Shown piece after piece: positions 1-64,000 of a stretch of DNA of 64,000 bases. The DNA lies in NCBI GenBank assembly GCA_021811315.1, contig JAJZPF010000010.1, positions 3,109-67,108 of the forward strand. The letters run 5' to 3'. How positions within the stretch are numbered: position 1 is the first letter of the stretch; the number at the start of each line of letters is the position of its first letter. A program made the position numbers and the translations under genes. The notes under the pieces are model-generated. The model saw only the letters and a program-made list of their open reading frames with translations. It was not told where the DNA came from and did no database searches. Source of the stretch: a bacterium (GTDB taxonomy: Bacteria; Elusimicrobiota; Elusimicrobia; Elusimicrobiales; UBA9959).

Positions 1-20
1 TTGTTGACGTCAACAAAATG
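1..20. repeat. Palindrome TTGTTGAC|GTCAACAA(AATG), truncated by the window edge; near-identical copy at 155-180
   Basis: Read directly: ttgttgacgtcaacaaaatg is self-complementary about GAC|GTC. Confidence 0.6.
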
Positions 21-154
21 GTTGCTTATCCTAAACATGCGGAGGTGACGCAGGGAAATAAGCGTAGTGCGTCGGAATTCCCGACATACTGCTTTCTATC
101 TATAGGCGACAGTTGACAAGTATTCCTTGATAACTGAGTTTCATTCAATTCTTA

Positions 155-180
155 TCATTTTGTTGACATCAACAAAATGA
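155..180. repeat. 26-bp palindrome TCATTTTGTTGA-ca-TCAACAAAATGA with perfect 12-nt arms
   Basis: Reverse complement of the left arm equals the right arm exactly; lies in very AT-rich non-coding DNA. Confidence 0.85.
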
Positions 181-222
181 TACTCAATCTGCTGGCGTGA
201 GTAATAGCAAGATATTCTGAGC

Positions 223-248
223 CCATTTTCCTGATGTCAGGAAAATGG
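223..248. repeat. 26-bp palindrome CCATTTTCCTGA-tg-TCAGGAAAATGG with perfect 12-nt arms
   Basis: Read directly; same architecture as 155-180 but a different core sequence. Confidence 0.85.
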
Positions 249-414
249 TCGCCACATTGAAATATGATCAGCGACTTACGGCGCAAGGTTGAAATCTGCG
301 TTTGTACAATCATGATTCACCCGACAAAAGTCTTGATTCTCTTTATGTTTGAACTACCGAGGATTCCTCTATGGTTGCGGTAATGCAAAGTTATATGAAT
401 TGGTGGGTTTGGTA

Positions 415-439
415 GAAAATTCGGAATTTCCGAATTTTC
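415..439. repeat. 25-bp palindrome GAAAATTCGGAA-t-TTCCGAATTTTC, 15 nt beyond the stop of the last gene of the minus-strand island operon; possible terminator or operator
   Basis: Perfect 12-nt arms read directly; position just 3' of the CDS 454..750. Confidence 0.85.
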
Positions 440-453
440 TCATGATTAAGTGG

Positions 454-750
454 TTAATGCCGAGACTGCCCGGCAAGTCCTGTTAATTTTTCGCAGTTGC
501 TCTTTTTGCCAGGGTGCGTTAATCGGGGCCATTCCTTGCCACGGCTTAGGTGGTTCAGGAAACGCAGCAGGCGCGCGATCTTCTTTGTATCGACCTCCGC
601 CGGGGTCTGGTTAAGATAGATATGCAATCGCCTATCAAAGGCGGGATTATTGTCCTTTCTAGTAAAACAAACTATTGCCCTTCCGCAATGCCATTCCTCG
701 CTGTGCCGGCAATGCCTGTTTAGGAGCCTGCGCGCCGCAAGGGATTTCAT
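454..750 (-). CDS. Hypothetical 98-aa protein (MKSLAARRLLNRHCRHSEEWHC...), fourth gene of the island operon
   Basis: Internal ATG at 750 of ORF 454..849; ATGA start/stop overlap with the upstream gene (747-750); no family recognised. Confidence 0.5.
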   Translation of the reverse strand: MKSLAARRLLNRHCRHSEEWHCGRAIVCFTRKDNNPAFDRRLHIYLNQTPAEVDTKKIARLLRFLNHLSRGKEWPRLTHPGKKSNCEKLTGLAGQSRH

Positions 751-1028
751 GGGAACTCCTTCTTCAGGAACACGAGCAGGGCTTCTATATCTTTGGGCGC
801 GATATCCCAGCGCATATAAGTCGTGATCGCACATTGAAACCCGTTCCACCCCTCTGGGTTATTCTGGTCCAGTCGGATATCAACGGCAAAAGCCTGGTTC
901 GACTTCCACCATTCCCGGTGGTCCGCCCTGTCGTCCTGGGTATAGTGGCGCTTTTTTAGCAGCTGCTCCAACTGTTTCTTGATCCGCGTCTCCTGCGGCG
1001 TCATTCTTTTTTCTCGCGGCGGTTTCAT
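747..1028 (-). CDS. Hypothetical 93-aa protein (MKPPREKRMTPQETRIKKQLEQLL...), third gene of the island operon
   Basis: Internal ATG at 1028 of ORF 747..1127, 1 nt after the toxin-like gene stop (TGAcATG); no family recognised. Confidence 0.5.
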   Translation of the reverse strand: MKPPREKRMTPQETRIKKQLEQLLKKRHYTQDDRADHREWWKSNQAFAVDIRLDQNNPEGWNGFQCAITTYMRWDIAPKDIEALLVFLKKEFP

Positions 1029-1029
1029 G

Positions 1030-1392
1030 TCAGGGTTTGTAGTGTTTGAATATTCGAGCCCGGTCTTCCAGTTCTTTATCACCTTTGTAGTAGATCTCGA
1101 TAAACTGAACGCGATTTTCCTGGGCAAAGAAAGCGTAGATTATCCGAATTCCTGAATTGCTGCCAGTGCCGCTTAGGGCGCGGCAGGCGAACTTCCTTGC
1201 CTTGTATATCTTGGGCTCTTCGATACCGAGCCCGGCAATGTTCACTATGCCGCCGTTATCTTGCTTGAGCTCGTGGAAAAGGCGAAGCTGGACCGAGATA
1301 AAAGTCTTCAGGTCTGCCTCAAGCGTGCGATAGCGCTTGGACAGTTTTTTGAGTTCCTTCTCGAACTCCGGAAGACAATCAGTCTTTATCAC
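1030..1392 (-). CDS. RelE/ParE-superfamily toxin-like protein (120 aa)
   Basis: C-terminal pattern KARKFACRAL..GSNSGIRIIYAF..ENRVQFIEIYYKGDKE resembles the K.R...G.SGGYR.IY....V.L..IY.K pattern of RelE/HigB/Gp49-type toxins; start overlaps the stop of the upstream antitoxin-like gene by 14 nt. Confidence 0.7.
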   Translation of the reverse strand: MIKTDCLPEFEKELKKLSKRYRTLEADLKTFISVQLRLFHELKQDNGGIVNIAGLGIEEPKIYKARKFACRALSGTGSNSGIRIIYAFFAQENRVQFIEIYYKGDKELEDRARIFKHYKP

Positions 1393-2158
1393 TGTATTCC
1401 CTTACCGAGTATGCCGGTGTGCGATAAAAGACCGACTCGTAATCTATCTTTTTACCATCCTCGGCGGTCATCCAGGGCACGTCGCCATGGGAGTATTCTG
1501 CTATTTGCTTGGTGGACATATCCGACAACTTGTTTATTACCTGGTCGATAACCTCGGTTTCAGCGCCGCTCAGGATCGTGGTGTCTGCCGCCCGCAGCGG
1601 GAGATATTTCTTTTGCAGATAATCGAAATGCTTGTTCTTCACCATTACTAGGTCTTTGTCTTTCATGGTATCTATGATTTTGTGGAATTCTATCGGGGTA
1701 GGTCCGAAGCGATTGCGGATGTATGTGGCGCCAATAAGTTGGGTTTCATACTTCTCGTAGAAATTGAAGTCTATGAAATAGAGCAGCTTGTATATTACAG
1801 TTTCCCCAATATTAGGCTTGGCTCCTACCCTGTTGAGGATGTAGAGCAGGACCTCTTTGAATTTCTTTACATTCCTCTGTGGAACGTTTATGCGGATTTC
1901 TTCTTTTGACTGGGTAGGCATATTGCCCTCTTTTTCCAGGATTACCTGGGGTTCTTTGTTAAGGCTCAGTATGCTGTCCGCGTCAACGCTGAATATTTGT
2001 GTCAGCGCAATAACTTCTTCAGCGGTAACATGTCGTTCCCCGTTCTCAATCTGTGAGACGGAGGGGCGGGCAATCTTTAACTCTTTTGCCAATTGGTCTT
2101 GGCTTAGCCCGGCATTTTCTCTTAACTGACGTATTCTAAAACCTATTTGTTTATTCAT
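1379..2158 (-). CDS. XRE-family HTH fused to a DUF4065/Panacea (SocA-like) antitoxin domain (260 aa)
   Basis: N-terminus MNKQIGFRIRQLRENAGLSQDQLAKELKIARPSVSQIENGER is an HTH_3 pattern; YKLLYFIDFNFYEKYETQLIGATYIRNRFGPTP is a DUF4065 pattern; start moved to the internal ATG at 2158 because the upstream part overlaps a consensus promoter. Confidence 0.8.
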   Translation of the reverse strand: MNKQIGFRIRQLRENAGLSQDQLAKELKIARPSVSQIENGERHVTAEEVIALTQIFSVDADSILSLNKEPQVILEKEGNMPTQSKEEIRINVPQRNVKKFKEVLLYILNRVGAKPNIGETVIYKLLYFIDFNFYEKYETQLIGATYIRNRFGPTPIEFHKIIDTMKDKDLVMVKNKHFDYLQKKYLPLRAADTTILSGAETEVIDQVINKLSDMSTKQIAEYSHGDVPWMTAEDGKKIDYESVFYRTPAYSVREYSDKD

Positions 2159-2176
2159 GTTTGTTGGTGGGTGTTT

Positions 2177-2285
2177 ATAGTATAGCAGACGGAAAGAATA
2201 TCTGTCAATGCCATGTCCGATAATCTTACACACACGCTTAATGGTGCCCAATAAATACGCCTCCAGTGAAAATAGTATAGCAGAC
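2177..2285. repeat. Exact 14-nt direct repeat ATAGTATAGCAGAC at 2177-2190 and 2272-2285
   Basis: Read directly; the promoter-proximal copy contains the -10 element, so the pair are candidate operator sites. Confidence 0.8.
2179..2208 (-). promoter_or_regulatory. Sigma70-type promoter TTGACA-N18-TATACT for the island operon
   Basis: Minus strand reads TTGACAgatattctttccgtctgcTATACT; the -10 ends 20 nt before the ATG at 2158; no Shine-Dalgarno in between. Confidence 0.55.
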
Positions 2286-2311
2286 CATCGCGACAGCGTA
2301 GTGTCGCGATG
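2286..2311. other. Hairpin CATCGCGACA-gcgtag-TGTCGCGATG (10-bp perfect stem), adjacent to the distal 14-mer copy
   Basis: Read directly. Confidence 0.6.
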
Positions 2312-2391
2312 AAAATAGCTATTTTTGCTGTTTCTGCTTTCCCGGGTGGGTAATTCTGCGTACCTTATTTTGGGCGGGGGCATTTAAGGCG

Positions 2392-2443
2392 GGCCAGGCC
2401 AGAGGCGGCGTCCACCATGGGGAAAGCCGCTACTGGCCTGGCC
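2392..2443. other. Long GC-rich hairpin at the AT-rich/GC-rich boundary: GGCCAGGCCAG...CTGGCCTGGCC plus an inner GGCGGC/GCCGCT extension
   Basis: 11-bp perfect outer stem (2392-2402 with 2433-2443), an inner 6-bp extension with one G-U pair, and a 16-nt loop. Confidence 0.7.
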
Positions 2444-2652
2444 TCTCCATATTTCCGTTTGCAGTGTTCCCCCCTCTTCCGGGGGCTACATATAATTACC
2501 AGAAAAGCCCGCCAGGGCGAGCGAACAGCGAGCCGGGGCGGGTTTTTAATAAACCAAGGTGCCCCCGTATAAATTCTTTCCCCCGGTGGCCATAATTTAA
2601 AAATAAGAAAAAAATTAAATTCTGCGCTGTACGGGCCGCTGTTGCGGCCCGG

Positions 2653-2801
2653 GGGTGGAGCGCAGCGACACCGCAGTGCGGCCCGCCAAGGCCCCCGGTT
2701 TTGGGGGCCGGCTGGCCGCGCAGAAGGAGGTTGTTATAAGATGCAGCCTACCGGCGGAGCAAGAGCGAAGGCGCGTAGTGCCGGGTGGAGCGAAGCGACA
2801 C
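2653..2801 (+). repeat. Two copies of GGGTGGAGCG(C/A)AGCGACAC at 2653-2671 and 2783-2801, each followed by CAGTG a few nt later
   Basis: 18 of 19 identical, read directly; related GAGCGnnnAGCGAGC motifs at 2516-2534, 30380-30395 and 30479-30494. Confidence 0.7.
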
Positions 2802-3075
2802 AATTCAGTGATCAGGCCTTGCGAACCCGCTTCTCGCGGCAAGGAGCAGTGCGGGGCCGCGCTGCGTGGCCACGCCTGCGACGACATCTCGCGGTGTCAT
2901 GGGGCGTTCCAGGCGTTGGATCTGTAGAGGTTTTTCAGGAAGCGATACAAAGCAAGGCGGAATCGTCCCCACAGTTCAGCCGAAGGTAATGATGTGGACT
3001 TTTTTCACTGTGATATTTTACCTTTTCACAAGCTGGCGGTGTTTTTTGGTTTGTTGGGCAGGCAGCGGGAGTCCG

Positions 3076-3651
3076 TCATCTGACCGGCGCCGCGGCCGCC
3101 GCCTTCCAGGAGCGCAGGATGTAGGACGCTATGGCCGTTACGCCGAGAGCGCCTGTGAGCAGGGCGAGCGGCGCCTGCCAGGGGTGGGCGGTCAGGATCG
3201 CGGCTATGGCGAAGAATTGGGCTACAGTGGCGGCTTTACCGGTGAGCGAGGCCTGGAATTCCGGGCGCAGGCGGACACGGACGGCGGGCACCAGTTTCCA
3301 GGTCAGGGTCACCAGGGTCTGTATGATCTCGCGGGCTACCAGCAGCAGGATAAGGTAAACAGGGGGCCGGCGCGTTACTATCACGGCGCCGATGACCGAG
3401 AAAGCGAAGAGTTTGTCGCAGACCGGGTCCAGCCACATCCCGAAGGCCGGCGCCGAGGCCTCGCTCCGGCCTTCGCGCCTGAGCGCGCGCCTTTCAAGCC
3501 AGCCGTCCAGCACGTCGGTGGTCCCGGCCGCCGCCATAAGTGAAATTACGTAGGCCGCGCTGGCGGGCCGGACCCAGACCAGCGCGGCCAGGGGCACGCG
3601 TGAAAGCGTAAGCAGGTTAGGTACCGTAAAAAACGGCTCTGATCTGGACAT
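3076..3651 (-). CDS. CDP-alcohol phosphatidyltransferase family protein (PgsA-like, 191 aa)
   Basis: Motif DVLDGWLERRAL...GMWLDPVCDK fits D-G-x2-A/E-R...G-x3-D-x3-D; multiple hydrophobic helices. Confidence 0.8.
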   Translation of the reverse strand: MSRSEPFFTVPNLLTLSRVPLAALVWVRPASAAYVISLMAAAGTTDVLDGWLERRALRREGRSEASAPAFGMWLDPVCDKLFAFSVIGAVIVTRRPPVYLILLLVAREIIQTLVTLTWKLVPAVRVRLRPEFQASLTGKAATVAQFFAIAAILTAHPWQAPLALLTGALGVTAIASYILRSWKAAAAAPVR

Positions 3652-3917
3652 GTTCTACCGGTTAAAATATCATCGGAAGGGAATAGCTTGCCGCGTCCCC
3701 CCGATGTGAGAATTCTACATCTTTCAGGCGGCGGCCGCTACCGGGCGGGCTTTATGCCGGATAGAATGTTTGTACGGGTACTTGGCTTTATCGGAGACGG
3801 CCTGCTCTCCGGGCCGGGGCAAAAGAAAGAGCCTACGAATCCCGTTTATAAGGGCCGCAGGCTCAAGGATATTCTAGCACAAATATTTTAACTGTCAAGG
3901 CCCAAATTAGCAGGCGC

Positions 3918-5729
<1,812 letters not shown>

Positions 5730-5744
5730 TGGTGTGGTAGTTCT

Positions 5745-6845
5745 TTAGCGGCTTCCGCCGCGTTTGTGCTTCATAACGTCTTTCTGCATTTTGGAGAAAC
5801 GCTTGTCTCCGGCTTTGCGCTTCAGCCTTTCCGCTATGTCCATTTTAGCTTTTAGCCGGGAGGCTTCCTCGCGCATCTTCAGGTAATTTTTAAAGTGCTC
5901 CCGGTCCAGTTCGCCGGAATCCAGGGCTTCCCGCACTGCGCAGGACGCTTCGTTAGTATGGGAGCAGTTGCCGAACCGGCACCTGGCGGCGAGTTCCAGG
6001 ATGTCCTCGAAAGTCCTGTCCACCGTCCTTTCCCCGGCCCAGAGTTCCAGCCCGCGCATGCCCGGGGTGTCTATCAGAAGCGCCCCGCTGCCCGGCAGCA
6101 CGAACATCCGGCGCCCGGTGGTAGTGTGGCGGCCCTTCGAATCGTCCGCGCGCACGGCGGCGGTCAGCTGTTCGGCGCGGCCCAGCAAATTGTTCAGGAT
6201 GGTGGACTTGCCGGCCCCAGAGGACCCGGCGAAAACTATGGTCCGGCCCGGGCCCAGCAGTCCGGCCAGGGCCTCGTAGCCTTTCCGGTTCAGGGAATCC
6301 AGCGCCAGGGTTTTCGCCCCGAAGCCCAGCGAGTCTAGTTCCTTTATCCTGGGGGCGATGTCCTGGACCAGGTCCGCCTTGTTAAGGAGCACTACTGCCT
6401 CGGCGCCGCCGGCGCAGGCCGCGGCCAGGTAGCGTTCGGCGCGGCGCAGGTTGTAATCCGCGTCCAGGCCTATCACTATGAAGACGGTGTCGATATTGGC
6501 GGCGATGACCTGCTCGTCCTCCCCGCCGGGGTCTTTGCGCGAAAGGCGGGTGCGCCGCGGCAGCAGGGCCTGGATGGTCTGGCGCCGGGCCGCCGGGTCG
6601 AAAGCGAGGGCTACCCAGTCCCCCACCGCGGGGAAATCGGCCTTGGAGCCGGCGGCTTTGCGGAAATTGCCCGATACCTCGGCGGTGAATTCGCCGCGCG
6701 CGCAGACCAGGTCGCAGGCCATGCGGTGCTCGGCGATAACCCTCGCCGGGATCAGGCCCCGGAGGGCGAAGGGCTCGAAGCTCGCCTGCAGCCCGGGCGT
6801 CCAGCCGAGCTCCTCGATAGCGGGGGCTTTGCGCGGCCCCGTCAT
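5745..6845 (-). CDS. rsgA: Ribosome small-subunit-dependent GTPase A
   Basis: [26 protein letters not shown] and the zinc knuckle [16 protein letters not shown]; ATGA overlap with the pyk stop. Confidence 0.9.
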
Positions 6846-7876
6846 CTGGCGGGCCTGTTGGCTTCGGTGTATTTCACTATCTGGTTCATCATGCGCACGG
6901 TTTCGGCCGGGTATTTGCCGACGGCGCTTTCTCCGGACAGCATGACGTAATCCGTGCCGTCGAGGACGGCGTTGGCCACGTCGGAAACTTCGGCTCGGGT
7001 GGGGACGGGGCTGGCGGTCATGGTCTCTAGCATCTGGGTGGCGGTGATGACCGGCTTTTTTAAACGGTTGCAGACCTTGATTATGCGCTTCTGCAGGATG
7101 GGCACTTCCCAGAGCGGGAACATCACGCCCAGGTCGCCGCGGGCGACCATCAGCCCGTCGGCCGCCTCCGCTATCTCCTCCAGGTTCCCGACGGCCTCGC
7201 GGGCCTCTATCTTCGCTATTATTTTGCAGGAGGGCAGGCGGGGTTTTACCAACCGGGCCACCGCCAGCACGTCGGCCTTCGAGCGGACGAAAGACTGGGC
7301 GATAAAGTCCATTTTCTGCGCCACCCCGAATTCTATGTCTTTTCTGTCCTCGGCGGAGAGCAGCGGGAAATCAAGGCGGGCCAGGGGGATGTTCACGCCT
7401 TTGCGCTCTTTCAGAAGCCCCCCCGCCGCCACCTCGCAGGAAAGGGAGCCGCGCCCGCTGGCCTTGACTTCGAGCGCTATGTTTCCGTCGTCGATGTAGA
7501 TGAAGTGGCCTTTTTTTATTACTTTAAGCGAACCTTGATAATCGAACGGGATCTCCCCCGCGCCGCCGGCGGTGTCCGACTGAACAAGGTTCACGCGCTG
7601 CCTCTTTTTAAGCTCCACGGGGCTTTTAAGGCGGCCTATGCGTATGCGGTTCCCTTTCAGGTCCTGCAGTATCAGCACGTGCCTGCGCAGCTTTCTGTTG
7701 AGTTCCCGGACCAGCGAGACCCGGGCGGCGTGCTCCTCCGTGGTCCCGTGCGAGAAGTTGAGGCGCACCGCGTCCAGGCCGGCCAGGTACAGCCTGCGCA
7801 GCGTCGCGGGGCTCGAGCTCGCGGGCCCGAGCGTGGCGAGTATTTTAGTCTTCGGGCTGCGGGGTGTTTTTAGCAT
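6842..7876 (-). CDS. pyk: Pyruvate kinase, short form (344 aa; A and B domains only)
   Basis: [19 protein letters not shown]..., [24 protein letters not shown]; start set at the internal ATG at 7876 ([13 protein letters not shown]). Confidence 0.85.
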
Positions 7877-8030
7877 GCGCGGTTGCCTTTTGACGAGGGA
7901 GGGTCTTGCCGGAAGGCCTGCATAGCATTGTACAAAAACAGGAGAAAAACGTGTATAAATAAACAACCGTCTTTAACTGGGGCCCGACTGGAGCTCCACA
8001 AAAAGACGGCTGTCCGCTGCCTGTAAACTT

Positions 8031-11000
8031 TTAGCTGACTTTGCAGCGGCGGCGCTTCGAGATCAGGTATTCGCCATTGGTCTTGTGCATCCTGGCGACC
8101 AGCTGGTGCGTGCCCGGCTGCAGATTGCTCCAGTCGAACCACCAGTAGCCGACGGCGTTCCGGCAGGGCTGCCACGGCTGGTCGTTGACGGAAATGTCGA
8201 CGCCGGTGCAGTCGCTGGCGCCTATGCGCACCGAATACTGCCGGGAGGTTATGGTCTCCAGGTTCTTCGGGTGGTCCACTACGACGTACTCGTTCGTATC
8301 GACGATCTTCGTCTTAGTGGCGGTGTTCGTGTTTTTGGCGTTCTTCTTTACGGTTAACTTAAGCATTGTGCTCTCCTCCGCTTCTGGGGCAGCCGGGCTT
8401 TCCCCGGGCTTGCCTATCCTGGCTATGCGCTCGCTTAAATAGGCGAGCGATTTGTCCAGGGGGTGTTTCAGGTGCAGCCTTAAAACGCGCCTGTTCTTTG
8501 CGTCCAGGGCTTCAAAATCGCCCAGGGCTTGCGCCGTTTCAAGCTGCCAGAAAGTATATTTCTCCCCCGGTATCAATATATCTTTTTTTGCCTGGTTGGT
8601 CAAGATGATGAAGAAGGCATTGTCGGGTCCGCCTTTGTGGAGCTGGCCCGAGGAATGCAGGTAGCGCGGCCCGTAGGCCAGCGTGCAGGCCGACGAAGTG
8701 TAGCGGGTGAGGCTTTCCCGCAGCTTGATAAGCTCCGCCTCCACCTTGGGGCTGTTGGGCAGGTAGGCAAGGAGGCCTATATACTCCTTCTCCCCCAGCG
8801 CCGAGAAAACCGACCAGAACACGTCGTCGTAGCTGGCGATGGCCTTATCCGCCTTTTTCAGCGCGCGCGAGGCGTAAACGGCCACGCGGTCGGCCGAGAA
8901 GTCCGGCTTGGGCGCGGCTCTCTTCCCCTTCTCGGCGTACTTGGCCAGGACCTGCATCGTGAGCAGCTTGGCTTCCTGGACATTTGGCTGGTCGAAGGGA
9001 TTTATTTTCATCAGGGCGCCGGCCGCGGCCGTGGCGGCTTCCCAGCGGTAGAATTCCGCGCCCAGGTCGTAGGGGTCTTTTACCGTGATCGTATAGACGG
9101 GGTGCCCGGCTTTCTTCAGGGCGGCAAGGCCGGCTTCCTCTACGGCGCCGGAGAAGCCCTCCAGTTTTACCTGCACGAAGAAGCGGTCGGCCTGGTACTT
9201 GTCCGGCTCCATCAGCGGCTCGAGGCAGACCGGGATTATCCCCTTGCCCTCTTTGCCGGTGCTTTCGGCCACCAGCTGCTCCACCCACAGGCCGAAGTAT
9301 TTCAGCTTCTCCGGCAGCAGCAGCGTAAGCTTGTCGCGGCCCTGCAGGGCCAGGGAGCCCATCAGGGCGCCGAGCAGCGCCCCGGGGTTCTTTTCTATCA
9401 GCGGCTCCTTGCACAGGTCGGCCTCGCTTATCGCGCGCTCGAGCAGCTTCCTGATGTCGGCGCCGCAGAGGGCCGCCGGAACCATGCCGAAGCAGGAGAG
9501 CGCGGAGAAGCGCCCGCCGATATCGGAAGGATTGATGAACACCTTGCGGAATTTCTTTTCCGCGGCGAGCTTCTCCAGCCCGGTGCCGGAATCGGTGACG
9601 GCCATGAAGTTGTTCCCGGGGCTCTTCACTCCGGCTTTCTTCACCAGGCTCCAGAAATATTTGAAATGGCTGGACGGCTCTATGGTCCCGCCGGACTTGC
9701 TGGCGAAGATGAAGAGCGTGCGCTTGAGGTCGATCTGCCCGGCCACGGACTCTATCCAGGCGGGGTCGGTGGTATCCAGCACGAGCAGGCGCGGGAATTT
9801 GGGGTTCTGGAAAACGCCGCGGATGACTTCCGGGGCCAGGCTCGAGCCGCCCATCCCGAGCAGCACGGCGTGGGTGAAGCCGGCCGCGCGTATTTCCTCC
9901 GCGAAAGCCTCTATCTCGTTCACCCTCGCGAGCATTTTGTAGGGGATGTCCACCCAGCCGAGAGCGCCGGAGATCTGCTTTTTAGCGGCCTCGTCCTTCT
10001 TCCAGAGCTCGGGGTCCTTTTTCCAGAGGCGGGCGGCGAAATTCATCGCGGCCAGTTCCTTTACGGCGGCTGAAGCGTCTATCCCGGTAAGTTCTTCTTT
10101 CATATTTTCCTCCGGCCCTGCGGCTATCTCTTTTTGGATGCGGGCGAGCAGCCCGTCGTGCGAGCGCGCGAATTTCTCGATGCCGTCCTTCTCCAGGTCC
10201 TCGAGTACCGCGCCGAAATCCAGCCCTAGCTCTTTCAGTTCCGCGAAATAAGCCTCGGCCGCGGCGAAGCGGGGGCCGAGCGGGCCGCTGTTTATCCTGC
10301 CGCCGGAGAAATAGGCTTCGAGAGCTTCTTCGGGGGCGGTGTTCACGGAGCCGTCGAGGGCGAGCTCCTCCATGTACAGTGACGGGCGGTAGGCCGGGTC
10401 CTTGACGCTGGTGGACGCCCAGAGTATCCGCTGCGGCGGTATGCCGGAGGCCCTGAAGCCCGGGCAGTAGAAAAGGTCGCGGTAAAGCCTGTAGGCCAGC
10501 AGGGAGTTCTCGACGGCGGCGCGGCCGGCCAGTTTTTGCGCTGGGCCGGGCGGGAGGGCCCTCAGTTTCTTATCCACGGCGGTGTCTATGCGGCTTACGA
10601 AGAAGCTCGCCACGGAGGCGATCCCTTCCACGGGCAGCGAATGCTTCAGCCTCCAGGACATGGCGTGGGTGTAGGCCTGGGTCACCGCGCTGTAGCGGTT
10701 GACGGTAAAGATAAGGGTGAAGTTGACGCTGACGCCTTTTTTCAGCAGGTTCTCCCCGGCCAGCAGGCCCTGCTTCGTGGCCGGGACTTTTATCATCAGG
10801 TTCCTGCGCCCTATCCGCCCGGCCAGGCGCAGCCCCTCCGATTCCGTGCGGGCCGCGTCGAAAGCCAGCTTCGGGGACACTTCCATGCTGACGAAACCGT
10901 CCAGGCCTCCGGAGGCCTCGTAGACGGGGCGCAGGAGGTCGGCGGCGCGCTGGATGTCCTCTACGGCGAGGACTTCGAAGATCTCTTCGGCGGAGGCGCC

Positions 11001-11204
11001 GCCGGCGGCCAGCTTTTTTATCGGCGCCGCGTAATATTCCCCCGCCAGGGCTTTTTCAAAAATAGAGGGGTTGGAGGTGAGGCCGGTCACGGCCCGCTCC
11101 CTTACCAGCCTGGAGAGGCCGCCGGAAAAGAGCAGCTGGCGGCTGAGGTTGTCCAGCCAGAGGCTCTGGCCGGTCTTCCTGATCTCCTCCCGGGTCGGCA
11201 TCAA
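8031..11204 (-). CDS. tal-pgi: Bifunctional transaldolase / glucose-6-phosphate isomerase with an extra C-terminal domain of about 111 aa
   Basis: N-terminal LWLDNLSR...TSNPSIF (transaldolase); central LLGMGGSSLAPEV and the rest of a PGI-like region; single uninterrupted 1057-aa ORF. Confidence 0.9.
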   Translation of the reverse strand: MMPTREEIRKTGQSLWLDNLSRQLLFSGGLSRLVRERAVTGLTSNPSIFEKALAGEYYAAPIKKLAAGGASAEEIFEVLAVEDIQRAADLLRPVYEASGGLDGFVSMEVSPKLAFDAARTESEGLRLAGRIGRRNLMIKVPATKQGLLAGENLLKKGVSVNFTLIFTVNRYSAVTQAYTHAMSWRLKHSLPVEGIASVASFFVSRIDTAVDKKLRALPPGPAQKLAGRAAVENSLLAYRLYRDLFYCPGFRASGIPPQRILWASTSVKDPAYRPSLYMEELALDGSVNTAPEEALEAYFSGGRINSGPLGPRFAAAEAYFAELKELGLDFGAVLEDLEKDGIEKFARSHDGLLARIQKEIAAGPEENMKEELTGIDASAAVKELAAMNFAARLWKKDPELWKKDEAAKKQISGALGWVDIPYKMLARVNEIEAFAEEIRAAGFTHAVLLGMGGSSLAPEVIRGVFQNPKFPRLLVLDTTDPAWIESVAGQIDLKRTLFIFASKSGGTIEPSSHFKYFWSLVKKAGVKSPGNNFMAVTDSGTGLEKLAAEKKFRKVFINPSDIGGRFSALSCFGMVPAALCGADIRKLLERAISEADLCKEPLIEKNPGALLGALMGSLALQGRDKLTLLLPEKLKYFGLWVEQLVAESTGKEGKGIIPVCLEPLMEPDKYQADRFFVQVKLEGFSGAVEEAGLAALKKAGHPVYTITVKDPYDLGAEFYRWEAATAAAGALMKINPFDQPNVQEAKLLTMQVLAKYAEKGKRAAPKPDFSADRVAVYASRALKKADKAIASYDDVFWSVFSALGEKEYIGLLAYLPNSPKVEAELIKLRESLTRYTSSACTLAYGPRYLHSSGQLHKGGPDNAFFIILTNQAKKDILIPGEKYTFWQLETAQALGDFEALDAKNRRVLRLHLKHPLDKSLAYLSERIARIGKPGESPAAPEAEESTMLKLTVKKNAKNTNTATKTKIVDTNEYVVVDHPKNLETITSRQYSVRIGASDCTGVDISVNDQPWQPCRNAVGYWWFDWSNLQPGTHQLVARMHKTNGEYLISKRRRCKVS

Positions 11205-11659
11205 AACCCTTTTTCCAGCTCGTCGATCTTTTTGAGGCGGCGCAGGTGGCGCTCTTCGCCGGAGAACCTGGCGGCGGCGAAAGCGGCGGCGATCTCGAAG
11301 GCCAGGGCCTCGCCTATGATCCGCGCCCCCAGGCAGAGCACGTTCATGTCGTCGTGCTCCACGCCCTGGTGGGCGGAGTAAGTGTCGTGGCAGAGGCCGG
11401 CGCGGATGCCTTCCAGCTTGTTGGCCGCGATGCAGGCGCCAACGCCGGAGCCGCAGACTATTATGGCTTTTTCGGCGCGCCCGGCCAGCACTTCCCTGGA
11501 GGCCTTGGCCGCGAAATCCGGGTAGTCCACCGCTTTCTCCGCGGAGTCGGTGCCCTGGTCGGAGACTTCATAACCGGTCTTTTTAAGGAAAGGGATAAGC
11601 GCCGCTTTTAACGGGAACCCGGCGTGGTCGCTCGCGATAGCTATTTTCATGTTGTTCAC
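11201..11659 (-). CDS. rpiB: Ribose-5-phosphate isomerase B
   Basis: MKIAIASDHAGFPLK, CGSGVGACIAANK; 4-nt overlaps with both neighbouring genes. Confidence 0.9.
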   Translation of the reverse strand: MNNMKIAIASDHAGFPLKAALIPFLKKTGYEVSDQGTDSAEKAVDYPDFAAKASREVLAGRAEKAIIVCGSGVGACIAANKLEGIRAGLCHDTYSAHQGVEHDDMNVLCLGARIIGEALAFEIAAAFAAARFSGEERHLRRLKKIDELEKGF

Positions 11660-12405
11660 AGCCTCTCTATTTCCGTCTTTAGCGCCCAGCCTTTTATGCC
11701 TTCCTTCTGCAGCCCTATCTCGTAGTAGGCTTCGTCGCCCGTGTCGAGTATCCTGACGAGGCGCCCTTCCGGGGCGGAGGCGTAGGTCTTGAACTTTTCC
11801 CCCGGCCCGCTGAGCATCCGCGTCCCCCCGGCCTTTATAACTACGCCTGAGGAACTGAAGGGCGAGGACTGCCTGGCGCCCAGCCAGACCGCGGTGAAGA
11901 CGAGGAGCCCGGCCGCCGCGAGCGAAACGCGGCCGGCGGCCGCCCCGCCCCTGCCGCCGTCCAGGAGGAAGGCCGCCGCGCCGGCCAGGCAGGCCAGCCA
12001 GAAAAGAAGTATGGCCGAAGCTTTGAGCTCGGTTTCCGAAACCAGGTAATAGAGGTAATGGAGCGCCGCGGGCGCGCCTTCCGGCACCAGGGACTGGCCG
12101 GTCTGGCGCAGGGCGAAGTCGAGGTTGGCACGGATGTCAGGCGAGCGCGGGTCCAGCATGAAAGCCCGGGCATAATTGAACACGGCGGGGCCTATGCGGT
12201 TCAGGCGGAAAAGGGCGTTGCCCGCATTGTACCAGGCCCATTGGTTGGCGGGCTCCTTGGCTATTATCAGCTTGTAGCCCTCCAGGGCCTCCTCGTACTG
12301 GCCGTTCCGGTACTGGTCGTTGAACTCCGCCAGCTCGCCGCGGTCGTAAGCCGCGGCCGCCGAAGGCAGCGCTAAAATTAAAGCTAAAAATATCTTCTTC
12401 ATCAT
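11656..12405 (-). CDS. batE: BatE-like protein (signal peptide, TPR repeats, C-terminal SH3b-like domain)
   Basis: TPR-like YRNGQYEEALEGYKLIIAKEP.NQWAWYNAGNALF; position after batD; SH3-like tail. Confidence 0.7.
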   Translation of the reverse strand: MMKKIFLALILALPSAAAAYDRGELAEFNDQYRNGQYEEALEGYKLIIAKEPANQWAWYNAGNALFRLNRIGPAVFNYARAFMLDPRSPDIRANLDFALRQTGQSLVPEGAPAALHYLYYLVSETELKASAILLFWLACLAGAAAFLLDGGRGGAAAGRVSLAAAGLLVFTAVWLGARQSSPFSSSGVVIKAGGTRMLSGPGEKFKTYASAPEGRLVRILDTGDEAYYEIGLQKEGIKGWALKTEIERL

Positions 12406-12432
12406 CGATCTCTGCTTCCCTTCCCCGTTCGC

Positions 12433-12467
12433 CGACTCCCGACTCCCGATTCTCGACTTTCGATTTC
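12433..12467. repeat. Heptamer array: 5 tandem units of CGAYYYY (CGACTCC CGACTCC CGATTCT CGACTTT CGATTTC)
   Basis: Read directly; lies between the batD stop (12469) and the batE start (12405). Confidence 0.85.
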
Positions 12468-12468
12468 C

Positions 12469-14307
12469 CTATCTGAGTTCTTTTTCAAGCAGCTCTAAAA
12501 GAAGGGAATATTTTTTGGCCAGGTCCGAAGCCCCTTCCGAGCCCGCGGCCTCCGGCGAGAAATGGCGCAGCTCCAGGGCCGCCCAGAGCTCGCAGATCTC
12601 TTCGAGCGAGCGGTCGGTGGCGGCCGGGAAGCGGCTCTTGACCAGCCCCGCCGCCTTCCTTATGGTCAGGGCGCTCACTTTCACCCCGCATTTGTCGGAG
12701 AGATAGTTCATGAACGAATCGTAAAGCACGGAGACGGCCTCGTTGGGCTTGTTCGTTTTTATCAGCGCCTCGGCTTCGTCTATGTCGCGGGAGGCTTCGC
12801 TGCGGGCCTTGCGGAACCTGAAGAGGAGCGGGTTGGCCAGCTTGAAGCGGTTCATCCTGGCCAGCCAGAAGCAGAGGAGCAGCAGCACGACCGGGAAGGC
12901 GTGCGTCCAGTAAGGCAGGGCCAGTACCGAGGCGGCGAGGAAAGGCAGGGCGTCCGCGCCCTGCTTCTCGCTGACATAGCGGATGTCCGAGCCGGAGGCC
13001 GTGACCGGAGCGCCGCCGCTGCCGGTGTTGAAGTTTACGCTCTTGGCCGCCTGGCCGCCCTTTTCCACCTGCAGGGTGACCGGGTTGGTCTGGAGCTCGC
13101 GGTAAGCGCCGGAGCGCGGCTCGAAGAAGGAGAATTTTATCGGCGGGACGGTCTTCTTCCCCTCGTTGCGGGGGACGAGGATATAGGTGAAGGTCTTCTT
13201 TCCGCTGATCAGGTCCCCCTCCTTTTTCACGTCGAGGGAGCTCATGGTGTCGAAGACTTTGAAGTCCGGCAGGTCGGGGAATTTAGGGGCGGAGACGGCC
13301 TTCAGGTTGCCGCTGCCGGTGATGGTTATTGAAAAATTAACCGCCTCCCCGGCGCGGGCTTCGGGGCGGTCGGTCACCGCGGCGATGGTATAGTTCCCCA
13401 CGGCGCCGCTGAAGTCGGGCGGGGCGCCGGCGGGCAGCGGCTTTATATCGATCGACAGGGGCTCGGTGGAAAATTCCCTGCTCTGTCCCTGCTGCCCGCT
13501 TATGGCCATGAACTTCTGGAAGAAGTTCGGGTCGAACGGGTCTATCGCCTCCTCGGAGGGGACCTGGGCGATGACGGTGGCGGACCTGATCTCGGCGGGG
13601 CCGGGGTTCAGGGCGAAGAGGGCGGCCTTGATCTCGCTATAGGCGTAGCGCACGCCGCCGATATCCGTTTCCCCGTTGCGCACCGGGGGCAGGTCTTCCG
13701 AGATCAGGTTCTTGAAAGCCGGCGGCACGTACTGCGGGTTGGAGCTGAGCGGCACCGAGGTGTAGAACTTTATGCTGATATTGATCTGCTCGCCGGGGTA
13801 GGCCGTTTTTTTGTCCGTTTCGGCCTTGAGGAAGATCTGCTCGCCCCTGCCGGCGGTTTTGCCCCGGGCCTGCCGCTGCTGCCTGGAGGGCTGCTGCGGG
13901 CGCTGCTGGGCCGAGGGCTGTTTGGCCTTGGTCACCGTGACCTGCATCTCGGTGGTCGCCGCGTTCTCCCTGCCGTTGGAGACCGTGATGGAAGGGATGG
14001 TCTGCAGCCCCAGGAAACGGGGCGAGAGGATGTAGGTGAAAGAGACGGAGGTGGTGATCTTCCCGTTTATTATGGAGATGCTCTGGCTGCGCCCGGAGGA
14101 GTAGACGTTGAAGCTCTGCATGTTCGGGAGCTTCGGTTCCGGCACGCTGGCCGAATCGCCGGAGACGGTGACGGTAAGATAGAGGTTGCCGCTGATCTCC
14201 ACCGAGTCGCGGTCCGTCGAGGCCGTGACCGAGAGCAGGGCCGACGCCGGGGCGGCGAGCAGCAGCGCCAGGGCGCAGGCGGCAAAAGCGGAGGCGGATC
14301 TTCTCAC
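12469..14307 (-). CDS. batD: BatD-like protein (oxygen-tolerance family)
   Basis: Signal peptide, repeated beta-rich regions, late TM segment, position in the Bat operon; GTG start overlapping the batB/C stop (GTGA). Confidence 0.8.
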   Translation of the reverse strand: MRRSASAFAACALALLLAAPASALLSVTASTDRDSVEISGNLYLTVTVSGDSASVPEPKLPNMQSFNVYSSGRSQSISIINGKITTSVSFTYILSPRFLGLQTIPSITVSNGRENAATTEMQVTVTKAKQPSAQQRPQQPSRQQRQARGKTAGRGEQIFLKAETDKKTAYPGEQINISIKFYTSVPLSSNPQYVPPAFKNLISEDLPPVRNGETDIGGVRYAYSEIKAALFALNPGPAEIRSATVIAQVPSEEAIDPFDPNFFQKFMAISGQQGQSREFSTEPLSIDIKPLPAGAPPDFSGAVGNYTIAAVTDRPEARAGEAVNFSITITGSGNLKAVSAPKFPDLPDFKVFDTMSSLDVKKEGDLISGKKTFTYILVPRNEGKKTVPPIKFSFFEPRSGAYRELQTNPVTLQVEKGGQAAKSVNFNTGSGGAPVTASGSDIRYVSEKQGADALPFLAASVLALPYWTHAFPVVLLLLCFWLARMNRFKLANPLLFRFRKARSEASRDIDEAEALIKTNKPNEAVSVLYDSFMNYLSDKCGVKVSALTIRKAAGLVKSRFPAATDRSLEEICELWAALELRHFSPEAAGSEGASDLAKKYSLLLELLEKELR

Positions 14308-16070
14308 CAGTCCTCCAGGCGGTCCTGCGGCGGCGGCTTGCCTTTCTGCATGGCGGCCTGCTTCATGGCTTCCGGGTCCCGGGCCGCGGCTTTTTCTTTT
14401 TCTTTCATCATCTCGAGTATCTGGCGGCTCCGCTCTTTGGCTTCCGCCTTTTTCTTCTCCTGCTCTTTCTGCTTTTCCTTCTCCTGGTTCTCTTTATCCC
14501 CGCCGGACTTGTCCTCTTTCTTGTCCTGGTCGCCCGGCTTCTTTTTGTCCTGGTCTTTCTTGTCCTGGTCTTTCTTGTCCTCGTTCTTCTTGTCCTTCTG
14601 ATTCTCGTTCTTCTTCTGCTGCTCCAGGGCCTTCTGGAGGTTGAACTTGGCGTTCTCGTCCTTCGGGTCGAAAGAGAGGGCTTTGCGGTAGCCGGCTATG
14701 GCCCCGGCCAGGTCCCCGCTTTTAAAAAGCGCGTTGCCGCGGTTGTAATAGGCCCTGGCGGCCAACTTCGGCGAAGCCGCGGCCTGGTCGAAGAACTCCC
14801 CCGCCTTGGCGTAGTCCTCCTGCTTGTAGTAGGCGTCGCCGATATTGAAATTAAGGCGCTTGTCCGCCGGGGCTTTCTGCATCGCGCGGGAATAATATTC
14901 CACGGCGGCCTGCCAGTCCTTCTTCTTATAGGCGGAGGCGCCTTTGCGGGCGTCGGCGCCGGGGCCGGCGGCCTGCAGGGAGGAGGCGGCGGCCAGCAGC
15001 AGGAGCGCGGCCGCGCCGCGTTTAAAGCGCGGCAGCCTGGCCGAGAGCTTTTTAAAGTCCGGCGGCGTGAACCTGAAGCCTTTCTCCATCACCATCAATT
15101 CTATCAAAAGCAGGAGCAGCGCCATAGCCAGCGGCCACTGGTAGCGGTTCTTGAAGCTGGCGCGGCCTTTGCCCCGGCTCTTCTCCAGGTCCAGGGCGCC
15201 GACGGCCGAGCGCATGGCCTCGGCGGCCGAATCCGGGTCGGTGTAGCGCAGGTAGGCCGCCCCGGTCCGGCTGGCTATTTTCATCAGCGCGGCTTCGTCC
15301 ATCCTGCTCACCACGGTCTTGCCGGACTTGTCCTTTTTGTACTCCAGGGTGTTGCCGATGGAGTCCGTCATGGGGACGAGGTCGCCGTCAGGGCTGCCTA
15401 TGCCGATGGTGAAGATCTTCAGGTTCTGCTCTGTCGCCGCTTTAAGGGAGGTATCCAGCGCGGAGGAGTGGTCCTCGCCGTCCGTTATCAGGACCATCAC
15501 CTTCTGCCCCCCGTAGCGCGAGAGCATGCCGAGCACGGTCTCTATGGCCTCGGAAAAATCGGTGCCCTGCGAGGGGAGCATGCCCGGCTTAAGGCCCGAG
15601 GCGAAATAGCTGATGGCGTCCTGGTCGGTGGTAAGCGGGCACTGGATGTAAGCCTCGCCGGCGAAAGCCACCACGCCTATGCGGTAGTCGGAGAATTTCT
15701 GGGCTATGGCCCCGAGCAGGAGGCGGGCGTTGGAAAGCCTGTCCGGCTTCAGGTCCCGGGCGCCCATGGAAAGCGAGGTGTCAACCGCTATCACCACGTT
15801 GCCTTTCAGGTCGGTGACCGGGGAAAGCTCCACGCCCCACTGCGGCCCGGCGGCGGCCAGCGCCAGAAGGCCGAGGGCGGCGAAATAAAGCAGGCCGCGC
15901 AGGCGCCTGCGGGCCGCCTCCGGCCCGGAAACGAGTTTGTCAAAAGCGGGGCCTAACAGGCCGCGCGCCGCCTCCAGCCGGCGCTCTTCCGCCCTGAAGC
16001 GGAAAAATACCAGCGCGGCGAATGCCGCGGCCAGCCAGGCAAGAGTTAAAGGATATCTGAATAACTCCAT
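14304..16070 (-). CDS. batB: BatB-BatC fusion: N-terminal TM, VWA domain, TM, TPR repeats, K/D/E/Q-rich tail
   Basis: MIDAS motif VDTSLSM; TPR YYNRGNALFKSGDLAGAIAGYRKAL; low-complexity KDKKNEDKKDQDKKDQDKKK. Confidence 0.8.
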   Translation of the reverse strand: MELFRYPLTLAWLAAAFAALVFFRFRAEERRLEAARGLLGPAFDKLVSGPEAARRRLRGLLYFAALGLLALAAAGPQWGVELSPVTDLKGNVVIAVDTSLSMGARDLKPDRLSNARLLLGAIAQKFSDYRIGVVAFAGEAYIQCPLTTDQDAISYFASGLKPGMLPSQGTDFSEAIETVLGMLSRYGGQKVMVLITDGEDHSSALDTSLKAATEQNLKIFTIGIGSPDGDLVPMTDSIGNTLEYKKDKSGKTVVSRMDEAALMKIASRTGAAYLRYTDPDSAAEAMRSAVGALDLEKSRGKGRASFKNRYQWPLAMALLLLLIELMVMEKGFRFTPPDFKKLSARLPRFKRGAAALLLLAAASSLQAAGPGADARKGASAYKKKDWQAAVEYYSRAMQKAPADKRLNFNIGDAYYKQEDYAKAGEFFDQAAASPKLAARAYYNRGNALFKSGDLAGAIAGYRKALSFDPKDENAKFNLQKALEQQKKNENQKDKKNEDKKDQDKKDQDKKKPGDQDKKEDKSGGDKENQEKEKQKEQEKKKAEAKERSRQILEMMKEKEKAAARDPEAMKQAAMQKGKPPPQDRLEDW

Positions 16071-16089
16071 ATAAAATTAATCTTTTCTC

Positions 16090-16152
16090 CGAATTCCCGA
16101 TCTTCGACTCCCGACCCCCGATCCTCGATTCTCGACTCCCGGCTCTCGATCC
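16090..16152. repeat. Heptamer array: about 9 units of CGAYYYY
   Basis: cgaattc c cgatctt cgactcc cgacccc cgatcct cgattct cgactcc cggctct cgatcc; lies between the batA stop (16155) and the batB start (16070). Confidence 0.85.
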
Positions 16153-16154
16153 TT

Positions 16155-17138
16155 TTACGGCACGGTCCTAAAGTAGGTTCTTTCCAAGATAAAAAGTAAG
16201 GCTAAAAGGGCGAGGGCCGGGGCGAGGAAATACAGGTAGAGGTCCGCGTAGTTGGTGTAGGTCTTCGCCTCGAATTTGGTTTTTTCCAGGGAGTCGATCT
16301 TGCCGTAGATCTTTTCCAGGTCCTGGGCGCTCTTGGCGCGGTAGAACTCCCCGCTGGTGAGGCCGGCTATCTCGCGCAGCGTGGGTTCGTCCAGGTCCTC
16401 GTCGATATAGATCACGGGCTGAGTCGGGTCCCCGGTCGAGATCTGGGCCCTGCCTTTTCCCGCCGTGCCGATGGTATATATTTTTATGTCGTAGGCCGCC
16501 GCGGTCTTTGCCGCCAGGGCGAGGTCCGTCACCAGCCCGACGTTGGAGCGCCCGTCGGTCAGCAGCACTATGACTTTGCTTTTGGCCTTGCTCTCCTTAA
16601 GGTGGTTTACCGCGGTGACTATGGCGTCGCCTATCGCCGTGCCGTCGGCCCTGGTCATGTTCAGGTAGGCCGCGTCCAGCATCTCGAGCACCGATTGGTA
16701 ATCCAGCGTGAGCGGGCAGGTAAGCAGGGCCGTGCCGCCGAAAACCGTGACGCCGATGCGGTCGTTCTTGCGCTTCTTCACGAAGTCCGCGGCGGCCTTC
16801 TTGGCGGCTTCGAGGCGGTTCGGGGAAAAATCCTCGGCGGCCATGCTGTAGGAGGTGTCCAGTACCAGCATTATGTCTATGCCCTCCGCGGGCGGAACTT
16901 CCCCCCTGCTGGCTTTCTGCGGGCGGGCCAGCGCGAAAATCAGGAGCGTTATGGCCAGCACCCTGCCCCAGAAAGGAACTATGGCGAACAGGCGCGTCCG
17001 CGCCGTCCCGAGCGCCGGGAGGACCGCGGGCACGCCGGCGGAATTAAGGCGCCTGGCCGATTGCGACCGCGCGACGCCCGCCAGGACCCCGAGCAGGGGC
17101 ATAAGCAGGAGGATCCACGGGTGCTTGAAGAGGTTCAT
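16155..17138 (-). CDS. batA: BatA-like VWA domain membrane protein
   Basis: N-terminal MNLFKHPWILLLMPLL, MIDAS motif LDTSYSM, C-terminal TM; ATGA overlap with the upstream gene. Confidence 0.8.
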   Translation of the reverse strand: MNLFKHPWILLLMPLLGVLAGVARSQSARRLNSAGVPAVLPALGTARTRLFAIVPFWGRVLAITLLIFALARPQKASRGEVPPAEGIDIMLVLDTSYSMAAEDFSPNRLEAAKKAAADFVKKRKNDRIGVTVFGGTALLTCPLTLDYQSVLEMLDAAYLNMTRADGTAIGDAIVTAVNHLKESKAKSKVIVLLTDGRSNVGLVTDLALAAKTAAAYDIKIYTIGTAGKGRAQISTGDPTQPVIYIDEDLDEPTLREIAGLTSGEFYRAKSAQDLEKIYGKIDSLEKTKFEAKTYTNYADLYLYFLAPALALLALLFILERTYFRTVP

Positions 17139-18100
17139 GGTTTGCCTCCCGCCTGCTTCAGGGCGGCCGCGGCGGCGGCCGCCGCGAGAGTCCGCGCGTT
17201 CTCCGCCGCGCGGTTGAATTCCATCAGGAGCTCTTCGAGGGCGCGGGAGTCGTCCGCGGCGTCGGCGGGCTTGAGGCGGGCGAATTTCACGAGGTCCGAC
17301 TTCTGCAGCAGTTCCCTGGTCCTGAGCGCGGTCTTTATGTCGGCCCCGGTCTTCTTAAGCTCGCGGCCCAATACCGGGGTGGTCATCTGGGCGGCGTCGA
17401 TAGAAAATTCCTCGGCCAGGTAGAAGCGGAGCACGGAGGCGAGGCCGGTATAGAATTCTTTCAGCTTGCCGGCGGCGGCCAGCGGGGATTTCTCGAGCCC
17501 GTCCAGGCGGTCGCGGGCCCGCTGGTAGGGGGAGCGGGCGTCCAGCCAGGCGGCGCCCGGGGTTCCCGCCGCCGCCCGCCCGCGGCGGCGGTAGAAATAG
17601 AACGCCGCGGCGGCGGCGAGCGCGAGCGCCAGGAGCCAGAGCCAGGGGACGTAGCGGAAGGGCGGGTAGATGTCGCGGATGCCTTCCCCCTCCTTGGTCT
17701 TGAAGAGGGGCAGAACCTTGACGGTAAAGGAGGAACTCGTCACTTCCGCGCCGGGCGGGGCGCCGGCGCCCCCGAGGCGCCAGGAGAGGGCGGGGAAGGT
17801 GCTTATTCCGAGGGCGAAGGCCTTCGCCTCGACCTCGAAGGTCTGGGTCTTGCGGCCGTCCTTTTTCGCTTCGCCTGACCTGGTAAAGGAGACCAGTTCG
17901 AACCCCGAGCCCTCCGGGGTGGAGGTATCCGGCCTAAGGGAATAGTTTTCCGGGAGCGAAGCCTCGACCTTGAACTTGAAAGAGTCGGCCAGCTTTATCA
18001 CGCCCGACGGAGGAGTTACGGTCAGGGACACGGCCTCCTGCGCCGCGGCGGGCGCGGCGGCGAGGAAAGCGGACAGGAGCAGGGTGGTCGTTCGCCTCAT
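17135..18100 (-). CDS. Bat-operon membrane protein (BatD-like N-terminal region plus a DUF4381-like TM/cytoplasmic region)
   Basis: Signal peptide, then IRDIYPPFRYVPWLWLLALALAAAAAFYFYRRR; occupies the conserved slot between DUF58 and batA. Confidence 0.6.
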   Translation of the reverse strand: MRRTTTLLLSAFLAAAPAAAQEAVSLTVTPPSGVIKLADSFKFKVEASLPENYSLRPDTSTPEGSGFELVSFTRSGEAKKDGRKTQTFEVEAKAFALGISTFPALSWRLGGAGAPPGAEVTSSSFTVKVLPLFKTKEGEGIRDIYPPFRYVPWLWLLALALAAAAAFYFYRRRGRAAAGTPGAAWLDARSPYQRARDRLDGLEKSPLAAAGKLKEFYTGLASVLRFYLAEEFSIDAAQMTTPVLGRELKKTGADIKTALRTRELLQKSDLVKFARLKPADAADDSRALEELLMEFNRAAENARTLAAAAAAAALKQAGGKP

Positions 18101-18984
18101 AGTAGCTTGAAATTCTTTTTGCGCTGGCGGAAGAATTTTACCACCGGGCCGTGCACGGGCAGGGCCGGGTCGACGTCTATCCAGTCGGAGCCGGTGGAAC
18201 GCAGGACCGCCTCCATGGCCGCGCGGCGGGCGGCGGCCGCGGCCGCGTAAGCCGCGCGGTAGCCGGGGCTGGAGAGGTCGGCGGTGAAATGTTCCCCGCC
18301 CTCGAGCTGTTCGGTGACCAGCAGGGCGCGGGCCTCGGGCAGCGCGCGTTCGAAGCGGTCCGTGATCACCACGGGGATCAGGTCGTGGCGGCGGGCGGTC
18401 AGGCGCGCCTCCCTGGTGTAGTCCGGGGCGTTGAAGTCGGAGATCAGGATGATGATGCCGCGCCGCTTCATCACCCTGTTGGCCATTTTTAGCGCCATCG
18501 CGATGTCGGTGCCGCGGCTCTTCGGCGCGTAAGCCAGAAGTTCGCGGATGATGCGCAGGCTGTGGTTCTTGCCCTTGCGGGGCGGGATGTAAAGTTCCGT
18601 CTTGTCGCTGAAGAGCAGCAGGCCGCTCTTGTCGCTGTTCTTGAGCGCCGAGAAAGCGAACATGGCCGCCAGCTCGGCGGCGGCCTCGCTCTTTGGCTTC
18701 GCGGAAGAGCCGAAGGACTGCGACGCGGAAATGTCGCAGAGGATCATCAGCGTCAGCTCGCGCTCCTCGATGAACTGCTTCACGAAAGGCTTGGAGTTGC
18801 GGGCGGTCACGTTCCAGTCGATGGAGCGGACGTCGTCGCCGGGCACGTATTCCCGCACTTCCGAGAATTCGACGCCGCGGCCCTTGAACACGCTCTGGTA
18901 CTGGCCGGCGAAAGTCTCGCTGACCAGGCGCCCGGTCTTGATCTCTATCTGCCGGACCTTTTTAAGAATTTCAGCTGTGTTCAT
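18097..18984 (-). CDS. DUF58 domain protein (MoxR-associated, VWA-like)
   Basis: FKGRGVEFSEVREYVPGDDVRSIDWNVTAR; start set at the ATG at 18984 because the TTG at 19008 lies inside the repeat array. Confidence 0.85.
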   Translation of the reverse strand: MNTAEILKKVRQIEIKTGRLVSETFAGQYQSVFKGRGVEFSEVREYVPGDDVRSIDWNVTARNSKPFVKQFIEERELTLMILCDISASQSFGSSAKPKSEAAAELAAMFAFSALKNSDKSGLLLFSDKTELYIPPRKGKNHSLRIIRELLAYAPKSRGTDIAMALKMANRVMKRRGIIILISDFNAPDYTREARLTARRHDLIPVVITDRFERALPEARALLVTEQLEGGEHFTADLSSPGYRAAYAAAAAARRAAMEAVLRSTGSDWIDVDPALPVHGPVVKFFRQRKKNFKLL

Positions 18985-18994
18985 AGAAAAATAA

Positions 18995-19076
18995 GAGTCG
19001 AGGGTCAAGAGTCAGGGGTCGGGGGTCAGGAGTTCTGTGATTCTAGATCCTTGACTCCCGACTCTCGACTCCCGAC
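18995..19076. repeat. Inverted heptamer arrays: purine-rich (GAGTCGA GGGTCAA GAGTCAG GGGTCGG GGGTCAG) facing pyrimidine-rich (TTGACTC CCGACTC TCGACTC CCGAC); potential long imperfect hairpin
   Basis: Read directly; lies between the moxR stop (19082) and the DUF58 start (18984). Confidence 0.8.
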
Positions 19077-19081
19077 AGTTC

Positions 19082-20071
19082 TTACGGCACTTCTACGGCT
19101 TCGAAGATGCTCTTCAGTATATCTTCGGAGCCGATATTCTCGGCCTCGGCCTCGTAGGTGAGGAGTATGCGGTGGCGCATCACGTCGAAGCCCACGGCCT
19201 TGATGTCCTCGGGCGTCACGTAGCCCCGGCCGTTGATGAACGCGTAGGCCTTGGCGGCCTGGATCATGAAGATGGTGGCGCGCGGGCTGGCGCCGTAGTT
19301 TATCCAGGGCTTGATCTTCTCGAGGCCGTGCTTCTCCGGCTCGCGGGTGGCTATCACGAGGTCCAGGACGTAATTCTTGATCTTGTCGTCCACGTAGATC
19401 AGGTCGGCGGTCTGGCGCGCTTTCAGCACCTGCTCGATGCTTACCGCTTTGCCCGCGGCCGGCAGGGTCTGGCGGGCCATCAGTTCCAGGACGCGGGCTT
19501 CCTCCGTCTTCGTCGGGTAGGTGATGTTTATCTTCAGCATGAAGCGGTCCACCTGCGCTTCGGGCAGCGGGTAGGTTCCTTCCTGCTCTATCGGGTTCTG
19601 GGTGGCCAGCACCATGAAAAGGTCAGGCAGCTTGTAGGTGGAATCGGAGATGGTGACCTGCCGCTCCTGCATGCCTTCCAGGAGCGCGCTCTGCACCTTG
19701 GCCGGGGCGCGGTTTATTTCGTCGGCGAGCAGGATATTGGCGAAGATGGGGCCTTTGCGCACCGAGAAGGTGCCTTCTTTCGGGTTGAAGATCAGCGTGC
19801 CGGTGATGTCGGCGGGGAGCAGGTCCGGGGTGAACTGGATGCGCTGGAAAGTGGACGAGATCGCCTGGGCCAGCGTCTTTATGGTCAGGGTCTTGGCCAG
19901 GCCGGGCACGCCCTCCACCAGCACGTGGCCGTTGGCGATAAGCCCTACGAGGAGGCCGTTTATCAGGTCCTCCTGCCCGACTACCACCTTTGCCAGTTCC
20001 TTGCGGAGGTCCTGGATGAAAAGCGCGTCCTGCTGAATTTTCTGGTTCAGTTTGGAGATTTCCGAGTCCAT
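19082..20071 (-). CDS. moxR: MoxR-family AAA+ ATPase
   Basis: VLVEGVPGLAKT (Walker A), LLADEINRAPAKVQSALLEGMQE; start set at the ATG at 20071 (AAGGA upstream) because the TTG at 20164 is the -35 hexamer of a promoter. Confidence 0.9.
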   Translation of the reverse strand: MDSEISKLNQKIQQDALFIQDLRKELAKVVVGQEDLINGLLVGLIANGHVLVEGVPGLAKTLTIKTLAQAISSTFQRIQFTPDLLPADITGTLIFNPKEGTFSVRKGPIFANILLADEINRAPAKVQSALLEGMQERQVTISDSTYKLPDLFMVLATQNPIEQEGTYPLPEAQVDRFMLKINITYPTKTEEARVLELMARQTLPAAGKAVSIEQVLKARQTADLIYVDDKIKNYVLDLVIATREPEKHGLEKIKPWINYGASPRATIFMIQAAKAYAFINGRGYVTPEDIKAVGFDVMRHRILLTYEAEAENIGSEDILKSIFEAVEVP

Positions 20072-20135
20072 AGGTTGGTCCTTGTTTTCTTCGGTTTTTT
20101 CCGGGCGGTCCGGGGCGACCTCCCGCGGTCCTGAA

Positions 20136-20164
20136 ATTCTAAAAAAACGGGATTTTTTTGTCAA
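20136..20164 (-). promoter_or_regulatory. Sigma70-type promoter TTGACA-N17-TAGAAT upstream of moxR
   Basis: Minus strand reads TTGACAaaaaaaatcccgttttttTAGAAT; about 65 nt upstream of the ATG at 20071. Confidence 0.55.
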
Positions 20165-20191
20165 GCCGGGTTCCCGCGCCCCGGCCTCCGG

Positions 20192-20815
20192 CTACTCTAT
20201 CCGGAAGAGGGGCTTGGAATCCAGCTCGCGCAGCTGCTGCTCTTTGTGCGCCTCTATGTCCAGGCGGATGCGGTTCACCGCCTCTATGGCCTTGAGGCGC
20301 ACTTCCTCGTCGTAGTCCTGCAGGGCGGGCTTCAGGGCGGGGATGGCTTCTTTGTTCTGAAAGGTGCCGATGGCCTGTATGGCGGCCAGGCGGGTTTCTT
20401 TGTCGTAGTCCTTAAGCCCCTCGGTGAGCAGGGCCAGGCTGAGTTTGGTCTTGTCCTTGGAAAGCATGGTTATGAGGCTTTTTTTCACGAAGAGCTCGGT
20501 TTCGTTCTCGAACATATTCTTCACTACGCCGGGGGCGCTCTCGTCCTGCAGCTGCCAGAGCAGCTCGGCCGCGGCGAAGCGCACCTTTTCATTGGAGTCC
20601 TGCGTAAGGCTGCGGAGGGTCTTAAGTGTCTCCATTGAGAATTTTATAAGGTAGGTCTTTTCCGGCTTTACCGGCAGGCCGGGGTCCGGCAGGGAGGTGA
20701 TCTCGTCCTTTTTCGCCAGCTGCTGCATTTCTTTCTTTTTCGCCTCGTTCTTGTTCTGGTTCACCAGGTAGAAGACGCCGGCGAGAAAGATAAGAACCAT
20801 CAAAATCCATTTCAT
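20192..20815 (-). CDS. HEAT-repeat protein with an N-terminal membrane anchor
   Basis: Repeats of the type EKVRFAAAELLWQL, ETRLAAIQAIGTF, EEVRLKAIEAVNRI. Confidence 0.65.
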   Translation of the reverse strand: MKWILMVLIFLAGVFYLVNQNKNEAKKKEMQQLAKKDEITSLPDPGLPVKPEKTYLIKFSMETLKTLRSLTQDSNEKVRFAAAELLWQLQDESAPGVVKNMFENETELFVKKSLITMLSKDKTKLSLALLTEGLKDYDKETRLAAIQAIGTFQNKEAIPALKPALQDYDEEVRLKAIEAVNRIRLDIEAHKEQQLRELDSKPLFRIE

Positions 20816-21123
20816 AGTGCGATCCTTTTGAAGCTAAGCCGCAGTTTTCCCCCGCGCGTTTCGGCGCGCGCTATCTCCGGGTCGTTCATCTTTTTCCAGC
20901 CCTTGCCGGCGGCCGCTTCAAAAGCCGGTTTTTCGAGGCGCGCGGCTCCGGGGCTCTTAACCACTACAGGGGCCCGGGCGCGGAAAAAGCCTATCCCCCA
21001 GCCGTCGTCCTGGAACCTTCCTTTTACGGCGCCGGCCTGCGCGAGCAGGCTTTTTGGATTCCCGTAAAGAAGGTCCCGGCTTGAAGCCGGGCGGGAAGAC
21101 AGGGCCGCGGTTATTCTGCACAT
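20812..21123 (-). pseudogene. Truncated class-II (Ntn) glutamine amidotransferase N-terminal fragment (103 aa)
   Basis: MCRITAALS...LLYGNPKSLLAQA...DDGWGIGFF...VVKSPGAA matches the start of YafJ-type GATase-2 domains, with Cys at position 2. It ends after about 100 aa, whereas the domain is roughly 250 aa. Confidence 0.45.
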
Positions 21124-21157
21124 AAGTATAGATATTAAAACAATTTTGCGAGGGGTA

Positions 21158-21185
21158 TTCAAATACTTCGCGAAGTTGATATAAT
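21158..21185 (+). promoter_or_regulatory. Candidate promoter TTCAAA-N16-TATAAT with an upstream TG (TGaTATAAT)
   Basis: Read directly in the divergent intergenic region, 36 nt upstream of the ATG at 21222. Confidence 0.45.
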
Positions 21186-21221
21186 TAAACGACAGAATGT
21201 TTACGCATAGTTAGCGGGCAG

Positions 21222-22121
21222 ATGGGGTTAACAATGGAAAACAACGATTTTGATCTTAGGCCGCTGCCGGAAATCCCCGGCCAGGACGACGGCTCTTTCC
21301 GCGGGGCGGAAGGCCCGGTCCCGGCCGGGTTCAACGAGCGCTTCGTGGCTTATGTGGCGGACGCCCTGCCTTTCGTGCTGGCCGCTTCAGTGACGTTCAA
21401 GCTGGCTGTTAAGGCGGGACTTTTCCCCTATACCACGGGCAAGGAGTGGCTCTGGAAGCTGCTCTGGATAGGTCTCTATATTATTTATGAAACTATTTTT
21501 TCCAGCGGCGGCCGGGCCACGCTGGGCAAGTACCTGCTGAACATCCGGGTAAAGGCCAGCGACGGGGGCGACCTCCCGCTGTCCAGGGCCTTTGTAAGGT
21601 CCTTCGCTTATTTCCTGAGTTCCGCCACTTTTAACCTGGGCTACCTGATGGCGCTGTGGACCGAGAACAAGAGGGCTCTCCATGATTACGTCGCCGGAAG
21701 CCGCGTCGTAAGCATCAGGGAGCGCAGCGATTGGGGCAACGGCATCGTGCTCGCCTTCTCCTGGGGCATGATGGTGATACTGGCCGGGACCTGGCTGAAT
21801 AACACGGTGCTCAAGGTTACGCCGGCCGAGAAAAAGCAGGTGGTAGCGGCGCACCGCACTATCTCGAAGCTGGCTACCCTGGAAGAAATATACATGAAGC
21901 GGGAAGGCCATTATACGAACGACCTGCGCAAGCTGGCGGACCTTACCGGAAACGTTAACGCCGTCAGGGCCGAGCTTTTCCAGACCCTCGCGCCGGACAC
22001 GCTCATAATCTCCTCCAATGGCCGCAGGTTCCTTATAACCGCGAAGGCCAGGAACTGGCGGAAGACCGAGGTCCGCATCCCGTCCAGGGTGGACGCCCCC
22101 GAGCCGCCCCTCATCCAATAA
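21222..22121 (+). CDS. RDD-family membrane protein with a C-terminal soluble extension
   Basis: GGRATLGKYLLNIRV...RALHDYVAGSRVV is a typical RDD-domain pattern flanked by TM helices. Confidence 0.75.
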   Translation: MGLTMENNDFDLRPLPEIPGQDDGSFRGAEGPVPAGFNERFVAYVADALPFVLAASVTFKLAVKAGLFPYTTGKEWLWKLLWIGLYIIYETIFSSGGRATLGKYLLNIRVKASDGGDLPLSRAFVRSFAYFLSSATFNLGYLMALWTENKRALHDYVAGSRVVSIRERSDWGNGIVLAFSWGMMVILAGTWLNNTVLKVTPAEKKQVVAAHRTISKLATLEEIYMKREGHYTNDLRKLADLTGNVNAVRAELFQTLAPDTLIISSNGRRFLITAKARNWRKTEVRIPSRVDAPEPPLIQ

Positions 22122-22164
22122 TAAGCCGCCGGCCGGGTTTCTCCCGGCCCGGGGCAAATAAAAA

Positions 22165-22195
22165 GCCCCGCGCCTGCCGCGCGGGGCTTTCTTTT
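22165..22195. terminator. Bidirectional Rho-independent terminator between convergent genes
   Basis: AAAAA-GCCCCGCGC-ctgcc-GCGCGGGGC-TTTCTTTTT. Confidence 0.7.
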
Positions 22196-22214
22196 TAACC
22201 GGCTTCGCCTCCGG

Positions 22215-22712
22215 CTATACCCTGTTCTTTTCCGAGCCGCTCTGGCAGGCCATGCAGTAGCGGGCCGAAGGCAGCGCCTTGATGCGCTTCTTCTCTATGA
22301 TATTCTTGCAGTGTTCGCAGAGGCCGTAGGTTCCCTTTTCCATCTTGCGCAGCGCCGCTTCTATGTCGCGCAGGATCTTCCGCTCGTTGTCGGAAAGCTC
22401 GAACAGGATCTCCTTGTCCAGGCTCTGCGTGGCCTGGTCGATGGAGTCCCCCACTTCGGGCTCGAGCAGGTCCAGGTTCTTCTTGTCCTCTACGTTCTTG
22501 GCGATGTCGGTCTTCATTTCGCTGAGGCCGGCCGCGATCTCGGCCAGCTCGGCCTTTGTGAGCGCCTCGGACGCCGAGGTCTTTTTAGGCGCGGAGGGCT
22601 GCGCGGCTTTCACGGCCGGGGCCCGGTGGGGCGCCGATAGTATTTTGGCCGCTTTCTTAACGGGGGCTTTTTTTACCGCCGCTTTTTTAACCGTCTTTTT
22701 CATTTTTTTCAT
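22215..22712 (-). CDS. DksA/TraR-family C4 zinc-finger protein with a Lys/Ala-rich N-terminal extension
   Basis: GTYGLCEHCKNIIEKKRIKALPSARYCMACQ; N-terminus MKKMKKTVKKAAVKKAPVKKAAK. Confidence 0.8.
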   Translation of the reverse strand: MKKMKKTVKKAAVKKAPVKKAAKILSAPHRAPAVKAAQPSAPKKTSASEALTKAELAEIAAGLSEMKTDIAKNVEDKKNLDLLEPEVGDSIDQATQSLDKEILFELSDNERKILRDIEAALRKMEKGTYGLCEHCKNIIEKKRIKALPSARYCMACQSGSEKNRV

Positions 22713-22929
22713 AAGGCTCCATATCTGCGATAGCGATGCTGCCGAGTGCTGAAAATCTGCGGCGGACGGCGCCGTTCCCGCGGGTAATTCCGGCTTAACA
22801 ATCTATATTATTTGCCGTGGGGTGTCAACCAGGCTGGCGGAAGCGGGGAGCCGGAAAAAACGGCTCCGCCGGGGTCTTGCGGCGGGCGCGGTCCCGCCGC
22901 GCCGGTCCGGCCGGCTTTTAAGCTGCTCT

Positions 22930-23988
22930 TTATTTGAACGAGACGCCCTTCATCTTGGTGAAGACCGTGCGGTCGCGGCGCTGGAAGATCGGGCTGCGGA
23001 AAGGGAAATCGAAAGTGAGCGAGATCCGGTGGGTGGTGCCCAGCTCCCCCATCGGGGCGTAAGCGTAGTCCAGGCTGAAGAAGTGCAGCGTGGCTCCGAG
23101 CCCTATGGAGAGGCCGCCCAGGCCGTCGCTCATCTGCTGCGCGTTGAGGCCGCCGCGGATGCAGAGGCGGGTGAGCTCGTTGGGGGTGGTCGCCAGCTCC
23201 ACGCCGAGCAGCACGTTGGGCTGGTTGTTCTTGGGCAGCACCACGTCGGTGGCTACCAGGAGGTTGCGGAAAGGGTTCACCGCCGCGCCCAGCTTGAAGG
23301 TGAGCGGCAGGGGGTTGGATTCCTTGTCGTAAGTGAGGCCCCCGCCCATATTGGTCGCGGTGACGGCCAGGCGGTAGGGGATGTCGCCGAAGTTGTAGGT
23401 CATGATGCCCACGTCGCCGGCGTAGCTCTTCGCGGAGTCCACTATGCTGGATTTTATGTATTTGAGGGAGACGCCCACCGACACGTCGATGTCCTTGTCC
23501 GAGAACTCGAGTATGGCCTTGCTGTAGGACAGGGTGAAGACCTGGTCGCGCGGGGTGAAGCTGCCGGACGGCATGATGCCGCCGGAGATATCCGTTTCCG
23601 TTATGGCGCCGATGTCGGTGAGCAGCACCGAGCCGGCCATTACGGAGTCGTAGGAGAGGCGGTGCGCGTAGGCGGCGTACTGGTAGCTTATTTCCTCCAG
23701 GTACTGGGCGCGCATGAAGACGGCGGAAAGCTTGGGGATCTGGACGAGGCCGGCCGGGTTCCAGTAGACGGCCGAGGCTTCGTCGCTTATGGCGGAATAG
23801 GCGCCGCCCATGGCCGCCGCCCTGGCCCCTGCCGCCAGGTTCAGGAAGTCGGCCGTGGTGGTGCCCGCCGCTTTGCTGGAAAAATACCGGGGATCCTCGG
23901 CGGCGAAAAGCGGGTCGGAAAAAGAGAAAGCCAGGCCGGCGGCCGCCAGTGAGGCCGTGAGGACCGCTTTGGTGTAAGTCTTTTTCAT
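22930..23988 (-). CDS. PorV/PorQ-like outer-membrane beta-barrel protein
   Basis: Signal peptide, then GARAAAMGGAYSAISDEASAVYWNPAGL and alternating beta-strand patterns ending in F; begins 4 nt after the giant gene stop. Confidence 0.7.
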   Translation of the reverse strand: MKKTYTKAVLTASLAAAGLAFSFSDPLFAAEDPRYFSSKAAGTTTADFLNLAAGARAAAMGGAYSAISDEASAVYWNPAGLVQIPKLSAVFMRAQYLEEISYQYAAYAHRLSYDSVMAGSVLLTDIGAITETDISGGIMPSGSFTPRDQVFTLSYSKAILEFSDKDIDVSVGVSLKYIKSSIVDSAKSYAGDVGIMTYNFGDIPYRLAVTATNMGGGLTYDKESNPLPLTFKLGAAVNPFRNLLVATDVVLPKNNQPNVLLGVELATTPNELTRLCIRGGLNAQQMSDGLGGLSIGLGATLHFFSLDYAYAPMGELGTTHRISLTFDFPFRSPIFQRRDRTVFTKMKGVSFK

Positions 23989-23992
23989 AAAC

Positions 23993-26900
23993 TTACCTTT
24001 CCACCGCCAGCTTGAAAACTTTCTTGCCGGAGCTGGCGTCCACCACCACCAGGTAGATGCCGCTGGCCACCTGGTAGCCGGACTTGTTGACGCCTTTCCA
24101 GATCACGACGCCGGTGGTGCCCGAGGTGGTTTCCCAGACCTTGTCGCCGGAGAGGGTGTAGATGCGCACCTTGGCGCTGGCCGGGATCTTGTCGATGGTC
24201 ACGAAGCCCTGGCCGCGGTTGGGGTAGAAAGGGTTGGGGTAGATAAGCACGCCGGCCAGGTTCGAGGCCGCGACGCGCTTCATGAGCTGGAACAGGCTGA
24301 AGTGGTTGAGCGTGGCCTTTATCGTGCGGTCGCCCACGCTCACCACCGTTTCCAGCGGCAGGCACTGCTGCGTGTCCGGGTTGTAGCGGGCCAGGACTAT
24401 CTGGGAGGCGTTCGTGATGATATCGTTCTTGGTCGCGTCAGCGTCCTTGTCGAAATGCAGGGTGAAAGTTACAGGGCTCTGGGGCTGGGCGCCGTTCTCG
24501 GAGAAGATCTCCACCCCCACCGGTATCCCGCCGGGGAGGTAGCCGCAGTCGTTGCGGGTGGAGGAAGAGATGGCTATCGCGGTCTTCGCGGGGAAGGAGG
24601 CGGCCGGGATGTACATATCCACGGTGCGGTTGTTCGGGAGGCTGCCGGAGATGGTGGCCGCCGCGTACGGGTCGCTGGTTCCGCCTATCGAGCCGGACGG
24701 CGCGCCGCTTGGCCCCGCCAGCGTGAAGGCGGCCGGGGCGCGCTTGCGGGCCGTCACGGCGTACTCGCCGTTGCGGGCGGCCACGTCGAAATAGTAGGTG
24801 GTGGAGGTGAGCAGGCCGTTCACGAAGGCCGTATTGGCGGTGAGATAGCGGGCGAACTCCACGGGGGTCGTTATCGGGGCGGAGAAGTTCTCGTTGGTGG
24901 AGCTGCGGATCTCGTAGATGGTCTCGCCGGAATTATCTTCGGTGTCCCACTGCAGCGTGATCCCTGACATGGAGATGTCGGTGGCGGCGAGGCTGGCCGG
25001 AACCTTGGCCAGCGTGTATTTAGAGCCCAGGTTCAGGGTCGTTCCCTCTATGCCGTCGCCGTTGATGGGCGTGAGGCGCAGGTAGTAGCGGACATTGGGG
25101 GACAGGTTGGTGAAGGAGAAAAAGCTGTCCGTGGTCTCGAGGGTGTTCGGCGCGGAGAAAGTGCTGTCGAGCGAGCCCGTCAGCCTGTAAACGGTCCAGG
25201 TGGAGTTGCCGTTGGTTATCCAGTTCGCGTTGATGCTGCCGGTGCTGACATTGGTGTAAATGTTGGGCGTGGCGGGGAGCGCCGCCACCGTGAGCGTGAA
25301 GACCGGCGCCGCCCAGGAAATGGGGCCTCTTATGGGGCCGCTCCCTTCCGAGTCGTTGACGGCGTCTACGGCCGCCTGGTAGCTCCTGTTGGCCAGGAGG
25401 CCGGTCTGCGAGAAACTGCCGGCGGTGGCCGAGCCCAGGAAGACGGCGTTCATGCTGCCCGCCGTGATATCGTAGACCTCGTAGTAAGTGGCGCCGAGCG
25501 CGTCGTCCCAGGACCAGTTGATGGTAGAGCTGCTCAGGGCCTCTCCGGTAAAGTTGTTCACCGCGCTCACCGTTATCGTGGTGGCGTAGTTGGTAAAGTC
25601 CGTAATTATACCCGCGCCGTTTTTGGCCCTGACGCGGAAGTCGTACTTCTGATTTGCGGAGAGCGCCGCTATTACGGTGGAGGTGCTCGTGTAATTCACG
25701 CTGAAAGGGACCGGCGTGGAAATATCCAGCGTGCTGGAGAATGGAGGCGCCTTGGCCGGGGACATGGAGACTTCGTAGGTCGTGATCTCGGAGTTGTTGT
25801 TCCGGGTCCATTCCAGCGCGGCGGTCTCGAAGCTGGCGGCGGTTATGTTGAGCGGGGTGGGAACGGCCGCAAGCGTGTAATAAGTGGTGGACTTTGAGAG
25901 CGCCCCGTTGCCGCCCAGATTGTAGGCCGAGACCATGACCGAGGCCGCGGTGTTGGGCGCCAGGCCCGTCTGGGTATAGAAGACGGTGTTGGAATCGTTG
26001 AAGAACGCGACGGTGGTTATGAACAAGCTGTCCGTGGCCGAATAGACGTTGTAGCCGTCGGCGGAGGTCACGTTCCCGCGGTTCCAGGACCAGGTGATGG
26101 AGCTCACCCCGAGCACGGTGCCGGTGGCGACCGAGGGCGTGCCGTCGGGGCGGGCAACGGTCACCTGCACGGTGCGGCCGTCGGAGAAGACGCCGTTGGC
26201 CGCCACGCGCATATTGTAAAAGCCGTGAGGAAGCTCGCCGGCGGCCGTGGGCATGACGACGGAGATGGAGGAAAGGGTGGTTTCCCAGGCGGTATTCGGG
26301 CCGCCGTACCAGGAATAGATCCTGGTGGAAAGCTCCGTTATGAAGCCGCTGGGATTGTCCAGCTGCTGGATGTAGATCCGCGGGTTGCTCTGCGAGGAAT
26401 TCGCCGGGCCGGCGGCGCCGCCGGAGGCTTCCGAGATGCCGTGGAAATTGGAGGTGTTGCTGAGCAGCGTGACATTGTGGCCCTGGTTGAACAGAAGCGT
26501 GCTGGAGGAGATGGTCGGCTGCCTTACTATCTCGGCATCCAGCCCGTCGGTGTCGGGAGAGAAAGAGAAGTAAGCCAGGTCCGTGGTGTCCAGGCACTTG
26601 GAGCCGTCCCAGCCGCCTATATTGAGGACGTAATTATCCTTGGTGAGCACCGTGGTATGGTTGGCCCGGCCCGAGGTCATTTCGGACTGGAGGCTGAAGA
26701 CGGGGAAGTCGGGGTCGAAACCCTCGGCCAGGGTGAGGGAATACCCGGGGGTCTCTCCGCCGGTGATCATGATCTTGCCGTTGGGCAGGAGCAGGCTGCG
26801 GTGGTTGGCCCTGTCCATGTTCAGCAGCGGCAGGTACGTCCAGGCGCCCGCCGTATAGATCTCGGCGGTTATCTGGCTCAGGTAGTTATTGGAGCCGCCT

Positions 26901-29740
26901 ATCGCCACTACCCGCCCGTCCCTGAGCAGGGTCGCGGTATGCGCGTACCTGGCGGTGTTCAGATCTCCGCCGGCGCTGAAAGTGCGGTTCAGGTAATCGT
27001 ACTCTTCGGTTTCCTTCACCGCGCCGAAGGCGTTGACGCCGCCCGTCATAAGGACGTTGCCGCTCCTCAGCAGGGTGGCCGTATGCTGGGACCTGCCGGT
27101 GGTCATCGAACCGGAGGTCTGCCAGTAGGCGGTGGAGGAGATATACAGTTCGGTGGTGGCGGCGTAGCTGTTCAGCGTGCCGCCGCCGGCTACAAGGACG
27201 TTGCCGTCGGGCAGCAGCGTGGCCGTGTGGTTCTGCCTGCCTTCGGCCATCGAAGTGGTGGGCCGCCATCTCTGCGTGTCCGGATAATAGATCTCGGCCG
27301 AGTCGGCCGCCGCGCTCAGCGGCGTGACCCCGCCGGTCACCAGCACATTGCCGTTAGGCAGCAGCGTGGCGGTATGCCTGGACCTGGCCACGCTCATCGA
27401 GCCGGTGGGCGTCCATTTCTTGGTCTCCGGGTCCATCAGTTCGCAGCTGTCCAGTTGCTTCGCGCCGTCCGTGCCGCCGCAGGTCAGTATCTGCCCCGAC
27501 CTGAGCATGGTGCTGGTATGGAAAGCCCTCTTGGTATTGAGCTTTTCCGAGACGGCCCAGTTCTTGGTGACCGGGATGAAAGCTGTGATGGAGTCCCTCG
27601 CGGTGAAAGTTTTCGCGGTCCGCAGGCAGTCCGCGGCCGGGGCGGCTTCGCAGTTCCTCCCCCCCAATATCAGCGTGTCGGCCGCCGGGGTTACCAACGC
27701 GGTATGGTTGAACACCGGGGCGCCGAGGGTCGGCGACACGTCGGTATCCGTCAGGTCCTTCCAGGTGTTGTCCCTGGGCGTGAAGCCGAGCGCGCTGGAG
27801 AAGATCATTTCCCTTATAACTATGTCCGAGCGGCCGTAGTTGAGCGTCGGGTAGTTGTCGCCGGTCCAGATCTCGTCGGCGGTATAGGGCAGGTCCATCG
27901 TTACGCTCAGCAGGCCGCCGGCGGCGTTCAAAGGCGAGTTAAGCGTGGTGGCCGAGGAAATATTGGTCAATATCCCGGTCACGGACCCCGCGCCGGTGAA
28001 AGTCATCGTGGTCTTGAACAAGCAGGTGTTCACGTCGCAGGAGGTGGGAGTGGGGATATCTATGTCGTCGTAGGCGCCGGCGTCCAGGGTGATGCTGTAG
28101 ACAGCGCTCGGATCCGTTATCGTGCCGGAATTTAGGGTGCCTCTGCCTTTAATGCCGCGATAAATTTTCGGCAGGTTGATCCCGATCCAGCCCGTCAGGG
28201 TCCCGGTAAAATTAACGGGGGCGCTGCCGGTGGAGAGCGGCGAGGCGAAAGCGAGGTTGGAGACGGTTACCGTCAGGCCCGTGGTCATGGAAGGGTCGGA
28301 GGAGACGGACTCTTTTGTAAAGGTAGCGGTGCCGGTCGGGTTCGTCAGCTTCATGATGCCGTCAAAGCTGCCCGGCTTGTGGAGATCGTCTATAAGGGTG
28401 CCCACCGCGTAGCCGTCCAGGGCCGCCGTGCTGTGGTTAAGGAACACTTTCGCGTTCAGGATGGCGATAGAGGGATTTTCAGCCGGCTTCTCGGGTTTTG
28501 AGAAAAAGGCGTCGGCGTTCACCAGCCTGCCGGAGACGGGCCTGGAGAGGGGCGTTTCCACCGGAAATTTTATCGTGCTGGAGGGGAGCACGTTCGCGGT
28601 GGTGGCGCCGGTCTTCTGCAGGCGGATGACGGAGTCGTCCGCCAGCGGCGGGGAGGCGGTGAAGACGGTGCGGACTATGCCGCCGTAGCCGCCATGCATG
28701 TTCCAGCCGCCGTCGGGCCGCAGCGCGGCGGAATGCTTGTGCACCCTGTACGGCGCGGTTCCGAAATAGGATTCTCCCAGCACCGTGCGCCCGCCGTTCT
28801 GGTCGAAATACTCCATGCCGTCCAGGTAGCCGTGGCTGCTGAAGTCCTGGGGGCCGTTGCCGTAGCCCCAATAGTATTCATCCCCGAAGTCCGCGGTGGT
28901 CCAGCAATCCTCTCCCTGCGCGGAGGAGGACATCGTGCTCGGGCTGCACTTATAAGTGTCGACGCCGTTGTAGCCGCCCGCTATCACGATCACCCCGTTG
29001 TTCAGCACCGTGGCGGTATGGTCTATCCTGCCCTGCAGCAGGGCGTCCTTGGGGGTCCAGGAGCCGGCCAGGGTATCCGGGGTGTAGACTTCGTTCATCG
29101 GCTCGTAGATCCAGGCGGTATTCAGCGCGTTGCGCCTCTTGCCGCCGGTGACAAAAACTTTCCCTGACCGCAGGAGGACGGCGGCGTGGCCTATGCGCGG
29201 GCTGAGCATGGCCGCGGTGTCGGAGATGGTGTCGTCGGCGGGGTTGAAAAGGTCGCAGTCTCCGGTCAGGGCGGTGGCGGCTCCGGTCTGGCCGCCGCAG
29301 AGAAGTACGCGGCCGGCGCTGGCGCCCTTGGAAAGGAGGGTGGCGGTATGTCCCCCCCTGGCCGGGTTCATGACGGCGCCTATCGCGGCGCAGGATTTCG
29401 CTTTAGGGTCGCAGATCGCCAGAGAGTTAAGCGGCGTTCCCGAGTTGAAGCCGCCGGCTATCAGCACCCTGCCGTCCGACATCAGCGTGGCCGTGTGCGA
29501 GGACCTTGCCCCGATGGCGCCGGCCCAGTTCTCGTAATCGTTGGTGGCCATGTTATACATCTGCACGCTGGCCGTGGGGGCGTTCCCGGAGCCCGTGACG
29601 CCCCCCGTTATAAGGAGGTTGCCGTCGGGCAGGAGCGTTATGGCGTGGCTGTGGCGGGCCAGTAAAGCCACCGCCCCCGCGTCCGGCGTAAAGGAGGCCA
29701 GAGCGAGGACCAATAAAGGAAGGACTTTTCTGAAATTCAT
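23993..29740 (-). CDS. 1915-aa secreted surface protein: signal peptide, two Kelch-type beta-propeller regions, about 6 FN3-like repeats, T9SS-type (Por_Secre_tail / FlgD-Ig-like) C-terminal domain
   Basis: Repeated HTATLLPDGNVLVAGG-type Kelch blades; FN3-like units (ITWSWN...YNVY..., LEWT...YEV..., LQWD...YEIR); C-terminus YPNPF...VRIYTLSGDKV...WKGVNKSGYQVASGIYLVVV. Confidence 0.85.
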   Translation of the reverse strand: MNFRKVLPLLVLALASFTPDAGAVALLARHSHAITLLPDGNLLITGGVTGSGNAPTASVQMYNMATNDYENWAGAIGARSSHTATLMSDGRVLIAGGFNSGTPLNSLAICDPKAKSCAAIGAVMNPARGGHTATLLSKGASAGRVLLCGGQTGAATALTGDCDLFNPADDTISDTAAMLSPRIGHAAVLLRSGKVFVTGGKRRNALNTAWIYEPMNEVYTPDTLAGSWTPKDALLQGRIDHTATVLNNGVIVIAGGYNGVDTYKCSPSTMSSSAQGEDCWTTADFGDEYYWGYGNGPQDFSSHGYLDGMEYFDQNGGRTVLGESYFGTAPYRVHKHSAALRPDGGWNMHGGYGGIVRTVFTASPPLADDSVIRLQKTGATTANVLPSSTIKFPVETPLSRPVSGRLVNADAFFSKPEKPAENPSIAILNAKVFLNHSTAALDGYAVGTLIDDLHKPGSFDGIMKLTNPTGTATFTKESVSSDPSMTTGLTVTVSNLAFASPLSTGSAPVNFTGTLTGWIGINLPKIYRGIKGRGTLNSGTITDPSAVYSITLDAGAYDDIDIPTPTSCDVNTCLFKTTMTFTGAGSVTGILTNISSATTLNSPLNAAGGLLSVTMDLPYTADEIWTGDNYPTLNYGRSDIVIREMIFSSALGFTPRDNTWKDLTDTDVSPTLGAPVFNHTALVTPAADTLILGGRNCEAAPAADCLRTAKTFTARDSITAFIPVTKNWAVSEKLNTKRAFHTSTMLRSGQILTCGGTDGAKQLDSCELMDPETKKWTPTGSMSVARSRHTATLLPNGNVLVTGGVTPLSAAADSAEIYYPDTQRWRPTTSMAEGRQNHTATLLPDGNVLVAGGGTLNSYAATTELYISSTAYWQTSGSMTTGRSQHTATLLRSGNVLMTGGVNAFGAVKETEEYDYLNRTFSAGGDLNTARYAHTATLLRDGRVVAIGGSNNYLSQITAEIYTAGAWTYLPLLNMDRANHRSLLLPNGKIMITGGETPGYSLTLAEGFDPDFPVFSLQSEMTSGRANHTTVLTKDNYVLNIGGWDGSKCLDTTDLAYFSFSPDTDGLDAEIVRQPTISSSTLLFNQGHNVTLLSNTSNFHGISEASGGAAGPANSSQSNPRIYIQQLDNPSGFITELSTRIYSWYGGPNTAWETTLSSISVVMPTAAGELPHGFYNMRVAANGVFSDGRTVQVTVARPDGTPSVATGTVLGVSSITWSWNRGNVTSADGYNVYSATDSLFITTVAFFNDSNTVFYTQTGLAPNTAASVMVSAYNLGGNGALSKSTTYYTLAAVPTPLNITAASFETAALEWTRNNNSEITTYEVSMSPAKAPPFSSTLDISTPVPFSVNYTSTSTVIAALSANQKYDFRVRAKNGAGIITDFTNYATTITVSAVNNFTGEALSSSTINWSWDDALGATYYEVYDITAGSMNAVFLGSATAGSFSQTGLLANRSYQAAVDAVNDSEGSGPIRGPISWAAPVFTLTVAALPATPNIYTNVSTGSINANWITNGNSTWTVYRLTGSLDSTFSAPNTLETTDSFFSFTNLSPNVRYYLRLTPINGDGIEGTTLNLGSKYTLAKVPASLAATDISMSGITLQWDTEDNSGETIYEIRSSTNENFSAPITTPVEFARYLTANTAFVNGLLTSTTYYFDVAARNGEYAVTARKRAPAAFTLAGPSGAPSGSIGGTSDPYAAATISGSLPNNRTVDMYIPAASFPAKTAIAISSSTRNDCGYLPGGIPVGVEIFSENGAQPQSPVTFTLHFDKDADATKNDIITNASQIVLARYNPDTQQCLPLETVVSVGDRTIKATLNHFSLFQLMKRVAASNLAGVLIYPNPFYPNRGQGFVTIDKIPASAKVRIYTLSGDKVWETTSGTTGVVIWKGVNKSGYQVASGIYLVVVDASSGKKVFKLAVER

Positions 29741-29812
29741 ATAGCGCCCACGGATAGTCTACAAAAAGCCTGTTACAGGATTGTTAACAAAATTTGAACT
29801 TTGGCTAGAAGC

Positions 29813-30340
29813 CTAATTCACGCTTATCAGGGAGTCGCCGGTCGGTGCTTTGGGTTTGCCCGGGTCCAGTTTTTTCTTGCCGTCCACGGTGAAATGGTAG
29901 GGATAGGTGCCCGGCAGGATATAGACGTCGGTTTTCCAGACGCCGTCCTTCTTCGTCATCTTCTTTTCTTTCCAGGAGGTGAAGCTGCCGGCTATCAGCA
30001 CCGATTTGGCTTTTGCGTTCTTGTATTCGAAAGCCGTTTTCACGGCTTTGGTCTTATCGGCGTCGCCTTTGGCGGGCGCGGCCGGTCCCTTCGTCGCGGG
30101 CTTGGCTTCTTCCCCGGCGTCTTCTTTGTCCGCTTCGTTCATTCTGGCTATAGCCGCGGCCCTGGCGGCGGAGGAATCTTCTTCCTCCTCCTGCGCGAGC
30201 GGCACGGGTACCGGTTTCACCTCTATAGTGTCGCCGGAGAAATGCAGGGACATGCGCCCGTAGATGGAATAGCCGGCAAAAGCCATGACGGCCAGGCTGA
30301 TAAGCGCCGCGGCCGCCCAGAATTTTTTGGATTTAGTCAT
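29813..30340 (-). CDS. Membrane-anchored protein with a CBM48/AMPK-beta-type glycogen-binding domain
   Basis: N-terminal TM; C-terminus SVLIAGSFTSWKEKKMTKKDGVWKTDVYILPGTYPYHFTVDGKKKLDP. Confidence 0.7.
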   Translation of the reverse strand: MTKSKKFWAAAALISLAVMAFAGYSIYGRMSLHFSGDTIEVKPVPVPLAQEEEEDSSAARAAAIARMNEADKEDAGEEAKPATKGPAAPAKGDADKTKAVKTAFEYKNAKAKSVLIAGSFTSWKEKKMTKKDGVWKTDVYILPGTYPYHFTVDGKKKLDPGKPKAPTGDSLISVN

Positions 30341-30379
30341 TGAATTTTTTGAGTATTCTTCCCTATCTTCTTTAATCAG

Positions 30380-30494
30380 GCGAGCGTCAGCGAGCTTCTT
30401 GAATAAATCTTATCCCCTAATCCCCTCTTATAGCGGGCTTCTTGAATAATCCCCATCCCCCTCTTAAGCGGGCGACAAGCGAGCGTCAGCGAGC
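30380..30494. repeat. Repeat cluster downstream of the tRNA: exact 16-mer GCGAGCGTCAGCGAGC (30380-30395, 30479-30494) bracketing two units of about 43 nt that start GCTTCTTGAATAA (30394, 30437)
   Basis: Read directly. Confidence 0.75.
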
Positions 30495-30574
30495 ACTCCC
30501 CATAAGGAAGATTCCCATCGCCCACGCATAATGTGGCTATGGGAAAATAATGAAACCGCACTAACACTGAAAAA

Positions 30575-30644
30575 GCGGGCGATGGGAATCGAACCCACGT
30601 CTAATGCTTGGGAAGCACTCGTACTACCATTGTACGACGCCCGC
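30575..30644 (-). tRNA. tRNA-Gly, anticodon CCC
   Basis: Minus strand reads GCGGGCG TC GTAC AATGGTA GTAC G AGTGC TTCCCAA GCATT AGAC GTGGG TTCGATT CCCAT CGCCCGC and folds as a cloverleaf; CCA is not encoded. Confidence 0.9.
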
Positions 30645-30698
30645 GTTTTTCTGCCGCTCAGTAAAAAGATCAACTGCCTAAGGAACTAATACCCGTAA

Positions 30699-30727
30699 AT
30701 TCTACTTAAAACCCAGATAGATTTCAA
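30699..30727 (-). promoter_or_regulatory. Sigma70-type promoter TTGAAA-N17-TAGAAT upstream of tRNA-Gly
   Basis: Minus strand reads TTGAAAtctatctgggttttaagTAGAAT, about 55 nt upstream of the tRNA 5' end. Confidence 0.5.
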
Positions 30728-30732
30728 TATTA

Positions 30733-31290
30733 TTATTGTTTCTTTATAAGATTCAGGAATTCTTCCCTTACTTTGCTGTCGGTCCGGAAGACGCCCAGCA
30801 TGGAGCTGGTGGTGGCGAAAGAGGTCTCGTTCTTCACCCCGCGCATGCTGACGCAGAGATGCTCCGCCTCCATCACTATGCCCACCCCGCGCGGCTTAAG
30901 CTCCTTGAACAGGGTGTCCGCTATTTCCACGGTAAGCCGCTCCTGTACCTGGAGGCGGCGGGCGAAAGCCTCCACCAGGCGCGGGATCTTTGAAAGGCCC
31001 ACTATGCGCTTGTTCGGGATATAAGCCACGTGGGCTTTGCCGAAGAAAGGCAGCATGTGATGTTCGCAGAGCGAGTAAAAAGCTATATCCTTTACTATCA
31101 CCATCTCGTGGTACTTGGCCTTGAAGAAGGCGCCGTTGAAGACCTTGGCCATGTCGGCGTTATAGCCGGAGGTTATTTCGCGCAGGGCCCGCGCCACGCG
31201 CTGCGGGGTTTTCTTCAGGCCTTCCCTCCGCGGGTCCTCACCCAGGGATCTGAGGATCTGCAGTGCTGCCGTTTCAAGCGGGTCTTTCAT
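30733..31290 (-). CDS. folE: GTP cyclohydrolase I
   Basis: SLCEHHMLPFFGKAHVAYIP, VGLSKIPRLVEAFARRLQVQERLT. Confidence 0.9.
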   Translation of the reverse strand: MKDPLETAALQILRSLGEDPRREGLKKTPQRVARALREITSGYNADMAKVFNGAFFKAKYHEMVIVKDIAFYSLCEHHMLPFFGKAHVAYIPNKRIVGLSKIPRLVEAFARRLQVQERLTVEIADTLFKELKPRGVGIVMEAEHLCVSMRGVKNETSFATTSSMLGVFRTDSKVREEFLNLIKKQ

Positions 31291-31319
31291 GCTTATAATT
31301 TTACTAGTTTTGAAAGCAT

Positions 31320-31344
31320 AAAAAAATCCCCCGCGCGGGGCGGA
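31320..31344 (-). terminator. Rho-independent terminator after the 31382..32002 gene
   Basis: Minus strand reads CCGCCCCGCGCGGGGGA followed by TTTTTTT. Confidence 0.6.
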
Positions 31345-31381
31345 GGATCTTTTCGCGGATCAGGCGGGGTTTCTTTCCCGC

Positions 31382-32002
31382 TTACTGCGACGCGATATAC
31401 AGCCATTTGCTGGTAGCGGCGAGGTCGCGCGAGGCCGCGCGCAGGTTCCTGACGTCGGCGGAAAGCTTCTCGACCGCGGCCTTTTCATCCAGGATCTGGG
31501 TCAGCTTTTTGCCGCGGACCTTCTTGCCGCCCTTCGAGGAGACGGCGTCGCGCATGGAGGCTTTTTTGTTCTTTGCGGCCAGCTGCGCCACCAGGACGTT
31601 CACTTTGCCCACCTTGCGGTTGACCTTGCGGCTGTAGCTGAGGATGGTGTTCGTGTAGTTGGACAGGGCGGAGCCGGGCTGGATGGAGGAGAACTCCGTC
31701 TTGTTGAGGGAGGAAATGTGCTTGAGATTGCCGGCTATCGTCTTCAGGCTGACTCCGAGAGCGGCCAGGTCCTCCGCCCCGGCGGGGCCGCTGGAGGAAT
31801 CCAGGGTCTCGAGGGCTTCGTCCAGGTATTCGTCCTGGCGCACCAGTTTGAAGAGGATATCCTTGAATTCTTTTATTTTCCCGTCCTGCTGCTTCACGGA
31901 GGGGGTCTGTATGAGGACGGTCTTTTCCGCGGTGTCCGCGAAAGCCAGGCCCAGGCCCGCTATAAGTATGAGCCCCGCTGAAAGTATCGATTTGTTTTTC
32001 AT
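31382..32002 (-). CDS. Secreted hypothetical protein (206 aa)
   Basis: Start at the ATG at 32002 preceded by GGAGGA; signal peptide MKNKSILSAGLILIAGLGLAFA; no family recognised. Confidence 0.55.
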   Translation of the reverse strand: MKNKSILSAGLILIAGLGLAFADTAEKTVLIQTPSVKQQDGKIKEFKDILFKLVRQDEYLDEALETLDSSSGPAGAEDLAALGVSLKTIAGNLKHISSLNKTEFSSIQPGSALSNYTNTILSYSRKVNRKVGKVNVLVAQLAAKNKKASMRDAVSSKGGKKVRGKKLTQILDEKAAVEKLSADVRNLRAASRDLAATSKWLYIASQ

Positions 32003-32125
32003 TATTCTTCCTCCATCCTGTAGGTATAGTCTACCTTCAGGAGGGCGGAACCGCATGGGCCTTGCGACTACATCCATAAATAAAAAAGGCCTACGCCGTC
32101 GTAGGCCTTTCGGGTAAGCGCGGCT

Positions 32126-33607
32126 CTACCCCATTCCCTTCAGGGCTTTCAGGGCCTGCTCGCGGGTCTTTATTTTCCCCTCGAACTGCAGCAGGTGGAT
32201 CTTTTCCAGGAGCTCGCCCACCTTGGGGCCTTCCGGCAGTTTCAGGGTTTTTATCACGTCATTGCCGTCGATCAGCCTGGCCGAGCGGGACTTCATGTTC
32301 TTCTTTATGTAAACCCTGAAGAGCTGGCTGAGCACCTGCATATAGCGCAGGGTCTTTTTCGGAGAATTATAGGGGAGGCCGGCCGGGAGCGGCGCCGGCG
32401 GGTTTTGCAGCTTTCTCTTCAGCCCTTTAAGCTGGCCGGAGGAAATATAGCTCGCGTGGTCGGCCCAGGAAAGCGCGAGCAGCGGGACGGTATGCTCCCC
32501 CATCGTCCTGAAGAAGCGGAACATCGCCCTGTCGGAAATGATATCGTTGGCGGCCAGATTGCCGGGGCGCAGGTGCGTGCCTATTATTTTCGAGACCAGG
32601 CGGATGTCCTCGCGCGAAAAGCGCAGCCGCTCCATCACCTTCTCCGCCATTACCGCGCCGTATTCCTCGTGGCCGAAGAAGCGCAGGCGGCCTTTTATCA
32701 TGGCGGCTTTCGGCGGCTTGGCGATGTCGTGCAGCAGGGCGGCGAATTTCATGACGCGCGGGGCCGGCATCAGCTCCGCCACTTTTTTATATTCCGGCAG
32801 GTAAACGGGGAGGTTCTCGAAAAGGTGGTCCATGCGCTCGACTACCAGCAGCGTGTGCTTGAGCACCCCGCCCTTGCCGTAATAGGCGGTGGCGCAGGTT
32901 TCCTGGGCCGCCAGGTCGGGGAAAATGGCGGTTAGCAGGCCGTGCTTGTGCATCAGCGCCAGCCATTTGTGGGAGACGGGGCTTTCGAAAAGGCGCAGCA
33001 GCTCTTCCCTCACGCGCTCCTGCGCGGTGGAGGCTATCAGGGCGGCGTGCTTTTTCACGGCTTTGAGCGCGTCCGGGGTCACGCTGAAATCCAGCGCGGC
33101 GGCCACGCGGAAGGCCCGCAGCAGGCGCACCGGGTCCTCGGTGAAAATGGCGTCCGAGACCGGCCTGACTTTTTTCGCGGCCAGGTCTTTCAGTCCCCCG
33201 GCCCGGTCGATCACTTTCGACCTGTCGAGGCGCAGCCTGAAAGCCCCGGTCTTTTTATCCGCGGTGAAAACGGCGGAAGGCGTAAGCTTGTAGGCCAGGG
33301 CGTTCACGGTGAAGTCCCGCCTGCCCAGGTCGGCTTCCAGGGCGCCGCCGACGAAGGGCATGACGTCCAGCTGGCAGAACGGGGCCTTGCGCTGCGCCAG
33401 GCGGTAAACCTGCGCTTCTTCGTCGAGCGGGAAGCAGGACGCGCCCAGCTTGCGGGCCAGGCGCCGGGTTTTTTCCTTGAAATCCGCGGAGGGCGGCACC
33501 GCCAGGTCGATGTCCTTGAAAGGGCGCTTCAGGAGCGCGTCGCGCAGCGCTCCCCCTACCAGGTAAACTTCTTTGAAGACGCCGGTTATGTCGGCTGTGA
33601 GGTTCAT
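32126..33607 (-). CDS. cca: CCA-adding enzyme / poly(A) polymerase-family tRNA nucleotidyltransferase with an HD domain
   Basis: VYLVGGALRDALL..KDIDLAV; HD motif LLHDIAKP. Confidence 0.85.
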   Translation of the reverse strand: MNLTADITGVFKEVYLVGGALRDALLKRPFKDIDLAVPPSADFKEKTRRLARKLGASCFPLDEEAQVYRLAQRKAPFCQLDVMPFVGGALEADLGRRDFTVNALAYKLTPSAVFTADKKTGAFRLRLDRSKVIDRAGGLKDLAAKKVRPVSDAIFTEDPVRLLRAFRVAAALDFSVTPDALKAVKKHAALIASTAQERVREELLRLFESPVSHKWLALMHKHGLLTAIFPDLAAQETCATAYYGKGGVLKHTLLVVERMDHLFENLPVYLPEYKKVAELMPAPRVMKFAALLHDIAKPPKAAMIKGRLRFFGHEEYGAVMAEKVMERLRFSREDIRLVSKIIGTHLRPGNLAANDIISDRAMFRFFRTMGEHTVPLLALSWADHASYISSGQLKGLKRKLQNPPAPLPAGLPYNSPKKTLRYMQVLSQLFRVYIKKNMKSRSARLIDGNDVIKTLKLPEGPKVGELLEKIHLLQFEGKIKTREQALKALKGMG

Positions 33608-33630
33608 TTTTTAAGCCTTACTTCGGGAGT

Positions 33631-35226
33631 TTAATTGCCGGCCTGCGGCTCCGCCATCAGCGCGCCGGCCCGTTTTTCAAGTTCGCGTCTCAGCAGTTCG
33701 CGCTTCAGCACCTTCTGCAGGGTGTTCTTGGGCAGGGCCGTCACGACTTCCACGTCGCGGGGCCGCTTATAGGGGTCCAGGTGCGCCCGGATATATTTCA
33801 TCACTTCTGATTTTTCCAGCGGCAGCCCGGGCCTGGCGACGCAGAAGCATTTCATCGTCTCGTTGCCGGTTCCGTCCGGGACGCCTATCACGGCGTTCTC
33901 GAGCACCTTCGGATGCGCGTTTATCACCTGCTCGATCTGGGCCGGGAAGACCTTGAGGCCTTTCACTATCACCATGTCCTTCTTGCGGTCGCGGATGAAC
34001 AGGAAGCCGTCGGTGTCGAGCACGCCTATGTCGCCGGTCCTGAGCCAGCCGTCCCGGGTGAACAGGTCCTTCGTGGCGCTGTCGTTATCGTGGTAGCCGC
34101 GGGTTATGTTGGGGCCCTGCACGCAGATCTCCCCCTCTTCTCCGTGCTTAAGGTGGTTCCCGTTCTCGTCGACTATTTTAATAGTTACGCCGCGGATGGC
34201 TTTGCCTACCGAGCCGCGCTTGTTCGATTTCGGCGGGACGATGGTGACCACCGGGCTGGTTTCCGTAAGGCCGTAGCCCTCCAGGATCTGCAGGCCGAAA
34301 GCTTTGTGGAAGTGCTGGGAGATCGCGTGGTTGAGCGGCGCGGCGCCGGAAAGGCAGAGGCGGACCCGGCGCAGGCTCCAGAACCGGAGGAAGAATTTCT
34401 TCAGGCCTTTGGCTTCCTTTGCCAGCACGCCGAAGATCTGCGGGACGGCGATCAGCACGCTTACGCCTTCGCGGCCCATGGCCTGCAGCCAGAGCTTGGG
34501 CGGGGTGATGTTCTTTACGATGAGCGTCTTGGAGCCGAGCAGCATCGGCGTTATCACGTTGCCGGTCCACGAGAAAGTGTGGAACATCGGCAGGAGCGCC
34601 ATGAAGACGTCTTTCTTCGTCGGCTCGAGCGTGTGCATGGCGGCCCTGGAGTTCTCTATCATGTTGTGGTGGGTCAGCAGCACGCCTTTCGGGTGGCCGG
34701 TAGTGCCGGAGGTGTAAAGTATGGTGGCCACGTCGTGCTCGTGCGCGGCCGTCCTGCCGGCCTGCGGGTCGTGCCGGGCGCGCTCGAGGGCGGGCCAGAA
34801 CTCCGTGACCCCTTCCAGGCCGCAGGGATCCGCGGAGATTATGAAGAGGCCGGGGAGTTTCTTTTTTACCGAGGCGTAGGTTTTTACGAATTCTTTTTCG
34901 GTCACCACGCCCTTGCAGGCGGAATTCTCGAGGATGAAGCAGATCTCCTCGGCTTTGGAGACCAGGAAATTTACGGGCACGGCCACCGCGCCGATCTTTA
35001 CCAGGCCGAAATAGGCTATTACGAATTCCGGCGAGTTGCGGAGCACTATGGCCGCGCGGTCCCCTTTGCGCAGGCCCAGCTGCCGGAACAGGCCGGCGGC
35101 GCGGTCAACGGCGGAAAGGACTTCGGCCCAGGAGAGGCGGCTGTCCCCGGTCACGTAGGCCGAATCTTCCGGGTATTTGCCGGCGGTCTTCGCGAGGCAG
35201 GAATAGAGGTCTTTGGGTTCGCTCAT
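33631..35226 (-). CDS. fadD: Long-chain acyl-CoA ligase (AMP-binding family)
   Basis: ILYTSGTTGHPKGVLLTHHN, GYGLTETS, TGDIG..D.DGFLFIRDRKKD. Confidence 0.85.
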   Translation of the reverse strand: MSEPKDLYSCLAKTAGKYPEDSAYVTGDSRLSWAEVLSAVDRAAGLFRQLGLRKGDRAAIVLRNSPEFVIAYFGLVKIGAVAVPVNFLVSKAEEICFILENSACKGVVTEKEFVKTYASVKKKLPGLFIISADPCGLEGVTEFWPALERARHDPQAGRTAAHEHDVATILYTSGTTGHPKGVLLTHHNMIENSRAAMHTLEPTKKDVFMALLPMFHTFSWTGNVITPMLLGSKTLIVKNITPPKLWLQAMGREGVSVLIAVPQIFGVLAKEAKGLKKFFLRFWSLRRVRLCLSGAAPLNHAISQHFHKAFGLQILEGYGLTETSPVVTIVPPKSNKRGSVGKAIRGVTIKIVDENGNHLKHGEEGEICVQGPNITRGYHDNDSATKDLFTRDGWLRTGDIGVLDTDGFLFIRDRKKDMVIVKGLKVFPAQIEQVINAHPKVLENAVIGVPDGTGNETMKCFCVARPGLPLEKSEVMKYIRAHLDPYKRPRDVEVVTALPKNTLQKVLKRELLRRELEKRAGALMAEPQAGN

Positions 35227-35248
35227 TGATATTCTCTCGGGCTGCTAA

Positions 35249-35277
35249 ATTGTAGATAAAAGAAGGTCCTGTAACAA
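35249..35277 (-). promoter_or_regulatory. Sigma70-type promoter TTGTTA-N17-TACAAT upstream of the acyl-CoA ligase gene
   Basis: Minus strand reads TTGTTAcaggaccttcttttatcTACAAT, 22 nt before the ATG at 35226. Confidence 0.5.
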
Positions 35278-35278
35278 G

Positions 35279-35307
35279 GTTGTCCTGGCTTATGTTGTCC
35301 TGGCTTA
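35279..35307. repeat. Tandem duplication of a 14-mer GTTGTCCTGGCTTA (35279-35292, 35294-35307); the second copy contains the permease stop codon
   Basis: Read directly. Confidence 0.8.
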
Positions 35308-36177
35308 CTGCTGCCTCGGGTCGAGCACGTCGCGGAAGGCGTCGCCGAGCAGGTTCCAGGCCAGCACGAAAAGGAAGATGGCCCCGCCGGGGATCAGCAG
35401 GGTATGCCAGTAGGCGAACGGGCTGCCGGCGCCGCCGAGGATCCAGTTGCGCGACATGGCCACCAGCTGGCCCCAGTCGGAGTAGCCCGCCGGGGCGCCG
35501 AGGCCGAGGAAGCTCAGGGCGGCGGCGGTGAGGACCACGCTGCCTATGTCCAGGCTGGCCACGACCACCACCGGGTAGATGGAGTTGGGCAGGATATGCC
35601 GCGTGAAGATCCAGAAGTCCCCCGCCCCCATCAGGCGGGAGGCGGTGACGTAATCCTGCTTTTTGACCGTGAGGATATCGCCGCGGAAAAGGCGGGCGTA
35701 GGCCGGCCAGGAGACCGCGGCGATAGCGAAGATGACTTTCTCTATCCCCGGGCCGAGCATCGCCACGATGACCACGGCCAGGACTATCCCGGGGAAGGCC
35801 AGGATTATATCGGTAAGCCGCATCGCCCCCTCGTCAGCCCAGCCGCCGTAATAGCCCGCGAGGCCGCCGATTATAAGGCCGGCGCCGAGGGCTACGAAAA
35901 TAACGGCCGCGCCGATCTTGAAAGCCGTGCGCGCGCCCCAGACCACGCCGTAGAACAGGTCGTACTGGGATTCCGTGGTCCCGAAGATCTTTCCGGCGGA
36001 AGGTCTCTGCGGCTCCGAGGAATAGCCGGACTGCGGCATCTGGTAAGGGTCCGAGCCCTGCGGCTTCGCGATAAAAGGCGCAAGCAGGGCCAGCAGCAGG
36101 AAAGCGGCTATCAGCCCCAGCCCGAAGATGGAGGCTTTGCTTTTCTTGAACCGCTTTATAGTTCTCTCGTCAAACAT
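35305..36177 (-). CDS. Peptide-type ABC transporter permease (OppC/DppC-like)
   Basis: BPD-transporter pattern with 6 TM segments; ASRLMGAGDFWIFTRHILPNS EAA-like loop. Confidence 0.85.
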   Translation of the reverse strand: MFDERTIKRFKKSKASIFGLGLIAAFLLLALLAPFIAKPQGSDPYQMPQSGYSSEPQRPSAGKIFGTTESQYDLFYGVVWGARTAFKIGAAVIFVALGAGLIIGGLAGYYGGWADEGAMRLTDIILAFPGIVLAVVIVAMLGPGIEKVIFAIAAVSWPAYARLFRGDILTVKKQDYVTASRLMGAGDFWIFTRHILPNSIYPVVVVASLDIGSVVLTAAALSFLGLGAPAGYSDWGQLVAMSRNWILGGAGSPFAYWHTLLIPGGAIFLFVLAWNLLGDAFRDVLDPRQQ

Positions 36178-36203
36178 GATAAATGATACTGCTGTTGATC
36201 CCA

Positions 36204-36334
36204 GGCCGCCGGCGGGACCGGGTTAGCAAAACCCTCTCGGAAGGCGAGGCTTGCGTAAGCGCCGAGCCTGAGAGCGGGAAGCGCGCGCACGGTGTGCGCG
36301 ACGCTGTTTTTGCGTTCCGGTCCCGTTGGCGGCC
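36204..36334 (-). other. Structured intergenic element between the two permease genes (closing stem plus at least two internal hairpins)
   Basis: 36204-36221 pairs with 36317-36334 at 16 of 18 positions; inner hairpins CGCGCAC-ggt-GTGCGCG (36284-36300) and CTCTC/AGGCT...AGCCT/GAGAG (36234-36274). Confidence 0.5.
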
Positions 36335-36350
36335 CGCAACCTGTGCCGGA

Positions 36351-37385
36351 CTATTCCCCATATCTTATTCTCGGGTCCATGACCGCGTAGAGCACGTCGG
36401 AGACGGTGTTCGCCAGCACGAAGAGCAGCGCGCTCATCAGCGAGAAGCCCATCACGCCGGCCAGGTCCAGCTGCTGCGCCGCCTTCACGCCCCAGCGCCC
36501 TATGCCGGGGAAATCGAAAACCGTTTCCGTTATCACCACGCCGCCCAGCAGCCTGACGAACTGCAGGCTGACGAGGGTTATCACGGGGATCATCGCGTTG
36601 CGGCGCACGTGCGCGGCGATGACGTAGCTTTCCCTGAGGCCCTTGGCGCGCGCCGTGCGCACATAGTCCTTGTTCAGCTCCTCCAGCATGGAGGTGCGCG
36701 TTATGCGGATCAGCATGGCCACGCTGCCGAAGCAGAGCACCGAGGCCGGCAATACCAGGTGCTTCACCGCGTCCCAGAAAACCGCCGGCTTGAAATTCAG
36801 CAGCGAGTCCACGGTGAGGAGCCCCGTATAGCTTTTGAAGGCGCCGGAGTGGATGAGCATGTCGGTCTCGAAGGAATACCTGCCCGGGCCCAGCACGCCC
36901 AGCCAGCCGTAAAAGAACATCAGCGCCAGGAGGCCGAAGACGAAAGTGGGCAGCGAATAGCCGGTGATGGCCAGCAGCCGGGTCAGCTGGTCCGGCCATT
37001 TGTCCTTTTTTACCGCGGAGATAGTGCCCAGCCTGGTCCCGATGAAGAAGATAGGTATGATGGCGAAAATGGTCAGCTCCAGCGTGGCGCTGAGGTAGGT
37101 CTTTATAGCGTCGGTGACCTTCATCCTGGCCGTCTCCGAATAGCCCAGGTCGCCCTTGAGCAGGCTCTTCAGCCAGGTCCCGTAGCGCACTACCAGCGGC
37201 GCGTCCAGCTTATGCTCCTTTATGAGTTCCTGCATCAGCTCCGGGGTCAGCTCGCGCTGGTCCTGGAGGTAGATGGAGGCGCGCATTTCCGGCGGCAGCA
37301 GGCCGGTGAGGGAGAACAGCAGGAAAGTGACGCCTAGCGCCACCAGCGGCAGCATCAGGGCCCTTTTAAGGAGGAACTTCCGCAT
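36351..37385 (-). CDS. Peptide-type ABC transporter permease (OppB/DppB-like)
   Basis: MRKFLLKRALMLP..., YVRTARAKGL EAA loop; ATGA overlap with the upstream regulator stop. Confidence 0.85.
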   Translation of the reverse strand: MRKFLLKRALMLPLVALGVTFLLFSLTGLLPPEMRASIYLQDQRELTPELMQELIKEHKLDAPLVVRYGTWLKSLLKGDLGYSETARMKVTDAIKTYLSATLELTIFAIIPIFFIGTRLGTISAVKKDKWPDQLTRLLAITGYSLPTFVFGLLALMFFYGWLGVLGPGRYSFETDMLIHSGAFKSYTGLLTVDSLLNFKPAVFWDAVKHLVLPASVLCFGSVAMLIRITRTSMLEELNKDYVRTARAKGLRESYVIAAHVRRNAMIPVITLVSLQFVRLLGGVVITETVFDFPGIGRWGVKAAQQLDLAGVMGFSLMSALLFVLANTVSDVLYAVMDPRIRYGE

Positions 37386-38377
37386 CAGCTTTTGTCTCCG
37401 TCCCGCATTTTCCGGTAAAGCTCGTCGAAGCGCGGGGTCAGTTTGATGAAGGCGGCCATTACTTCCGGGTCGAAGTGCTCCGGCTTCATCCGGTCGTCGC
37501 CTTTCGTGATTATGCCGACGGCGCCGTCGTGGTCGTAGTTAGGCTTGTAGACGCGGGAATTGCGCAGCGCGTCGTAGCAGTCGCAGATCGAAGTGATGCG
37601 CGCCTCCAGGGGGATCTCCGTGCCTTTGAGCCCGTTGGGGTAGCCGGTCCCGTCCCAGCGCTCGTGGTGGCAGAGCGCTATGCGCTTGCCGAATTCCAGG
37701 TGCGGGTGGTCGCCTATGATCATGGCCCCGAAGGTGGTGTGCTTCTTCATCTCCTCCATTTCCTCCGGGGTAAGGCGCCCTGCCTTCTTGAGGATATGGC
37801 TGGGGATATGCACCTTCCCCACGTCGTGCAGCGTGGCCTGGCTGCGTATCAGTTCGGTGAATTTCTCGCTCTGGTTCAGCTCGCGCGCCATCAGGCCGGC
37901 GTATTCCCCCACCCGCATGATATGGTTGCCCGTGTCTATGTCGTTGGCCTCGGCGGCGCGGGCCAGCGCCAGGATAAGGTATTCGAAGGCGCCCTCGTAT
38001 TCGGCCGAGCGCAGGATGTTCCCGACCCGTAAAAGCATTTCGGCCTGGTCGAAGGGCTTGGAGAGGAATTCCTCCGCCCCGGCCTCCATGCCTTTCATCT
38101 TGTTCTCTTTCGAGTCCAGCGAGGTGATCATGATCACCGGGATATGGGAGAGCTGCGGGTCGGATTTGATCTTTTTGCAGAGCTCGTGCCCGTTCATGAC
38201 CGGCATGTTGATGTCCAGCAGGACCAGGTCCACCGGTTTTTCGGCCAGCACCGCCAGCGCCTCGCGGCCGTTAAGGGCGGTCAGGGTTTCATAGCCGTGC
38301 GGGCGCAGCAGCGCCTCCAGCAGGTCCAGGTTGAAATCTTCGTCGTCCACGCAGAGTATGCGGTGTGAGCGTTTCAT
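37385..38377 (-). CDS. Response regulator receiver fused to an HD-GYP phosphohydrolase domain
   Basis: REC: ILCVDDEDFN...LLDINMP...K; HD-GYP: LHDVGKVHIP and HHERWDGTGYPNGL. Confidence 0.85.
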   Translation of the reverse strand: MKRSHRILCVDDEDFNLDLLEALLRPHGYETLTALNGREALAVLAEKPVDLVLLDINMPVMNGHELCKKIKSDPQLSHIPVIMITSLDSKENKMKGMEAGAEEFLSKPFDQAEMLLRVGNILRSAEYEGAFEYLILALARAAEANDIDTGNHIMRVGEYAGLMARELNQSEKFTELIRSQATLHDVGKVHIPSHILKKAGRLTPEEMEEMKKHTTFGAMIIGDHPHLEFGKRIALCHHERWDGTGYPNGLKGTEIPLEARITSICDCYDALRNSRVYKPNYDHDGAVGIITKGDDRMKPEHFDPEVMAAFIKLTPRFDELYRKMRDGDKS

Positions 38378-38396
38378 AAGGTGGAGCCTGGCCCCG

Positions 38397-38978
38397 TCAG
38401 GCCGCGGCTTTTTTGCAGGTAAAAAGGATATGGGAGGCGCCCAGTTCCGCGCCGGCCGGTTCCGTAAAGCCGGTTTTTTTCAGGAGCACCTGCATTTCGT
38501 CCTCGGACAGCCTCTCTTTCAGGGGCGGGCCCTTGGGCGTCTCTTTCTTTATCCATTCGATAATGGCCAGGCGCGCGCCGGGCTTAAGGGCTGCTCCGAC
38601 GGCGGCCAGGAAAGACCTTTTATCCTCGACTTCGTGGAGCGTATCGGAGATGAAGGCCATCGTGGCTTCGGTCTCCGGCATCTTCAGCTTTGCCTGCGGC
38701 GTCTGGAGCGTGTGGATATTGAAAATGCCCAGCGAAGCGACCTTGGACCGGATCTCGGCCAGCATCACGCCCGAGGCGTCCACGGCGTAGACGAGCCCCT
38801 TCGGGCCGACCATCCGGGCCGCGGGCAGCGAAAAATAGCCCGTGCCGCAGCCGATGTCGAAAAAAACGTCCCCCGGTTTTATCCCGGCTTTGACGAGGGT
38901 CTCTTCGGGCGGCATCTCCGCCCTGCGCTCCGGGCTGTCCAGTTTCGCTCTTTCTTCCGGGTCGAATATATGTGCCAT
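38397..38978 (-). CDS. Class I SAM-dependent methyltransferase
   Basis: VFFDIGCGTGYFSLPAA...VYAVDAS; start set at the ATG at 38978 because the ATG at 39005 lies in the heptamer repeat. Confidence 0.75.
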   Translation of the reverse strand: MAHIFDPEERAKLDSPERRAEMPPEETLVKAGIKPGDVFFDIGCGTGYFSLPAARMVGPKGLVYAVDASGVMLAEIRSKVASLGIFNIHTLQTPQAKLKMPETEATMAFISDTLHEVEDKRSFLAAVGAALKPGARLAIIEWIKKETPKGPPLKERLSEDEMQVLLKKTGFTEPAGAELGASHILFTCKKAAA

Positions 38979-38989
38979 AAGTTTTGAAT

Positions 38990-39011
38990 GATTCCCGATT
39001 CTCAATTCCCG
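38990..39011. repeat. Short heptamer array (GATTCCC GATTCTC AATTCCC)
   Basis: Read directly, between the peptidase stop (39013) and the methyltransferase start (38978). Confidence 0.6.
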
Positions 39012-39012
39012 C

Positions 39013-40182
39013 TTAATTCTTGCTGTCCCCCGCTTTGGTCCAGCCGGCTATCACTTTAAGGGTGAGGCGGGCGCAGCCGAAGAAGTCCTTGAGGTCCAGG
39101 TATTCGTGGGTGGTGTGGACGTCTCGCATGCCGGTCGACAGGATAGGGGCTTTTATGCCGTGGCCGTAGAGGATGTTGCCGTCGGTACCCCCGCCTGAGG
39201 CGGAAGGCTTCATTTTGAGGCCTTCTTCGCGCATGGCCGCGGCTATCAGGTGGAGGACCGGGTTGTTCTTGTCTATGCGCAGGTTCGGGAATTTGTTCTC
39301 TATGAGGAATTCGTAGCGCGGGGTTACGACCTTCCCGTCGGCCATGATCCTTATTTTTTTGACGGCTTTCTTCAGGCAGTCCTCCATGTGCTTGGTCTGC
39401 TTCCTGAGCTTGGCGGGGTCGTGGCTGCGGGCTTCCCCGGAGAGCTCCACGAGGGGCGGCACGATGTTGATCGCGTTTCCGCCCGAGATGAAGCCGATAT
39501 TGGCGGTGGTCTGGGAGTCTATGCGGCCCAGCTTCATTCCGGCTATGGCGCTGGAGACCACTTTGATGGCGGAGATGCCTTTTTCGGGCGCTACGCCGGA
39601 ATGGGCGGCGGCGCCGTAAACTTTTATCTCCATGCTGTCGGCGGCGGGGGCGCTGGTGATCACGTTCTCGAGGCCCTGCTCATTGTCGAAGATGAGGCCG
39701 TAGCGGGAGCGGAGCCTCGAATAATTCAGGTACTTGGCGCCCATCAGGGCCATCTCCTCGCTGATGGTGAAGACGGCTTCTATGGGCGGGTGCGGGATCT
39801 TGTTCTCGTCCAGGGTCTTTATGACCTCGAGGATTATGGCTATGCCGGCTTTGCAGTCGGCGCCGAGTATGGTGGTCCCGTCGGAGGTGATGCGGTCCCT
39901 GGTGACGTGCGGATGGACATTGTCGGCGGGGCCGACGGTGTCCATGTGGGCGGAGAGCAGGAAGGGTTCGCCGGGGGCGGTGCCGGGGAAGCGGGCTATG
40001 AGATTACCGGTTTCTCCTCCTATCTTGCGCCCGGCGTCGTCGATATCCACTTCGGCGCCCATGAATTTCAGGAGTATGGAGAGGCGGCGCGCTATGGCGC
40101 CCTCCTTCCCGGAGAGGGAGGTTATCTTAGCGAGGTCGCAGAACAGCTGCACCATCCGCTTTTCGTTTATGGCCGGTGTCAT
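39013..40182 (-). CDS. M20-family metallopeptidase (tripeptidase/PepT-like)
   Basis: LSAHMDTV, GADCKAGIA, FTISEEMALMGA, GGTDGN. Confidence 0.8.
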   Translation of the reverse strand: MTPAINEKRMVQLFCDLAKITSLSGKEGAIARRLSILLKFMGAEVDIDDAGRKIGGETGNLIARFPGTAPGEPFLLSAHMDTVGPADNVHPHVTRDRITSDGTTILGADCKAGIAIILEVIKTLDENKIPHPPIEAVFTISEEMALMGAKYLNYSRLRSRYGLIFDNEQGLENVITSAPAADSMEIKVYGAAAHSGVAPEKGISAIKVVSSAIAGMKLGRIDSQTTANIGFISGGNAINIVPPLVELSGEARSHDPAKLRKQTKHMEDCLKKAVKKIRIMADGKVVTPRYEFLIENKFPNLRIDKNNPVLHLIAAAMREEGLKMKPSASGGGTDGNILYGHGIKAPILSTGMRDVHTTHEYLDLKDFFGCARLTLKVIAGWTKAGDSKN

Positions 40183-40188
40183 ATGTCT

Positions 40189-40217
40189 ATTATTTAAATT
40201 TTAAAGCGCGTTTACAA
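40189..40217 (-). promoter_or_regulatory. Promoter TTGTAA-N17-AATAAT placed 6 nt before the ATG of the peptidase gene (leaderless-type arrangement)
   Basis: Minus strand reads TTGTAAacgcgctttaaaatttaAATAATagacatATG. Confidence 0.5.
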
Positions 40218-40274
40218 TGAAAATCACCATAAAGCGGCGCGGAAGCGCCGGAGAGATTTTGTACAATTTAGATT

Positions 40275-40982
40275 ATGAACACATGGAAAAAGCAGCTGGT
40301 TTTTATTTTTGCCGCGCTGGCGCTGGGCGCCTGCGCCCATAGGCAGCCTGCCGTCTCCGGGCAGCAGCCGGCTCAGCAGGTTTACTATGTAAATGCCGAG
40401 CCTTTTAAAAGCGTGCAGTTCGGCCCGCCCCCCGTTCCCGGTTCGATGCAGCAGGAGGCCGATATAGCCGCCGTCCTCTCCTGGCAGAACAAGCGCACCG
40501 AGGCCGACTGCGCCAAGTCGCAGCGCACCTCGGAAGAGACCTACGATTCTTTCTGGGCGGGCAAAAGCCCCTTTCCCGAGCCCCTGCCCGCCGAAGTCAA
40601 GAACTTCTTTGAGCGGCTGGCCTCGGACCTGGGGAAGGCCGACAGGAACATGAAAGAGCGCTACCGGCGCCCGCGCCCGTTCATGGCTTATCCCGAAGCC
40701 AGGCCCTGCATTAAAAAGCCTGGAAGCTTTTCCTACCCCAGCGGCCACGCTCTTTATTCGAGGTTGTTCGCGAGCGTCCTGGCCGACATAGTTCCGGACC
40801 GCGCCTCCGAATTCTTCGCGAAAGCGGACGAGATAGCCCGGGACCGCGTCATCGGCGGCGTGCATTACCCGGCCGACATAACCGCCGGCAAGGCTTTCGC
40901 CGACATGTACCACGACGAACTGCTCAAATCCGAAGCCTACCGCAGGGATATTGAAAAGATGAAGGCCCTGCTGGTCAAGTAA
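40275..40982 (+). CDS. Class A acid phosphatase / PAP2-family phosphatase, secreted
   Basis: KERYRRPRP, YPSGHA, DRVIGGVHYPADI (KX6RP, PSGH, SRX5HX3D-type motifs). Confidence 0.85.
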   Translation: MNTWKKQLVFIFAALALGACAHRQPAVSGQQPAQQVYYVNAEPFKSVQFGPPPVPGSMQQEADIAAVLSWQNKRTEADCAKSQRTSEETYDSFWAGKSPFPEPLPAEVKNFFERLASDLGKADRNMKERYRRPRPFMAYPEARPCIKKPGSFSYPSGHALYSRLFASVLADIVPDRASEFFAKADEIARDRVIGGVHYPADITAGKAFADMYHDELLKSEAYRRDIEKMKALLVK

Positions 40983-41002
40983 GGGCCGGCCCGAAACCGC
41001 GT

Positions 41003-41036
41003 AAAAAAGCCGGGGGCTTATGCTCCCGGCTTTTTT
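41003..41036. terminator. Bidirectional Rho-independent terminator between convergent genes
   Basis: AAAAAA-GCCGGGGGC-ttat-GCTCCCGGC-TTTTTT. Confidence 0.75.
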
Positions 41037-41051
41037 ACGCGCCCGCGGGCG

Positions 41052-42071
41052 CTATTCGGTCTTTGATCGCAGCTTCGCGTCCATGCGGCGGAGGACGGCG
41101 TAGGTCAAGGCGCCTATGACGACCATCCCCAGCACGAAAGCCGGATAGGAAATTTTCCAGTTGGCGGGGCCGGTCATCATGCTCCATTCCGACATCCCGC
41201 CTATCCCGGCCAGCAGGGTAAGGGGCATGAAAATAGTGGTAATGAAAGTCAGCCGCCTGACGGTAGTGTTGGTGCGGTTGGCGATCAGGCTCATCCGGTT
41301 GTTCACCATCGAGAGGTACATCTCGGTGAGGCTCAGTATGACCTCCCGGTAGATCTCCGCCTCCTCGTAATACTTGGTGACGTGGTCGTAGCTGTCCCTG
41401 AAATGGTAGACGGCTTTCTCCCCCACGAAAGGCGAGTCCCGCCGGCAGAGCTTGATGAGGATCTCCCTTTCGTAGAAAAGGCTCTTCCTCATGAGCAGGA
41501 TATTCTTCCTCAGGTGGACCAGCCGCGACATGCGGAAGCCGGAGAGGTCGGTGACGATGCTCTCCTCGGTCTCGTCCACTTCCGCTTCAAGCGCGGAAAT
41601 GGCTTTGTGCTTGCCGTCTATCACCTGGTTCATCAGGGCGTGCAGCAGGAAATCGGGGCCCTGCCCCAGGGTCCGGGGCTCCAGCTTGAAAACGGCGTCG
41701 ATGTCCTTGTCGTCCCAGTGCCCGGCTTTGCCCCTGCCGCCTACGGAGACCAGGAAATTGGCGCCGAGGATGAAGTCTATCTCCCCGGTTACGAGGACGC
41801 CGTCCTGGTACGAGTAGGAGTTGATCAGCACGAAGGTGCTTTTTTCGAAGTTGTCGATCTTCGGGACCTGCGCTTCGTCGAGGCAATCCGCTATCGACAG
41901 CGAGTGCACCCCCAGCTGCTCCACCAGAGGCTTCAGGTCTTCCGGGGAAGGGTTCCTGAAATCCAGCCAGGCGTAGCCGCCGCCGGGCGCGCTGCGCGCG
42001 GCTTCGGTGACCGAAGGCTCGGGCAGCCGCTCTCCGGCGGGGCTGATACGGTAGAACCTGTAGTTAGACAT
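41052..42071 (-). CDS. CorA-family divalent-cation transporter-like protein with GMS in place of the GMN signature
   Basis: Two C-terminal TM helices, FMPLTLLAGIGGMSEW at the position of YGMNF. Confidence 0.8.
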   Translation of the reverse strand: MSNYRFYRISPAGERLPEPSVTEAARSAPGGGYAWLDFRNPSPEDLKPLVEQLGVHSLSIADCLDEAQVPKIDNFEKSTFVLINSYSYQDGVLVTGEIDFILGANFLVSVGGRGKAGHWDDKDIDAVFKLEPRTLGQGPDFLLHALMNQVIDGKHKAISALEAEVDETEESIVTDLSGFRMSRLVHLRKNILLMRKSLFYEREILIKLCRRDSPFVGEKAVYHFRDSYDHVTKYYEEAEIYREVILSLTEMYLSMVNNRMSLIANRTNTTVRRLTFITTIFMPLTLLAGIGGMSEWSMMTGPANWKISYPAFVLGMVVIGALTYAVLRRMDAKLRSKTE

Positions 42072-42086
42072 GCTGGCCTTCCCGGG

Positions 42087-44138
42087 CTACCGCCCCTTTC
42101 CGCGGCCCCTGCCCCTGCTTCTTCCGCCTCCGCGTCCCTTGTTCCGCGCGACGCGGGCGAAGTTCAGCGGCGGCCGCTGCCTGCCTTTTCCGCCGCCGGC
42201 CTGGCGCGGCCCGTTCCCCTGGGGCTGCTGCCCTTGCGCCGCCTGGGGCGGGCGACCGCCTTCCAGCGAGAGGTCTATTTTCCCCTCCGCCGTATCCACT
42301 CCGGCTATCATCACTTTTATCTTCATGCCGGGTTTCAGGCCGTTCACGCGCAGCAGGCCCTCCGCCCCGGTGTCGCCGAGCATTATGAAAGCCCCGCTGT
42401 CTATGATCGTGGTGACCGCGCCGTCCATGATGGAACCCACAAGCTCTTTCATCATCTCCGCGCGCATGATGTCCACCGACTTATGCTCGGCGTCGGCGGC
42501 CGCCCGCTCCCGCTCGGAGCAGTGCACGCCGGCCTTGTCGAGAGGGAGGGCCGTATGGTTCTCCTTCGTGCCCGCGAGCAGCGCCTTTACGGCGCGGTGC
42601 GTCATCAGGTCCGGGTAGCGCCGTATGGGCGAAGTGAAATGCGAATAGAAGCGCGTCGCGATGCCGAAATGACCTTCCGACTCCGGCGAGTAGACCGCCT
42701 GGCGCATGCTGCGCACCATCAGCGAATTTATCAGCGTCGTCAGCGGGTGCCCCTCCGCCTGGCGGAGCACGTCCTGCAGGCCCTTAGCCGCGTTAGACCC
42801 TTCTATATGCCCCGCGGTAAGTCCCAGCTCCCCGAGCGCGATGGAAAGGTTCTTAAGCTTGAGAGGGTCCGGGTTGTCGTGCCTGCGGTGCAGGAAAGGC
42901 CTTTTCGCGGCGAAAAGCTCCGTGGCGACGGCCTCGTTGGCGAGCAGCATGAACTCCTCTATCAGGCGGTGGCTCTTGAGCCGCGGCCTGAGGCTGACGC
43001 CCAGCGGCCGGCCGTGGGGGTCGGCGTTGATCCTGTATTCCGGCAGGTTGAAGTCCAGCGCGCCGCGGGCGACGCGCCGTTTGTAAAGCACGTCGGTAAG
43101 GGCGCCCATCCTTTTGACGGCCTCGCCTATCGACTTGTGCACGTCCGGGACCTTGCCGCCTTCGAGCATGGTCTGGATCTCGTCGTAAGTGAAGCGCCGC
43201 CAGGAGCGGATGACCGTTTTCGCGAGGCGCCGCTTGACCACCTTGCCCGAAGAGTTTATGTCCATGAAAGCGGACATGGTCAGGCGTTCCTGCCGCGGGA
43301 CCAGGCTGCAGAGATTGTCCGACAGGGCCGGCGGCAGCATGGGCACCACGCGGTCAGGCAGGTAAACGCTGGTGGCGCGCGCGTAAGCCTCCGCGTCGAG
43401 CGCGGTGCCGGGCTTGACGTAATGCGCCACGTCGGCGATATGCACGCCCAGGCGCAGCATCCCGCCTCCGAGGTCTTCGAGGGAGACGGCGTCGTCGAAG
43501 TCTTTCGCGTCCGCCCCGTCTATGGTGCAGATGGGCAGGTCGATCAGGTTCTCCCTGTCCTCCCACTGCGCCGGCTCCAGGCGCGCGCCGAAGCTTTCGG
43601 CCTGCGCGACCACTTCCGGCGGGAAATTTTCTTTTATGCCGCGCGCGCGGAGTATGGAGTCGATCCTGGCGCGCATGTCGCCCGGATCTCCCAGTATTTC
43701 GTTCACCAGCCCGGCCGCGCCCGCGCCGGGGGCAGGCCAGCGGGTTACTTCAAGCACGGCGAAAGCGCCCTCGATCGGGACGATTTTAGGGGCGAAGCCG
43801 CTCACGATGGCCGGAGGCGCGTTGCCCTTTTCCGGGAACAGGACCCAGTTGTTATTGACGCGCTTGAGAATGCCCACCATCGAGGTGCGGGCGCGTTTCA
43901 CCACGGCGATGATCTCGCCGGCCAGGCGGCCGGTCTTCTCGGGCCGCACGCGCGCCTGCACGCGGTCCCCGTCCATGGCCAGGTCCAGGCCCCGGCCGCG
44001 GATGAAGACGTCCTCCACCCCGGGCTTCTCCGAGAGCAGGAAAGCGAAAGTGCCTTTGTGCTGTATTACGCCCTCGACGATAGCCTCATGTCCGCCTGCG
44101 GCGCCGCGGGTTTCTTTTTTCTTCCAATGTGGTCTCAT
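42087..44138 (-). CDS. rnr: Ribonuclease R
   Basis: N-terminal cold-shock-like region, RNB core (DGADAKDFDDAVS...), S1 domain, Arg/Gly-rich basic tail. Confidence 0.9.
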   Translation of the reverse strand: MRPHWKKKETRGAAGGHEAIVEGVIQHKGTFAFLLSEKPGVEDVFIRGRGLDLAMDGDRVQARVRPEKTGRLAGEIIAVVKRARTSMVGILKRVNNNWVLFPEKGNAPPAIVSGFAPKIVPIEGAFAVLEVTRWPAPGAGAAGLVNEILGDPGDMRARIDSILRARGIKENFPPEVVAQAESFGARLEPAQWEDRENLIDLPICTIDGADAKDFDDAVSLEDLGGGMLRLGVHIADVAHYVKPGTALDAEAYARATSVYLPDRVVPMLPPALSDNLCSLVPRQERLTMSAFMDINSSGKVVKRRLAKTVIRSWRRFTYDEIQTMLEGGKVPDVHKSIGEAVKRMGALTDVLYKRRVARGALDFNLPEYRINADPHGRPLGVSLRPRLKSHRLIEEFMLLANEAVATELFAAKRPFLHRRHDNPDPLKLKNLSIALGELGLTAGHIEGSNAAKGLQDVLRQAEGHPLTTLINSLMVRSMRQAVYSPESEGHFGIATRFYSHFTSPIRRYPDLMTHRAVKALLAGTKENHTALPLDKAGVHCSERERAAADAEHKSVDIMRAEMMKELVGSIMDGAVTTIIDSGAFIMLGDTGAEGLLRVNGLKPGMKIKVMIAGVDTAEGKIDLSLEGGRPPQAAQGQQPQGNGPRQAGGGKGRQRPPLNFARVARNKGRGGGRSRGRGRGKGR

Positions 44139-44170
44139 TTTTTCCTTAGATCTTTAGTTTCAATATTATA

Positions 44171-45139
44171 TCAGTTGGCCCCGGCTTCCGCGCGGACGCA
44201 GCGCACGAAGTGGCCGGGGGCGGCCTCGGTATAGTCCGGCCGTTTTTTCAGGCAGGCCTCGGCCGCGCGCGGGCAGCGGTCCGAGAAGACGCAGGCCTGC
44301 GGCCCGGGGCCGCCGCTCCCGTCCCGCCTCTCCTCGAGGACCGTTTTCCTGGCGGGATCGGGGTCGGGCACCGCCGAGAGGAGGAGCCTGGTGTAGGGAT
44401 GCCGGGTATCGCGGAAAAGCTCCGCCGCCGGGGCGTATTCCACCACGCAGCCCCTGTACATCACGGCGACGAAATCGCAGAGGTAGCGGACGGCGGCCAG
44501 GTCGTGGGAAATGAAAATATAGGAGATCCCAAGCTCTTTCTTGAGCCGGTTGAGCAGGTTCATGATCTGGGCCTGGATGGAGATGTCCAGGCTGGAGATA
44601 GGTTCGTCGGCCAGGATCATGCCGGGCCCGGTGGCGAGGGCGCGGGCTATGGCGACCCGCTGCCTCTGGCCGCCGGAGAACTCGTGCGGGTAGCGCAGCA
44701 GCGCGTCGGGCTTGAGGCCCACTCTTTCGAGGAGGGCCGCCGCGGTCTTTTCGCCGTCCGCGATCTTTTCCCCCGCCGCTCTCAGCGGCTCCAGGACTAT
44801 GTCTATTATCTTCATGCGCGGGTTCAGGCTGGAATACGGGTCCTGGAAGACCATCTGCGCGCCGCGCCGCGCCAGGCGCAGCTCCGCGCCGGAAAGCGAG
44901 GAGAGCTCCCTCCCGTCCAGGGTGACCCGCCCTGAGTCCGGCTTCTCGATGCCGAGGATAAGCTTCGCCAGGGTGGTCTTGCCGGAGCCGGATTCCCCGA
45001 CTATGCCCAGCGTCGTATTCTTTTCGAGCGCCAGGGAAACGCCGTCCACCGCGGTGAAGAGCTGCCCCCCGGAGCTGAAGAGACCGCCCGCTTTGCGGTA
45101 GCGCTTGGTTACATTGTCGATATTAAGTATGACGGGCAT
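44171..45139 (-). CDS. Peptide-type ABC transporter ATP-binding protein (OppF/DppF-like)
   Basis: [24 protein letters not shown]-terminal oligopeptide-ABC extension with Cys residues. Confidence 0.9.
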   Translation of the reverse strand: MPVILNIDNVTKRYRKAGGLFSSGGQLFTAVDGVSLALEKNTTLGIVGESGSGKTTLAKLILGIEKPDSGRVTLDGRELSSLSGAELRLARRGAQMVFQDPYSSLNPRMKIIDIVLEPLRAAGEKIADGEKTAAALLERVGLKPDALLRYPHEFSGGQRQRVAIARALATGPGMILADEPISSLDISIQAQIMNLLNRLKKELGISYIFISHDLAAVRYLCDFVAVMYRGCVVEYAPAAELFRDTRHPYTRLLLSAVPDPDPARKTVLEERRDGSGGPGPQACVFSDRCPRAAEACLKKRPDYTEAAPGHFVRCVRAEAGAN

Positions 45140-45140
45140 A

Positions 45141-46133
45141 TTATGGTTTAAAGCCGGGCTCGCCGCGCCAGCATTTCGAGCCGCGCCTTTCCCCCGTCCT
45201 GAATTCCGGCGGCTCGGCCGAGCGGCACTTGTCGAAGACTTCCGGGCATCTCGGCGCGAAGGGGCAGCCGGGCAGGTCCTCGTCGAAACTCGGGGGCAGG
45301 CCTTCTATCGTCTTGAGCGGTTCCCCGGGGTTGTCGCTCATTTTCGGCAGCGAATTCAGCAGGGCGCGGCTGTAGGGATGGGAGGGGCTTTTGAAGAAAT
45401 GTTCCGCCGGCCCGCGCTCCACCACGCGTCCGGCGTAAAAGACCAGGACGTAGTCGGCGCGCTGGGCCACGATGCCGAGGTTATGGGTGATGAGGGCCAG
45501 CGCCAGGCCGCTTTCTTTTTTCAGCGCGTCCACCAGGTCGAGTATCTGGGCCTGCACGGTGACGTCGAGCGCCGTGGTAGGCTCGTCGGCGATCACCAGG
45601 TCCGGGCCGCAGGCCAGCGCCATGGCTATCATGACGCGCTGGCGCATGCCGCCGGAAAAATTATGCGGGTACTGGGCGAGCCGGTTCCCGGCGTCGGTGA
45701 TCCCGACCTTTTCCAGCAGTTTCTCGCAGGCCGGCAGCGCCTCGGAGTAAGAAAGGCCTTTGTGCTCCATAAGCGGCTCCGCCAGCTGCAGGCCGATGGT
45801 GAGCACGGGATTGAGGGAGGTCATCGGCTCCTGGAAGACCATAGAGATCCCGGCGCCGCGCACGCCGCGCAGCTCTTCTTCCGGGAGCGCGGCCAGGTCC
45901 TTTCCCTTGTAGAGCACGCTGCCGGAGTCGATCTTCGCGCCGGGAGGCAGCAGGCGCACTACGGAAAGCGCGCCTATGGTCTTGCCGGAGCCGGATTCCC
46001 CGACTATAGCCAGCGTTTCCCCGGGGTAGATCCGGTAGCTTACGCCGCGCAGGATCCTGGTGGGCGTCCCGTCGCGCGCGACGGAGACGGAAAGGTCCCG
46101 GACTTCGAGCAGGGGCGCGGTCCTGTCTGTCAT
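45141..46133 (-). CDS. Peptide-type ABC transporter ATP-binding protein (OppD/DppD-like)
   Basis: [27 protein letters not shown]. Confidence 0.9.
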
Positions 46134-46837
46134 CTTAAGGTTTCCTCGCCGTTAATTTTAAGGCTTTTAAACCGGGCGTAGGCGCCCTGCGGGTCGCCGC
46201 CGGCGAAGCCGCCAAGGAAGAATTTCTGGGACGGCGCGTCTTCCGCCGAAGAGGCGTCCAGGCGGAGGACGGGGATGAAGGTCTTCCTGTTCATGGCGTA
46301 GGAAACCGTGAAATAGTTCCCGTCGCGCGCGAAGCGCAGCACTTTCAGCTTCTTCGGAAGCGGGAAGGGCTTTCCCCCGGGCAGGCAGAAGAGCGTGAGG
46401 CTGTCGTCCGCGGGCCTGGGGCCGTTCTGGCGCTGCACCAGCACCTTAAGCAGCGCGGAGGCGTTCCCGACGGAAGGCCGCGCCGCGTCGCCGCCCATCC
46501 AGATGCCGTAGGAGAAGCGCTTCATCTGGCCGGGCGGTATTTTAAAATCGGCCTCCAGGTCCGCCTGCCACTTCGTCCCGGAAAGCTCGCGCGAAAGTAT
46601 GAGGCCGGGGGCGTAGCCGTCGGAGGGCTCGTCGCGGCTGTCGTCCTGCCGGGCGGTAAGATGATAGTAAAGGCCGTCCCCCCTGACCTCGTGGGAGCCG
46701 TATTCGTCGTTCCAGCCCGTCCAGGTTTCCCAGTCGTCGGCGGCAAAAGCCCCTTTCTTGAATATCGCGGGGCTGCAGCCAGCGCTAAACATCGCGGCGG
46801 CCGCGATCGCCGCAAGAAATAAAAGATCTTTTCTCAT
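46130..46837 (-). CDS. Hypothetical lipoprotein (beta-rich, 235 aa)
   Basis: Signal peptide with lipobox-like MFSAGC; 4-nt overlaps on both sides. Confidence 0.55.
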
Positions 46838-47337
46838 CCTAATTCATTTCCCCCGCTCCCGGTCCGCGATCTTCGATTCTCGACTCCCGATTCCCGATTT
46901 GCTTTGCTGTCCAGCCACAGGGTCACCGGGCCGTCGTTGATTATTTCCACTTCCATGTCCGCGGCGAAAACGCCGGTCTTGACCGGCACGCCCTTGCCCC
47001 GCAGCGCTTTTACGAAATATTCATAGAGCCTGCTGGCTTCCGGGGGCCTGGCGGCCGCGGTGAAATCCGGGCGGCGGCCCTTCGAGGCGTCGCCGTAAAG
47101 AGTGAACTGCGAGACCACCAGCGCTTCGCCCTTGACGTCCAGCAGCGAGTGGTCGAATTTGCCGGAGGAGTTGGAGAAGACCCGCAGGTTGGCCGTCTTT
47201 TCGGCCAGAAGCTCGGCGTCCGCCTCAGCGTCGCCCTCCCCCACCGCGAGCAGCACCACGAGGCCGCGGCCTATGGTTTCATGCGCGCCGGCGGTTTTTA
47301 CACCGCCGCGTTTCACCCGTTGTATAAGCGCCCTCAT
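46834..47337 (-). CDS. dtd: D-aminoacyl-tRNA deacylase with a 23-aa C-terminal tail encoded by the heptamer-repeat region
   Basis: [27 protein letters not shown]; the tail [23 protein letters not shown] follows the usual end of the family. Confidence 0.85.
46867..46901. repeat. Heptamer array: 5 units (CGATCTT CGATTCT CGACTCC CGATTCC CGATTTG)
   Basis: Read directly; 30 nt upstream of the lipoprotein ATG (46837) and inside the dtd tail. Confidence 0.8.
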
Positions 47338-47442
47338 AGATTCATTATAAATAATTTATCCTCACTCCCGCACTAGCGCGCGGCCGGGCCGCCGCTGAAC
47401 CGGGACTCCGGCGCTGAGCGGGCGGGCGGGTCCCGGACAGGC

Positions 47443-47471
47443 TTGAATATGTCGGTGCCCGGTTGTATAAT
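47443..47471 (+). promoter_or_regulatory. Sigma70-type promoter TTGAAT-N17-TATAAT
   Basis: Read directly; 46 nt upstream of the ATG at 47518, with a GCGCGG...CCGCGC hairpin and an AAAGGA ribosome-binding site in the leader. Confidence 0.55.
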
Positions 47472-47517
47472 TAAGTGTAAGGGCGCGGAACGGCTAAACC
47501 CCGCGCAAAGGAAAAAT

Positions 47518-47751
47518 ATGGTAACCGGACTCGTACTTGTTAAATTATTGCCTGGCAAAGAGAAGCAGACCCTCGGCAAGCTGAAGGCTCTCAAGAGCGT
47601 CGTTCATATGTCGGCCGTCTTCGGGCGCTGGGACCTGGTGCTCGACATGGAGACTGACGACCTGCCGGCGCTTTCCAATATAGTAGTGCAGGAAATACGC
47701 TCGATCCCGGGCGTGCTTTCCACCGAGACGCTGGTCACTACGTCGCTGTAG
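47518..47751 (+). CDS. Small Lrp/AsnC-type ligand-binding-domain-only protein (77 aa)
   Basis: MVTGLVLVKLLPGKEKQTLGKLKALKSVVHMSAVFGRWDLVLDME... resembles the AsnC_trans_reg fold pattern; internal ATG with a ribosome-binding site. Confidence 0.65.
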   Translation: MVTGLVLVKLLPGKEKQTLGKLKALKSVVHMSAVFGRWDLVLDMETDDLPALSNIVVQEIRSIPGVLSTETLVTTSL

Positions 47752-47753
47752 CG

Positions 47754-48263
47754 ATGCGTTCACTGATAGCCTGCCTATTGCTGGCTTTTGCCGCCGGTCC
47801 CGCCCGGGCCCAGTTATTCCTGGGCGCGGAAGTGGGGCCCGACGCTTTCATGAAGGCGGACCCCGGGAAAATAGATACCGACGGCGAGGACGCTTTCGCC
47901 TGGGCGCTCAGCTCCGAGGTCAGCACTTCCACGCTGTACTCCGTTTTCGGGTCCACGGACCCGGAGAAGGAGATCTTCGGCTACCTGCGGGGCGGCATTT
48001 ACAGGCAGGAGCTTGCGGCCCTCCTGCTGCTTTCCGAGAAAACTTCGGTCCCGTTCAAAAAACTCGCCGCCGAGCTCCCTAAAGCCGGCGGCTTCGGAGG
48101 CCTGGCGAAAAAACACGAAGCCGACGCTATGGCTATTTTTGACGCGGCCGGCCGCCTTAAGGCCGCGGCCGACCTCAGGACGCCGCTTTTCCTGTCGGCT
48201 CCGGCGGACGCCGGCGTCCGGCCCTCTACCGCCCCCGCGCTCTCCACCGATGAAAAAAACTAG
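47754..48263 (+). CDS. Secreted hypothetical protein (169 aa)
   Basis: Signal peptide MRSLIACLLLAFAAGPARA; begins 2 nt after the upstream stop. Confidence 0.5.
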   Translation: MRSLIACLLLAFAAGPARAQLFLGAEVGPDAFMKADPGKIDTDGEDAFAWALSSEVSTSTLYSVFGSTDPEKEIFGYLRGGIYRQELAALLLLSEKTSVPFKKLAAELPKAGGFGGLAKKHEADAMAIFDAAGRLKAAADLRTPLFLSAPADAGVRPSTAPALSTDEKN

Positions 48264-48723
48264 CCTGCTGCTCATAGTTTCCCTGCTGCTCTGCGGCCGC
48301 GCCTCCGCGCTTTCGGTGCCTAGCGGGGCTTCTTCGGCCAAACTCGTCCTCCCGGACGGCTTCAGCGTGAAGGCCGAGCTCGCGCTTACCCCGGAAACGC
48401 AGGAGAAGGGGCTGATGTTCCGCGAGGAGCTGCCGCGCGACCGGGGGATGCTTTTTGTGTTCGCGCGGCTGGAGCTCAGGTCTTTCTGGATGAAGAACAC
48501 TTTTATAGACCTGGACATGGTTTTCCTCGACGCCGGCCTGAAAGTGATAAAAGTGTTCCACCGGGTGCCGCGCTCGACCGCGGGCCAGCCCGAGGAGGAG
48601 GTCGCGCGGGTTTCGGCGCCAGCCGCCTGCGTGCTGGAACTTCCCGCCGGGGCCGCCCGCGCGCACCGGATAAAGCCCGGCTCTAAAATTAAAATTTCCT
48701 TTCCCGCGCCCGCGGTCAAATAA
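48250..48723 (+). CDS. DUF192-family secreted protein
   Basis: Internal ATG at 48250; GLMFREELPRDRGMLFVF....SFWMKNTFIDLDMVFLD is a typical DUF192 pattern. Confidence 0.7.
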   Translation: MKKTSLLLIVSLLLCGRASALSVPSGASSAKLVLPDGFSVKAELALTPETQEKGLMFREELPRDRGMLFVFARLELRSFWMKNTFIDLDMVFLDAGLKVIKVFHRVPRSTAGQPEEEVARVSAPAACVLELPAGAARAHRIKPGSKIKISFPAPAVK

Positions 48724-48726
48724 AAA

Positions 48727-48752
48727 GGCGGGCCGCCCGGCCCGCCTTTCTT
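48727..48752. terminator. Bidirectional Rho-independent terminator
   Basis: AAAAA-GGCGGGCC-gccc-GGCCCGCC-TTTCTT between convergent genes. Confidence 0.7.
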
Positions 48753-48766
48753 CCCCCCGCCGCCCG

Positions 48767-49071
48767 TCAGTTCCCGCTTCCCTGGTTCTGCTGCGCCTGT
48801 TTCAGCATCCCGGACATGTCGGGCATCCCGGCGCCGCTTTTCTGCGTTCCGGTTTTGTCGGGGGCGTCCGTGCCGAAGGGCTTCGCGCCCTGCAGGCGGG
48901 GTATGGTCGTGCGCTGCTTAAGCTTTTTCGAAGCGGCGGCTTTCTTCTTCCCCGGGGCCGGCGCCGGAGGGATCTTCGCGGTTTCCGGCTGCGCCTGCTT
49001 CGCCGCGGCCTGCCGGGGGGGGCCGCGGCCGGCTCTGTTCTCGTCCCGCCAGTTATTTGAGATATAAACAT
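48767..49071 (-). pseudogene. Small low-complexity (Ala/Lys/Pro/Gln-rich) gene whose ATG (49071) and coding-like frame are out of register across a G8 tract
   Basis: The downstream frame (to the stop at 48767) has high third-position GC but no canonical start. The ATG at 49071 is in the frame that a one-base change in the tract at 49015-49022 would join to it. Confidence 0.3.
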
Positions 49072-49096
49072 TTATTTTTATTGTAAAATAATCTAC

Positions 49097-49429
49097 ATGG
49101 GAATCTGGAAAAACGCTTTTAAAATACCGGAGCCCCCGGAGCCTACTCCTGAAGAAAAAAAGCTGCTGGACGACCTTGCGGAAAAAGCCGCGCGGCGGGG
49201 GCTGGGCGAAATAGCCGCTTTCACGGTTGAAAGCACCGCTCCCCTTCACAGCCTGGGCGCGCAGGGGATGATCTTTATCGAGCCGGCGCTTACGACGCTG
49301 TTTAAAAAAGAGGACGTGGAAAAGTACAGGGCCCTGCTGGAGAACAGCAAGGCCGTGAAATATTTAGTGAGCCGGCTGAACGCCGAGACGGAAGAAAAGG
49401 AAGCCACCAATGTCAAAAAAAGACCTTGA
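49097..49429 (+). CDS. Hypothetical 110-aa protein, first gene of the GlmL-like module
   Basis: ATG 7 nt after a TAAAAT box; overlaps the next gene by 20 nt; no family recognised. Confidence 0.5.
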   Translation: MGIWKNAFKIPEPPEPTPEEKKLLDDLAEKAARRGLGEIAAFTVESTAPLHSLGAQGMIFIEPALTTLFKKEDVEKYRALLENSKAVKYLVSRLNAETEEKEATNVKKRP

Positions 49430-51203
49430 AATCATTATAGCCACCGACTGCGGCAGCACTACCACGAAAGCCATCCTCATAGAAAAGAAAGGCGATACCT
49501 ACCGCCAGACTTTCCGCGGCGAGGCCCCGACCACGGTCGAGGCCCCGTTCGAGGACGTCACCAAGGGCGTGCTGAACTCGATCACGGAGGTCGAGGAACT
49601 CTCCGGCCGCAAAATACTCGACGGCGAAAGGATCATAACTCCCAACAGCGGCAACGTGGGAGCGGACATCTACGTCTCCACCTCCTCGGCCGGCGGCGGC
49701 CTGCAGATGATGGTCGCCGGGGCCGTGAAAGCGATGACCGGCGAGTCCGCGCAGCGCTGCGCCCTGGGCGCCGGCGCCATCGTGATGGACGTGCTGGCCT
49801 CCAACGACGGCCGCGCCGACCATGAGAAGATAGAGCGCATCCGCCAGCTGCGCCCGGACATGATGCTCCTCTCCGGCGGCACCGACGGCGGAACCATCAC
49901 CCACGTGGTCGAGCTCGCCCAGTTCCTGAAGGCCGCCGACCCCAAGCCCCGCCTCGGCGCCTCCTACAAGCTGCCGGTGATCTACGCCGGCAACAACAAG
50001 GCCCACGCGCAGATCAAGGAAATACTCGGCGACCGCACGGCGCTGATCATCACCGAGAACCTCCGCCCCACGCTGGAGAAAGAGAATTTGATGCCGGCCC
50101 GCCACAAGATCCACGACATCTTCCTCGAGCACGTGATGCAGCAGGCCCCCGGCTACCCGCGCCTGATGAAGATGGTGGGCGCCCCGATAATGCCCACTCC
50201 GGCCGCGGTAGGCACTATGACGGAAAAGTTCGCCAAGGCCAATAAATTCAACGTCCTGGCCGTCGATATCGGCGGCGCCACTACCGACGTGTTCTCGGTC
50301 TTCTCGGAAGTTTTCAACCGCACCGTGAGCGCCAACCTGGGCATGAGCTACTCCATCTCCAACGTGATGGCCGAGGCCGGCCTGGCCAATATCCTGCGCT
50401 GGCTCCCTTTCGACATGGACGAGCAGGACCTCAGGAACCGCCTGAAGAACAAGATGATAAGGCCCACCACCATCCCCCAGACGGTAGAGGACCTGCAGAT
50501 CGAGCACGCGGTCGCGCGCGAGGCTCTCCGCCTGGCTTTCGACCAGCATAAGGCGCTGGCCGTGGGGCTGAAGGGCGTCCAGCAGGAGCGCTCCATCTCC
50601 GACGCTTTCGACCAGACCGCCTCCGGGGCCAGCCTCATCAACGTGATGCGGCTGGATTACGTGATAGGCTCAGGCGGCATCCTCGCGCATTCCCCCCGCC
50701 GCACCCAGTCCATGCTTATGATGATAGACGCCTACCAGCCCGAGGGCATCACCCGCATGGCCGTGGACTCCATCTTCATGATGCCGCACCTGGGCGTGCT
50801 GGCGCAGATCAGCGAGAAAGCCGCGCTGGACGTGTTCTACCACGACTGCCTGGTGAGGCTGGGCACGTGCCTCGCGCCTAAGGGCCTGGCCAAGGAAGGC
50901 CAGCTTATCATGGAGTGGGAAGTGACCGGTTCCGACGGCAGCCGCCAGGCCGGCGAGCTCCGCTTCGGCGATATCCTCCACGTCCCCTTCGCGGCCCCCA
51001 AGGCCAGGCTGGTGGCCAAGCCGGTCAAAGGCTTCGACATGGGCGCCGGCTCCGGCAGCCGCGTAGAGGCGGACATAGAAGGCGGCGTGGTCGGCCTGGT
51101 GCTGGACGGGCGCGGCAGGCCCTTCAACATTTCCAAGGAGCCGGCAAAGCGCCGCGACGACCTGAACAAGTGGTACAAAGCGATGGGGATGTACCCGGTC
51201 TAA
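49410..51203 (+). CDS. GlmL/MutL-like ASKHA-fold ATPase (glutamate mutase L family-like, 597 aa)
   Basis: IIATDCGSTTTKAILIEK and VLAVDIGGATTDVFSVF phosphate-binding motifs typical of the GlmL family. Confidence 0.75.
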   Translation: MSKKDLEIIIATDCGSTTTKAILIEKKGDTYRQTFRGEAPTTVEAPFEDVTKGVLNSITEVEELSGRKILDGERIITPNSGNVGADIYVSTSSAGGGLQMMVAGAVKAMTGESAQRCALGAGAIVMDVLASNDGRADHEKIERIRQLRPDMMLLSGGTDGGTITHVVELAQFLKAADPKPRLGASYKLPVIYAGNNKAHAQIKEILGDRTALIITENLRPTLEKENLMPARHKIHDIFLEHVMQQAPGYPRLMKMVGAPIMPTPAAVGTMTEKFAKANKFNVLAVDIGGATTDVFSVFSEVFNRTVSANLGMSYSISNVMAEAGLANILRWLPFDMDEQDLRNRLKNKMIRPTTIPQTVEDLQIEHAVAREALRLAFDQHKALAVGLKGVQQERSISDAFDQTASGASLINVMRLDYVIGSGGILAHSPRRTQSMLMMIDAYQPEGITRMAVDSIFMMPHLGVLAQISEKAALDVFYHDCLVRLGTCLAPKGLAKEGQLIMEWEVTGSDGSRQAGELRFGDILHVPFAAPKARLVAKPVKGFDMGAGSGSRVEADIEGGVVGLVLDGRGRPFNISKEPAKRRDDLNKWYKAMGMYPV

Positions 51204-51206
51204 AAA

Positions 51207-51280
51207 CGATCGAGAATCGGGGATCGGGAATTCAGGAGCAGATTCCCCCGATTCCCGACTCGCGATCCCTGATTCATCGG
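51207..51280. repeat. Inverted heptamer arrays: purine-rich ATCGAGA ATCGGGG ATCGGGA facing pyrimidine-rich CGATTCC CGACTCG CGATCCC TGATTCA
   Basis: Read directly, between the GlmL-like stop (51203) and the next start (51319). Confidence 0.75.
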
Positions 51281-51318
51281 TATATGGTTTTCAATTTGGT
51301 TTTTTAAGGAGACAGCTT

Positions 51319-52443
51319 ATGGCGCACGCATATACACCCGGACTTAAAGTAATGCCCTGCACGCTGCTGAAGAAGAAGAGGCTCCTGCCTATTCCCGGAA
51401 AGGTGCTTGCCGAAATGGGCCGGCAGGTGGATTCCCTGGACGTGGTGGCGCAGACCGAACTGCCGGGGAAAGTCTTCTCCGTCAACGTGGCCAACCGGCT
51501 GGCCGTCGGCCCCGACGAAATAAAGAATTTCATGACCAAGGGCGAAGGCGACGCCGTGAAGAAAGGCGAGACCATCGCCGAGAACAAGCCCTTCCTGAAA
51601 TGGTTCAAGACCTCCGTCGAGTCCCCCGTGGACGGCGTCGTGGAGGCCGTCTCCCTTATCACCGGCCAGGTGCTGCTGCGCGAGCCGCCGAAAGTCCTCC
51701 CGATAAAAGCCTATGTGAAAGGCAAAGTGGTGGAGGTCACGCCCAATTTCGGCGTCGTTATCGAGACCGAGGGCACCTTCATCCAGGGCATCTTCGGCGT
51801 GGGCGGCGAGACCAACGGCGAGATCTGCATGGCCGTCGCGAGCCCCGACGAGGACCTGACGACCGAAGATATCAAGGAGAACCACAGGGGCAAGATAGTC
51901 ATCGGCGGGAAACACGCCAGCCTTTCCACCATAAAGCGCGCCATCGAACTGGGCGTTAACGCCATCGTGGTGGGCGGGATACACGACCGCGACCTGCGCC
52001 AGCTGCTGGGCTACGATATCGGCGTGGCGGTGACCGGCCATGAACAGCTGGGGATCACCGTGATCGTTACCGAGGGGTTCGGAATGATCCCGATGGCGGA
52101 ATATACTTTCAAGCTGCTCGCCTCCCGCAACGGCGAGAGCGCCTCGGTGTCGGGCGCGACGCAGATCCGCGCCGGGGTGATGCGCCCCGAGATCATAGTC
52201 CCGGGCTTTCCCAAGAACGTGACCGAGTCCAAGAAGGACCAGGGCCGCGGCTGGATAGAGCCCGGCGACCCGATACGGATAATCCGCGAGCCGCATTTCG
52301 GCGTGATAGGCACGGTCAGATCCCTGCCCCCCGAGCTTACGGTGATCGGCAGCGAGAGCCACGCCCGGGTGCTGGAAGTGACCCTGGACAGCGGCGAAGT
52401 CATCGTCGTCCCGCGCGCGAACATCGAAGTGCTTGAAAAATAA
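51319..52443 (+). CDS. Hypothetical 374-aa protein with a lipoyl/hybrid-barrel-like segment and KOW-like beta segments
   Basis: Strong ribosome-binding site TAAGGAGA; VKKGETIAENKPFLKWFKTSVESPVDGVVEAV resembles a biotinyl/lipoyl-type hammerhead; no family assigned. Confidence 0.6.
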   Translation: MAHAYTPGLKVMPCTLLKKKRLLPIPGKVLAEMGRQVDSLDVVAQTELPGKVFSVNVANRLAVGPDEIKNFMTKGEGDAVKKGETIAENKPFLKWFKTSVESPVDGVVEAVSLITGQVLLREPPKVLPIKAYVKGKVVEVTPNFGVVIETEGTFIQGIFGVGGETNGEICMAVASPDEDLTTEDIKENHRGKIVIGGKHASLSTIKRAIELGVNAIVVGGIHDRDLRQLLGYDIGVAVTGHEQLGITVIVTEGFGMIPMAEYTFKLLASRNGESASVSGATQIRAGVMRPEIIVPGFPKNVTESKKDQGRGWIEPGDPIRIIREPHFGVIGTVRSLPPELTVIGSESHARVLEVTLDSGEVIVVPRANIEVLEK

Positions 52444-52461
52444 CGGTGAACGGGGTCTTGT

Positions 52462-52556
52462 GATCGGTAATCAGAGCCAGGGTCGAAAAAAACCGCGCTG
52501 ATTGCCGATCTCTGATTCCCGAATACCGGATCCCCGGTCCTCTGCTTTCGACTCCG
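52462..52556. repeat. Degenerate heptamer region with an inverted pair GATCGGTAATCAGAG (52462-52476) / CTCTGATTCCCGAAT (52510-52524)
   Basis: 12 of 15 positions complementary; downstream 7-nt periodicity CCGATCT CTGATTC CCGAATA CCGGATC. Confidence 0.6.
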
Positions 52557-52561
52557 TGGTT

Positions 52562-54727
52562 ATGGCTAAAAAAACCAAAAAACCTTATGTCAAACCGGCG
52601 CCGGTCCCGGAGCCGAAGGACCGGTTCCCGGCCTGGCTTGTCTGGCCGGTCGTCGCGGCCTGGGGTGTTTTTGTCCTTAAAAGCTACTATTCAAAATTCC
52701 CCGTTAATCCGGACCTGCTTTCCAGCATCCTCTCGCCGGAGCAGTATACCGCCGGCCTTTTCAGCGTCCTGCCCGGGCATTTCCTGAACGTCCTGTACGC
52801 CGCGGTTTTCCTGTTCGCCTGCTTCTCGGCCGGCCGCGCGGCCCTTAAGGCGGCCCGGTTCGGCTTTGCCGGCGCGCTTGAGGAAGCGGTTTTTTCCTGC
52901 GGCGCGGGTTTCGGCCTGCTGGCCGCTTATGTTTTCATCCTTGCCGCTTTCAAGCTGCTTTACTTCTGGCCCGTGGCCGCTTTCATTCTCCTGGCCGGCG
53001 CCGCGGGGATCTATTCCCTGCGCAAGGAGCCCCTTCGCGCCGCCGGCGGCCCGGCCGCGTTAGGCCCCGCCGACTTCGCCGCGCTGGCGGTGCTCCTGCT
53101 GGCCATGCTGCTGAACCTGGCGGGGGCGCTGAGCCCCGAGATCTTCTACGACGCCCTGGTCTACCATCTTGCGGTCCCCAATTATTTCGTGATCAAACAC
53201 GGGATAGCCCCGATGCCCTATAATTTTTATTCCGACCTGCCTTTCACGCACGGGATGCTTTACGCCGCGGCGCTGCTGCTTAAGGGCGAGGCCCTGGCCA
53301 AATTTATAAATTACGGGGCGGGGCTCCTGACGGCCGGGGCCGTGCTGGCCCTCGGCGCGCGCCGTTTCTCCCTCAGGGCTGGGCTCTGGGGCGCGGCTAT
53401 ATTCTATACCGTAGGCCACGCCATGCTCGCCTCCTGGGCTACCGGCACCGAAACGCTGCTGATGTTCTTCTCCACCCTCGCGCTCTACGCGGTCCTGAAC
53501 CGTACCGACGAAGAGCCGCGCTGGCTCTGGCTCGCGGCCTGCTTCTGCGGCCTGGCCATGGGCGTCAAGTACACGGGCTTCTTTACCGCCGTGGGCGTTA
53601 TGCTGGTTTACGCCTGGCCGGCCCGCTCCCGGCCGCTGGCCGCGGCTAAGAACCTGGCGCTCTTCACGCTGGTCGCCTCTTTCTTCGTCGGGCCCTGGCT
53701 GATAAAGAATTATCTTTACCAGGGCGACCCGGTTTTTCCTTTCGCCCTGGGCCTCTTCGGCGCGGGCCCGCATTCCGACGCGCTGAAACTTAAGGAATTT
53801 ATCAGCCAGGCCAGCCAGATGGGGCCGCTGAGGCCGCTGTACTGGCTGACCATGCCCTGGAAGATCACGATGGGCCAGGTCCCGAACTCCGAATATTTCA
53901 GCCCGCTTTTTATCGTCATGCTCCCGCTCGCTTTCCTCCTGTCGGGGGCGGCGGGGCCGGCCCTCTCCGGCCTCTGGATATTTTTTCTTTCCGTCTGGGC
54001 GGGCTTTTCGGTCTCTTCCACCATGGTGCGCTTCCTTATGCCGGCCTATCCCGCGGCCGGGCTGATAATGGCGGCCTACCTTTTTTCACCGGGCCACAAG
54101 GCGCTGAAAAGCGCGCTCAAAGCCGCGGCGCTGGCCGTCTGCTTCACCGGGCTTTACTGGGCCGTGGTGATCTTTTATTCCCAGGGACGCTGGCGGCCCC
54201 TGGCCGGGGCCGTGGCCGTGGAGGACTACCTGAGCCATACCCAGCCCACTTATCCTTACAGCAGCTACGCCGGGGTAAAATACATCAACGAAAAAACCGC
54301 GCCCGGCTCCAAAGTCCTGCTGGTCGGCGACGAGCGGAGCTATTATCTTAAGAAAGATTTTATCGTAAGTTCGGTCTATGACAATACGGCCGCTGTGGAA
54401 TACGCCGCGGCGTCCAAAGACGGCGAGGACCTTTACGCGCGGCTTAAAGCCGACGGCGTTACGCATATACTTCTAAACACGGCCGAGGCCATAAGGCTGG
54501 GCACGAGTTACCGGATGTTCTACTGGGACGAGCGCGCCCGCGGCGTTTTCTATTCCTTCTGGGACCGGCATGCCAGGGAGGTGTTCTCCTTCGACGAAGC
54601 GCAGAACGGGCAGGTCTTCAACCGCGTTCTGGTCTACGAGCTCGACGATAAACTCCCCGCCGGCGTTCCCCCGGCCTTCAATGTGATGAAAGAAATTATC
54701 ATGAAGAACATCGAAGCGAAACATTAG
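52562..54727 (+). CDS. GT-C fold membrane glycosyltransferase (family 39 / ArnT-PMT-like) with a C-terminal soluble domain
   Basis: More than 10 predicted TM helices, first-loop motif PEIFYDALVYH, length and topology typical of PMT_2 proteins; internal ATG at 52562. Confidence 0.65.
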   Translation: MAKKTKKPYVKPAPVPEPKDRFPAWLVWPVVAAWGVFVLKSYYSKFPVNPDLLSSILSPEQYTAGLFSVLPGHFLNVLYAAVFLFACFSAGRAALKAARFGFAGALEEAVFSCGAGFGLLAAYVFILAAFKLLYFWPVAAFILLAGAAGIYSLRKEPLRAAGGPAALGPADFAALAVLLLAMLLNLAGALSPEIFYDALVYHLAVPNYFVIKHGIAPMPYNFYSDLPFTHGMLYAAALLLKGEALAKFINYGAGLLTAGAVLALGARRFSLRAGLWGAAIFYTVGHAMLASWATGTETLLMFFSTLALYAVLNRTDEEPRWLWLAACFCGLAMGVKYTGFFTAVGVMLVYAWPARSRPLAAAKNLALFTLVASFFVGPWLIKNYLYQGDPVFPFALGLFGAGPHSDALKLKEFISQASQMGPLRPLYWLTMPWKITMGQVPNSEYFSPLFIVMLPLAFLLSGAAGPALSGLWIFFLSVWAGFSVSSTMVRFLMPAYPAAGLIMAAYLFSPGHKALKSALKAAALAVCFTGLYWAVVIFYSQGRWRPLAGAVAVEDYLSHTQPTYPYSSYAGVKYINEKTAPGSKVLLVGDERSYYLKKDFIVSSVYDNTAAVEYAAASKDGEDLYARLKADGVTHILLNTAEAIRLGTSYRMFYWDERARGVFYSFWDRHAREVFSFDEAQNGQVFNRVLVYELDDKLPAGVPPAFNVMKEIIMKNIEAKH

Positions 54728-54797
54728 GTTCGTTTATTTATTCCTCTCCCCGCCAAAGATTTGCTACTTTATACTTAAAGCGGCGGTTTTTATCTGA

Positions 54798-56579
54798 ATG
54801 CTTATAAAACGCTTCATTTTCTCCTCCTTGTGCTTCATTCTTCTCTCGGGCTTCTCGCCCGCGCGCGCTTTCGACCCCTCCGGCTGGCAGACCAGCAAAG
54901 ATTATCCGCTGATCGGCTCGCCGGAGGCTAAAAAAGGCGGGACGCTCCGCTCTACCTGGCTGAGCTTCCCCCCGACGCTGCGGGTCCTCGGCCCTAATTC
55001 CAATACCATGGAGAGCAGGGACCTGCAGAACATGGTCTACGAGACCCTGCTGGGCCTGCACCCGGAGACGCTCGAGTACATGCCCGGCCTCGCCGATTAC
55101 TGGAAGATCTCTCCCGACAAGCGCAAGTTCTATTTCCATATAAACCCGAAGGCCCGCTGGGCCGACGGCAGCCCGGTTACCGCCGAGGACGTGGTGGCCA
55201 GTTGGGAATTCAAGGTCCGCAAGGATATCAAGGACCCTTATTCCTTGATGATGTGGAGCGAGAGCTACGAGAAACCGGTGGCCGAGAGCGCCGACATCGT
55301 CTCGGTGAAGACGAAGAAACTGCACTGGCGCCTCTTTATGTATTTCAGCGGCACTGCGATCTACCCGGCAAAAGAGCTCAAGAACCTGACCGGGGATAAA
55401 TACCTGGAAGATTATAACTGGAAGATGTTCATGGGCTCAGGCCCCTATGAATTGAAGCCGGAGAATATCAGGAACGGGGAATCCATCACGCTGACCCGCC
55501 GCCCGGATTACTGGGGCGAGAAAGAAAGAGGCAATATAGGCCTCAATAATTTCGACAAGCTCACCTGGCTGGTAGTGATGGACGAGGAGCTCGCTTTCGA
55601 GAAGTTCAAGAAGGGCGAGCTTGATTATTATTACGTCAATAAGTCCCAGCGCTGGCTCGAGGAATCCGATTTCGACAAGGTGCAGAAAGGCTGGATCCTG
55701 AAGCGCAAGATCTTCACCCGGGCGCCGCAAGGTTTTTCCGGCCTGGTCTTCAATATGCGCAAGCCCCCCTTCGACGACCGGAACGTCCGCAAGGCTTTCG
55801 CCTACCTTTATAACCGGGACAAGCTGATAGACAAGCTTTTCTTCGGAGAATACGGCTTTATCGACAGCTATTACCCCGGCAGCGACTGGGGCAATCCGGA
55901 CAACCCGAAGATACGCTATAACCCGCGGATGGCCAAGCGCCTGCTTGCGCGGGCGGGCTGGAAGACCCGCAACCAGGACGGCTGGCTGGAGAAAGACGGG
56001 AAGCCTTTCGAGATAACCCTGGAATACGGAGACCCCGGCTCGACCAGGATACACAAGGTGGTGCAGGAAGACTTTAAGAAAGCCGGCATCAAGATGAACC
56101 TCAAGCTCATCGACCGGAACACGCTGATGAAGAAGGTCGGCGAGCGCAATTTCACCATCCATTCCCAGGCCTGGGGCGCGCTGCAGTTCCCAAACCCCGT
56201 CAGCTCCTGGAGCGGCGAGCTGGCGGACAAGAACGACAATAACAACCTCCCGGGCTTCAAGAACGCCGAGGTGGACGCGCTCTGCAAAGAATACGACCTG
56301 GCTTTCGATGTTAAGACCCAGAAGCGCCTTATCCGCAGGATAGACGGCCTAATCTTCAGGGCGCATCCTTACGCGCTGGGCTGGAGCGCGGGTTTCAGCC
56401 GGATACTTTACGTTAACCGGTTCGGCCACCCGGATAAATATTTCTCCAAGATCGGGGATTACAGGGGCATAATTTCCCTGTGGTGGGCGGATCCCGACAA
56501 GGAAAAAGCGCTGGCGGAGGCCGTGAAGAGCGGCAAGAGCCTGCCGGTAGGGGAGACGGAACTGCGGCCCTGGGACTGA
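54798..56579 (+). CDS. ABC transporter substrate-binding protein, family 5 (peptide/opine/nickel type; YejA-like length)
   Basis: Signal peptide; family-5 SBP patterns such as KKGGTLR, WADGSPVTAEDV, RPDYWG. Confidence 0.85.
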   Translation: MLIKRFIFSSLCFILLSGFSPARAFDPSGWQTSKDYPLIGSPEAKKGGTLRSTWLSFPPTLRVLGPNSNTMESRDLQNMVYETLLGLHPETLEYMPGLADYWKISPDKRKFYFHINPKARWADGSPVTAEDVVASWEFKVRKDIKDPYSLMMWSESYEKPVAESADIVSVKTKKLHWRLFMYFSGTAIYPAKELKNLTGDKYLEDYNWKMFMGSGPYELKPENIRNGESITLTRRPDYWGEKERGNIGLNNFDKLTWLVVMDEELAFEKFKKGELDYYYVNKSQRWLEESDFDKVQKGWILKRKIFTRAPQGFSGLVFNMRKPPFDDRNVRKAFAYLYNRDKLIDKLFFGEYGFIDSYYPGSDWGNPDNPKIRYNPRMAKRLLARAGWKTRNQDGWLEKDGKPFEITLEYGDPGSTRIHKVVQEDFKKAGIKMNLKLIDRNTLMKKVGERNFTIHSQAWGALQFPNPVSSWSGELADKNDNNNLPGFKNAEVDALCKEYDLAFDVKTQKRLIRRIDGLIFRAHPYALGWSAGFSRILYVNRFGHPDKYFSKIGDYRGIISLWWADPDKEKALAEAVKSGKSLPVGETELRPWD

Positions 56580-56596
56580 GGCCTCACCCTTAAATT

Positions 56597-57643
56597 ATGC
56601 ACGGAATGATCACCTATTTTATCCGCCGGCTGCTTCTGATCCCGGTCACTTTCATCGCTATAACTTTCCTGGTCTACTTCATGCTGCGCGTCGTGCCGGG
56701 CGGCCCGATAGAGCAGGCGCAGCTGCAGATAAAGATGGCGATGATGGGCGAGGGCGGCTCCTCAGGCATGGCCAGCGAGCAGGGCGAGCTCCAGATCCCG
56801 GCAGCGGCGATGGCCGAGCTGAAGAAGTATTACCATCTCGACAAGAGCATTCCCGAGGGCTACGCGCGCTGGCTGTGGGGCATCTGCCGCCTCGATTTCG
56901 GCCGCTCCTACGTTTACAGCGAGCCCGTGCTCGACGTGATAATTTCAAAGTTCCCGGTCTCCATCTATTTCGGCCTGATAGGCTATTTCGCTTCCTGGCT
57001 GATCTGCGTGCCTCTGGGCGTGACCAAGGCCATAAGGCATAAGTCGGGTTACGACACTGCCACCTCCATCATAGTCTTTCTCGGCTATTCCATCCCCGGT
57101 TTCGTGGCCTGCCTGATGCTGATGGTGCTGCTGGGCGGCGGCAGCTACCTCGACATTTTACCCCTCGGCGGTTTCCGGTCCGAGAACTGGGCCCAGCTCG
57201 GCTTCTTCGCCAAGATCGCCGACCAGCTGCGGCATACGGCCATCCCGGTGCTCGGCTACGTTATGGGCGGCTTCGCCACGATGACCATATTGATGAAGAA
57301 TTCCCTGCTGGATAACCTGGGCGCGGATTATGTGCGCACGGCCTTCGCCAAGGGCCTCTCCGAGAACCGCGTCCTCTTCGTTCACGCTATGCGCAATTCC
57401 CTGATCCCGATGACCGTGGGCATCGGCCACGCGCTCGGCCTGCTTTTCGCCGGCTCTTTCCTTATAGAGAAGACCTGCAATATCCAGGGTATGGGCCTGC
57501 TCAGCTTTAATTCGGTCATACAGCGCGACTACCCGGTGATACTCGGAACGCTGGTGTTCCTGGTGTTGATAAGGCTGATGGGCAATATTTTCTCCGACGT
57601 GGTGTGGGCGCTGATAGACCCCAGGATAAGGTTCGGCAAATGA
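56597..57643 (+). CDS. ABC transporter permease (YejB/OppB-like)
   Basis: MITYFIRRLLLIPV..., YVRTAFAKGL EAA loop. Confidence 0.85.
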   Translation: MHGMITYFIRRLLLIPVTFIAITFLVYFMLRVVPGGPIEQAQLQIKMAMMGEGGSSGMASEQGELQIPAAAMAELKKYYHLDKSIPEGYARWLWGICRLDFGRSYVYSEPVLDVIISKFPVSIYFGLIGYFASWLICVPLGVTKAIRHKSGYDTATSIIVFLGYSIPGFVACLMLMVLLGGGSYLDILPLGGFRSENWAQLGFFAKIADQLRHTAIPVLGYVMGGFATMTILMKNSLLDNLGADYVRTAFAKGLSENRVLFVHAMRNSLIPMTVGIGHALGLLFAGSFLIEKTCNIQGMGLLSFNSVIQRDYPVILGTLVFLVLIRLMGNIFSDVVWALIDPRIRFGK

Positions 57644-59022
57644 TCGTACTAAAGCTTGTAGAGACCGCCGTCCTGCTGACCGCCGGGCATCTTTTTACCC
57701 ACAGGGCGCTGCCCTCTCTTTACGTCAAGACGGGCGCCGCGCTCGGCTTCGACATGAAGCTCGCCCCGCACTGGGAAAAGCGCATCAAGCGCTTTAAGAC
57801 CATAAAGCGCGGCTATTATTCTTTCCTTATAATTACCACGCTGTTCGTGATGTCCCTGTTCCTGGAGTTCATGGTGAACAATAAACCGCTGTTCATCCGC
57901 TACGGCTCCAAGGTCTCTTTTCCGGCCGTGGCCGAGTGGACCGATCAGCTTCTTTTCTTCAAAGCCCCCCGCCCGATGAACATGAAAGCCGATTTCGGGC
58001 AGATAGGCGACGACGAGGTCGATTACCGGCTGTTCGCGGCGGCCCGCAAAGACCCGTCCCTGTTCGATTCCCAGGCGAAGGCGCTTGAGGCCGAGATAGG
58101 CGAGATCCGCAGGCAGCTCGCCGTCAAGCCGGCCCCCCGCGCCACCCCGGAGGAACTGCAGGACTACAGGGACCTGCAGGAGATAGTCCCCGATATCGAG
58201 GCCGAGCTCAAGGCCCTGGCCGAAGCAAAGAGCATGTTCGCGGCCGGCAAGGCGGCGATACTGATGCCGGTCTACCCATATTCCCCGCGGGAGCATCTGC
58301 TGGATATGCCGGGCAGGCCGCCGCACAGGCCCGGCAATGACCACCTGCTTGGCACCGACGATTCAGGTACCGATGTTTTCGCCCAGCTGGTCTACGGCTT
58401 CAGGACCTCCATGTCTTTCGCGCTGATAGTCTCCATCCTCGGCTATCTCATCGGCATCGTAGTCGGCGGGGTGATGGGCTACTTCGGCGGCTGGACCGAC
58501 ATTCTTTTACAGCGCTTCATAGAGATCTGGGCCTCCATCCCTTTCCTGTTCATGCTTATCATTATCGCGTCTATGGTCCAGCCCACTTTCCTGCTGCTGG
58601 TTTCGCTGATAGTGCTGCTGCAGGGCTGGGTGGGCATCTCCTACTATATCCGCGGCGAGTTCTACCGCGAGAAGTCCAGGGATTATGTGCACGCGGCCGT
58701 GGCCATGGGCGCGAGCGAATGGTCGGTGATGATGAAGCATATCCTGCCCAACTCGCTGGTCCCGCTGGTCACCTTCGCGCCTTTCAGTATCGTCGGGACT
58801 ATCGGCTCGCTGGTGTCCCTCGACTTCCTCGGCTTCGGCCTGCCGGTGGGGACGCCCAGCTGGGGCGTGCTGCTGGACCAGGGGATGAAATACCTGAAGT
58901 ATTACCCGCACCTTATTCTTACCCCCTCCATCGCGCTGGCGGTGACGCTCTTCATGGTGGTCATGGTCGGCGAGGCGGTGCGCGAAGCTTTCGACCCGAA
59001 GGTTTTCTCGAGGCTGAGATAA
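57640..59022 (+). CDS. ABC transporter permease with a long N-terminal extension (YejE/OppC-like)
   Basis: ATGA overlap with the upstream stop; HLLGTDDSGTDVF and AAVAMGASEWSVMMKHILPNS. Confidence 0.85.
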   Translation: MIVLKLVETAVLLTAGHLFTHRALPSLYVKTGAALGFDMKLAPHWEKRIKRFKTIKRGYYSFLIITTLFVMSLFLEFMVNNKPLFIRYGSKVSFPAVAEWTDQLLFFKAPRPMNMKADFGQIGDDEVDYRLFAAARKDPSLFDSQAKALEAEIGEIRRQLAVKPAPRATPEELQDYRDLQEIVPDIEAELKALAEAKSMFAAGKAAILMPVYPYSPREHLLDMPGRPPHRPGNDHLLGTDDSGTDVFAQLVYGFRTSMSFALIVSILGYLIGIVVGGVMGYFGGWTDILLQRFIEIWASIPFLFMLIIIASMVQPTFLLLVSLIVLLQGWVGISYYIRGEFYREKSRDYVHAAVAMGASEWSVMMKHILPNSLVPLVTFAPFSIVGTIGSLVSLDFLGFGLPVGTPSWGVLLDQGMKYLKYYPHLILTPSIALAVTLFMVVMVGEAVREAFDPKVFSRLR

Positions 59023-59023
59023 T

Positions 59024-60028
59024 ATGCCCGGAACCCCCGAAAAGAAAAAACTGCTGGAAGTCAGAGGCCTGAAAACCTCATTCCAGGTCGACGACAAAAG
59101 AGCCAGGGCCGTGGACGGCGTGGATTTTCATATTTACGAGAACGAGGTCCTGGGCCTCGTCGGCGAGTCCGGCTGCGGCAAGTCCGTGACAGCGCTGAGC
59201 CTGCTCCGCCTGATCCCCGACCCCCCGGGCAAAATAACCGACGGGGAGATAATTTTCAGGGGCAGGGACCTGCTGAAGCTGTCCTATCCGGAGATGCGCA
59301 AGATCCGCGGCAAAGAGATCTCGATGATCTTCCAGGAGCCGATGACCTCCCTGAACCCGGTCTTCTCCATCGGCTGGCAGCTGATGGAGGCAATCCGCTT
59401 CCACCAGGAAGGCCTGACGAAAAAGCAGATCGAGGCCCGGGCCGTGGAGATGCTCGGCCTGGTCGGCATCCCCTCCCCTAAAGAGCGTCTTAACGATTAT
59501 CCCCACCAGTTTTCCGGCGGCATGCGGCAGCGCGTGATGATCGCTATGGCGCTGTCCTCCGACCCCGCCCTCCTTATCGCGGACGAGCCGACGACGGCGC
59601 TCGACGTCACCATCCAGGCGCAGATCCTGGACCTGATGCTGGAGGTGAAAAAAAAGACGCACGACGCGGCTATCCTGCTCATCACCCACGACCTGGCCGT
59701 GGTGGCCGAGACCTGCCAGCGCGTAGTCGTGATGTACGGCGGGAAGATCCAGGAAATTTCCGACGTGAAGCCGCTTTTCGACGGGCCGCTTCACCCGTAT
59801 ACGGTAGGCCTCCTCAAGTCCCTGCCCGGCTTCAAGAACGAGCCCGGCAAGCGCCTGCCCGTTATAGAAGGGATGGTTCCCGACATCCTGAGCTTCCCCA
59901 AAGGCTGCAAATTCAACAACCGCTGTTCCGAGGTCATGCCGGTCTGCCGCGAGACCGAGCCGGAGCTGGTCGAGGTCTCCCCCGGCAGGCAGGTAAGGTG
60001 TCACAAATGTCCAAAAAAACAGCCGTAA
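59024..60028 (+). CDS. ABC transporter ATP-binding protein (OppD-like)
   Basis: [27 protein letters not shown]. Confidence 0.9.
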
Positions 60029-61026
60029 AAGACAGCCCGGCGGGCGGGAATATCCTGGAGGTCTCTGACCTCAAAGTGCATTTCCCCATACACGGCGGGC
60101 TGCTCCTCCGCCAGGTAGGCGAGGTCAAGGCCGTCGACGGCGTATCTTTTTCTATGAAGCCCGGCGAGACGCTGGGCATGGTGGGCGAATCCGGCTGCGG
60201 CAAGACCACCATCGGCAAGGCCCTCATTAACCTAGTGAAGTCCACTTCCGGAAAAATAATGTTCCCTGACAGCAGCGGCAAGATGGTTGACATCGCCAAT
60301 CTGAGCCGTTCGGCCATGCGCCCGTTCCGCTCGCGCATCCAGATGGTCTTCCAGGACCCTTATTCCTCGCTTAATTCCCGGCTGTCGGTGGAGTCGATCG
60401 TCGAGGAGCCGCTGAATATCCATCTGCCGGACCTGAGCCGCAAAGAGAAGCGCGAGAAGGTCGCCTGGCTGCTTGAAAAAGTGGGGCTCCGGGCCGCCTA
60501 CGCCTCCCGCTACCCGCACGAGTTCTCGGGTGGTCAGCGCCAGCGCATCGGCCTGGCCAGGGCCCTCGCCACCAACCCGGCCTTCATCATCGCCGACGAA
60601 CCGGTCTCGGCCCTGGACGTTTCCATCCAGGCGCAGATCATAAACCTGCTGCAGGACCTGCAGGACGAATTCAAACTGACCTATCTTTTCATCGCCCACG
60701 ACCTCTCCGTCGTGGAGCATATCAGCTCCCGGATAGCCGTCATGTACCTCGGCAATATGGTGGAACTCGGCCCGGCCCGCGATATAAATAAAGATCCTCT
60801 GCACCCGTATACCAGGGCCCTTATGTCGGCCGCCCCCCAGCCGGACCCTTATAAGACCCGGGAAGGGCGGATAATATTGAAAGGGGACGTCCCCAGTCCC
60901 CTCGCCAAACCGTCCGGCTGCGGCTTCAGGACGCGCTGCCCGATGGCCAAAGAAGATTGCGCCCTTAAGGTCCCGGTCCTGGTCGAAAAAAAACCGGGGC
61001 ATTTCGCGGCCTGCCCGTACGTCTAG
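60007..61026 (+). CDS. ABC transporter ATP-binding protein (OppF-like)
   Basis: GESGCGKTT, FSGGQRQR, IIADEPVSALD; the ATG at 60007 is preferred over the GTG at 59998. Confidence 0.9.
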   Translation: MSKKTAVKDSPAGGNILEVSDLKVHFPIHGGLLLRQVGEVKAVDGVSFSMKPGETLGMVGESGCGKTTIGKALINLVKSTSGKIMFPDSSGKMVDIANLSRSAMRPFRSRIQMVFQDPYSSLNSRLSVESIVEEPLNIHLPDLSRKEKREKVAWLLEKVGLRAAYASRYPHEFSGGQRQRIGLARALATNPAFIIADEPVSALDVSIQAQIINLLQDLQDEFKLTYLFIAHDLSVVEHISSRIAVMYLGNMVELGPARDINKDPLHPYTRALMSAAPQPDPYKTREGRIILKGDVPSPLAKPSGCGFRTRCPMAKEDCALKVPVLVEKKPGHFAACPYV

Positions 61027-61108
61027 CGCCGCGGCGCGTTCCGGACGGTTTCCCCCGGGTGATTTTCGCTTGCCTGAAAAATCCATAAAGTGTATATTAT
61101 TGTAAGTT

Positions 61109-62380
61109 ATGATCAAACATAAAGTCTTTCTCACCTTATTTTTATCCTTATCCGCCGTGTGCGGCCTTTTTGCCGCCAAGCCAGCGCCCGCCGCGAAAAA
61201 AGCGGCTTCCCTCCCCCCGGCGGCCGTCCTCGGCGGCGTTACGGCGGCGGACATGCCTTACGACGTGGGAGGCGCCGTCCTCCTCAGGTGGGCCGTCAAC
61301 CCCTCCGATACTCCGGCCACTACCTACACGGTTTACGCTTCCTCCCTCCAGGCCGGCGGCTGGGTAGAGGCGGAGAGTTTCGCCTCCACGGCTAAAACAG
61401 GCAAAGACATCGATCTTCCTTTCTGGGCCTGGGACGGTTCCGCCTCTGAACACGCCGTAAAGATCGAACTTACGAATTTCTTCGGCGAGATAAAGGACGG
61501 GGATGTTTTCCACTTCAAGGTCGCCGCGCTGGAGAACGGCAAGCTTGTCGCCGAATCCCTGCCGCTGGACGCTTCCACCACCAGCAACTGGTTCCGGCTG
61601 GACCGGCTGAATAACGTCGTGATGCTGCTGCTCGTGACCATCGTGTTCTTCTGGGCGGTCTCCCACGCCAAGCGCAAGGGCCTGTTTATCCGCCGCATAG
61701 CCGGCCTCGACGCCATCGACGAGGCCATCGGCCGCGCCACGGAGATGGGCAAGCCGATCTATTACGTCCCGGGCATAGGCGACATGACCATGGTGTCCAC
61801 CATCGCCTCCACTTTCATCCTCGGCGAGGTCGCTAAAAAAGTGGCGCAGTACGATACGACCATAAAAGTGCCGCATTACAACCCGGTCGTTATGACCGTG
61901 TCGAAAGAAGTCGTAAAGCAGGCTTTCCTCGAAGCCGGGCGCCCGGACTCCTTCCGCGAGGATATCAACCAGTTCATCAGCTCCGACCAGTTCTCCTACG
62001 CCGCTTCCGTCGACGGCATGATCTCCCGCGAGAAGCCGGCGGCCTGCTTCTTCATGGGTTACTTCATGGCGGAGTCCCTGCTGCTGGCCGAAGTGGGAGC
62101 CACCACCGGCGCTATACAGATAGCCGGCACCGATTCGGAGAGCCAGCTGCCCTTCTTCTTTACCGCCTGCGACTATACGCTTATCGGCGAGGAGCTCTAC
62201 GCCGCCGGGGCTTATCTTTCTAAAGACCCCATGCTGCAGAGCGCTCTGAAAGCCCAGGATTTCGGCAAGCTGGTGGTTATGATCTCCGTAGCCCTGGGCG
62301 TGATCCTGACCGCGGTCGGCGCCCTGATGAAATGGGGCGCCTTTACCCAAACGATCGCCGATCTCTTCAAGGCTTATTGA
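61109..62380 (+). CDS. Hypothetical membrane protein (423 aa): signal/anchor, FN3-like ectodomain, TM, about 230-aa conserved-looking region, C-terminal TM
   Basis: ORF with good coding character; hydrophobic segments VVMLLLVTIVFFWAV and LVVMISVALGVILTAVGALM; no family confidently recognised. Confidence 0.6.
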   Translation: MIKHKVFLTLFLSLSAVCGLFAAKPAPAAKKAASLPPAAVLGGVTAADMPYDVGGAVLLRWAVNPSDTPATTYTVYASSLQAGGWVEAESFASTAKTGKDIDLPFWAWDGSASEHAVKIELTNFFGEIKDGDVFHFKVAALENGKLVAESLPLDASTTSNWFRLDRLNNVVMLLLVTIVFFWAVSHAKRKGLFIRRIAGLDAIDEAIGRATEMGKPIYYVPGIGDMTMVSTIASTFILGEVAKKVAQYDTTIKVPHYNPVVMTVSKEVVKQAFLEAGRPDSFREDINQFISSDQFSYAASVDGMISREKPAACFFMGYFMAESLLLAEVGATTGAIQIAGTDSESQLPFFFTACDYTLIGEELYAAGAYLSKDPMLQSALKAQDFGKLVVMISVALGVILTAVGALMKWGAFTQTIADLFKAY

Positions 62381-62386
62381 TAACTT

Positions 62387-63055
62387 ATGAAATTAATCAA
62401 AAAAACCATACCGCTGGCCATCGTCTTCGTTTTCGGCATCCTGACGCTGCTGACTTATTATGTGCCGCACAAGCATTCCGTGGACTTCCTGGAAACGATG
62501 AATAAATGGGAAAATATCGTGACGGCTTTCGCGTTCTTCCTGGGCTTGATAAGCCTTTTTTACGCCCATTCCACCAAGATCTCCCGCAAGGCCGACGGCT
62601 GGGGCTACAGCCTTTTCGTCTTTGTAGGCTTCCTCGCGATAATAATCCCGGCCTATATCAGCAAAGGCAAGAACATGAACGGCGCGGAGCTGACCTGGAT
62701 GGGCTGGGCTTTCCAGTATATCTACAACCCGCTTTCGGCCACCATGTTCGCCGTGCTGGCTTTCTACATCGTTTCCACCGCGTATAAGTCTTTCCGCATA
62801 AAGTCCCTCCAGGCCTTCGTCCTCTTCGTGGCGGCGATGTTCCTGATACTCGGGAACGTCCCGCTCGGCCAGATCATCTGGGACAAAATGCTGGGCTGGA
62901 CCGGCTATAACATCTCGCAGGTCGTGGATTGGATCATGCACGTGCCGGCCGTGGCCGGAAAGCGCGGCATCATGATAGGCATCTCCATAGGCGCGGTAGT
63001 CACGGCCCTTAAAATTATTTTCGGTATTGAACGTCAATACCTCGGCAAGGATTGA
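62387..63055 (+). CDS. Hypothetical polytopic membrane protein (222 aa, about 6 TM)
   Basis: Begins 6 nt after the upstream stop; strongly hydrophobic throughout. Confidence 0.6.
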   Translation: MKLIKKTIPLAIVFVFGILTLLTYYVPHKHSVDFLETMNKWENIVTAFAFFLGLISLFYAHSTKISRKADGWGYSLFVFVGFLAIIIPAYISKGKNMNGAELTWMGWAFQYIYNPLSATMFAVLAFYIVSTAYKSFRIKSLQAFVLFVAAMFLILGNVPLGQIIWDKMLGWTGYNISQVVDWIMHVPAVAGKRGIMIGISIGAVVTALKIIFGIERQYLGKD

Positions 63056-63060
63056 ACCTT

Positions 63061-63885
63061 ATGTTAAAAGACAAACTTAACGCTGTTCTCAAGATAGACA
63101 GGCGCTGGATCTTCCTGGCCCTGACCGTGGTCCTGTTCGGCGCCATCATCCATCCCCTCGGCCTGCTGAGTAAAAATATCGCCAGGGACACGCAGAACGC
63201 CTACGAGTTCATGGACAAGATCCCGGCCGGTTCCTTTATCCTGCTCGACCTGGACTACGATCCCTCGACCGCCCCCGAGCTCAGCCCCCAGGCCATGGCC
63301 GTGGCCCGCCACGCTTTCAGGAACAATCTGCGCGTCGGGGTCGTAACCTATTCCGCCGGGGCCACCGGTCTCATCGAGCAGCTCTTCGCCGTAGTGCCCG
63401 GCGAGTTCAAGAAAGAATACGGCAAGGACTACGTGATCCTTCCCTACCAGCCTAACGCCGTGGCCGTGATGACGCAGATGGCTTCCGACCTTTACGGGAT
63501 CTACGACAAAGATAAGGACGGCAAGGACACCAGGTCGATGCCGGTCATGAAAGGGATACAGAACTACAAGAACATCTCCCTCGTGGTCTGTATAGCCGGA
63601 ACCAGCATCACGGATATCTGGGTCGCCTATGTAGGCGACAAATACAACGTTCCTTTTATCGCCGGGGTGACCGCGATAAGCCAGCCCGGCTACGGGCCCT
63701 ACCTGCAGAAGAAGCAGATGAGGGGCCTCCTCGGCGGCATGAAAGGCGCCGCGGAGTACGAGCACCTTATTAAAACGCCGGGCAAAGGCTCCTCCGGCAT
63801 CGACGCGCTGAGCCTGGCCCATGTAATGGTCGCGGCGCTGATAATAGTTTCCAATATCGCGATGGTGATCTTGAAGTATTTATAA
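63061..63885 (+). CDS. Hypothetical bitopic membrane protein (274 aa): N-terminal TM, soluble alpha/beta-like domain, C-terminal TM
   Basis: The ATG at 63061 (AAGGA upstream) is preferred over the TTG at 63052; WIFLALTVVLFGAII and VMVAALIIVSNIAMVIL. Confidence 0.6.
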   Translation: MLKDKLNAVLKIDRRWIFLALTVVLFGAIIHPLGLLSKNIARDTQNAYEFMDKIPAGSFILLDLDYDPSTAPELSPQAMAVARHAFRNNLRVGVVTYSAGATGLIEQLFAVVPGEFKKEYGKDYVILPYQPNAVAVMTQMASDLYGIYDKDKDGKDTRSMPVMKGIQNYKNISLVVCIAGTSITDIWVAYVGDKYNVPFIAGVTAISQPGYGPYLQKKQMRGLLGGMKGAAEYEHLIKTPGKGSSGIDALSLAHVMVAALIIVSNIAMVILKYL

Positions 63886-63926
63886 GCGGGCGAAGGCCCT
63901 AATTTTCAGCTGGAGCGTGCATTAAA

Positions 63927-64000
63927 ATGTCTCATACTGTCCTTATAGCCGGAGCCTGGATCTCCGCCGGCCTGACGATCTTCCTGTTCAGTTTCCTTTA
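63927..64000 (+). CDS. 5' end of a further membrane protein gene (runs off the window)
   Basis: ATG at 63927, MSHTVLIAGAWISAGLTIFLFSFL is hydrophobic; only 24 codons are visible. Confidence 0.35.
   Translation, partial: MSHTVLIAGAWISAGLTIFLFSFL

Follow-up and report, generated by a model that had tools for sequence, protein, structure and literature searches.

The left end of the window (the whole 64,000-nt stretch that was analysed) carries four chained minus-strand genes, here called g1 to g4. They lie between a low-GC tail and a repeated sequence module. The features of this locus are, in order of transcription:

2389 to 2999, minus strand: copy A of a direct-repeat module of ~0.55-0.63 kb that lies between cassettes (blastn, alignments A5 and A6)
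2392 to 2443: GC-rich hairpin of 26 + 26 nt at the composition boundary, forming the distal end of the repeated module
2177 to 2309: candidate operator region with a direct repeat and a palindrome
2179 to 2208, minus strand: sigma-70-type promoter, TTGACA, 18 nt and a TG-extended TATACT (TGcTATACT), an 11/12 match
1379 to 2158, minus strand: g1, antitoxin-like, 259 aa; XRE-type HTH at the N terminus, SocA/Panacea (DUF4065) domain at the C terminus (Pfam)
1030 to 1392, minus strand: g2, putative toxin of 120 aa that starts with GTG; probably a HigB-2-like member of the RelE/ParE superfamily (weak profile match)
747 to 1028, minus strand: g3, a 93-aa protein of a tiny orphan family, candidate toxin of a second pair
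454 to 750, minus strand: g4, a 98-aa protein of a smaller orphan family, candidate antitoxin or partner, whose start shares ATGA with the g3 stop
1 to 453, minus strand: tail behind g4, 40% GC, which accompanies g3-g4 in some relatives

The first-pass annotation had described the first ~2.4 kb as compositionally foreign. GC contents computed over the window agree with this: 0.466 for 1-2391, 0.586 for 2392-3075 and 0.615 for 3076-64000. The hand counts on which the description had been based (16/60 at 121-180 and 42/60 at 4021-4080) were exact. 'AT-rich' is, however, a relative term only, because g1 to g4 themselves have 45-53% GC. As had been proposed, the island crosses the left window edge; the low-GC tract extends 7.66 kb further left, to the end of the contig. 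Any integrase, it had been noted, would lie outside the window; none is present among the gene calls of these 7.66 kb. Neither a tRNA nor a tmRNA was found near the island as an integration target. The comparison with other loci, for which all data come from metagenome assemblies, supports a variable, horizontally acquired segment: in the related Elusimicrobia MAG L018, the adjacent gene for CDP-alcohol phosphatidyltransferase is retained, the cargo at the same site differs and g1-g2 are absent.

All gene overlaps that had been described are present. They amount to 14 nt between g1 and g2 (1379-1392, minus strand), TGAcATG at the g2/g3 junction (g2 stop at 1030-1032, g3 ATG at 1026-1028) and a common ATGA at the g3/g4 junction (747-750). 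The promoter is near-consensus, as annotated, and 21 nt separate its end from the g1 ATG downstream. Since our scan returned 4 promoter-like sites against 3.2 expected, the argument for this promoter is carried by its position and score and not by the count. Its -10 box is covered by a direct repeat, ATAGTATAGCAGAC (repeat family D4), located at 2177-2190 and again at 2272-2285. A palindrome, TCGCGACA...TGTCGCGA, was read from the sequence at 2288-2309. The HTH of g1 may bind this candidate operator.

The XRE-Panacea identity of g1 was confirmed by Pfam. SocA_Panacea (PF13274) matched residues 123-229 at 4.7e-19 (69.8 bits against a cut-off of 25.7) and HTH_3 matched residues 9-61 at 4.2e-14. 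NCBIfam SocA_antitoxin gave a weak match, and the gene call on the source contig has the same coordinates. For g2, the earlier RelE/ParE-like assignment is weakly supported. A profile of 40 g2 sequences (A1), searched against the PDB, matched V. cholerae HigB-2 (5ja9, 5mje) with an E value of 0.004 over only 37 residues (positions 75-111), and several g2 homologues carry the JGI label RelE (COG-type). A curated family was what the assignment lacked: g2 had no match in Pfam, NCBIfam or PADLOC, and 40 of its homologues had none in Pfam or NCBIfam either. Judging from the profile match, g2 probably belongs to the RelE/ParE superfamily and is HigB-2-like. Plasmid databases contained no match to g2; in phage databases the sole match, at 32%, was a hypothetical protein from a Methanobacteriales virus.

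At least 848 homologues of g2 were found, and g2 lay directly behind a Panacea gene in every context examined. The g1-g2 pair is kept from 98% down to 63% identity across differing neighbourhoods (for example in L010-12, L013-14, L015-17, L020, L044-47 and L048-51), and it occurs in Elusimicrobia, Cloacimonadota-type and other contigs. It is a conserved pair that in many lineages stands without g3-g4.

The two downstream genes, which the first-pass annotation could not assign, resemble no known toxin or antitoxin in any of the libraries searched: Pfam, NCBIfam, PADLOC, PHROGs and a PDB profile search gave no match to g3 or g4. Both are nevertheless real genes under purifying selection. They are conserved and co-occur, and dN/dS was 0.07-0.24 for g3 and 0.11-0.41 for g4 (0.07-0.41 overall) across at least seven lineages, with synonymous sites saturated. 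The g3 family has 40 homologues, with only 12 representatives at E ≤ 1e-3 among 1.84 billion, and its invariant residues are D36-H37-R38-E39-W40 and D54-Q55. The public gene call puts the g3 start at the second ATG (1004), which yields 85 aa; we favour the first ATG because third-position changes in the MKPPR extension are synonymous across relatives. An AlphaFold model of g3 (pLDDT 76.6) has an alpha-beta3-alpha topology for which Foldseek found no match in PDB or BFVD. The g4 family has 11 homologues. Its model is unreliable because pLDDT was 56.9, and no PDB match was obtained by sequence profile or by fold (Foldseek, PDB/BFVD). g3 has been frameshifted independently, by -1 in L010-12 (three separate assemblies) and by +1 in L020; g4 is intact in both. 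Such frameshifts could be neutral decay and not selection against a toxin.

Several candidate identities of g3 and g4 were rejected. The alpha-beta3-alpha topology raised the possibility of HicA-like proteins, but A2 and A4, when aligned with E. coli HicA by hhalign, gave a probability of ≤ 0.15%, and neither protein matched PF07927 in Pfam. As for a paralogous origin, g3 and g4 have in common only a 15-residue C-terminal helix (probability 14.7%). Close relatives all keep a possible zinc site in g4, H13-C14-H16-C22, but L023 has other residues in place of H13 and C22. Weak profile matches of g3 to TPR/RHS repeat proteins were compositional or repeat artefacts.

g3 and g4 were adjacent in every context examined and never apart. 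They occur in at least seven other contexts without g1-g2, where the following genes or clusters lie upstream:

L002-8, L018 and L030: AAA_14/DUF4143
L009: AlbA_2/HATPase_c_4
L021: a 302-aa protein
L023: an AbiEii-like protein
L040-42: MNT-HepT
L043: a helicase/Fic cluster

The pair is always co-oriented with the upstream gene and mostly starts at, or ≤ ~12 nt from, its stop codon, the widest gaps being 64-75 nt. The homology breakpoint is exactly the g3 ATG. The g3/g4 overlap was retained in all contexts checked, as ATGA in L002, L005, L018, L040 and L043 and as 10-14 nt in L009, L021 and L023. The promoter scan of our locus detected no promoter belonging to g3-g4, and neither protein has a recognisable DNA-binding domain. 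The tail at 1-453 is 92% identical to that of L005. It contains palindromic boxes at 1-20 (TTGTTGACGTCAACAAAATG) and 153-182 and a weaker copy at 228-247; this gave five box matches (two palindromic sites counted on both strands plus one with three mismatches) against 0.12 expected. The boxes were also found behind g4 in L005-8, L030 and L010-12.

On the other side of the operon, the long GC hairpin that had been noted at 2392-2443 is exceptionally stable (-44.2 kcal/mol, z = -6.3, with 0/200 shuffles as stable). It had been taken as the end of the region. This holds for the composition boundary; it does not hold for the structure of the island, because the hairpin is part of a repeated ~0.6-kb module that runs on to 2999. 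Copy B of the contig contains a stretch homologous to the hairpin, and the start of the hairpin arm is common to about half of 20 aligned module copies. Three more direct copies were found by blastn on the contig left of the window, and others in more than 20 further contigs. All copies contain an 18-nt core, ATCATTACCTTCGGCTGA (2976-2993). Other parts of the module are a short tail that looks coding, a centre rich in AT and a terminator-like hairpin (2507-2526, with a T-run) that is invariant. A short reading frame (…V[H/C/F]IITFG-stop) encloses the core, and exactly at the UGA of this frame the coding signature shifts to the +1 frame. A programmed frameshift could explain the jump, as could dual coding or an att site within a coding region. 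A structured RNA was rejected: Rfam gave no match at E ≤ 1, and RNAalifold on 20 copies predicted 19 pairs of which 0 were compensatory, so that the invariant terminator-like hairpin alone was left. Indels of 24-47 nt between copies speak against the module containing protein-coding ORFs of 80-115 aa.

The low-GC tract is a tandem array of defence-type cassettes, parted and bounded by direct copies of the module, with g1-g4 as one unit. Its cassettes are reordered in L001, L029 and L032. For protein X (186-226 aa), a Bro-N/antirepressor identity was rejected, as Pfam gave no match. In L039 and L027, the module is fused to a large serine recombinase gene at the 3' end of that gene. The L039 module copies diverge directly after TTCGGCTG, and other homology breakpoints lie elsewhere; ATCATTACNTTCGGNTGA is a candidate recombination site for the L039 serine recombinase. 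The gene calls in the available part of our contig include no recombinase. We rejected an integron, since the gene calls of the 19.8-kb locus contain no integrase, there are no attC-like sites and the repeats measure 0.55-0.63 kb. The enzyme involved in the array may be a serine recombinase and not an integron integrase.

These results bear on whether g1 to g4 act together. We think it fairly probable that they form one transcription unit built from two independent modules, the first cargo of the repeat-bounded cassette array. The independence of the modules is seen in their distribution: g1-g2 stand without g3-g4 in L013-17 and L044-51, the converse applies to the contexts listed above, and the families differ in size (at least 848, 40 and 11 homologues for g2, g3 and g4). 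The four-component unit of the first-pass annotation finds no support in this distribution. Had g3 and g4 been accessory to a Panacea TA or abortive-infection module, the tight chaining behind one promoter would be accounted for, and PanAT loci can have conserved third 'accessory' genes (PMC8832971). The identical four-gene order also recurs in L010-12 and L020; this likely reflects shared ancestry, because these loci are close relatives (g2 88-98% identity), and g3 is frameshifted in both of these other lineages holding all four genes. With most g1-g2 pairs lacking g3-g4, and most g3-g4 contexts lacking g1-g2, we regard a single four-component system as very improbable. That g3 and g4 are chance ORFs or decaying, functionless remnants is hardly credible: the purifying selection across lineages already largely refutes it, and the invariant motifs, the conserved overlap junction and the moderately confident g3 model also speak against it. 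In its favour are the very small families, the lack of library matches and the g3 pseudogenes of some relatives.

A more serious alternative, although a doubtful one, is that g3-g4 are not a TA system but a small regulatory or adaptor pair acting on or with the product of the upstream gene, possibly as a sensor or modulator of defence effectors. The upstream products named here are AAA_14/DUF4143, AlbA_2-ATPase, NTase or RelE-like toxins. The constant orientation and close spacing behind defence- or TA-type genes, and the missing promoter, would agree with such a role. Upstream partners are, however, unrelated in fold and function, so that one specific interaction common to all of them is difficult to imagine, and loss of g3 by frameshift with retention of g4 fits an addiction pair better. 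The lasting position of g3-g4 behind ATPase and toxin genes could, on the other hand, mean service to those genes and not hitch-hiking.

In the two-module mechanism that we infer, g1-g2 would be a PanAT-type type II toxin-antitoxin system. Its small toxin would be g2, probably a HigB-2-like member of the RelE/ParE superfamily, and the Panacea domain of g1 would neutralise g2; the N-terminal HTH of g1 would autorepress the near-consensus promoter. g3-g4 would be a separate, very rare two-gene module, promoterless at this locus. Because it has no promoter of its own and starts near an upstream stop, it would be expressed by read-through together with termination-reinitiation coupling. We favour a toxin-first TA-like or addiction pair, in which g3 would be the harmful partner and g4 the neutraliser; a second toxin-antitoxin pair had been the fallback idea of the earlier annotation.

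A tidy 'four-gene operon' can arise as an accident of stacking. At this locus, a TA system of a known kind, PanAT, stands ahead of an independent, extremely rare pair that would borrow its transcription. If g3-g4 is truly a TA pair, it represents a new family with an unusual mode of spread, promoterless and at or just after the stop of another gene. The array itself is a concrete case of the collection and reshuffling of defence and TA genes in an uncultivated phylum. A broader proposal, which we consider unlikely as a whole, combines g3-g4 as a new promoterless toxin-first TA family with a module-based cassette-accretion system of groundwater Elusimicrobiota. Defence and TA cassettes would then be captured and shuffled at the ~0.6-kb module, the short frame of the module would be the 3' end of the large serine recombinase gene in autonomous copies, and g3-g4 would spread by insertion at or just after the stop codons of other genes.

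HTH-PanA proteins and ParE-type partners have been described for PanAT systems, and the N-terminal HTH + Panacea architecture was reported in 343 PanA proteins (Kurata et al. 2022, PMC8832971). The locus resembles these systems in that g1 combines a Panacea domain with an N-terminal HTH and overlaps a small downstream partner gene, and in that the pair is conserved across phyla and located among mobile and defence genes. It differs in that no curated model exists for the g2 family, whose tie to RelE/HigB-2 is weak, and in that g1-g2 is transcriptionally fused to a second, unrelated module.

Among solved structures, the g2 profile matches HigB-2/HigA-2 of V. cholerae (RelE superfamily; 5ja8, 5ja9, 5mje) best, through the G-x-G-x3-G-x-R-I-I-Y core and the strands that follow it; the match extends over only 37/120 residues. 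The antitoxin g1 is of the Panacea type and not HigA-2, and the antitoxin gene comes first in g1-g2. In the V. cholerae higBA-2 operon the toxin gene comes first, and toxin-first type II TA operons include higBA, hicAB and mqsRA. g3-g4 resembles such operons in consisting of two small overlapping genes that are mobile and near other TA pairs, and in that frameshift loss affects the upstream gene of the two. It has no sequence or fold similarity to higBA, hicAB or mqsRA and, unlike them, mostly begins at or near the stop of an upstream gene; from classical type II systems it differs by the lack of a recognisable DNA-binding antitoxin domain and of a promoter of its own.

An integron has an IntI tyrosine integrase, an attI site by the array and a 60-150 bp attC closing each promoterless cassette, and SCC-type composite islands are serine-recombinase elements accreted in tandem. 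The array described here departs from both in the length of its repeats (0.55-0.63 kb and not 15-150 bp), in homology breakpoints that do not fall at one position and in having no recombinase in the available contig; from integrons it differs also in that its cassettes have their own promoters (g1 has one). It shares with both the co-oriented TA and defence cassettes, direct repeats with a conserved core and a cassette order that varies between genomes. Like SCC islands, some of the array units, although not most, have a large serine recombinase beside the repeat.

The left edge of the window differs in composition from the rest, with a GC content of 0.466 over 1-2391 vs 0.615 over 3076-64000. 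The first-pass annotation had called this edge foreign, and its hand counts (16/60 and 42/60) were exact; "AT-rich" is a relative term here (the genes have 45-53% GC). The four minus-strand ORFs, the promoter and the hairpin it had described were all recovered, as were the junctions: a 14-nt overlap between g1 and g2, TGAcATG between g2 and g3, and ATGA between g3 and g4.

Features of the left edge of the window
1-20, 153-182 and 228-247: palindromic boxes TTGTTGAC(G/A)TCAACAAAATG, downstream of g4
454-750, minus strand: g4
747-1028, minus strand: g3
1030-1392, minus strand: g2, 120 aa
1379-2158, minus strand: g1, 259 aa
2208-2179, minus strand: near-consensus promoter TTGACA-18-TG-TATACT (11/12 match), its 3' end 21 nt ahead of the g1 ATG
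2392-2443: long GC hairpin (-44.2 kcal/mol, z = -6.3)

The gene for g1 lies on the 87,226-bp contig DAHVYS010000023.1 (assembly GCA_027331005.1; locus L001), where window position x corresponds to 12159-x on the reverse strand. The nearest relatives of the region are groundwater Elusimicrobia MAGs. The palindromic boxes gave five strand-wise matches vs 0.12 expected by chance, are conserved behind g4 in L005-8, L030 and L010-12, and look like putative operators.

Pfam placed an XRE-type HTH (residues 9-61) and a SocA/Panacea domain (residues 123-229) in g1, in agreement with its earlier description as an XRE-Panacea antitoxin-like gene. Its neighbour g2 had no match in Pfam, NCBIfam or PADLOC; the sole library match was an unnamed PHROG, and none of 40 homologues searched convincingly matched a toxin family. 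A 40-sequence g2 profile aligned with the RelE-superfamily toxin HigB-2 of Vibrio cholerae at an E value of 0.004, over positions 75-111 only, the G-x-G…G-I-R-I-I-Y core. Several g2 homologues carry the JGI label RelE. We regard the RelE/ParE assignment of g2 proposed by the first-pass annotation as probable. At least 848 g2 homologues exist. In every neighbourhood opened (98-63% identity), a Panacea gene, with or without HTH, lay directly upstream of g2, in otherwise unrelated surroundings. For published toxin-antitoxin (TA) systems with a Panacea antitoxin (PanAT), PMC8832971 describes HTH-PanA proteins as common and lists partners of the ParE type; likewise, the HTH-Panacea gene g1 directly precedes a candidate RelE/ParE-type partner. 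We accept g1-g2 as a PanAT-type pair, and it is likely a TA system. In close relatives, a fragment encoding 47 C-terminal residues of a second g2-like protein (L010 2925-3065, L012 221-361) lies ~170 nt upstream of g1, probably left over from a PanAT unit that once occupied this position.

Both g3 and g4 are real genes: pairwise dN/dS was 0.07-0.24 in g3 and 0.11-0.41 in g4, and synonymous sites were frequently saturated. Their families are small, with 40 and 11 homologues, respectively, among 5.8 billion clusters. An exhaustive g3 profile search returned 12 representatives at E<=1e-3 among 1.84 billion, the last three being repeat-protein artefacts. Neither protein matched any library or solved structure searched. 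Foldseek searches of PDB and BFVD with the predicted g3 model, which is alpha-beta3-alpha (pLDDT 76.6), were negative; the g4 model is unreliable (pLDDT 56.9). An initial HicA-like reading was tested and ruled out.

The four genes had been proposed to form one four-component unit. This did not hold: g1-g2 occurs without g3-g4 in L013-14 (with a 1179-aa gene next), L015-17 and L044-51, and g3-g4, found together in all contexts examined, follows several other genes.

Genes upstream of g3-g4
L002-8, L018, L030: AAA_14/DUF4143 gene
L009: AlbA_2/HATPase_c_4 protein
L021: 302-aa protein
L023: AbiEii-like protein
L040-42: MNT-HepT pair within a polysaccharide cluster
L043: helicase/Fic cluster

A decayed g3-g4 copy is present in L022. 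DNA homology between contexts starts at the g3 ATG, and the junctions are tight: TGAc|ATG in the window and TAAt|ATG after the AAA_14 gene, while in L009, L021 and L023 the genes overlap or lie no more than ~12 nt apart. Wider gaps were found only in L040-42 (64 nt) and L043 (75 nt). The g3/g4 overlap (ATGA or 10-14 nt) is kept in all contexts checked. Homology from the ATG together with tight junctions indicates that, in most contexts, g3-g4 lacks its own promoter and upstream leader and would therefore depend on the upstream gene. We are confident that g3-g4 is independent of g1-g2.

Only close relatives (L010-12, L020) share the four-gene order. In both, g3 is frameshifted, differently, and g4 is intact; the shift is -1 at about codon 53 in three independent assemblies (L010-12) and +1 at about codon 28 in L020. 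Such a pattern would be expected if g3 were harmful and g4 its protective partner. As a tentative assignment from sequence, g3-g4 might be an addiction-type pair with g3 as toxin.

The lower-GC tract (0.43-0.60) runs on past position 1 to the end of the contig, only 7,656 bp away. This part encodes an AAA_14/DUF4143 ATPase, an AEP-TOTE primase-helicase fusion, a 176-aa protein, a 228-aa weakly AbiEii-like protein and a methyltransferase; the mobility gene envisaged beyond the left edge was not there, as no integrase or transposase was found in these 7,656 bp. The ATPase gene and, after a 10-nt gap, the AEP-TOTE primase + DEAD/Helicase_C fusion occupy L001 12965-16591. The two genes also form a cassette in L029, L032 and L043 and may be a defence module; conflict systems of the TOTE family have been described (PMC12458937). 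In the related MAG of L018, the orthologous CDP-alcohol phosphatidyltransferase gene (77% nucleotide identity) is followed after 70 nt by AAA_14-g3-g4 and a different methyltransferase, and g1-g2 is absent. Thus, the segment is variable between relatives, the outcome that the comparison with related genomes proposed in the first-pass annotation called for.

The GC-rich "non-coding" stretch from the hairpin to the phosphatidyltransferase gene proved to be one copy of a direct repeat of ~0.55-0.63 kb, here called the module.

Module copies, mini-inserts and recombinase genes
2389-2999, minus strand: copy A, the only module copy in the 64-kb window
L001 12254-12882 and 16656-17227: module copies between gene groups
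L001 19650-19814: module copy between gene groups, cut by the contig end
L005, L010, L018, L020, L024-L039: loci with further module copies
Copy A, minus strand, alignment columns 411-441 (roughly window 2794-2824): mini-insert
L005 6170-6405 and L031 2795-3037: stretches whose terminator loop holds a mini-insert
L039 6962-8593 (minus strand) and 8939-9117, and L027 2896-3801: large serine recombinase (Resolvase + Recombinase + Zn_ribbon_recom), 3' end inside the module; in L039 also the two near-identical copies described below

Copies on the source contig are only 70-93% identical to one another. Scanning for an exact pattern added 16 metagenome contigs that carry the module, often at their ends. 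Direct copies form arrays with 2.5-4 kb spacing in L029, L031, L032 and L036. They separate TA and defence cassettes that lie in the same orientation, and the order of these cassettes differs from contig to contig; AAA_14 + AEP-helicase, a 176+228 aa pair, and AAA_14 + PRiA4_ORF3 + a 186-226 aa protein "X" recur. The architecture is that of a repeat-bounded cassette array. The module has an invariant terminator-like hairpin between A- and T-runs, and showed no RNA covariation and no Rfam match. A ~32-40 nt mini-insert (…TGATCACTGAATTGTGTCGCTTCGCTCCACC…), whose position varies from copy to copy, resembles a tiny mobile palindromic unit. IS110-family elements target repeated sequences; IS110-family transposase genes lie within rearranged module fragments at L005 2503-3522 and L030 258-1400.

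The 5' end of the module, with an 18-nt core ATCATTACNTTCGGNTGA (also ATCATTACCTTCGGCTGA) at window 2976-2993, is coding-like. Over 24 distinct copies, variability upstream of the core TGA is three-periodic in one frame (entropies 0.44/0.46/1.05), reading …V[H/C/F]IITFG-stop; downstream it is periodic in the +1 frame (0.77/0.54/1.16), reading (D/E)LWGRFRLALYRFLKNLY…, i.e. (D/E)LWGRF…LKNLY. The switch falls exactly on the TGA, and the signal spans about 70 nt either side of the core. Many copies hold an ATG-started ORF of 24-31 codons in the first frame, a start that copy A lacks. The switch could reflect a +1 frameshift, dual coding or an att core that lies within coding sequence. Protein X and the large serine recombinase (L039, L027) have their C-termini in this +1 frame.

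Two copies in L039 are near-identical over about 137 nt, with one mismatch. They part after TTCGGCTG, where one leads on into the module and the other reaches the start of a miaB-like core gene. This divergence makes TTCGGCTG a candidate crossover site and points to site-specific recombination at the core, most cassettes being non-autonomous. Since other homology breakpoints fall at the ATG of the small ORF or just left of the core, homologous recombination between modules is an equal alternative. The mechanism by which the cassettes are mobilised is, under either reading, one that we infer from sequence comparison.

On balance we favour, with moderate confidence, two stacked independent pairs carried as one cargo of the array. 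Transcription from the promoter at 2208-2179 would run through all four genes; a scan of the minus strand over 1-2158 returned no terminator-like site. The Panacea domain of g1 would bind and neutralise g2, and its HTH would repress the promoter, possibly via duplicated GTCTGCTATACTAT boxes. Translation of g3 would follow by reinitiation at TGAcATG and that of g4 by ATGA coupling, the two acting as a second addiction-type pair with g3 as the putative toxin. Of the earlier interpretation, the PanAT-type g1-g2 and the variable segment thus stand and the single four-gene unit does not. The locus would be of greater interest than the operon alone should the array mechanism and the frame-switching core be confirmed. 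Compared with known systems, g1-g2 is a further member of the PanAT kind, and g3-g4 with the array makes the locus a new variation on two familiar themes, the stacking of TA units and the accretion of cassettes in tandem.

Follow-up and report, generated by a model that had tools for sequence, protein, structure and literature searches.

Stop-anchored, G-rich heptanucleotide repeats in operon junctions of an uncultured Elusimicrobiota bacterium

REP and BIME elements of enterobacteria form intercistronic hairpins near stop codons, where they are transcribed within operons and stabilise the upstream mRNA; REP sequences comprise one conserved palindrome of ~35 nt per genome, mobilised by RAYT transposases. 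The STRR of Calothrix PCC 7601 are reportedly cyanobacterial heptanucleotide tandem repeats. In secondary accounts of Mrazek et al. 2007, long simple-sequence repeats have units of 5-11 nt (summarised in PMC4679880, PMC4692102), and heptanucleotides are the commonest of them in prokaryotes (cited in PMC4679880). TAACTGA direct repeats of marine Beggiatoaceae occur in 2-6 copies, intergenically and within operons, and it has been proposed that S1, Csp or CsrA-like proteins bind there (MacGregor 2015, PMC4679880). Rehm et al. 2015 (PMC4692102) described G-rich heptamers, (GGGAATC)n/(GGGANTN)n in Xanthomonas and GGGGA(C/T)T in Nostoc, that are roughly 90% intergenic, lie mostly between co-oriented ORFs at a mean of 28 nt from the 5' ORF versus 160 nt from the 3' ORF, and show no tie to particular gene functions. 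Their length and sequence vary extensively among close relatives, and each genome holds 70-75 convergent inverted pairs capable of forming stem-loops.

Our survey of the source genome for such arrays covered a 64-kb stretch of DNA (hereafter, the window). Homologues sharing 70-95% identity with its BatB and Dtd carry the names Elusimicrobia, Elusimicrobiota or Elusimicrobiales. The 7-nt periodicity that the initial annotation had reported at seven sites was confirmed at all seven, far above chance. The array unit CGAYYYY, which reads RRRRTCG in mRNA, forms eight chains (at least three units, each matching at least 6 of 7 positions), compared with 0.72 on average, and never more than 3, in first-order Markov shuffles; a four-unit pattern allowing up to two mismatches matched 14 times against 0.00 expected; and period 7 in TRF output marks these sites exclusively. 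The commonest unit is GGGAGTC, and perfect GGGAATC occurs at four of the seven sites (38990, 46867, the pyrimidine arm at 51207, and relic units at 52462). The initial annotation did not recognise the repeat as a described class, a view that is not supported: its placement and its convergent inverted pairs are those reported by Rehm et al. 2015 (PMC4692102), and the unit type, GGGAATC/GGGAGTC/GGGGATC, is of the class known from Xanthomonas and Nostoc. The description as intergenic tandem arrays stands in part: four sites are one-directional, whereas the other three are inverted pairs, one of them degenerate, that fold into long hairpins; and six sites lie in spacers, whereas one lies within the 3' end of an ORF. 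Independent assemblies carry the same junctions (L207 equals L208 wherever these are shared, L214 equals L215 likewise, and L122 matches the window at the ends of the array), so the arrays are not an assembly artefact.

Unit scans placed three one-directional arrays in minus-strand spacers. At the batD-batE junction, a five-unit array (12433..12467) is set off by 1 nt from the batD stop codon (12469-12471) and by 27 nt from the TPR/batE start (12405); in mRNA its units read GAAATCG, AAAGTCG, AGAATCG, GGAGTCG and GGAGTCG. The batA-batB junction holds 8-9 heterogeneous units (16090..16153) between the batA stop codon (16155-16157) and the batB start (16070). Both RNAs are predicted to be unstructured (fold z -0.85 and +0.25, respectively). 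A short array of ~3 units (38990..39012; mRNA GCGGGAATTGAGAATCGGGAATC) separates the M20 peptidase stop codon (39013-39015) from the methyltransferase start (38978), and relative L214 carries an unrelated 81-nt spacer in its place. The fourth array, five units at 46867..46901 on the minus strand, is translated as a C-terminal extension of the D-aminoacyl-tRNA deacylase Dtd (ORF 46834-47337), as seen from Pfam and translation: the Tyr_Deacylase match stops at residue 143 of 167, most homologues have a length of 146-153 aa, and the extension is closed by an ATGA that it shares with the following gene (46130-46837). In relative L216 a TAG stop codon lies within the first repeat unit; that stop is lost in the window and in L214.

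The remaining three sites are the inverted pairs. On the minus strand, the moxR-DUF58 junction (18985..19081) is filled from the moxR stop codon (19082-19084) to the DUF58 start (18984) by, in mRNA order, a purine arm (19076-19046), a pyrimidine arm (19028-18996), UUAUUUUUCU and the AUG, and folds into a hairpin of -43 kcal/mol (z -4.7). Relatives L207 and L209 have hairpins built of different units at this junction, and 7 of 24 predicted pairs are changed on both sides, a count from three sequences with ambiguous register within the repeats; outgroup spacers here are 29-34 nt and unstructured. On the plus strand, the pair 3' of a MutL-family (PF13941) gene (51204..51280; stop codon 51201-51203) consists of a purine-rich array followed by its complement (51207-51280) and forms a hairpin of -35 kcal/mol (z -2.7); the next gene, of 374 aa (start 51319), comes with an AAGGAGA motif of its own. 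This hairpin is present in L216; L214, a closer relative, lacks it and has a spacer of 28 nt. Also on the plus strand, 118 nt separate the 374-aa gene (stop codon 52441-52443) from a PMT-family gene (start 52562), and this spacer contains a degenerate hairpin (52462-52512) plus pyrimidine-rich relic units (52462..52556 overall; -35.9 kcal/mol, z -2.6); no chain as defined above was found within 52462-52556. L216 has a similar hairpin at this junction, and L214 has one of unrelated sequence, purine arm first (-37.9 kcal/mol, z -5.8), followed by UUUAUUUUU. In 3/3 sampled lineages that bear arrays, the moxR-DUF58 junction keeps a hairpin, built of differing units and with compensatory changes; this and the unrelated hairpin in L214 hint at selection for structure, which pure neutrality would not predict.

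Where, then, are the arrays anchored? The initial annotation had placed them 12-30 nt upstream of start codons, which is about right for the four one-directional arrays (10-29 nt), but arrays in the window begin 0-5 nt past the upstream stop codon and end 10-38 nt before the downstream start. All four one-directional arrays are G-rich in mRNA, a number too small to judge. CGAYYYY arrays of at least four units occur at more than 120 loci across phyla (among them Cyanobacteria, Verrucomicrobiota, Planctomycetota, Acidobacteriota, Xanthomonadales, Bacteroidota and another Elusimicrobia MAG). Median distance was 9 nt to the 5' ORF versus 84 nt to the 3' ORF (42 versus 14 arrays, p = 2e-4), and stop-adjacent arrays were G-rich in the sense strand in 39 of 48 cases and C-rich in nine (p = 1.5e-5). 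By contrast, start-adjacent arrays had no strand bias (8 G-rich versus 9 C-rich), which together with the stop-abutting placement leaves the earlier proposal that the arrays sit to serve the downstream start unsupported. Between co-oriented genes, 15 arrays were sense and 17 antisense; 23 of 59 lay between convergent genes and 4 of 59 between divergent ORFs. Inverted pairs were convergent in 18 cases versus divergent in 4 (p = 0.004). Slippage alone leaves the post-stop strand bias and the convergent-pair excess unexplained. The tightest positional tie of the arrays is to the upstream stop codon rather than to the downstream start: they begin at or a few bases past the stop, with the G-rich strand as sense, and take up spacer sequence in which the next gene has no signal.

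Comparison with relatives revealed both the origin and the turnover of the arrays. In the outgroup (L211, L212, L213 and L126), junctions range from overlapping to 34 nt, with zero arrays in about 86 kb, and the same genes in relatives can have array-free junctions that overlap or span 3-13 nt. Because the junctions of more distant relatives are overlapping or very short and free of arrays, the arrays are derived insertions into the bat-operon junctions, and they were later gained, resized, replaced and lost across short evolutionary distances. Orthologous batD-batE arrays comprise about 2, 5, 6 and 9 units and L207 has no array there, bearing out the suggestion that these are slippage-prone microsatellites whose unit number would differ between relatives. 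The batA-batB array is missing in L123 (3-nt spacer), short in L209, and replaced by other hairpins in L206 and L207. Even at 98.2% DNA identity, one strain has other sequence in the centre of this array, and the 84-nt array spacer holds 13 of the 54 differences (15.5% versus 1.3% elsewhere). L214 (88% identical in DNA) has lost one hairpin and carries other sequence in place of arrays.

We consider it fairly probable that these arrays are G-rich heptanucleotide simple-sequence repeats of the known class, here in Elusimicrobiota, that are driven by slippage, anchored at stop codons and largely tolerated as spacers. Judging from the pattern of variation, replication slippage would gain and drop 7-nt units, point mutation would make them heterogeneous, and inverted copying of an array onto its 3' side would create a hairpin whose purine arm precedes its pyrimidine arm. 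The arrays would be dispensable for expression and translation of the downstream gene, with the uncoupling of formerly coupled cistrons as a likely side effect. Hairpin forms may modulate the mRNA, probably by stabilising it or by causing partial termination within it.

A role in translation, in which the purine-rich mRNA arrays act as Shine-Dalgarno-like standby sites, keep the terminating ribosome in place for re-initiation, or offer CsrA or some other RNA-binding protein a multi-GGA platform, and so tune translation of the next cistron, seems improbable to us. It would fit the G-rich, unstructured RNA of the four one-directional arrays, their displacement of junctions that probably used translational coupling, and a comparable proposal for the TAACTGA heptamers of Beggiatoaceae (PMC4679880). 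However, the anchoring at stop rather than start codons, the even strand counts of start-adjacent and co-oriented arrays, and the many arrays between convergent genes, which have no downstream cistron, all argue against it, and orthologues function without arrays. The standby-site idea of the initial annotation has no support at the sequence level either: the batB start has its closest GGAG at 16 nt, which is too far; neither GGAG nor another SD-like motif precedes DUF58, batE or the gene after Dtd among the array-adjacent starts checked; and in this lineage fewer than half of the other genes (15/34) have an SD-like motif, mostly at a spacing of 4-11 nt. No csrA was seen in the ~250 kb examined, which is uninformative. 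That the arrays are instead DNA or RNA G-quadruplex elements acting on transcription or translation near gene ends, a proposal made for (GGGAATC)n of Xanthomonas, is comparably unlikely. The class does form quadruplexes in vitro given four G3 tracts (PMC4692102), batD-batE has four such tracts at 12418-12447 (loops of 4, 11 and 2 nt), and the L206 orthologue is GGGAATCGGGGATCGGGAGTCGGG. Yet window units are degenerate and often A-rich, so that a canonical quadruplex motif is missing from most arrays: none has four G3 tracts with loops of at most 7 nt and one does with loops up to 12 nt, many units have no G-tract (AGAATCG, AAGATCG), entire arms in L209 consist of AAAATCG/AAGATCG, and in hairpins the G-rich arm is base-paired.

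Selection for the inverted pairs as intra-operon RNA structures is a tentative alternative that we judge to have a smaller, though real, chance of being correct. A post-stop hairpin would, much as REP elements do in E. coli, keep 3' exonucleases off the upstream mRNA, or would cause partial termination or attenuation of transcription, thereby setting how much MoxR is made relative to the downstream Bat proteins, with repeat expansion and inverted copying as a fast route to building it. Fold energies of -26 to -43 kcal/mol (z -2.5 to -5.8) make for stable hairpins, the convergent layout is favoured across phyla, and the persistence and two-sided pair changes at moxR-DUF58, the unrelated L214 hairpin with the same layout, and the sequences that follow these two hairpins point the same way. 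Against this, the MutL-374-aa hairpin is cleanly missing in L214, outgroup junctions lack structure, co-variation of the arms could equally reflect template-switch homogenisation, the comparison involves few sequences of uncertain register, and a simple terminator scan made no call on these hairpins. Far less credible is that the arrays are contingency loci in which unit gain or loss toggles expression; at Dtd, for example, it would put the tail, and with it the ATGA shared with the following gene, into another frame. Unit number does differ between relatives, the Dtd tail is array-encoded and terminates in an overlap with the next start codon, and hmw expression in Haemophilus influenzae is governed by heptanucleotide repeats (PMC12721329); but the neighbours here are housekeeping or bat-operon genes rather than surface antigens, array heterogeneity implies slower slippage, the arrays follow stop codons instead of occupying promoters or ORF 5' ends, and Rehm et al. 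were likewise negative for the class (PMC4692102).

Repeats of this kind can be set beside the described systems. The window hairpins resemble REP/BIME in their position in intercistronic spacers close to stop codons, but are built of tandem heptamers whose sequence varies by site and lineage. With Mrazek-type repeats and STRR, as known from secondary citations, the arrays share dispersed, noncoding 7-nt tandem units, a sporadic phylogeny and a proposed origin in polymerase slippage; on the same accounts, the former categories are set by unit length alone and STRR unit sequences differ. The TAACTGA repeats lie a few nt upstream of starts, are A/T-rich and are inverted in 1 of 170 copies (PMC4679880), whereas the window arrays are stop-anchored, G-rich and often in inverted pairs. 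The nearest match is to the repeats of Rehm et al., in the 7-nt GGGxxTC-type unit, the tolerance of heterogeneity, the intergenic position abutting the 5' ORF, the convergent inverted pairs and the copy-number variation. Unlike those, the window arrays come from the phylum Elusimicrobiota, are more degenerate, with many A-rich units and GGGAGTC the most frequent, and have a higher apparent density (7 sites in 64 kb). Here the known heptamer class is found in uncultured Elusimicrobiota, and its arrays are demonstrably insertions into once-tight operon junctions.

Reading all seven sites at which the initial annotation had placed tandem 7-nt units (CGAYYYY on the plus strand, RRRRTCG in mRNA), we found the units at each of them. 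With a chain defined as at least three units, every one matching CGAYYYY at 6 of 7 positions or better, the window holds eight chains, against a mean of 0.72 and a maximum of 3 in first-order Markov shuffles, and a four-unit pattern allowing up to two mismatches matches 14 times where 0 are expected. Period 7 as called by Tandem Repeats Finder is confined in the window to the array sites, and a 782-kb comparison background of metagenome loci found with a MoxR query (mostly other phyla, ~60% identity) held about 10 weak chains, near the chance level. An assembly artefact was rejected because identical sequences occur in independent assemblies, and a coding repeat because the translated array is limited to the tail of Dtd; an Rfam search over the window returned no family at the arrays, its sole match being a tRNA. 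On the G-rich strand the units, three to nine per array, include GGGAGTC, GGGAATC and GGGGATC. CGACTCC (GGGAGTC) is the commonest unit in the window, and perfect GGGAATC, whose tandem array (GGGAATC)n is the complement of (CGATTCC)n, is found at four of the seven sites.

The sites fall into three architectures. One-directional arrays on the minus strand lie at 12433-12467 (five units, beginning 1 nt past the batD stop codon), 16090-16153 (eight to nine units, 1 nt past the batA stop), 38990-39012 (about three units, 0-1 nt past the stop of an M20 peptidase gene) and 46867-46901 (five units at the end of dtd, in the ORF tail); the RNA of these four is predicted to be unstructured (z -0.85 to +0.77). 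Inverted pairs, in which a purine-rich array is followed by its own complement, lie at 18985-19081 on the minus strand (purine arm beginning 5 nt past the moxR stop; -43 kcal/mol, z -4.7) and at 51204-51280 on the plus strand (3 nt past the stop of a MutL-family, PF13941, gene; -35 kcal/mol, z -2.7), and a degenerate hairpin with relic units follows a 374-aa gene at 52462-52556 (plus strand; -35.9 kcal/mol, z -2.6). The G-rich arm is 5' in all three convergent pairs, two clear and one degenerate.

Three array sites are within the minus-strand bat operon, which encodes a HEAT protein, MoxR, DUF58, a hypothetical protein, BatA, BatB, BatD and a TPR protein (batE); the other four lie past the M20 peptidase gene, at the dtd end, past the MutL-family gene and past the 374-aa gene. 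All but one of the seven are intergenic, the exception being in an ORF tail; the neighbouring genes are co-oriented in every case, and none of the window's divergent spacers has an array. What the window's remaining co-oriented spacers contain is ordinary G+C-rich hairpins or promoters. At 7967-8030, a hairpin, a T-run and TACAAT between the transaldolase-PGI fusion and pyruvate kinase genes keep their sequence in every relative and constitute an ordinary terminator plus promoter, contrasting with the fast-changing arrays. From called gene ends, the array or purine arm begins 0-5 nt past the upstream stop codon, while the next start codon follows the repeat after 10-29 nt at six sites and after 38 nt at the 51204-51280 hairpin. 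The earlier figure of 12-30 nt upstream of start codons was therefore about right as a distance (10-38 nt), but it is to the stop codon that the arrays are closely tied: they are anchored there, with the G-rich strand as sense.

The same placement recurs far outside this phylum. A scan with four units plus CGA, taking one genome per species, returned at least 120 loci spanning Cyanobacteria, Verrucomicrobiota, Planctomycetota, Acidobacteriota, Xanthomonadales, Bacteroidota, Actinomycetota and another Elusimicrobia MAG, the longest array among the matches listed having 32 units. ORF calls were approximate, with arrays masked and ORFs of at least 150 aa, so that start-codon distances are less reliable than stop-codon ones; cruder first calls had made 65 of 124 arrays intragenic, a number that fell to 26 with masking and the 150-aa limit (matches listed). 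The 59 intergenic arrays among the matches listed have a median distance of 9 nt to the 5' ORF versus 84 nt to the 3' ORF, 42 being nearer the former and 14 the latter (p = 2e-4), and only 4 of the 59 lie between divergent ORFs. Of the listed arrays no more than 30 nt from a stop codon, 39 are G-rich and 9 C-rich in sense (p = 1.5e-5); for those equally close to a start codon the counts are 8 and 9. Between co-oriented genes the same listed matches show no bias (15 sense, 17 antisense), and their inverted pairs are convergent in 18 cases versus divergent in 4 (p = 0.004). The window conforms to all three rules, namely proximity to the 5' ORF, G-rich sense after stops and convergent pairs.

We obtained orthologous loci via BatB and Dtd homologues, which at 70-95% identity carry the names Elusimicrobia, Elusimicrobiota or Elusimicrobiales. 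The outgroup loci L211, L212 and L213 (BatB 70-77% identity) and L126 have tight bat junctions, with batD|batE overlapping, batA|batB between overlap and 10 nt, and moxR|DUF58 an unstructured 29-34 nt; their ~86 kb contain no arrays. Tight, array-free junctions in distant relatives show that the arrays are derived insertions into a packed operon. At batD|batE the relative L123 has about two units, the window five, L206 six and L209 about nine, and L207 has none in a 13-nt spacer. At batA|batB the 84-nt array spacer of the window is matched by 3 nt in L123, 22 nt in L209, a hairpin of other heptamers (AAGGATG / CAGCCTT) in L207 and an unrelated inverted element of 226 nt in L206. Even L122, a strain whose DNA is 98.2% identical to the window, has 13 of its 54 differences inside this spacer (15.5% versus 1.3% elsewhere), and unrelated sequence stands in place of the array centre. 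The 22-nt replacement segment has no second copy in the window or related loci, which leaves ectopic conversion from another array unsupported. Across these orthologues the arrays are derived and fast-changing, and the unit-number differences lend support to the earlier proposal of slippage-prone microsatellites; polymerase slippage has been proposed for heptanucleotides, described as the commonest of the long simple-sequence repeats of prokaryotes (Mrazek 2007, as reported in papers citing it). The moxR|DUF58 hairpin is found in all three array-bearing lineages, purine arm first and stable in each, built mainly of GGAGTCG, GGAATCG or AAAATCG/AAGATCG depending on lineage, with both-sided change in 7 of 24 predicted pairs.

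Several further features of these loci came to light. Purine-arm-first hairpins of other periodic units (AAGGATG/CAGCCTT, ACAGGAT-like, AAGGCAG-like) occur in close relatives at L207 9880-10000, L206 2055-2280 and 6678-6772, and L214 (88% identical to the window) 4530-4597, some of them occupying junctions that hold CGAYYYY arrays in the window; the array-bearing sub-clade seems prone to forming inverted arrays of period 7 from several different sequences. A relative with 83% BatB identity is represented by three independent assemblies, from ENA, Logan and JGI (L123 1-300, L124 1-270, L125 1-270); all of them stop 260-290 nt upstream of batB, within batA, where a repeat or strain variation perhaps breaks assembly. 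Within batB itself (window 14447-14617), period-12 and period-15 repeats encode part of a lysine- and aspartate-rich linker, and similar coding repeats are present in L207 and L212. At L206 7222-10403 the gene calls give two overlapping genes for transaldolase-PGI, elsewhere (in the window and in most relatives) a single fused protein of ~1060 aa; this is either a frameshift or a real split.

Outside the bat operon, a clear case is dtd, where the array start coincides exactly with the normal end of the protein (window 46834-46902, minus strand; L214 10437-10492; and 10420-10475 in L216, a more distant relative than L214). In L216 a TAG stop lies within the first heptamer unit (GGA TAG TCG GGA ATC), whereas in the window and in L214, which retains the array in degenerate form, loss of this stop lets translation run on through the array, adding a tail of 17-22 residues. 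The stop codon has in effect been absorbed by the array, leaving this housekeeping enzyme at 167 aa in the window versus 146-153 aa in most homologues, with a tail whose end overlaps the following gene at ATGA. Elsewhere L214 has unrelated sequence instead of the array between the M20 peptidase and methyltransferase genes, a 28-nt spacer containing GGAGG and no MutL hairpin, and an unrelated purine-arm-first hairpin (-37.9 kcal/mol, z -5.8) between the 374-aa and PMT-family genes; in L216 the hairpins after MutL and at the latter junction are both still there. A G/C-rich element of ~200 nt that seems to be structured occurs twice in L216 (16087-16406 and 17598-17808), upstream of genes for an M20 peptidase and an OPT transporter; Rfam gave no family for it and a single chance match (E = 0.05). 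By the window's only tRNA gene are 19-nt and 29-nt direct repeats in two copies each (30377-30494 and 30574-30644) and a 14-nt perfect inverted repeat, and a perfect 15-nt direct repeat, GTTGTCCTGGCTTAT, occurs twice at 35279-35307 in the spacer upstream of the minus-strand gene at 33631-35226, where it could be an operator-like site.

What the arrays do, if anything, has to be judged against several proposals. The initial annotation had seen in their GGAG motifs Shine-Dalgarno (SD) or standby sites. The closest GGAG to the batB start, however, is 16 nt away, and none precedes DUF58, batE or the gene after dtd; orthologues that lack arrays retain the same genes, and the 15-to-17 split in sense among co-oriented arrays in the listed cross-phylum matches likewise speaks against this role. 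The same orthologues show that the arrays are dispensable for the presence of downstream genes. SD-like motifs within 22 nt of the start, mostly at 4-11 nt, precede only 15 of 34 genes not adjoining arrays (L001 and L214), so this Elusimicrobiota lineage may depend heavily on SD-independent initiation. CsrA/RsmA targets present GGA in hairpin loops or overlapping the SD, in genomes that encode csrA. GGA is abundant in the arrays, but the one-directional ones are unstructured and overlap no SD at the proper spacing, and tblastn with E. coli CsrA against ~250 kb of fetched loci, part of the genome, gave no credible match. Phase-variable contingency repeats are homogeneous, lie in promoters or at the 5' ends of ORFs and are polymorphic in unit number within populations; both the heterogeneity of the units and their location past stop codons speak against such repeats here. 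An intrinsic terminator is a G+C-rich stem-loop followed directly by a U-tract. UUAUUUUUCU lies 3' of the moxR|DUF58 hairpin and UUUAUUUUU 3' of the L214 hairpin; the 51207 hairpin has no adjacent U-tract, and promoter and consensus terminator scans passed over the repeat hairpins. As for G-quadruplexes, which heptameric repeats form in vitro (Rehm et al. 2015, PMC4692102), a motif search found no window array with four G3 tracts and loops of up to 7 nt, only 12418-12447 qualifies with loops of up to 12 nt, and some orthologous arms are entirely without G-tracts.

We infer that the arrays would have originated by slippage plus inverted copying and would mainly fill sequence free of other signals. 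Their hairpins probably affect mRNA stability or read-through, a view prompted by the persistent moxR|DUF58 hairpin with its compensatory changes, the U-rich tails, and the new hairpin that L214 has at the 374aa|PMT junction. For the strand bias, one idea is avoidance of C-rich Rho loading sites after stops. A bolder proposal, which we consider improbable, is that G-rich arrays are selected elements acting just past stop codons, and convergent copying a general, fast route for building hairpins between cistrons. Only the G-rich orientation would then be tolerated past stops, possibly because a C-rich untranslated stretch would load Rho or because GGAG-rich RNA would retain the terminating ribosome, and new intercistronic hairpins would stabilise or attenuate the transcript. 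If true, it would account for the recurrence of unrelated heptamer hairpins at shared junctions among close relatives, and for the asymmetries of strand and arm order that hold in at least six phyla. The cross-phylum strand bias and convergent preference, now quantified, provide a testable handle on selection versus mutation, and the bat operon, whose junctions overlap in some lineages and contain arrays or hairpins of 60-100 nt in others, offers a natural before/after comparison.

REP/BIME elements are associated with RAYT (TnpA-REP) transposases. They share one conserved imperfect palindrome per genome, whereas the arms here are tandem heptamers that differ between sites and lineages; CRISPRs have repeats of 24-48 nt with unique spacers of similar length, whereas these units are contiguous and 7 nt long. 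The earlier exclusion of both classes stands, and MITEs were rejected with them, there being neither a shared consensus nor spacers. TAACTGA heptamers upstream of start codons have been proposed to bind S1, Csp or CsrA (MacGregor 2015, PMC4679880). The family had not been recognised as a described repeat class, but in units and placement it matches the G-rich heptamers of Rehm et al. (2015, PMC4692102), which in Xanthomonas are (GGGAATC)n or heterogeneous (GGGANTN)n, with GGGGA(C/T)T as the Nostoc unit. Those repeats are 89-93% intergenic, lie on average 28 nt from the 5' ORF versus 160 nt from the next, mostly between aligned and seldom between divergent ORFs, form 70-75 convergent inverted pairs per genome, and vary extensively in length and sequence between two Xanthomonas species; their functional role was said still to await elucidation (PMC4692102). 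We compared the window with this class for at least two tandem 7-nt GGGAATC/(GGGANTN) units, intergenic position between co-oriented and rarely divergent ORFs, proximity to the 5' ORF, a coding G-rich strand within 50 nt of the stop, convergent pairs and variation between close relatives. The arrays agree in unit, intergenic and co-oriented placement, 5'-ORF proximity, G-rich coding strand after the stop, convergent pairs and variation, and differ in lacking the four G3 tracts with short loops needed for a quadruplex. Since that capacity is a property of perfect arrays and outside the search definition of Rehm et al., its absence weakens the quadruplex reading and not the assignment: the window arrays belong to the described G-rich heptameric class, which is hereby extended to Elusimicrobiota and, by the cross-phylum scan, to many other phyla with its placement rules unchanged. 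Current understanding is not overturned, as the class and its placement rules were already published; new here are the phylum, the comparison of an operon with and without arrays, and the quantified cross-phylum asymmetries.

Follow-up and report, generated by a model that had tools for sequence, protein, structure and literature searches.

The DNA analyzed here is a window of 64,000 nts from a bacterium (GCA_021811315.1 JAJZPF010000010.1:3109-67108), whose features are listed in Table 1. At its center of interest are three consecutive genes encoding proteins of 110, 597 and 374 aa, the first two overlapping, as proposed by a previous sequence-only reading and confirmed for all three ORFs when the source contig was gene-called independently. 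The 110-aa gene and the 597-aa ATPase gene share 20 nts (overlapping stop and start codons), and a 115-nt gap separates the latter from the 374-aa gene, which has an AAGGAG Shine-Dalgarno sequence at 51306-51311. The module had also been credited with its own leaderless-type promoter. A consensus scan of the AT-rich box upstream of the 110-aa gene revealed sigma-70-like hexamers (TTGAGA-16-TATTGT and TAAACA-16-AATAAT), the box ends 5-13 nts ahead of the ATG at 49097, and no Shine-Dalgarno sequence was detected before this ATG. In four relatives (L002-L005), the TTTTATTGTAAAAT / TTTTATAGTAGAAT box is kept 7-13 nts 5' of the ATG. An mRNA that is leaderless or has a very short leader is plausible rather than proven.

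Table 1. Features of the trio, the membrane quartet and the intervening region (positions counted from the first nucleotide of the window)
Feature	Position	Strand	Basis
Putative promoter (AT-rich box)	49057-49092	+	Consensus scan
ORF 1, 110-aa protein	49097-49429	+	ORF translation
ORF 2, 597-aa ASKHA (actin-fold) ATPase, PF13941/MutL superfamily	49410-51203	+	ORF translation, Pfam
Heptamer-repeat hairpin 1, gap between ATPase and 374-aa genes	51208-51275	.	Inverted repeat, RNA fold
ORF 3, 374-aa partner protein, new family	51319-52443	+	ORF translation, AF2, alignment
Heptamer-repeat hairpin 2, gap ahead of PMT-like gene	52452-52534	.	Inverted repeat, RNA fold
PMT-like GT-C membrane glycosyltransferase, 721 aa from ATG 52562	52562-54727	+	Pfam PMT/PMT_2 (~1e-6), gene call
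Membrane subunit 1, DUF6754 protein, 423 aa	61109-62380	+	Pfam, hydropathy, co-occurrence
Membrane subunit 2, 222 aa, ~6 transmembrane segments, new family	62387-63055	+	Co-occurrence
Membrane subunit 3, 277 aa, new family	63052-63885	+	Co-occurrence
Membrane subunit 4 (start), new family, cut by window end	63936-64000	+	tblastn to L002 orthologue

The hairpins said to bracket the 374-aa gene are real inverted repeats, with RNA-fold z-scores of -2.7 (hairpin 1, built of GAATCGG or GGATCGG units plus their complements) and -3.4 (hairpin 2), but they are not a feature of the module. This heptamer-repeat family is dispersed in the window (10 matches versus 0.1 expected), and hairpins are missing from the equivalent site in four orthologous loci (L003, L005, L006 and L011). 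For these two reasons the hairpins are unspecific to the module: both are copies of a genome-scattered repeat family and no conserved part of the system.

The 597-aa protein matches the Pfam MutL family (PF13941) with an E-value of 2e-127 (426 bits versus a gathering cut-off of 27) over residues 9-479 and model positions 1-449 of 450. The phosphate-1, phosphate-2 and adenosine motifs of ASKHA ATPases are all intact, and ATDCGSTTTKA, DIGGATTDVFS and GSGGxLxH are invariant among its orthologues in a cross-phylum alignment (A3), which bears out the earlier recognition of the GlmL/MutL-family motifs DCGSTTTKA and DIGGATTDV. Its scores against three curated GlmL-type models fall below their cut-offs, with 232.9 versus 475 bits for NCBIfam NF040745 (GlmL, methylaspartate mutase accessory protein), 213 versus 600 bits for NCBIfam NF040744 (Or-4, GlmL-related ornithine degradation protein), and 168.2 versus 204.05 bits for TIGR01319 (glmL_fam). 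Sequence identity is 28% to the genuine GlmL of P. acidaminophilum over residues 9-476, and 58-69% to orthologues in other phyla. The protein had been estimated to be about 130 aa longer than GlmL; the excess over the genuine 461-aa GlmL is 136 aa and lies in a C-terminal domain (residues 477-597, with the motif GGVVGxxxDxRGRP) that is conserved in all orthologues, both genuine GlmL and the NF040745 model stopping at residue 476. The AF2 model of the ATPase reached a pLDDT of only 36.6. By sequence comparison, the 597-aa protein is placed in a PF13941 clade distinct from GlmL.

One paper ascribes to GlmL a chaperone role in the reactivation of glutamate mutase (PMC4682846). Membership of PF13941 and the database records, which label the 597-aa protein 'glutamate mutase L' or 'methylaspartate mutase', would fit an ordinary GlmL serving a B12-dependent glutamate or ornithine mutase elsewhere in the genome, with unrelated genes as neighbors, as would the gene for a 138-aa B12-binding protein that, in one lineage, lies at a distance of three genes from a solitary 374-aa homologue. 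The low scores, the low identity and the additional domain speak against it, and so does the genomic context. The absence of a mutase nearby, pointed out previously, was upheld: no B12-binding motif was detected in a scan of the window, an approximate GlmS query (a weak test) found no match there, and no cobalamin riboswitch was found in 47300-64000. No mutase is present among the conserved neighbors in 160 related loci, where glmS and glmE never adjoin the 597-aa gene, whereas real glmL genes lie in the order glmS-glmL-glmE-mal. Moreover, the conserved partners are instead the 374-aa protein (in places fused to the ATPase) and the 110-aa protein, and many carriers belong to lineages not known for glutamate fermentation. 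An ordinary GlmL is therefore highly improbable and, on cut-offs, identity and context, close to refuted; the core reading, an uncharacterized, mutase-independent, GlmL-like ATPase with dedicated partners, holds.

The AF2 model of the 374-aa protein (pLDDT 87.3, pTM 0.77) is composed of a barrel-sandwich hybrid domain (residues ~1-130), a small beta domain (131-171), a Rossmann-like alpha/beta domain (180-295) and a KOW/SH3-like domain (316-374). A Foldseek search with this model yielded domain-level matches only, and no PDB entry matched the whole chain; the KOW-like end resembles the KOW domains of NusG/Spt5. Residues 58-114 gave weak matches to RnfC_N (0.0024, 18.3 bits versus a cut-off of 25.6) and NqrA_N (0.02, 15.5 bits versus 25). 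The lipoyl/hybrid-barrel-like and KOW-like segments noted before thus reappear in the searches and the model, and the protein, earlier left unassigned, still matches no characterized family. Its relatives form 2515 clusters. In alignment A1, the motifs QGIFGVGGE, TGxE, TEGFG, GATQIRAGxxRPE and PRANxE and the polar residues R21, Q156, E242, E252, T281, Q282, R284, R289, E291, R366, N368 and E370 are invariant. Two identities were rejected. As an RnfC/NqrA protein, it stays below the gathering scores (only 12 bits versus a cut-off of 321 for TIGR01936, nqrA) and the profiles of the accompanying membrane proteins matched no Rnf or Nqr chain in the PDB; as a lipoyl/biotinyl carrier, it scores only 12 bits against Biotin_lipoyl_2, and the candidate lysine, K90, is outside the invariant and ≥90% columns of alignments A1 and A2. 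The 110-aa protein has no match in Pfam, NCBIfam or PADLOC and no predicted transmembrane segment; with its conserved core PAxxFLESxxPLxFLGSQxLxFLxP (alignment A8), it is, on sequence grounds, a new family.

The trio had been suggested to be a dedicated set, an idea that would have failed if the neighborhood were not conserved. It is conserved across about fifteen phylum-level bacterial groups. In 38 of the 45 well-flanked loci (those with 6 kb or more on each side), the 374-aa gene immediately follows the ATPase gene, and 60 of 80 loci (38 of the 45 well-flanked ones) have a 110-aa homologue ahead of the ATPase gene. Two independent natural fusions of the ATPase and the 374-aa protein (P0263 and P0327) occur in two lineages. 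Such a tight one-to-one partnership, the GlmL-homologous core and the gene order, in which an ATPase precedes a protein with a small Rossmann-like domain and which echoes GlmL with GlmS, may suggest that the ATPase is a dedicated chaperone or reactivase whose client is not a B12 enzyme but either the DUF6754 domain described below or the Rossmann-like domain of its 374-aa partner; ATP-driven opening would then serve to load, exchange or repair a bound cofactor. We consider this improbable: the profile of the 374-aa protein does not resemble GlmS (probability 1%), family and profile searches matched no B12-binding family, no cofactor-binding motif was recognized, and conservation this high on the chaperone side is rare in chaperone-client pairs. 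The reactivases DdrA-DdrB and EutA gave no match to the 597-aa protein in PDB sequence and profile searches.

As a module of three genes, the trio stands but is incomplete, since four membrane-protein genes at 61109-64000 belong to it as well. This quartet, which consists of a DUF6754 protein and three families without annotation, starts 8.6 kb downstream of the trio in the window. The full quartet accompanies the trio in 36 of the 45 well-flanked loci, and of the 21 well-flanked loci in the reverse test, anchored on DUF6754, 15 contain the ATPase/374-aa pair. Rearrangement has left the two modules side by side: the quartet leads in L083, and the modules are oriented divergently in L150 and convergently in L074. 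Within 6-9 kb, each module is also found without the other: the pair lacks the quartet in Bacillota, Cloacimonadota and some Planctomycetota and WOR-3, the 374-aa gene is alone in Poribacteria and WOR-3, and on other contigs the quartet occurs alone or as two or three tandem copies with no pair.

The 423-aa protein matches DUF6754 (PF20539), a family without known function for which no paper mentioning it was found, at 2.4e-112 (374.7 bits versus a gathering score of 27). Its predicted layout runs from a signal or anchor sequence through an Fn3-like periplasmic domain and a transmembrane segment to the DUF6754 core, placed in the cytoplasm, and another transmembrane segment at the C-terminus, and its N-terminal domain resembles that of exopolygalacturonase 2uve (6.7e-7). 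The 277-aa protein has a conserved KIDRR tail, predicted to be cytoplasmic, and two transmembrane segments, the second at the C-terminus, which enclose a predicted periplasmic domain of ~210 aa. By hydropathy and the positive-inside rule, conserved segments of these two proteins are predicted to be cytoplasmic. The start of subunit 4 is 95% identical to its L002 orthologue over 21 aa (tblastn); its relatives are polytopic proteins of ~244 aa (alignment A7) with no relatives in the PDB. The two polytopic subunits are unrelated to each other.

Taken together, the trio is very probably the cytoplasmic half of a conserved two-module, seven-gene system, in which the 597-aa protein binds and probably hydrolyzes ATP and forms an obligate complex with the 374-aa and probably the 110-aa protein, the quartet forms a four-protein inner-membrane complex, and B12 mutases have no part. 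Within this claim, ATPase activity and membrane topology are what we infer, next to the observed homology, conservation, fusion, linkage and 374-aa domain architecture. No B12 enzyme, riboswitch, solved structure, defense-system match or paper accounts for any part of the system; PADLOC defense-system models gave no match to seven proteins at E-values up to 0.01.

Flanking genes were also surveyed. The PMT-like GT-C gene lies between the modules only in this Elusimicrobia clade (L001, L002, L004, L006, L081 and L082) and, because of this confinement, may accompany the system without being a core component. A census of 64 immediate neighbors revealed no dominant family. Envelope-type neighbors, which were picked out after the fact and occur in few lineages only, include the PMT-like gene, the TMEM260-like GT-C and DegT aminotransferase genes that flank the 374-aa gene where it is alone in WOR-3, TatC adjoining it in another lineage, and, beside quartets that stand alone, Wza-like and LPG_synthase_TM genes.

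Peptide ABC transporters and family-5 solute-binding proteins recur near the cluster, and would fit a different division of labor, in which the ATPase and the 374-aa protein are the two components of a soluble, ATP-dependent enzyme acting on a small molecule and the quartet takes up or exports that molecule. The ATPase has weak Hydantoinase_A and Hydant_A_N matches at its phosphate-2 motif (8e-5 and 22.5 bits, below the gathering scores), the many invariant polar residues of the 374-aa protein resemble an active site, and the modules occur singly, the quartet in tandem copies like transporter paralogues. On the other hand, the cluster lacks conserved neighbors that would be additional pathway enzymes or regulators, the varied ecology of the carriers (nitrite oxidizers, fermenters and predators) argues against a single catabolic substrate, the cross-phylum identity of the ATPase exceeds what is usual for accessory catabolic enzymes, and the quartet proteins do not resemble any known transporter family. 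On balance, such an enzyme with its own transporter appears rather unlikely.

The cross-phylum conservation of the actin-fold ATPase (58-69% identity) equals that of cytoskeletal proteins, and its partners include bitopic and polytopic membrane proteins, one of them with a KIDRR cytoplasmic N-terminal tail that recalls the tail of PilN. The ATPase might accordingly polymerize as a cytomotive or scaffolding filament tethered to the membrane via the 374-aa protein, the 110-aa protein and the quartet, as in MreB-MreC/MreD or PilM-PilN/PilO. This seems quite improbable, as PF13941 proteins are not known to polymerize, the sole match to an actin homologue (MreB-like_C, 15.6 bits) is far under the cut-off of 27.8, and a one-to-one fusion with the globular 374-aa protein is hard to fit with a filament lattice.

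Our preferred reading of the seven genes, which we hold tentatively, is an uncharacterized, ATP-driven, membrane-associated system; a purely cytosolic role of the ATPase is less likely because of its linkage to membrane proteins. The ATPase complex would dock with the membrane complex from the cytoplasmic side, where the DUF6754 core and the KIDRR tail conserved in the 277-aa subunit are candidate sites. ATP-driven domain closure, as in ASKHA proteins of the Hsp70 or reactivase type, could then alter the conformation of the membrane complex and thereby move or assemble something at the cell envelope, with weak leads toward a glycan, lipid-linked or secreted component as cargo. It is possible, if somewhat doubtful, that the seven genes encode an unrecognized inner-membrane machine, whose quartet is powered or gated by the actin-fold ATPase with the 374-aa protein as adaptor and the 110-aa protein as a further subunit, and which does housekeeping work at the envelope in many phyla that have been little studied. 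We know of no ASKHA protein that powers membrane transport. The proposed machine would be run by an actin-fold ATPase instead of an ABC, AAA+, P-type or rotary ATPase. The seven-gene set, spread over about fifteen phyla, is so far undescribed.

Several known systems share parts of this plan. With GlmL/MutL and Or-4, the 597-aa protein has in common a homologous PF13941 ASKHA core (residues 9-476) including DxGSTxxK, GGTDGG and DxGGATTD, but it is only 27-30% identical to them, is longer, falls below the family cut-offs, never has glmS/glmE or oraS/oraE as adjoining genes, and has the 374-aa protein, the 110-aa protein and usually four membrane proteins as fixed partners instead. The diol/glycerol dehydratase reactivase DdrA-DdrB and EutA combine a large ATPase of actin/Hsp70 fold with a smaller Rossmann-like partner, and GlmL, DdrA and EutA are thought to work by ATP-driven opening of their partner. 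A comparable pairing exists here, and a comparable opening is possible; the differences are the four-domain 374-aa partner, the linkage to membrane proteins and the lack of a nearby B12 enzyme. The A subunits of hydantoinase, oxoprolinase and acetone carboxylase are in the same ASKHA clan, with the weak phosphate-2 matches given above, and belong to two-component ATP-dependent enzymes, whereas no Hydantoinase_B-type partner is present here and the 374-aa protein is unrelated. RnfC and NqrA, like the 374-aa protein, have an N-terminal barrel-sandwich hybrid followed by Rossmann-like and small beta domains, and in Rnf and Na+-NQR, too, the corresponding gene is encoded with four membrane proteins of roughly similar size; nevertheless, the 374-aa matches are below cut-off, no Fe-S or flavin motifs were recognized, and the quartet profiles matched no Rnf/Nqr subunit with a PDB structure. 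In PilM-PilN-PilO and MreB-MreC-MreD, a cytoplasmic actin-fold ATP-binding protein is encoded together with bitopic and polytopic inner-membrane proteins, and PilM binds the short cytoplasmic N-terminal tail of PilN. The gene-set plan is the same here, including a conserved short cytoplasmic N-terminal tail on one membrane partner, while sequence relationship is absent, the number and architecture of subunits differ, and the 374-aa protein is present as an additional adaptor that is fused to the ATPase in some lineages.

The GlmL-like ATPase gene of the window and its two neighbors were found to be half of a larger conserved unit of seven genes, whose features are collected in the table together with those of the surrounding region. 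The three ORFs of the trio and the overlap of the first two were confirmed at their original coordinates, and an independent gene call on a public contig with identical sequence (from an Elusimicrobia metagenome-assembled genome) gave the same three genes. The overlap between the 110-aa gene and the ATPase gene amounts to 20 nt in the window and 4 nt in Nitrospira. No family in Pfam or NCBIfam matches the 110-aa protein; its family aligns around a conserved core of hydrophobic and polar residues (PAxxFLESxxPLxFLGSQxLxFLxP), with a tail that varies and is often basic. The approximately 370 nt on its 5' side (48724-49096) contain no called gene, and a 160-aa minus-strand ORF (48767-49249), which is of low complexity, rich in lysine, proline and alanine, and overlaps the start of the 110-aa gene, is probably spurious.

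Features of the window and domains of the 374-aa protein
Feature	Position	Strand	Basis or remark
110-aa gene	49097-49429	+	ORF
597-aa ATPase gene	49410-51203	+	ORF
Heptamer-repeat hairpin 1	51208-51275		Inverted repeat; ATPase/374-aa junction
374-aa gene	51319-52443	+	ORF
374-aa protein: barrel-sandwich hybrid, beta-rich, short helical insertion	~residues 1-130		AlphaFold2 model
374-aa protein: small beta domain	residues 131-171		AlphaFold2 model
374-aa protein: Rossmann-like alpha/beta domain	residues 180-295		AlphaFold2 model
374-aa protein: KOW/SH3-like C-terminal domain	residues 316-374		AlphaFold2 model
Heptamer-repeat hairpin 2	52452-52534		Inverted repeat; intergenic
PMT-like GT-C glycosyltransferase gene	52562-54727		Between trio and quartet
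Oligopeptide-type ABC transporter operon	54798-61026		Family-5 binding protein, two permeases, two ATPases
DUF6754 protein, ~420 aa	61109-62380	+	DUF6754 match, 2.4e-112
Polytopic protein, ~220 aa	62387-63055	+	ORF clustering
Membrane protein, ~280 aa	63052-63885	+	ORF clustering
Polytopic protein, ~245 aa	63936 to window end	+	ORF clustering

The sequence-only reading had placed the 597-aa protein in the GlmL/MutL family. This holds for Pfam MutL (PF13941; 2e-127, residues 9-479) but not for GlmL, since the protein scores below the cut-offs of all three GlmL-type models, namely NF040745 (GlmL; 233 bits versus 475), NF040744 (Or-4; 213 versus 600) and TIGR01319 (168 versus 204). Genuine glmL products, annotated beside glmS, share 27-30% identity with it, and their matches never pass query residue 476. 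The GlmL of Peptoclostridium acidaminophilum, encoded in the canonical order glmS, glmL (461 aa), glmE and methylaspartate ammonia-lyase, aligns with residues 9-476 at 28% identity, which bears out the excess length over GlmL noticed at first. In contrast, orthologs from Nitrospirota, Binatia, Planctomycetota, Eisenbacteria, Bacillota, Bdellovibrionales and other groups are 58-69% identical over the full length. They have in common long invariant blocks comprising the nucleotide-binding motifs and a motif (GGVVGxxxDxRGRP) of an extra C-terminal domain (residues 477-597). The low GlmL scores, the gap between 28% and 58-69% identity, and the shared C-terminal domain mark these proteins as a distinct, very strongly conserved PF13941 clade separate from GlmL.

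The database names given to this ATPase are "glutamate mutase L" and "methylaspartate mutase", and both are misleading. They wrongly suggest that Nitrospira, Elusimicrobia, Planctomycetota and others ferment glutamate by a B12-dependent route, and recognition of the separate clade corrects the metabolic reconstructions of many uncultured lineages. The lack of mutase genes nearby was borne out by a search of the window for B12-binding motifs and GlmS-like proteins, a weak test with an approximate GlmS query, which returned no match; neither a riboswitch nor any other known RNA was found in 47300-64000. An ordinary GlmL that serves a distant mutase would carry the same PF13941 match, but with the sub-threshold GlmL scores it appears extremely improbable. 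In one lineage (loci L163, positions 7300-9986, and L164), a lone 374-aa homolog is preceded by TatC, by a 470-aa protein that belongs to no family and has no relationship to the ATPase, and by a B12-binding protein of 138 aa that stands by itself. This B12-binding protein is the sole B12-related gene seen near any member, and its position is probably coincidental.

The ATPases of more than 100 Elusimicrobia clusters (homolog representatives P0121-P0240) are 88-100% identical, as against 68-96% for the 374-aa proteins encoded in those genomes; the ATPase is under unusually strong constraint there. Across about fifteen phylum-level groups, its conservation resembles that of a cytoskeletal or chaperone protein. 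That the ATPase acts in the manner of GlmL as chaperone of a client unrelated to B12 would fit its PF13941 membership, but we regard this as decidedly unlikely. A filament tethered to the membrane, which would suit the conservation and the membrane proteins encoded nearby, is very unlikely.

The family of the 374-aa protein is large, with 2515 clusters at E ≤ 1e-3 and 510 at E ≤ 1e-30 (50% identity clusters), and at least 570 relatives when a single genome of each species was scanned. Its carriers are nearly all metagenome-assembled genomes and, by record titles among the matches listed, include Elusimicrobia, Nitrospirota, Binatia, Latescibacterota, Planctomycetota, Dormiibacterota, Eisenbacteria, WOR-3, Methylomirabilis, Poribacteria, Bacillota, Cloacimonadota, Stahlbacteria and Bdellovibrionales, to which a separate search added Armatimonadota and Hydrothermia. 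The homologs are always named hypothetical or "KOW domain-containing" in their sources. The neighborhood of the trio is conserved: among 45 well-flanked loci (at least 6 kb on either side of the 374-aa gene), the ATPase gene is directly 5' of the 374-aa gene in 38, and a 110-aa homolog is likewise present in 38. Moreover, two natural in-frame fusions, P0263 (995 aa) and P0327 (1003 aa), join an entire 597-type protein, with its C-terminal domain, to an entire 374-type protein, and are the strongest evidence available that the two proteins act as one complex. Two Bacillota loci (L066 and L080) have two tandem ATPase/partner pairs with a 110-aa-type gene between them and no quartet within 8 kb; one partner is long (~452 aa), with a duplicated N-terminal hybrid-barrel region (compare homologs P0290 and P0305).

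When the ORFs of 80 related genomic loci were clustered, four more families, all membrane proteins, emerged 3' of the 374-aa gene. The three-gene module proposed earlier is thus conserved but incomplete, as the quartet from 61109 to the window end belongs to it too. With the 374-aa gene as anchor, the full quartet was present in 36 of the 45 well-flanked loci. Two insertions, the glycosyltransferase gene and the ABC transporter operon, part it from the trio in the window. Only the glycosyltransferase gene intervenes in three close relatives (L002, L004 and L005), and in Nitrospira and a more distantly related Elusimicrobia genome no gene separates the quartet from the 374-aa gene that precedes it. 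The ABC operon is complete and is missing from close relatives such as L002; two further oligopeptide-type ABC ATPase genes are located upstream on the opposite strand (44171-46133). In the reverse test, a DUF6754 profile scan of metagenome contigs yielded 21 well-flanked loci, in which the quartet is a tight operon (complete in 20) adjoined by the ATPase pair in 15. The arrangement of the modules varies while their adjacency is kept, with the quartet first in L083, divergent modules in L150 and convergent ones in L074 (Bdellovibrionales); adjacency that survives rearrangement is better evidence of functional coupling than a frozen gene order. Four loci (L124, L125, L136 and L153) have two or three tandem quartets, which look as though they were paralogous complexes with differing specificities. 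The modules are also separable: other contigs carry quartets without the pair within 9 kb, and the 374-aa gene can stand alone in WOR-3 and Poribacteria.

The DUF6754 protein is predicted to consist of a signal/anchor, a periplasmic Fn3-like domain that resembles the N-terminal domain of exopolygalacturonase 2uve (6.7e-7), a transmembrane segment, the conserved DUF6754 core and, at the C-terminus, a further transmembrane segment. In the ~280-aa protein, a conserved N-terminal KIDRR tail and one transmembrane segment are predicted ahead of a ~210-aa domain and a C-terminal transmembrane segment. The three non-DUF6754 proteins had no match in Pfam, NCBIfam, PADLOC or PDB sequences. Neither the DUF6754 core and the 277-aa protein nor the 222-aa and 244-aa proteins are related to each other, and identity with a defense system was rejected, as PADLOC gave no matches. 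A literature search found nothing on DUF6754; another, on PF13941, TIGR01319 and GlmL-like proteins, found nothing relevant beyond one sentence on the presumed role of GlmL. Five of the seven protein families are without annotation, solved relative or paper.

Single-sequence and profile searches of solved structures gave no sequence relative of the 597-aa or the 374-aa protein. A confident AlphaFold2 model of the latter (60-sequence alignment; pLDDT 87.3, pTM 0.77) contains both the hybrid-barrel and the KOW-like segments seen originally. Foldseek against PDB found no whole-chain match and no family that explains the protein, only NusG/Spt5 KOW domains and PA-domain-like fragments (query TM-score ≤0.19). 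A lipoyl/biotinyl carrier role was rejected because the required hairpin lysine, K90, is not conserved, and a GlmS-like B12 domain was rejected as the identity of the Rossmann-like domain (hhalign probability 1%). Many polar residues are invariant, in the motifs QGIFGVGGE, TGxE, TEGFG, GATQIRAGxxRPE and PRANxE, and could mark either a catalytic site or a fixed contact surface. A catalytic site would suit a soluble enzyme of two components for which the quartet serves as transporter, a reading that we consider unlikely. We conclude that, very probably, the trio is an ATPase complex independent of any mutase and belongs with the DUF6754 quartet. How such a complex would work can be proposed only tentatively: it may dock onto the quartet from the cytoplasmic side, where ATP-driven domain closure would drive an envelope-directed transport or assembly step. 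What the analysis demonstrates is homology, conservation, fusion, linkage and the domain layout of the 374-aa protein; ATPase activity, docking, membrane topology and substrate are inferences.

Only the seven genes are conserved neighbors, and a census of 64 co-directional immediate neighbors showed no dominant family. GT-C genes adjoin the 374-aa gene in just two unrelated clades (window 52562-54727; L055, L071, L075, L165 and L166). In the Elusimicrobia clade, the PMT-like gene is 3' of it, between the modules; the lone gene of WOR-3 has a TMEM260-like GT-C/TPR gene directly 5' and a DegT-type aminotransferase gene directly 3'. A link to envelope glycosylation is possible. In one other lineage TatC is directly 5' of the 374-aa gene, and lone quartets adjoin a Wza-like exporter, a TonB-type outer-membrane protein and an LPG_synthase_TM protein. 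These recurring neighbors, noticed post hoc in few lineages, point weakly to the cell envelope. LipA (lipoyl synthase) is upstream in eight Nitrospirota loci (including L033:4687-5595), and LplA/LipB-like ligase genes are downstream in two others (L069:12551-13321 and L136:13436-14158). Given the lipoyl-like barrel of the 374-aa protein, such lipoate genes are curious, yet its modifiable lysine is not conserved; found in three lineages only, they are no more than a lead. In Nitrospirota (L008-L064, e.g., L024:12864-14099), the next gene after the fourth membrane gene is Memo-like; its product belongs to the AmmeMemoRadiSam system protein B family and is extended by ~115 aa at the N-terminus. 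This Memo-like gene occurs in 32 of 80 genomic and 16 of 80 metagenome loci and is absent from other phyla.

Both hairpins flanking the 374-aa gene are real, but they are not specific to the module. They are built of tandem intergenic heptamers (GRRTCGG-type and complements), of which further copies are located at 12432-12452, 16104-16138, 18995-19071, 38995-39008 and 46873-46893; one hairpin 18-mer has 10 matches in the window at ≤3 mismatches versus 0.1 expected. At the ATPase/374-aa junction, hairpins of differing sequence are present in L001, L002 and L004 and none in L003, L005, L006 and L011; related genomes have hairpins of the same design and different sequence at the same intergenic site. 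The element thus looks like a mobile, REP-like intergenic repeat of this Elusimicrobia lineage, and its dispersal and its absence from several orthologous loci exclude it as a module-specific regulator and as part of the system. Sigma-70-like hexamers end 5-13 nt 5' of the ATG at 49097, which has no Shine-Dalgarno sequence, and the -10-like box upstream of the 110-aa gene is kept in four relatives; a leaderless-type promoter of the module's own is plausible.

This seven-gene pattern is what would be expected of missing core cell biology in non-model bacteria, and the fusions, tandem quartets and rearranged-yet-adjacent modules offer concrete handles on the question. If the ATPase does drive a membrane complex, it would be a new way to couple ATP to membrane work. 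Comparison with Rnf/Nqr is tempting because a hybrid-barrel protein, as a peripheral subunit, would adjoin four membrane subunits. Residues 58-114 of the 374-aa protein give weak, sub-threshold matches to RnfC_N, NqrA_N and Biotin_lipoyl_2; comparisons of the 374-aa and quartet proteins lent an Rnf/Nqr identity no sequence support. The finding is real and larger than first reported, and no known system explains it. The unit could still prove to be a familiar type of system in unusual form, for example a transporter or a chaperone module.
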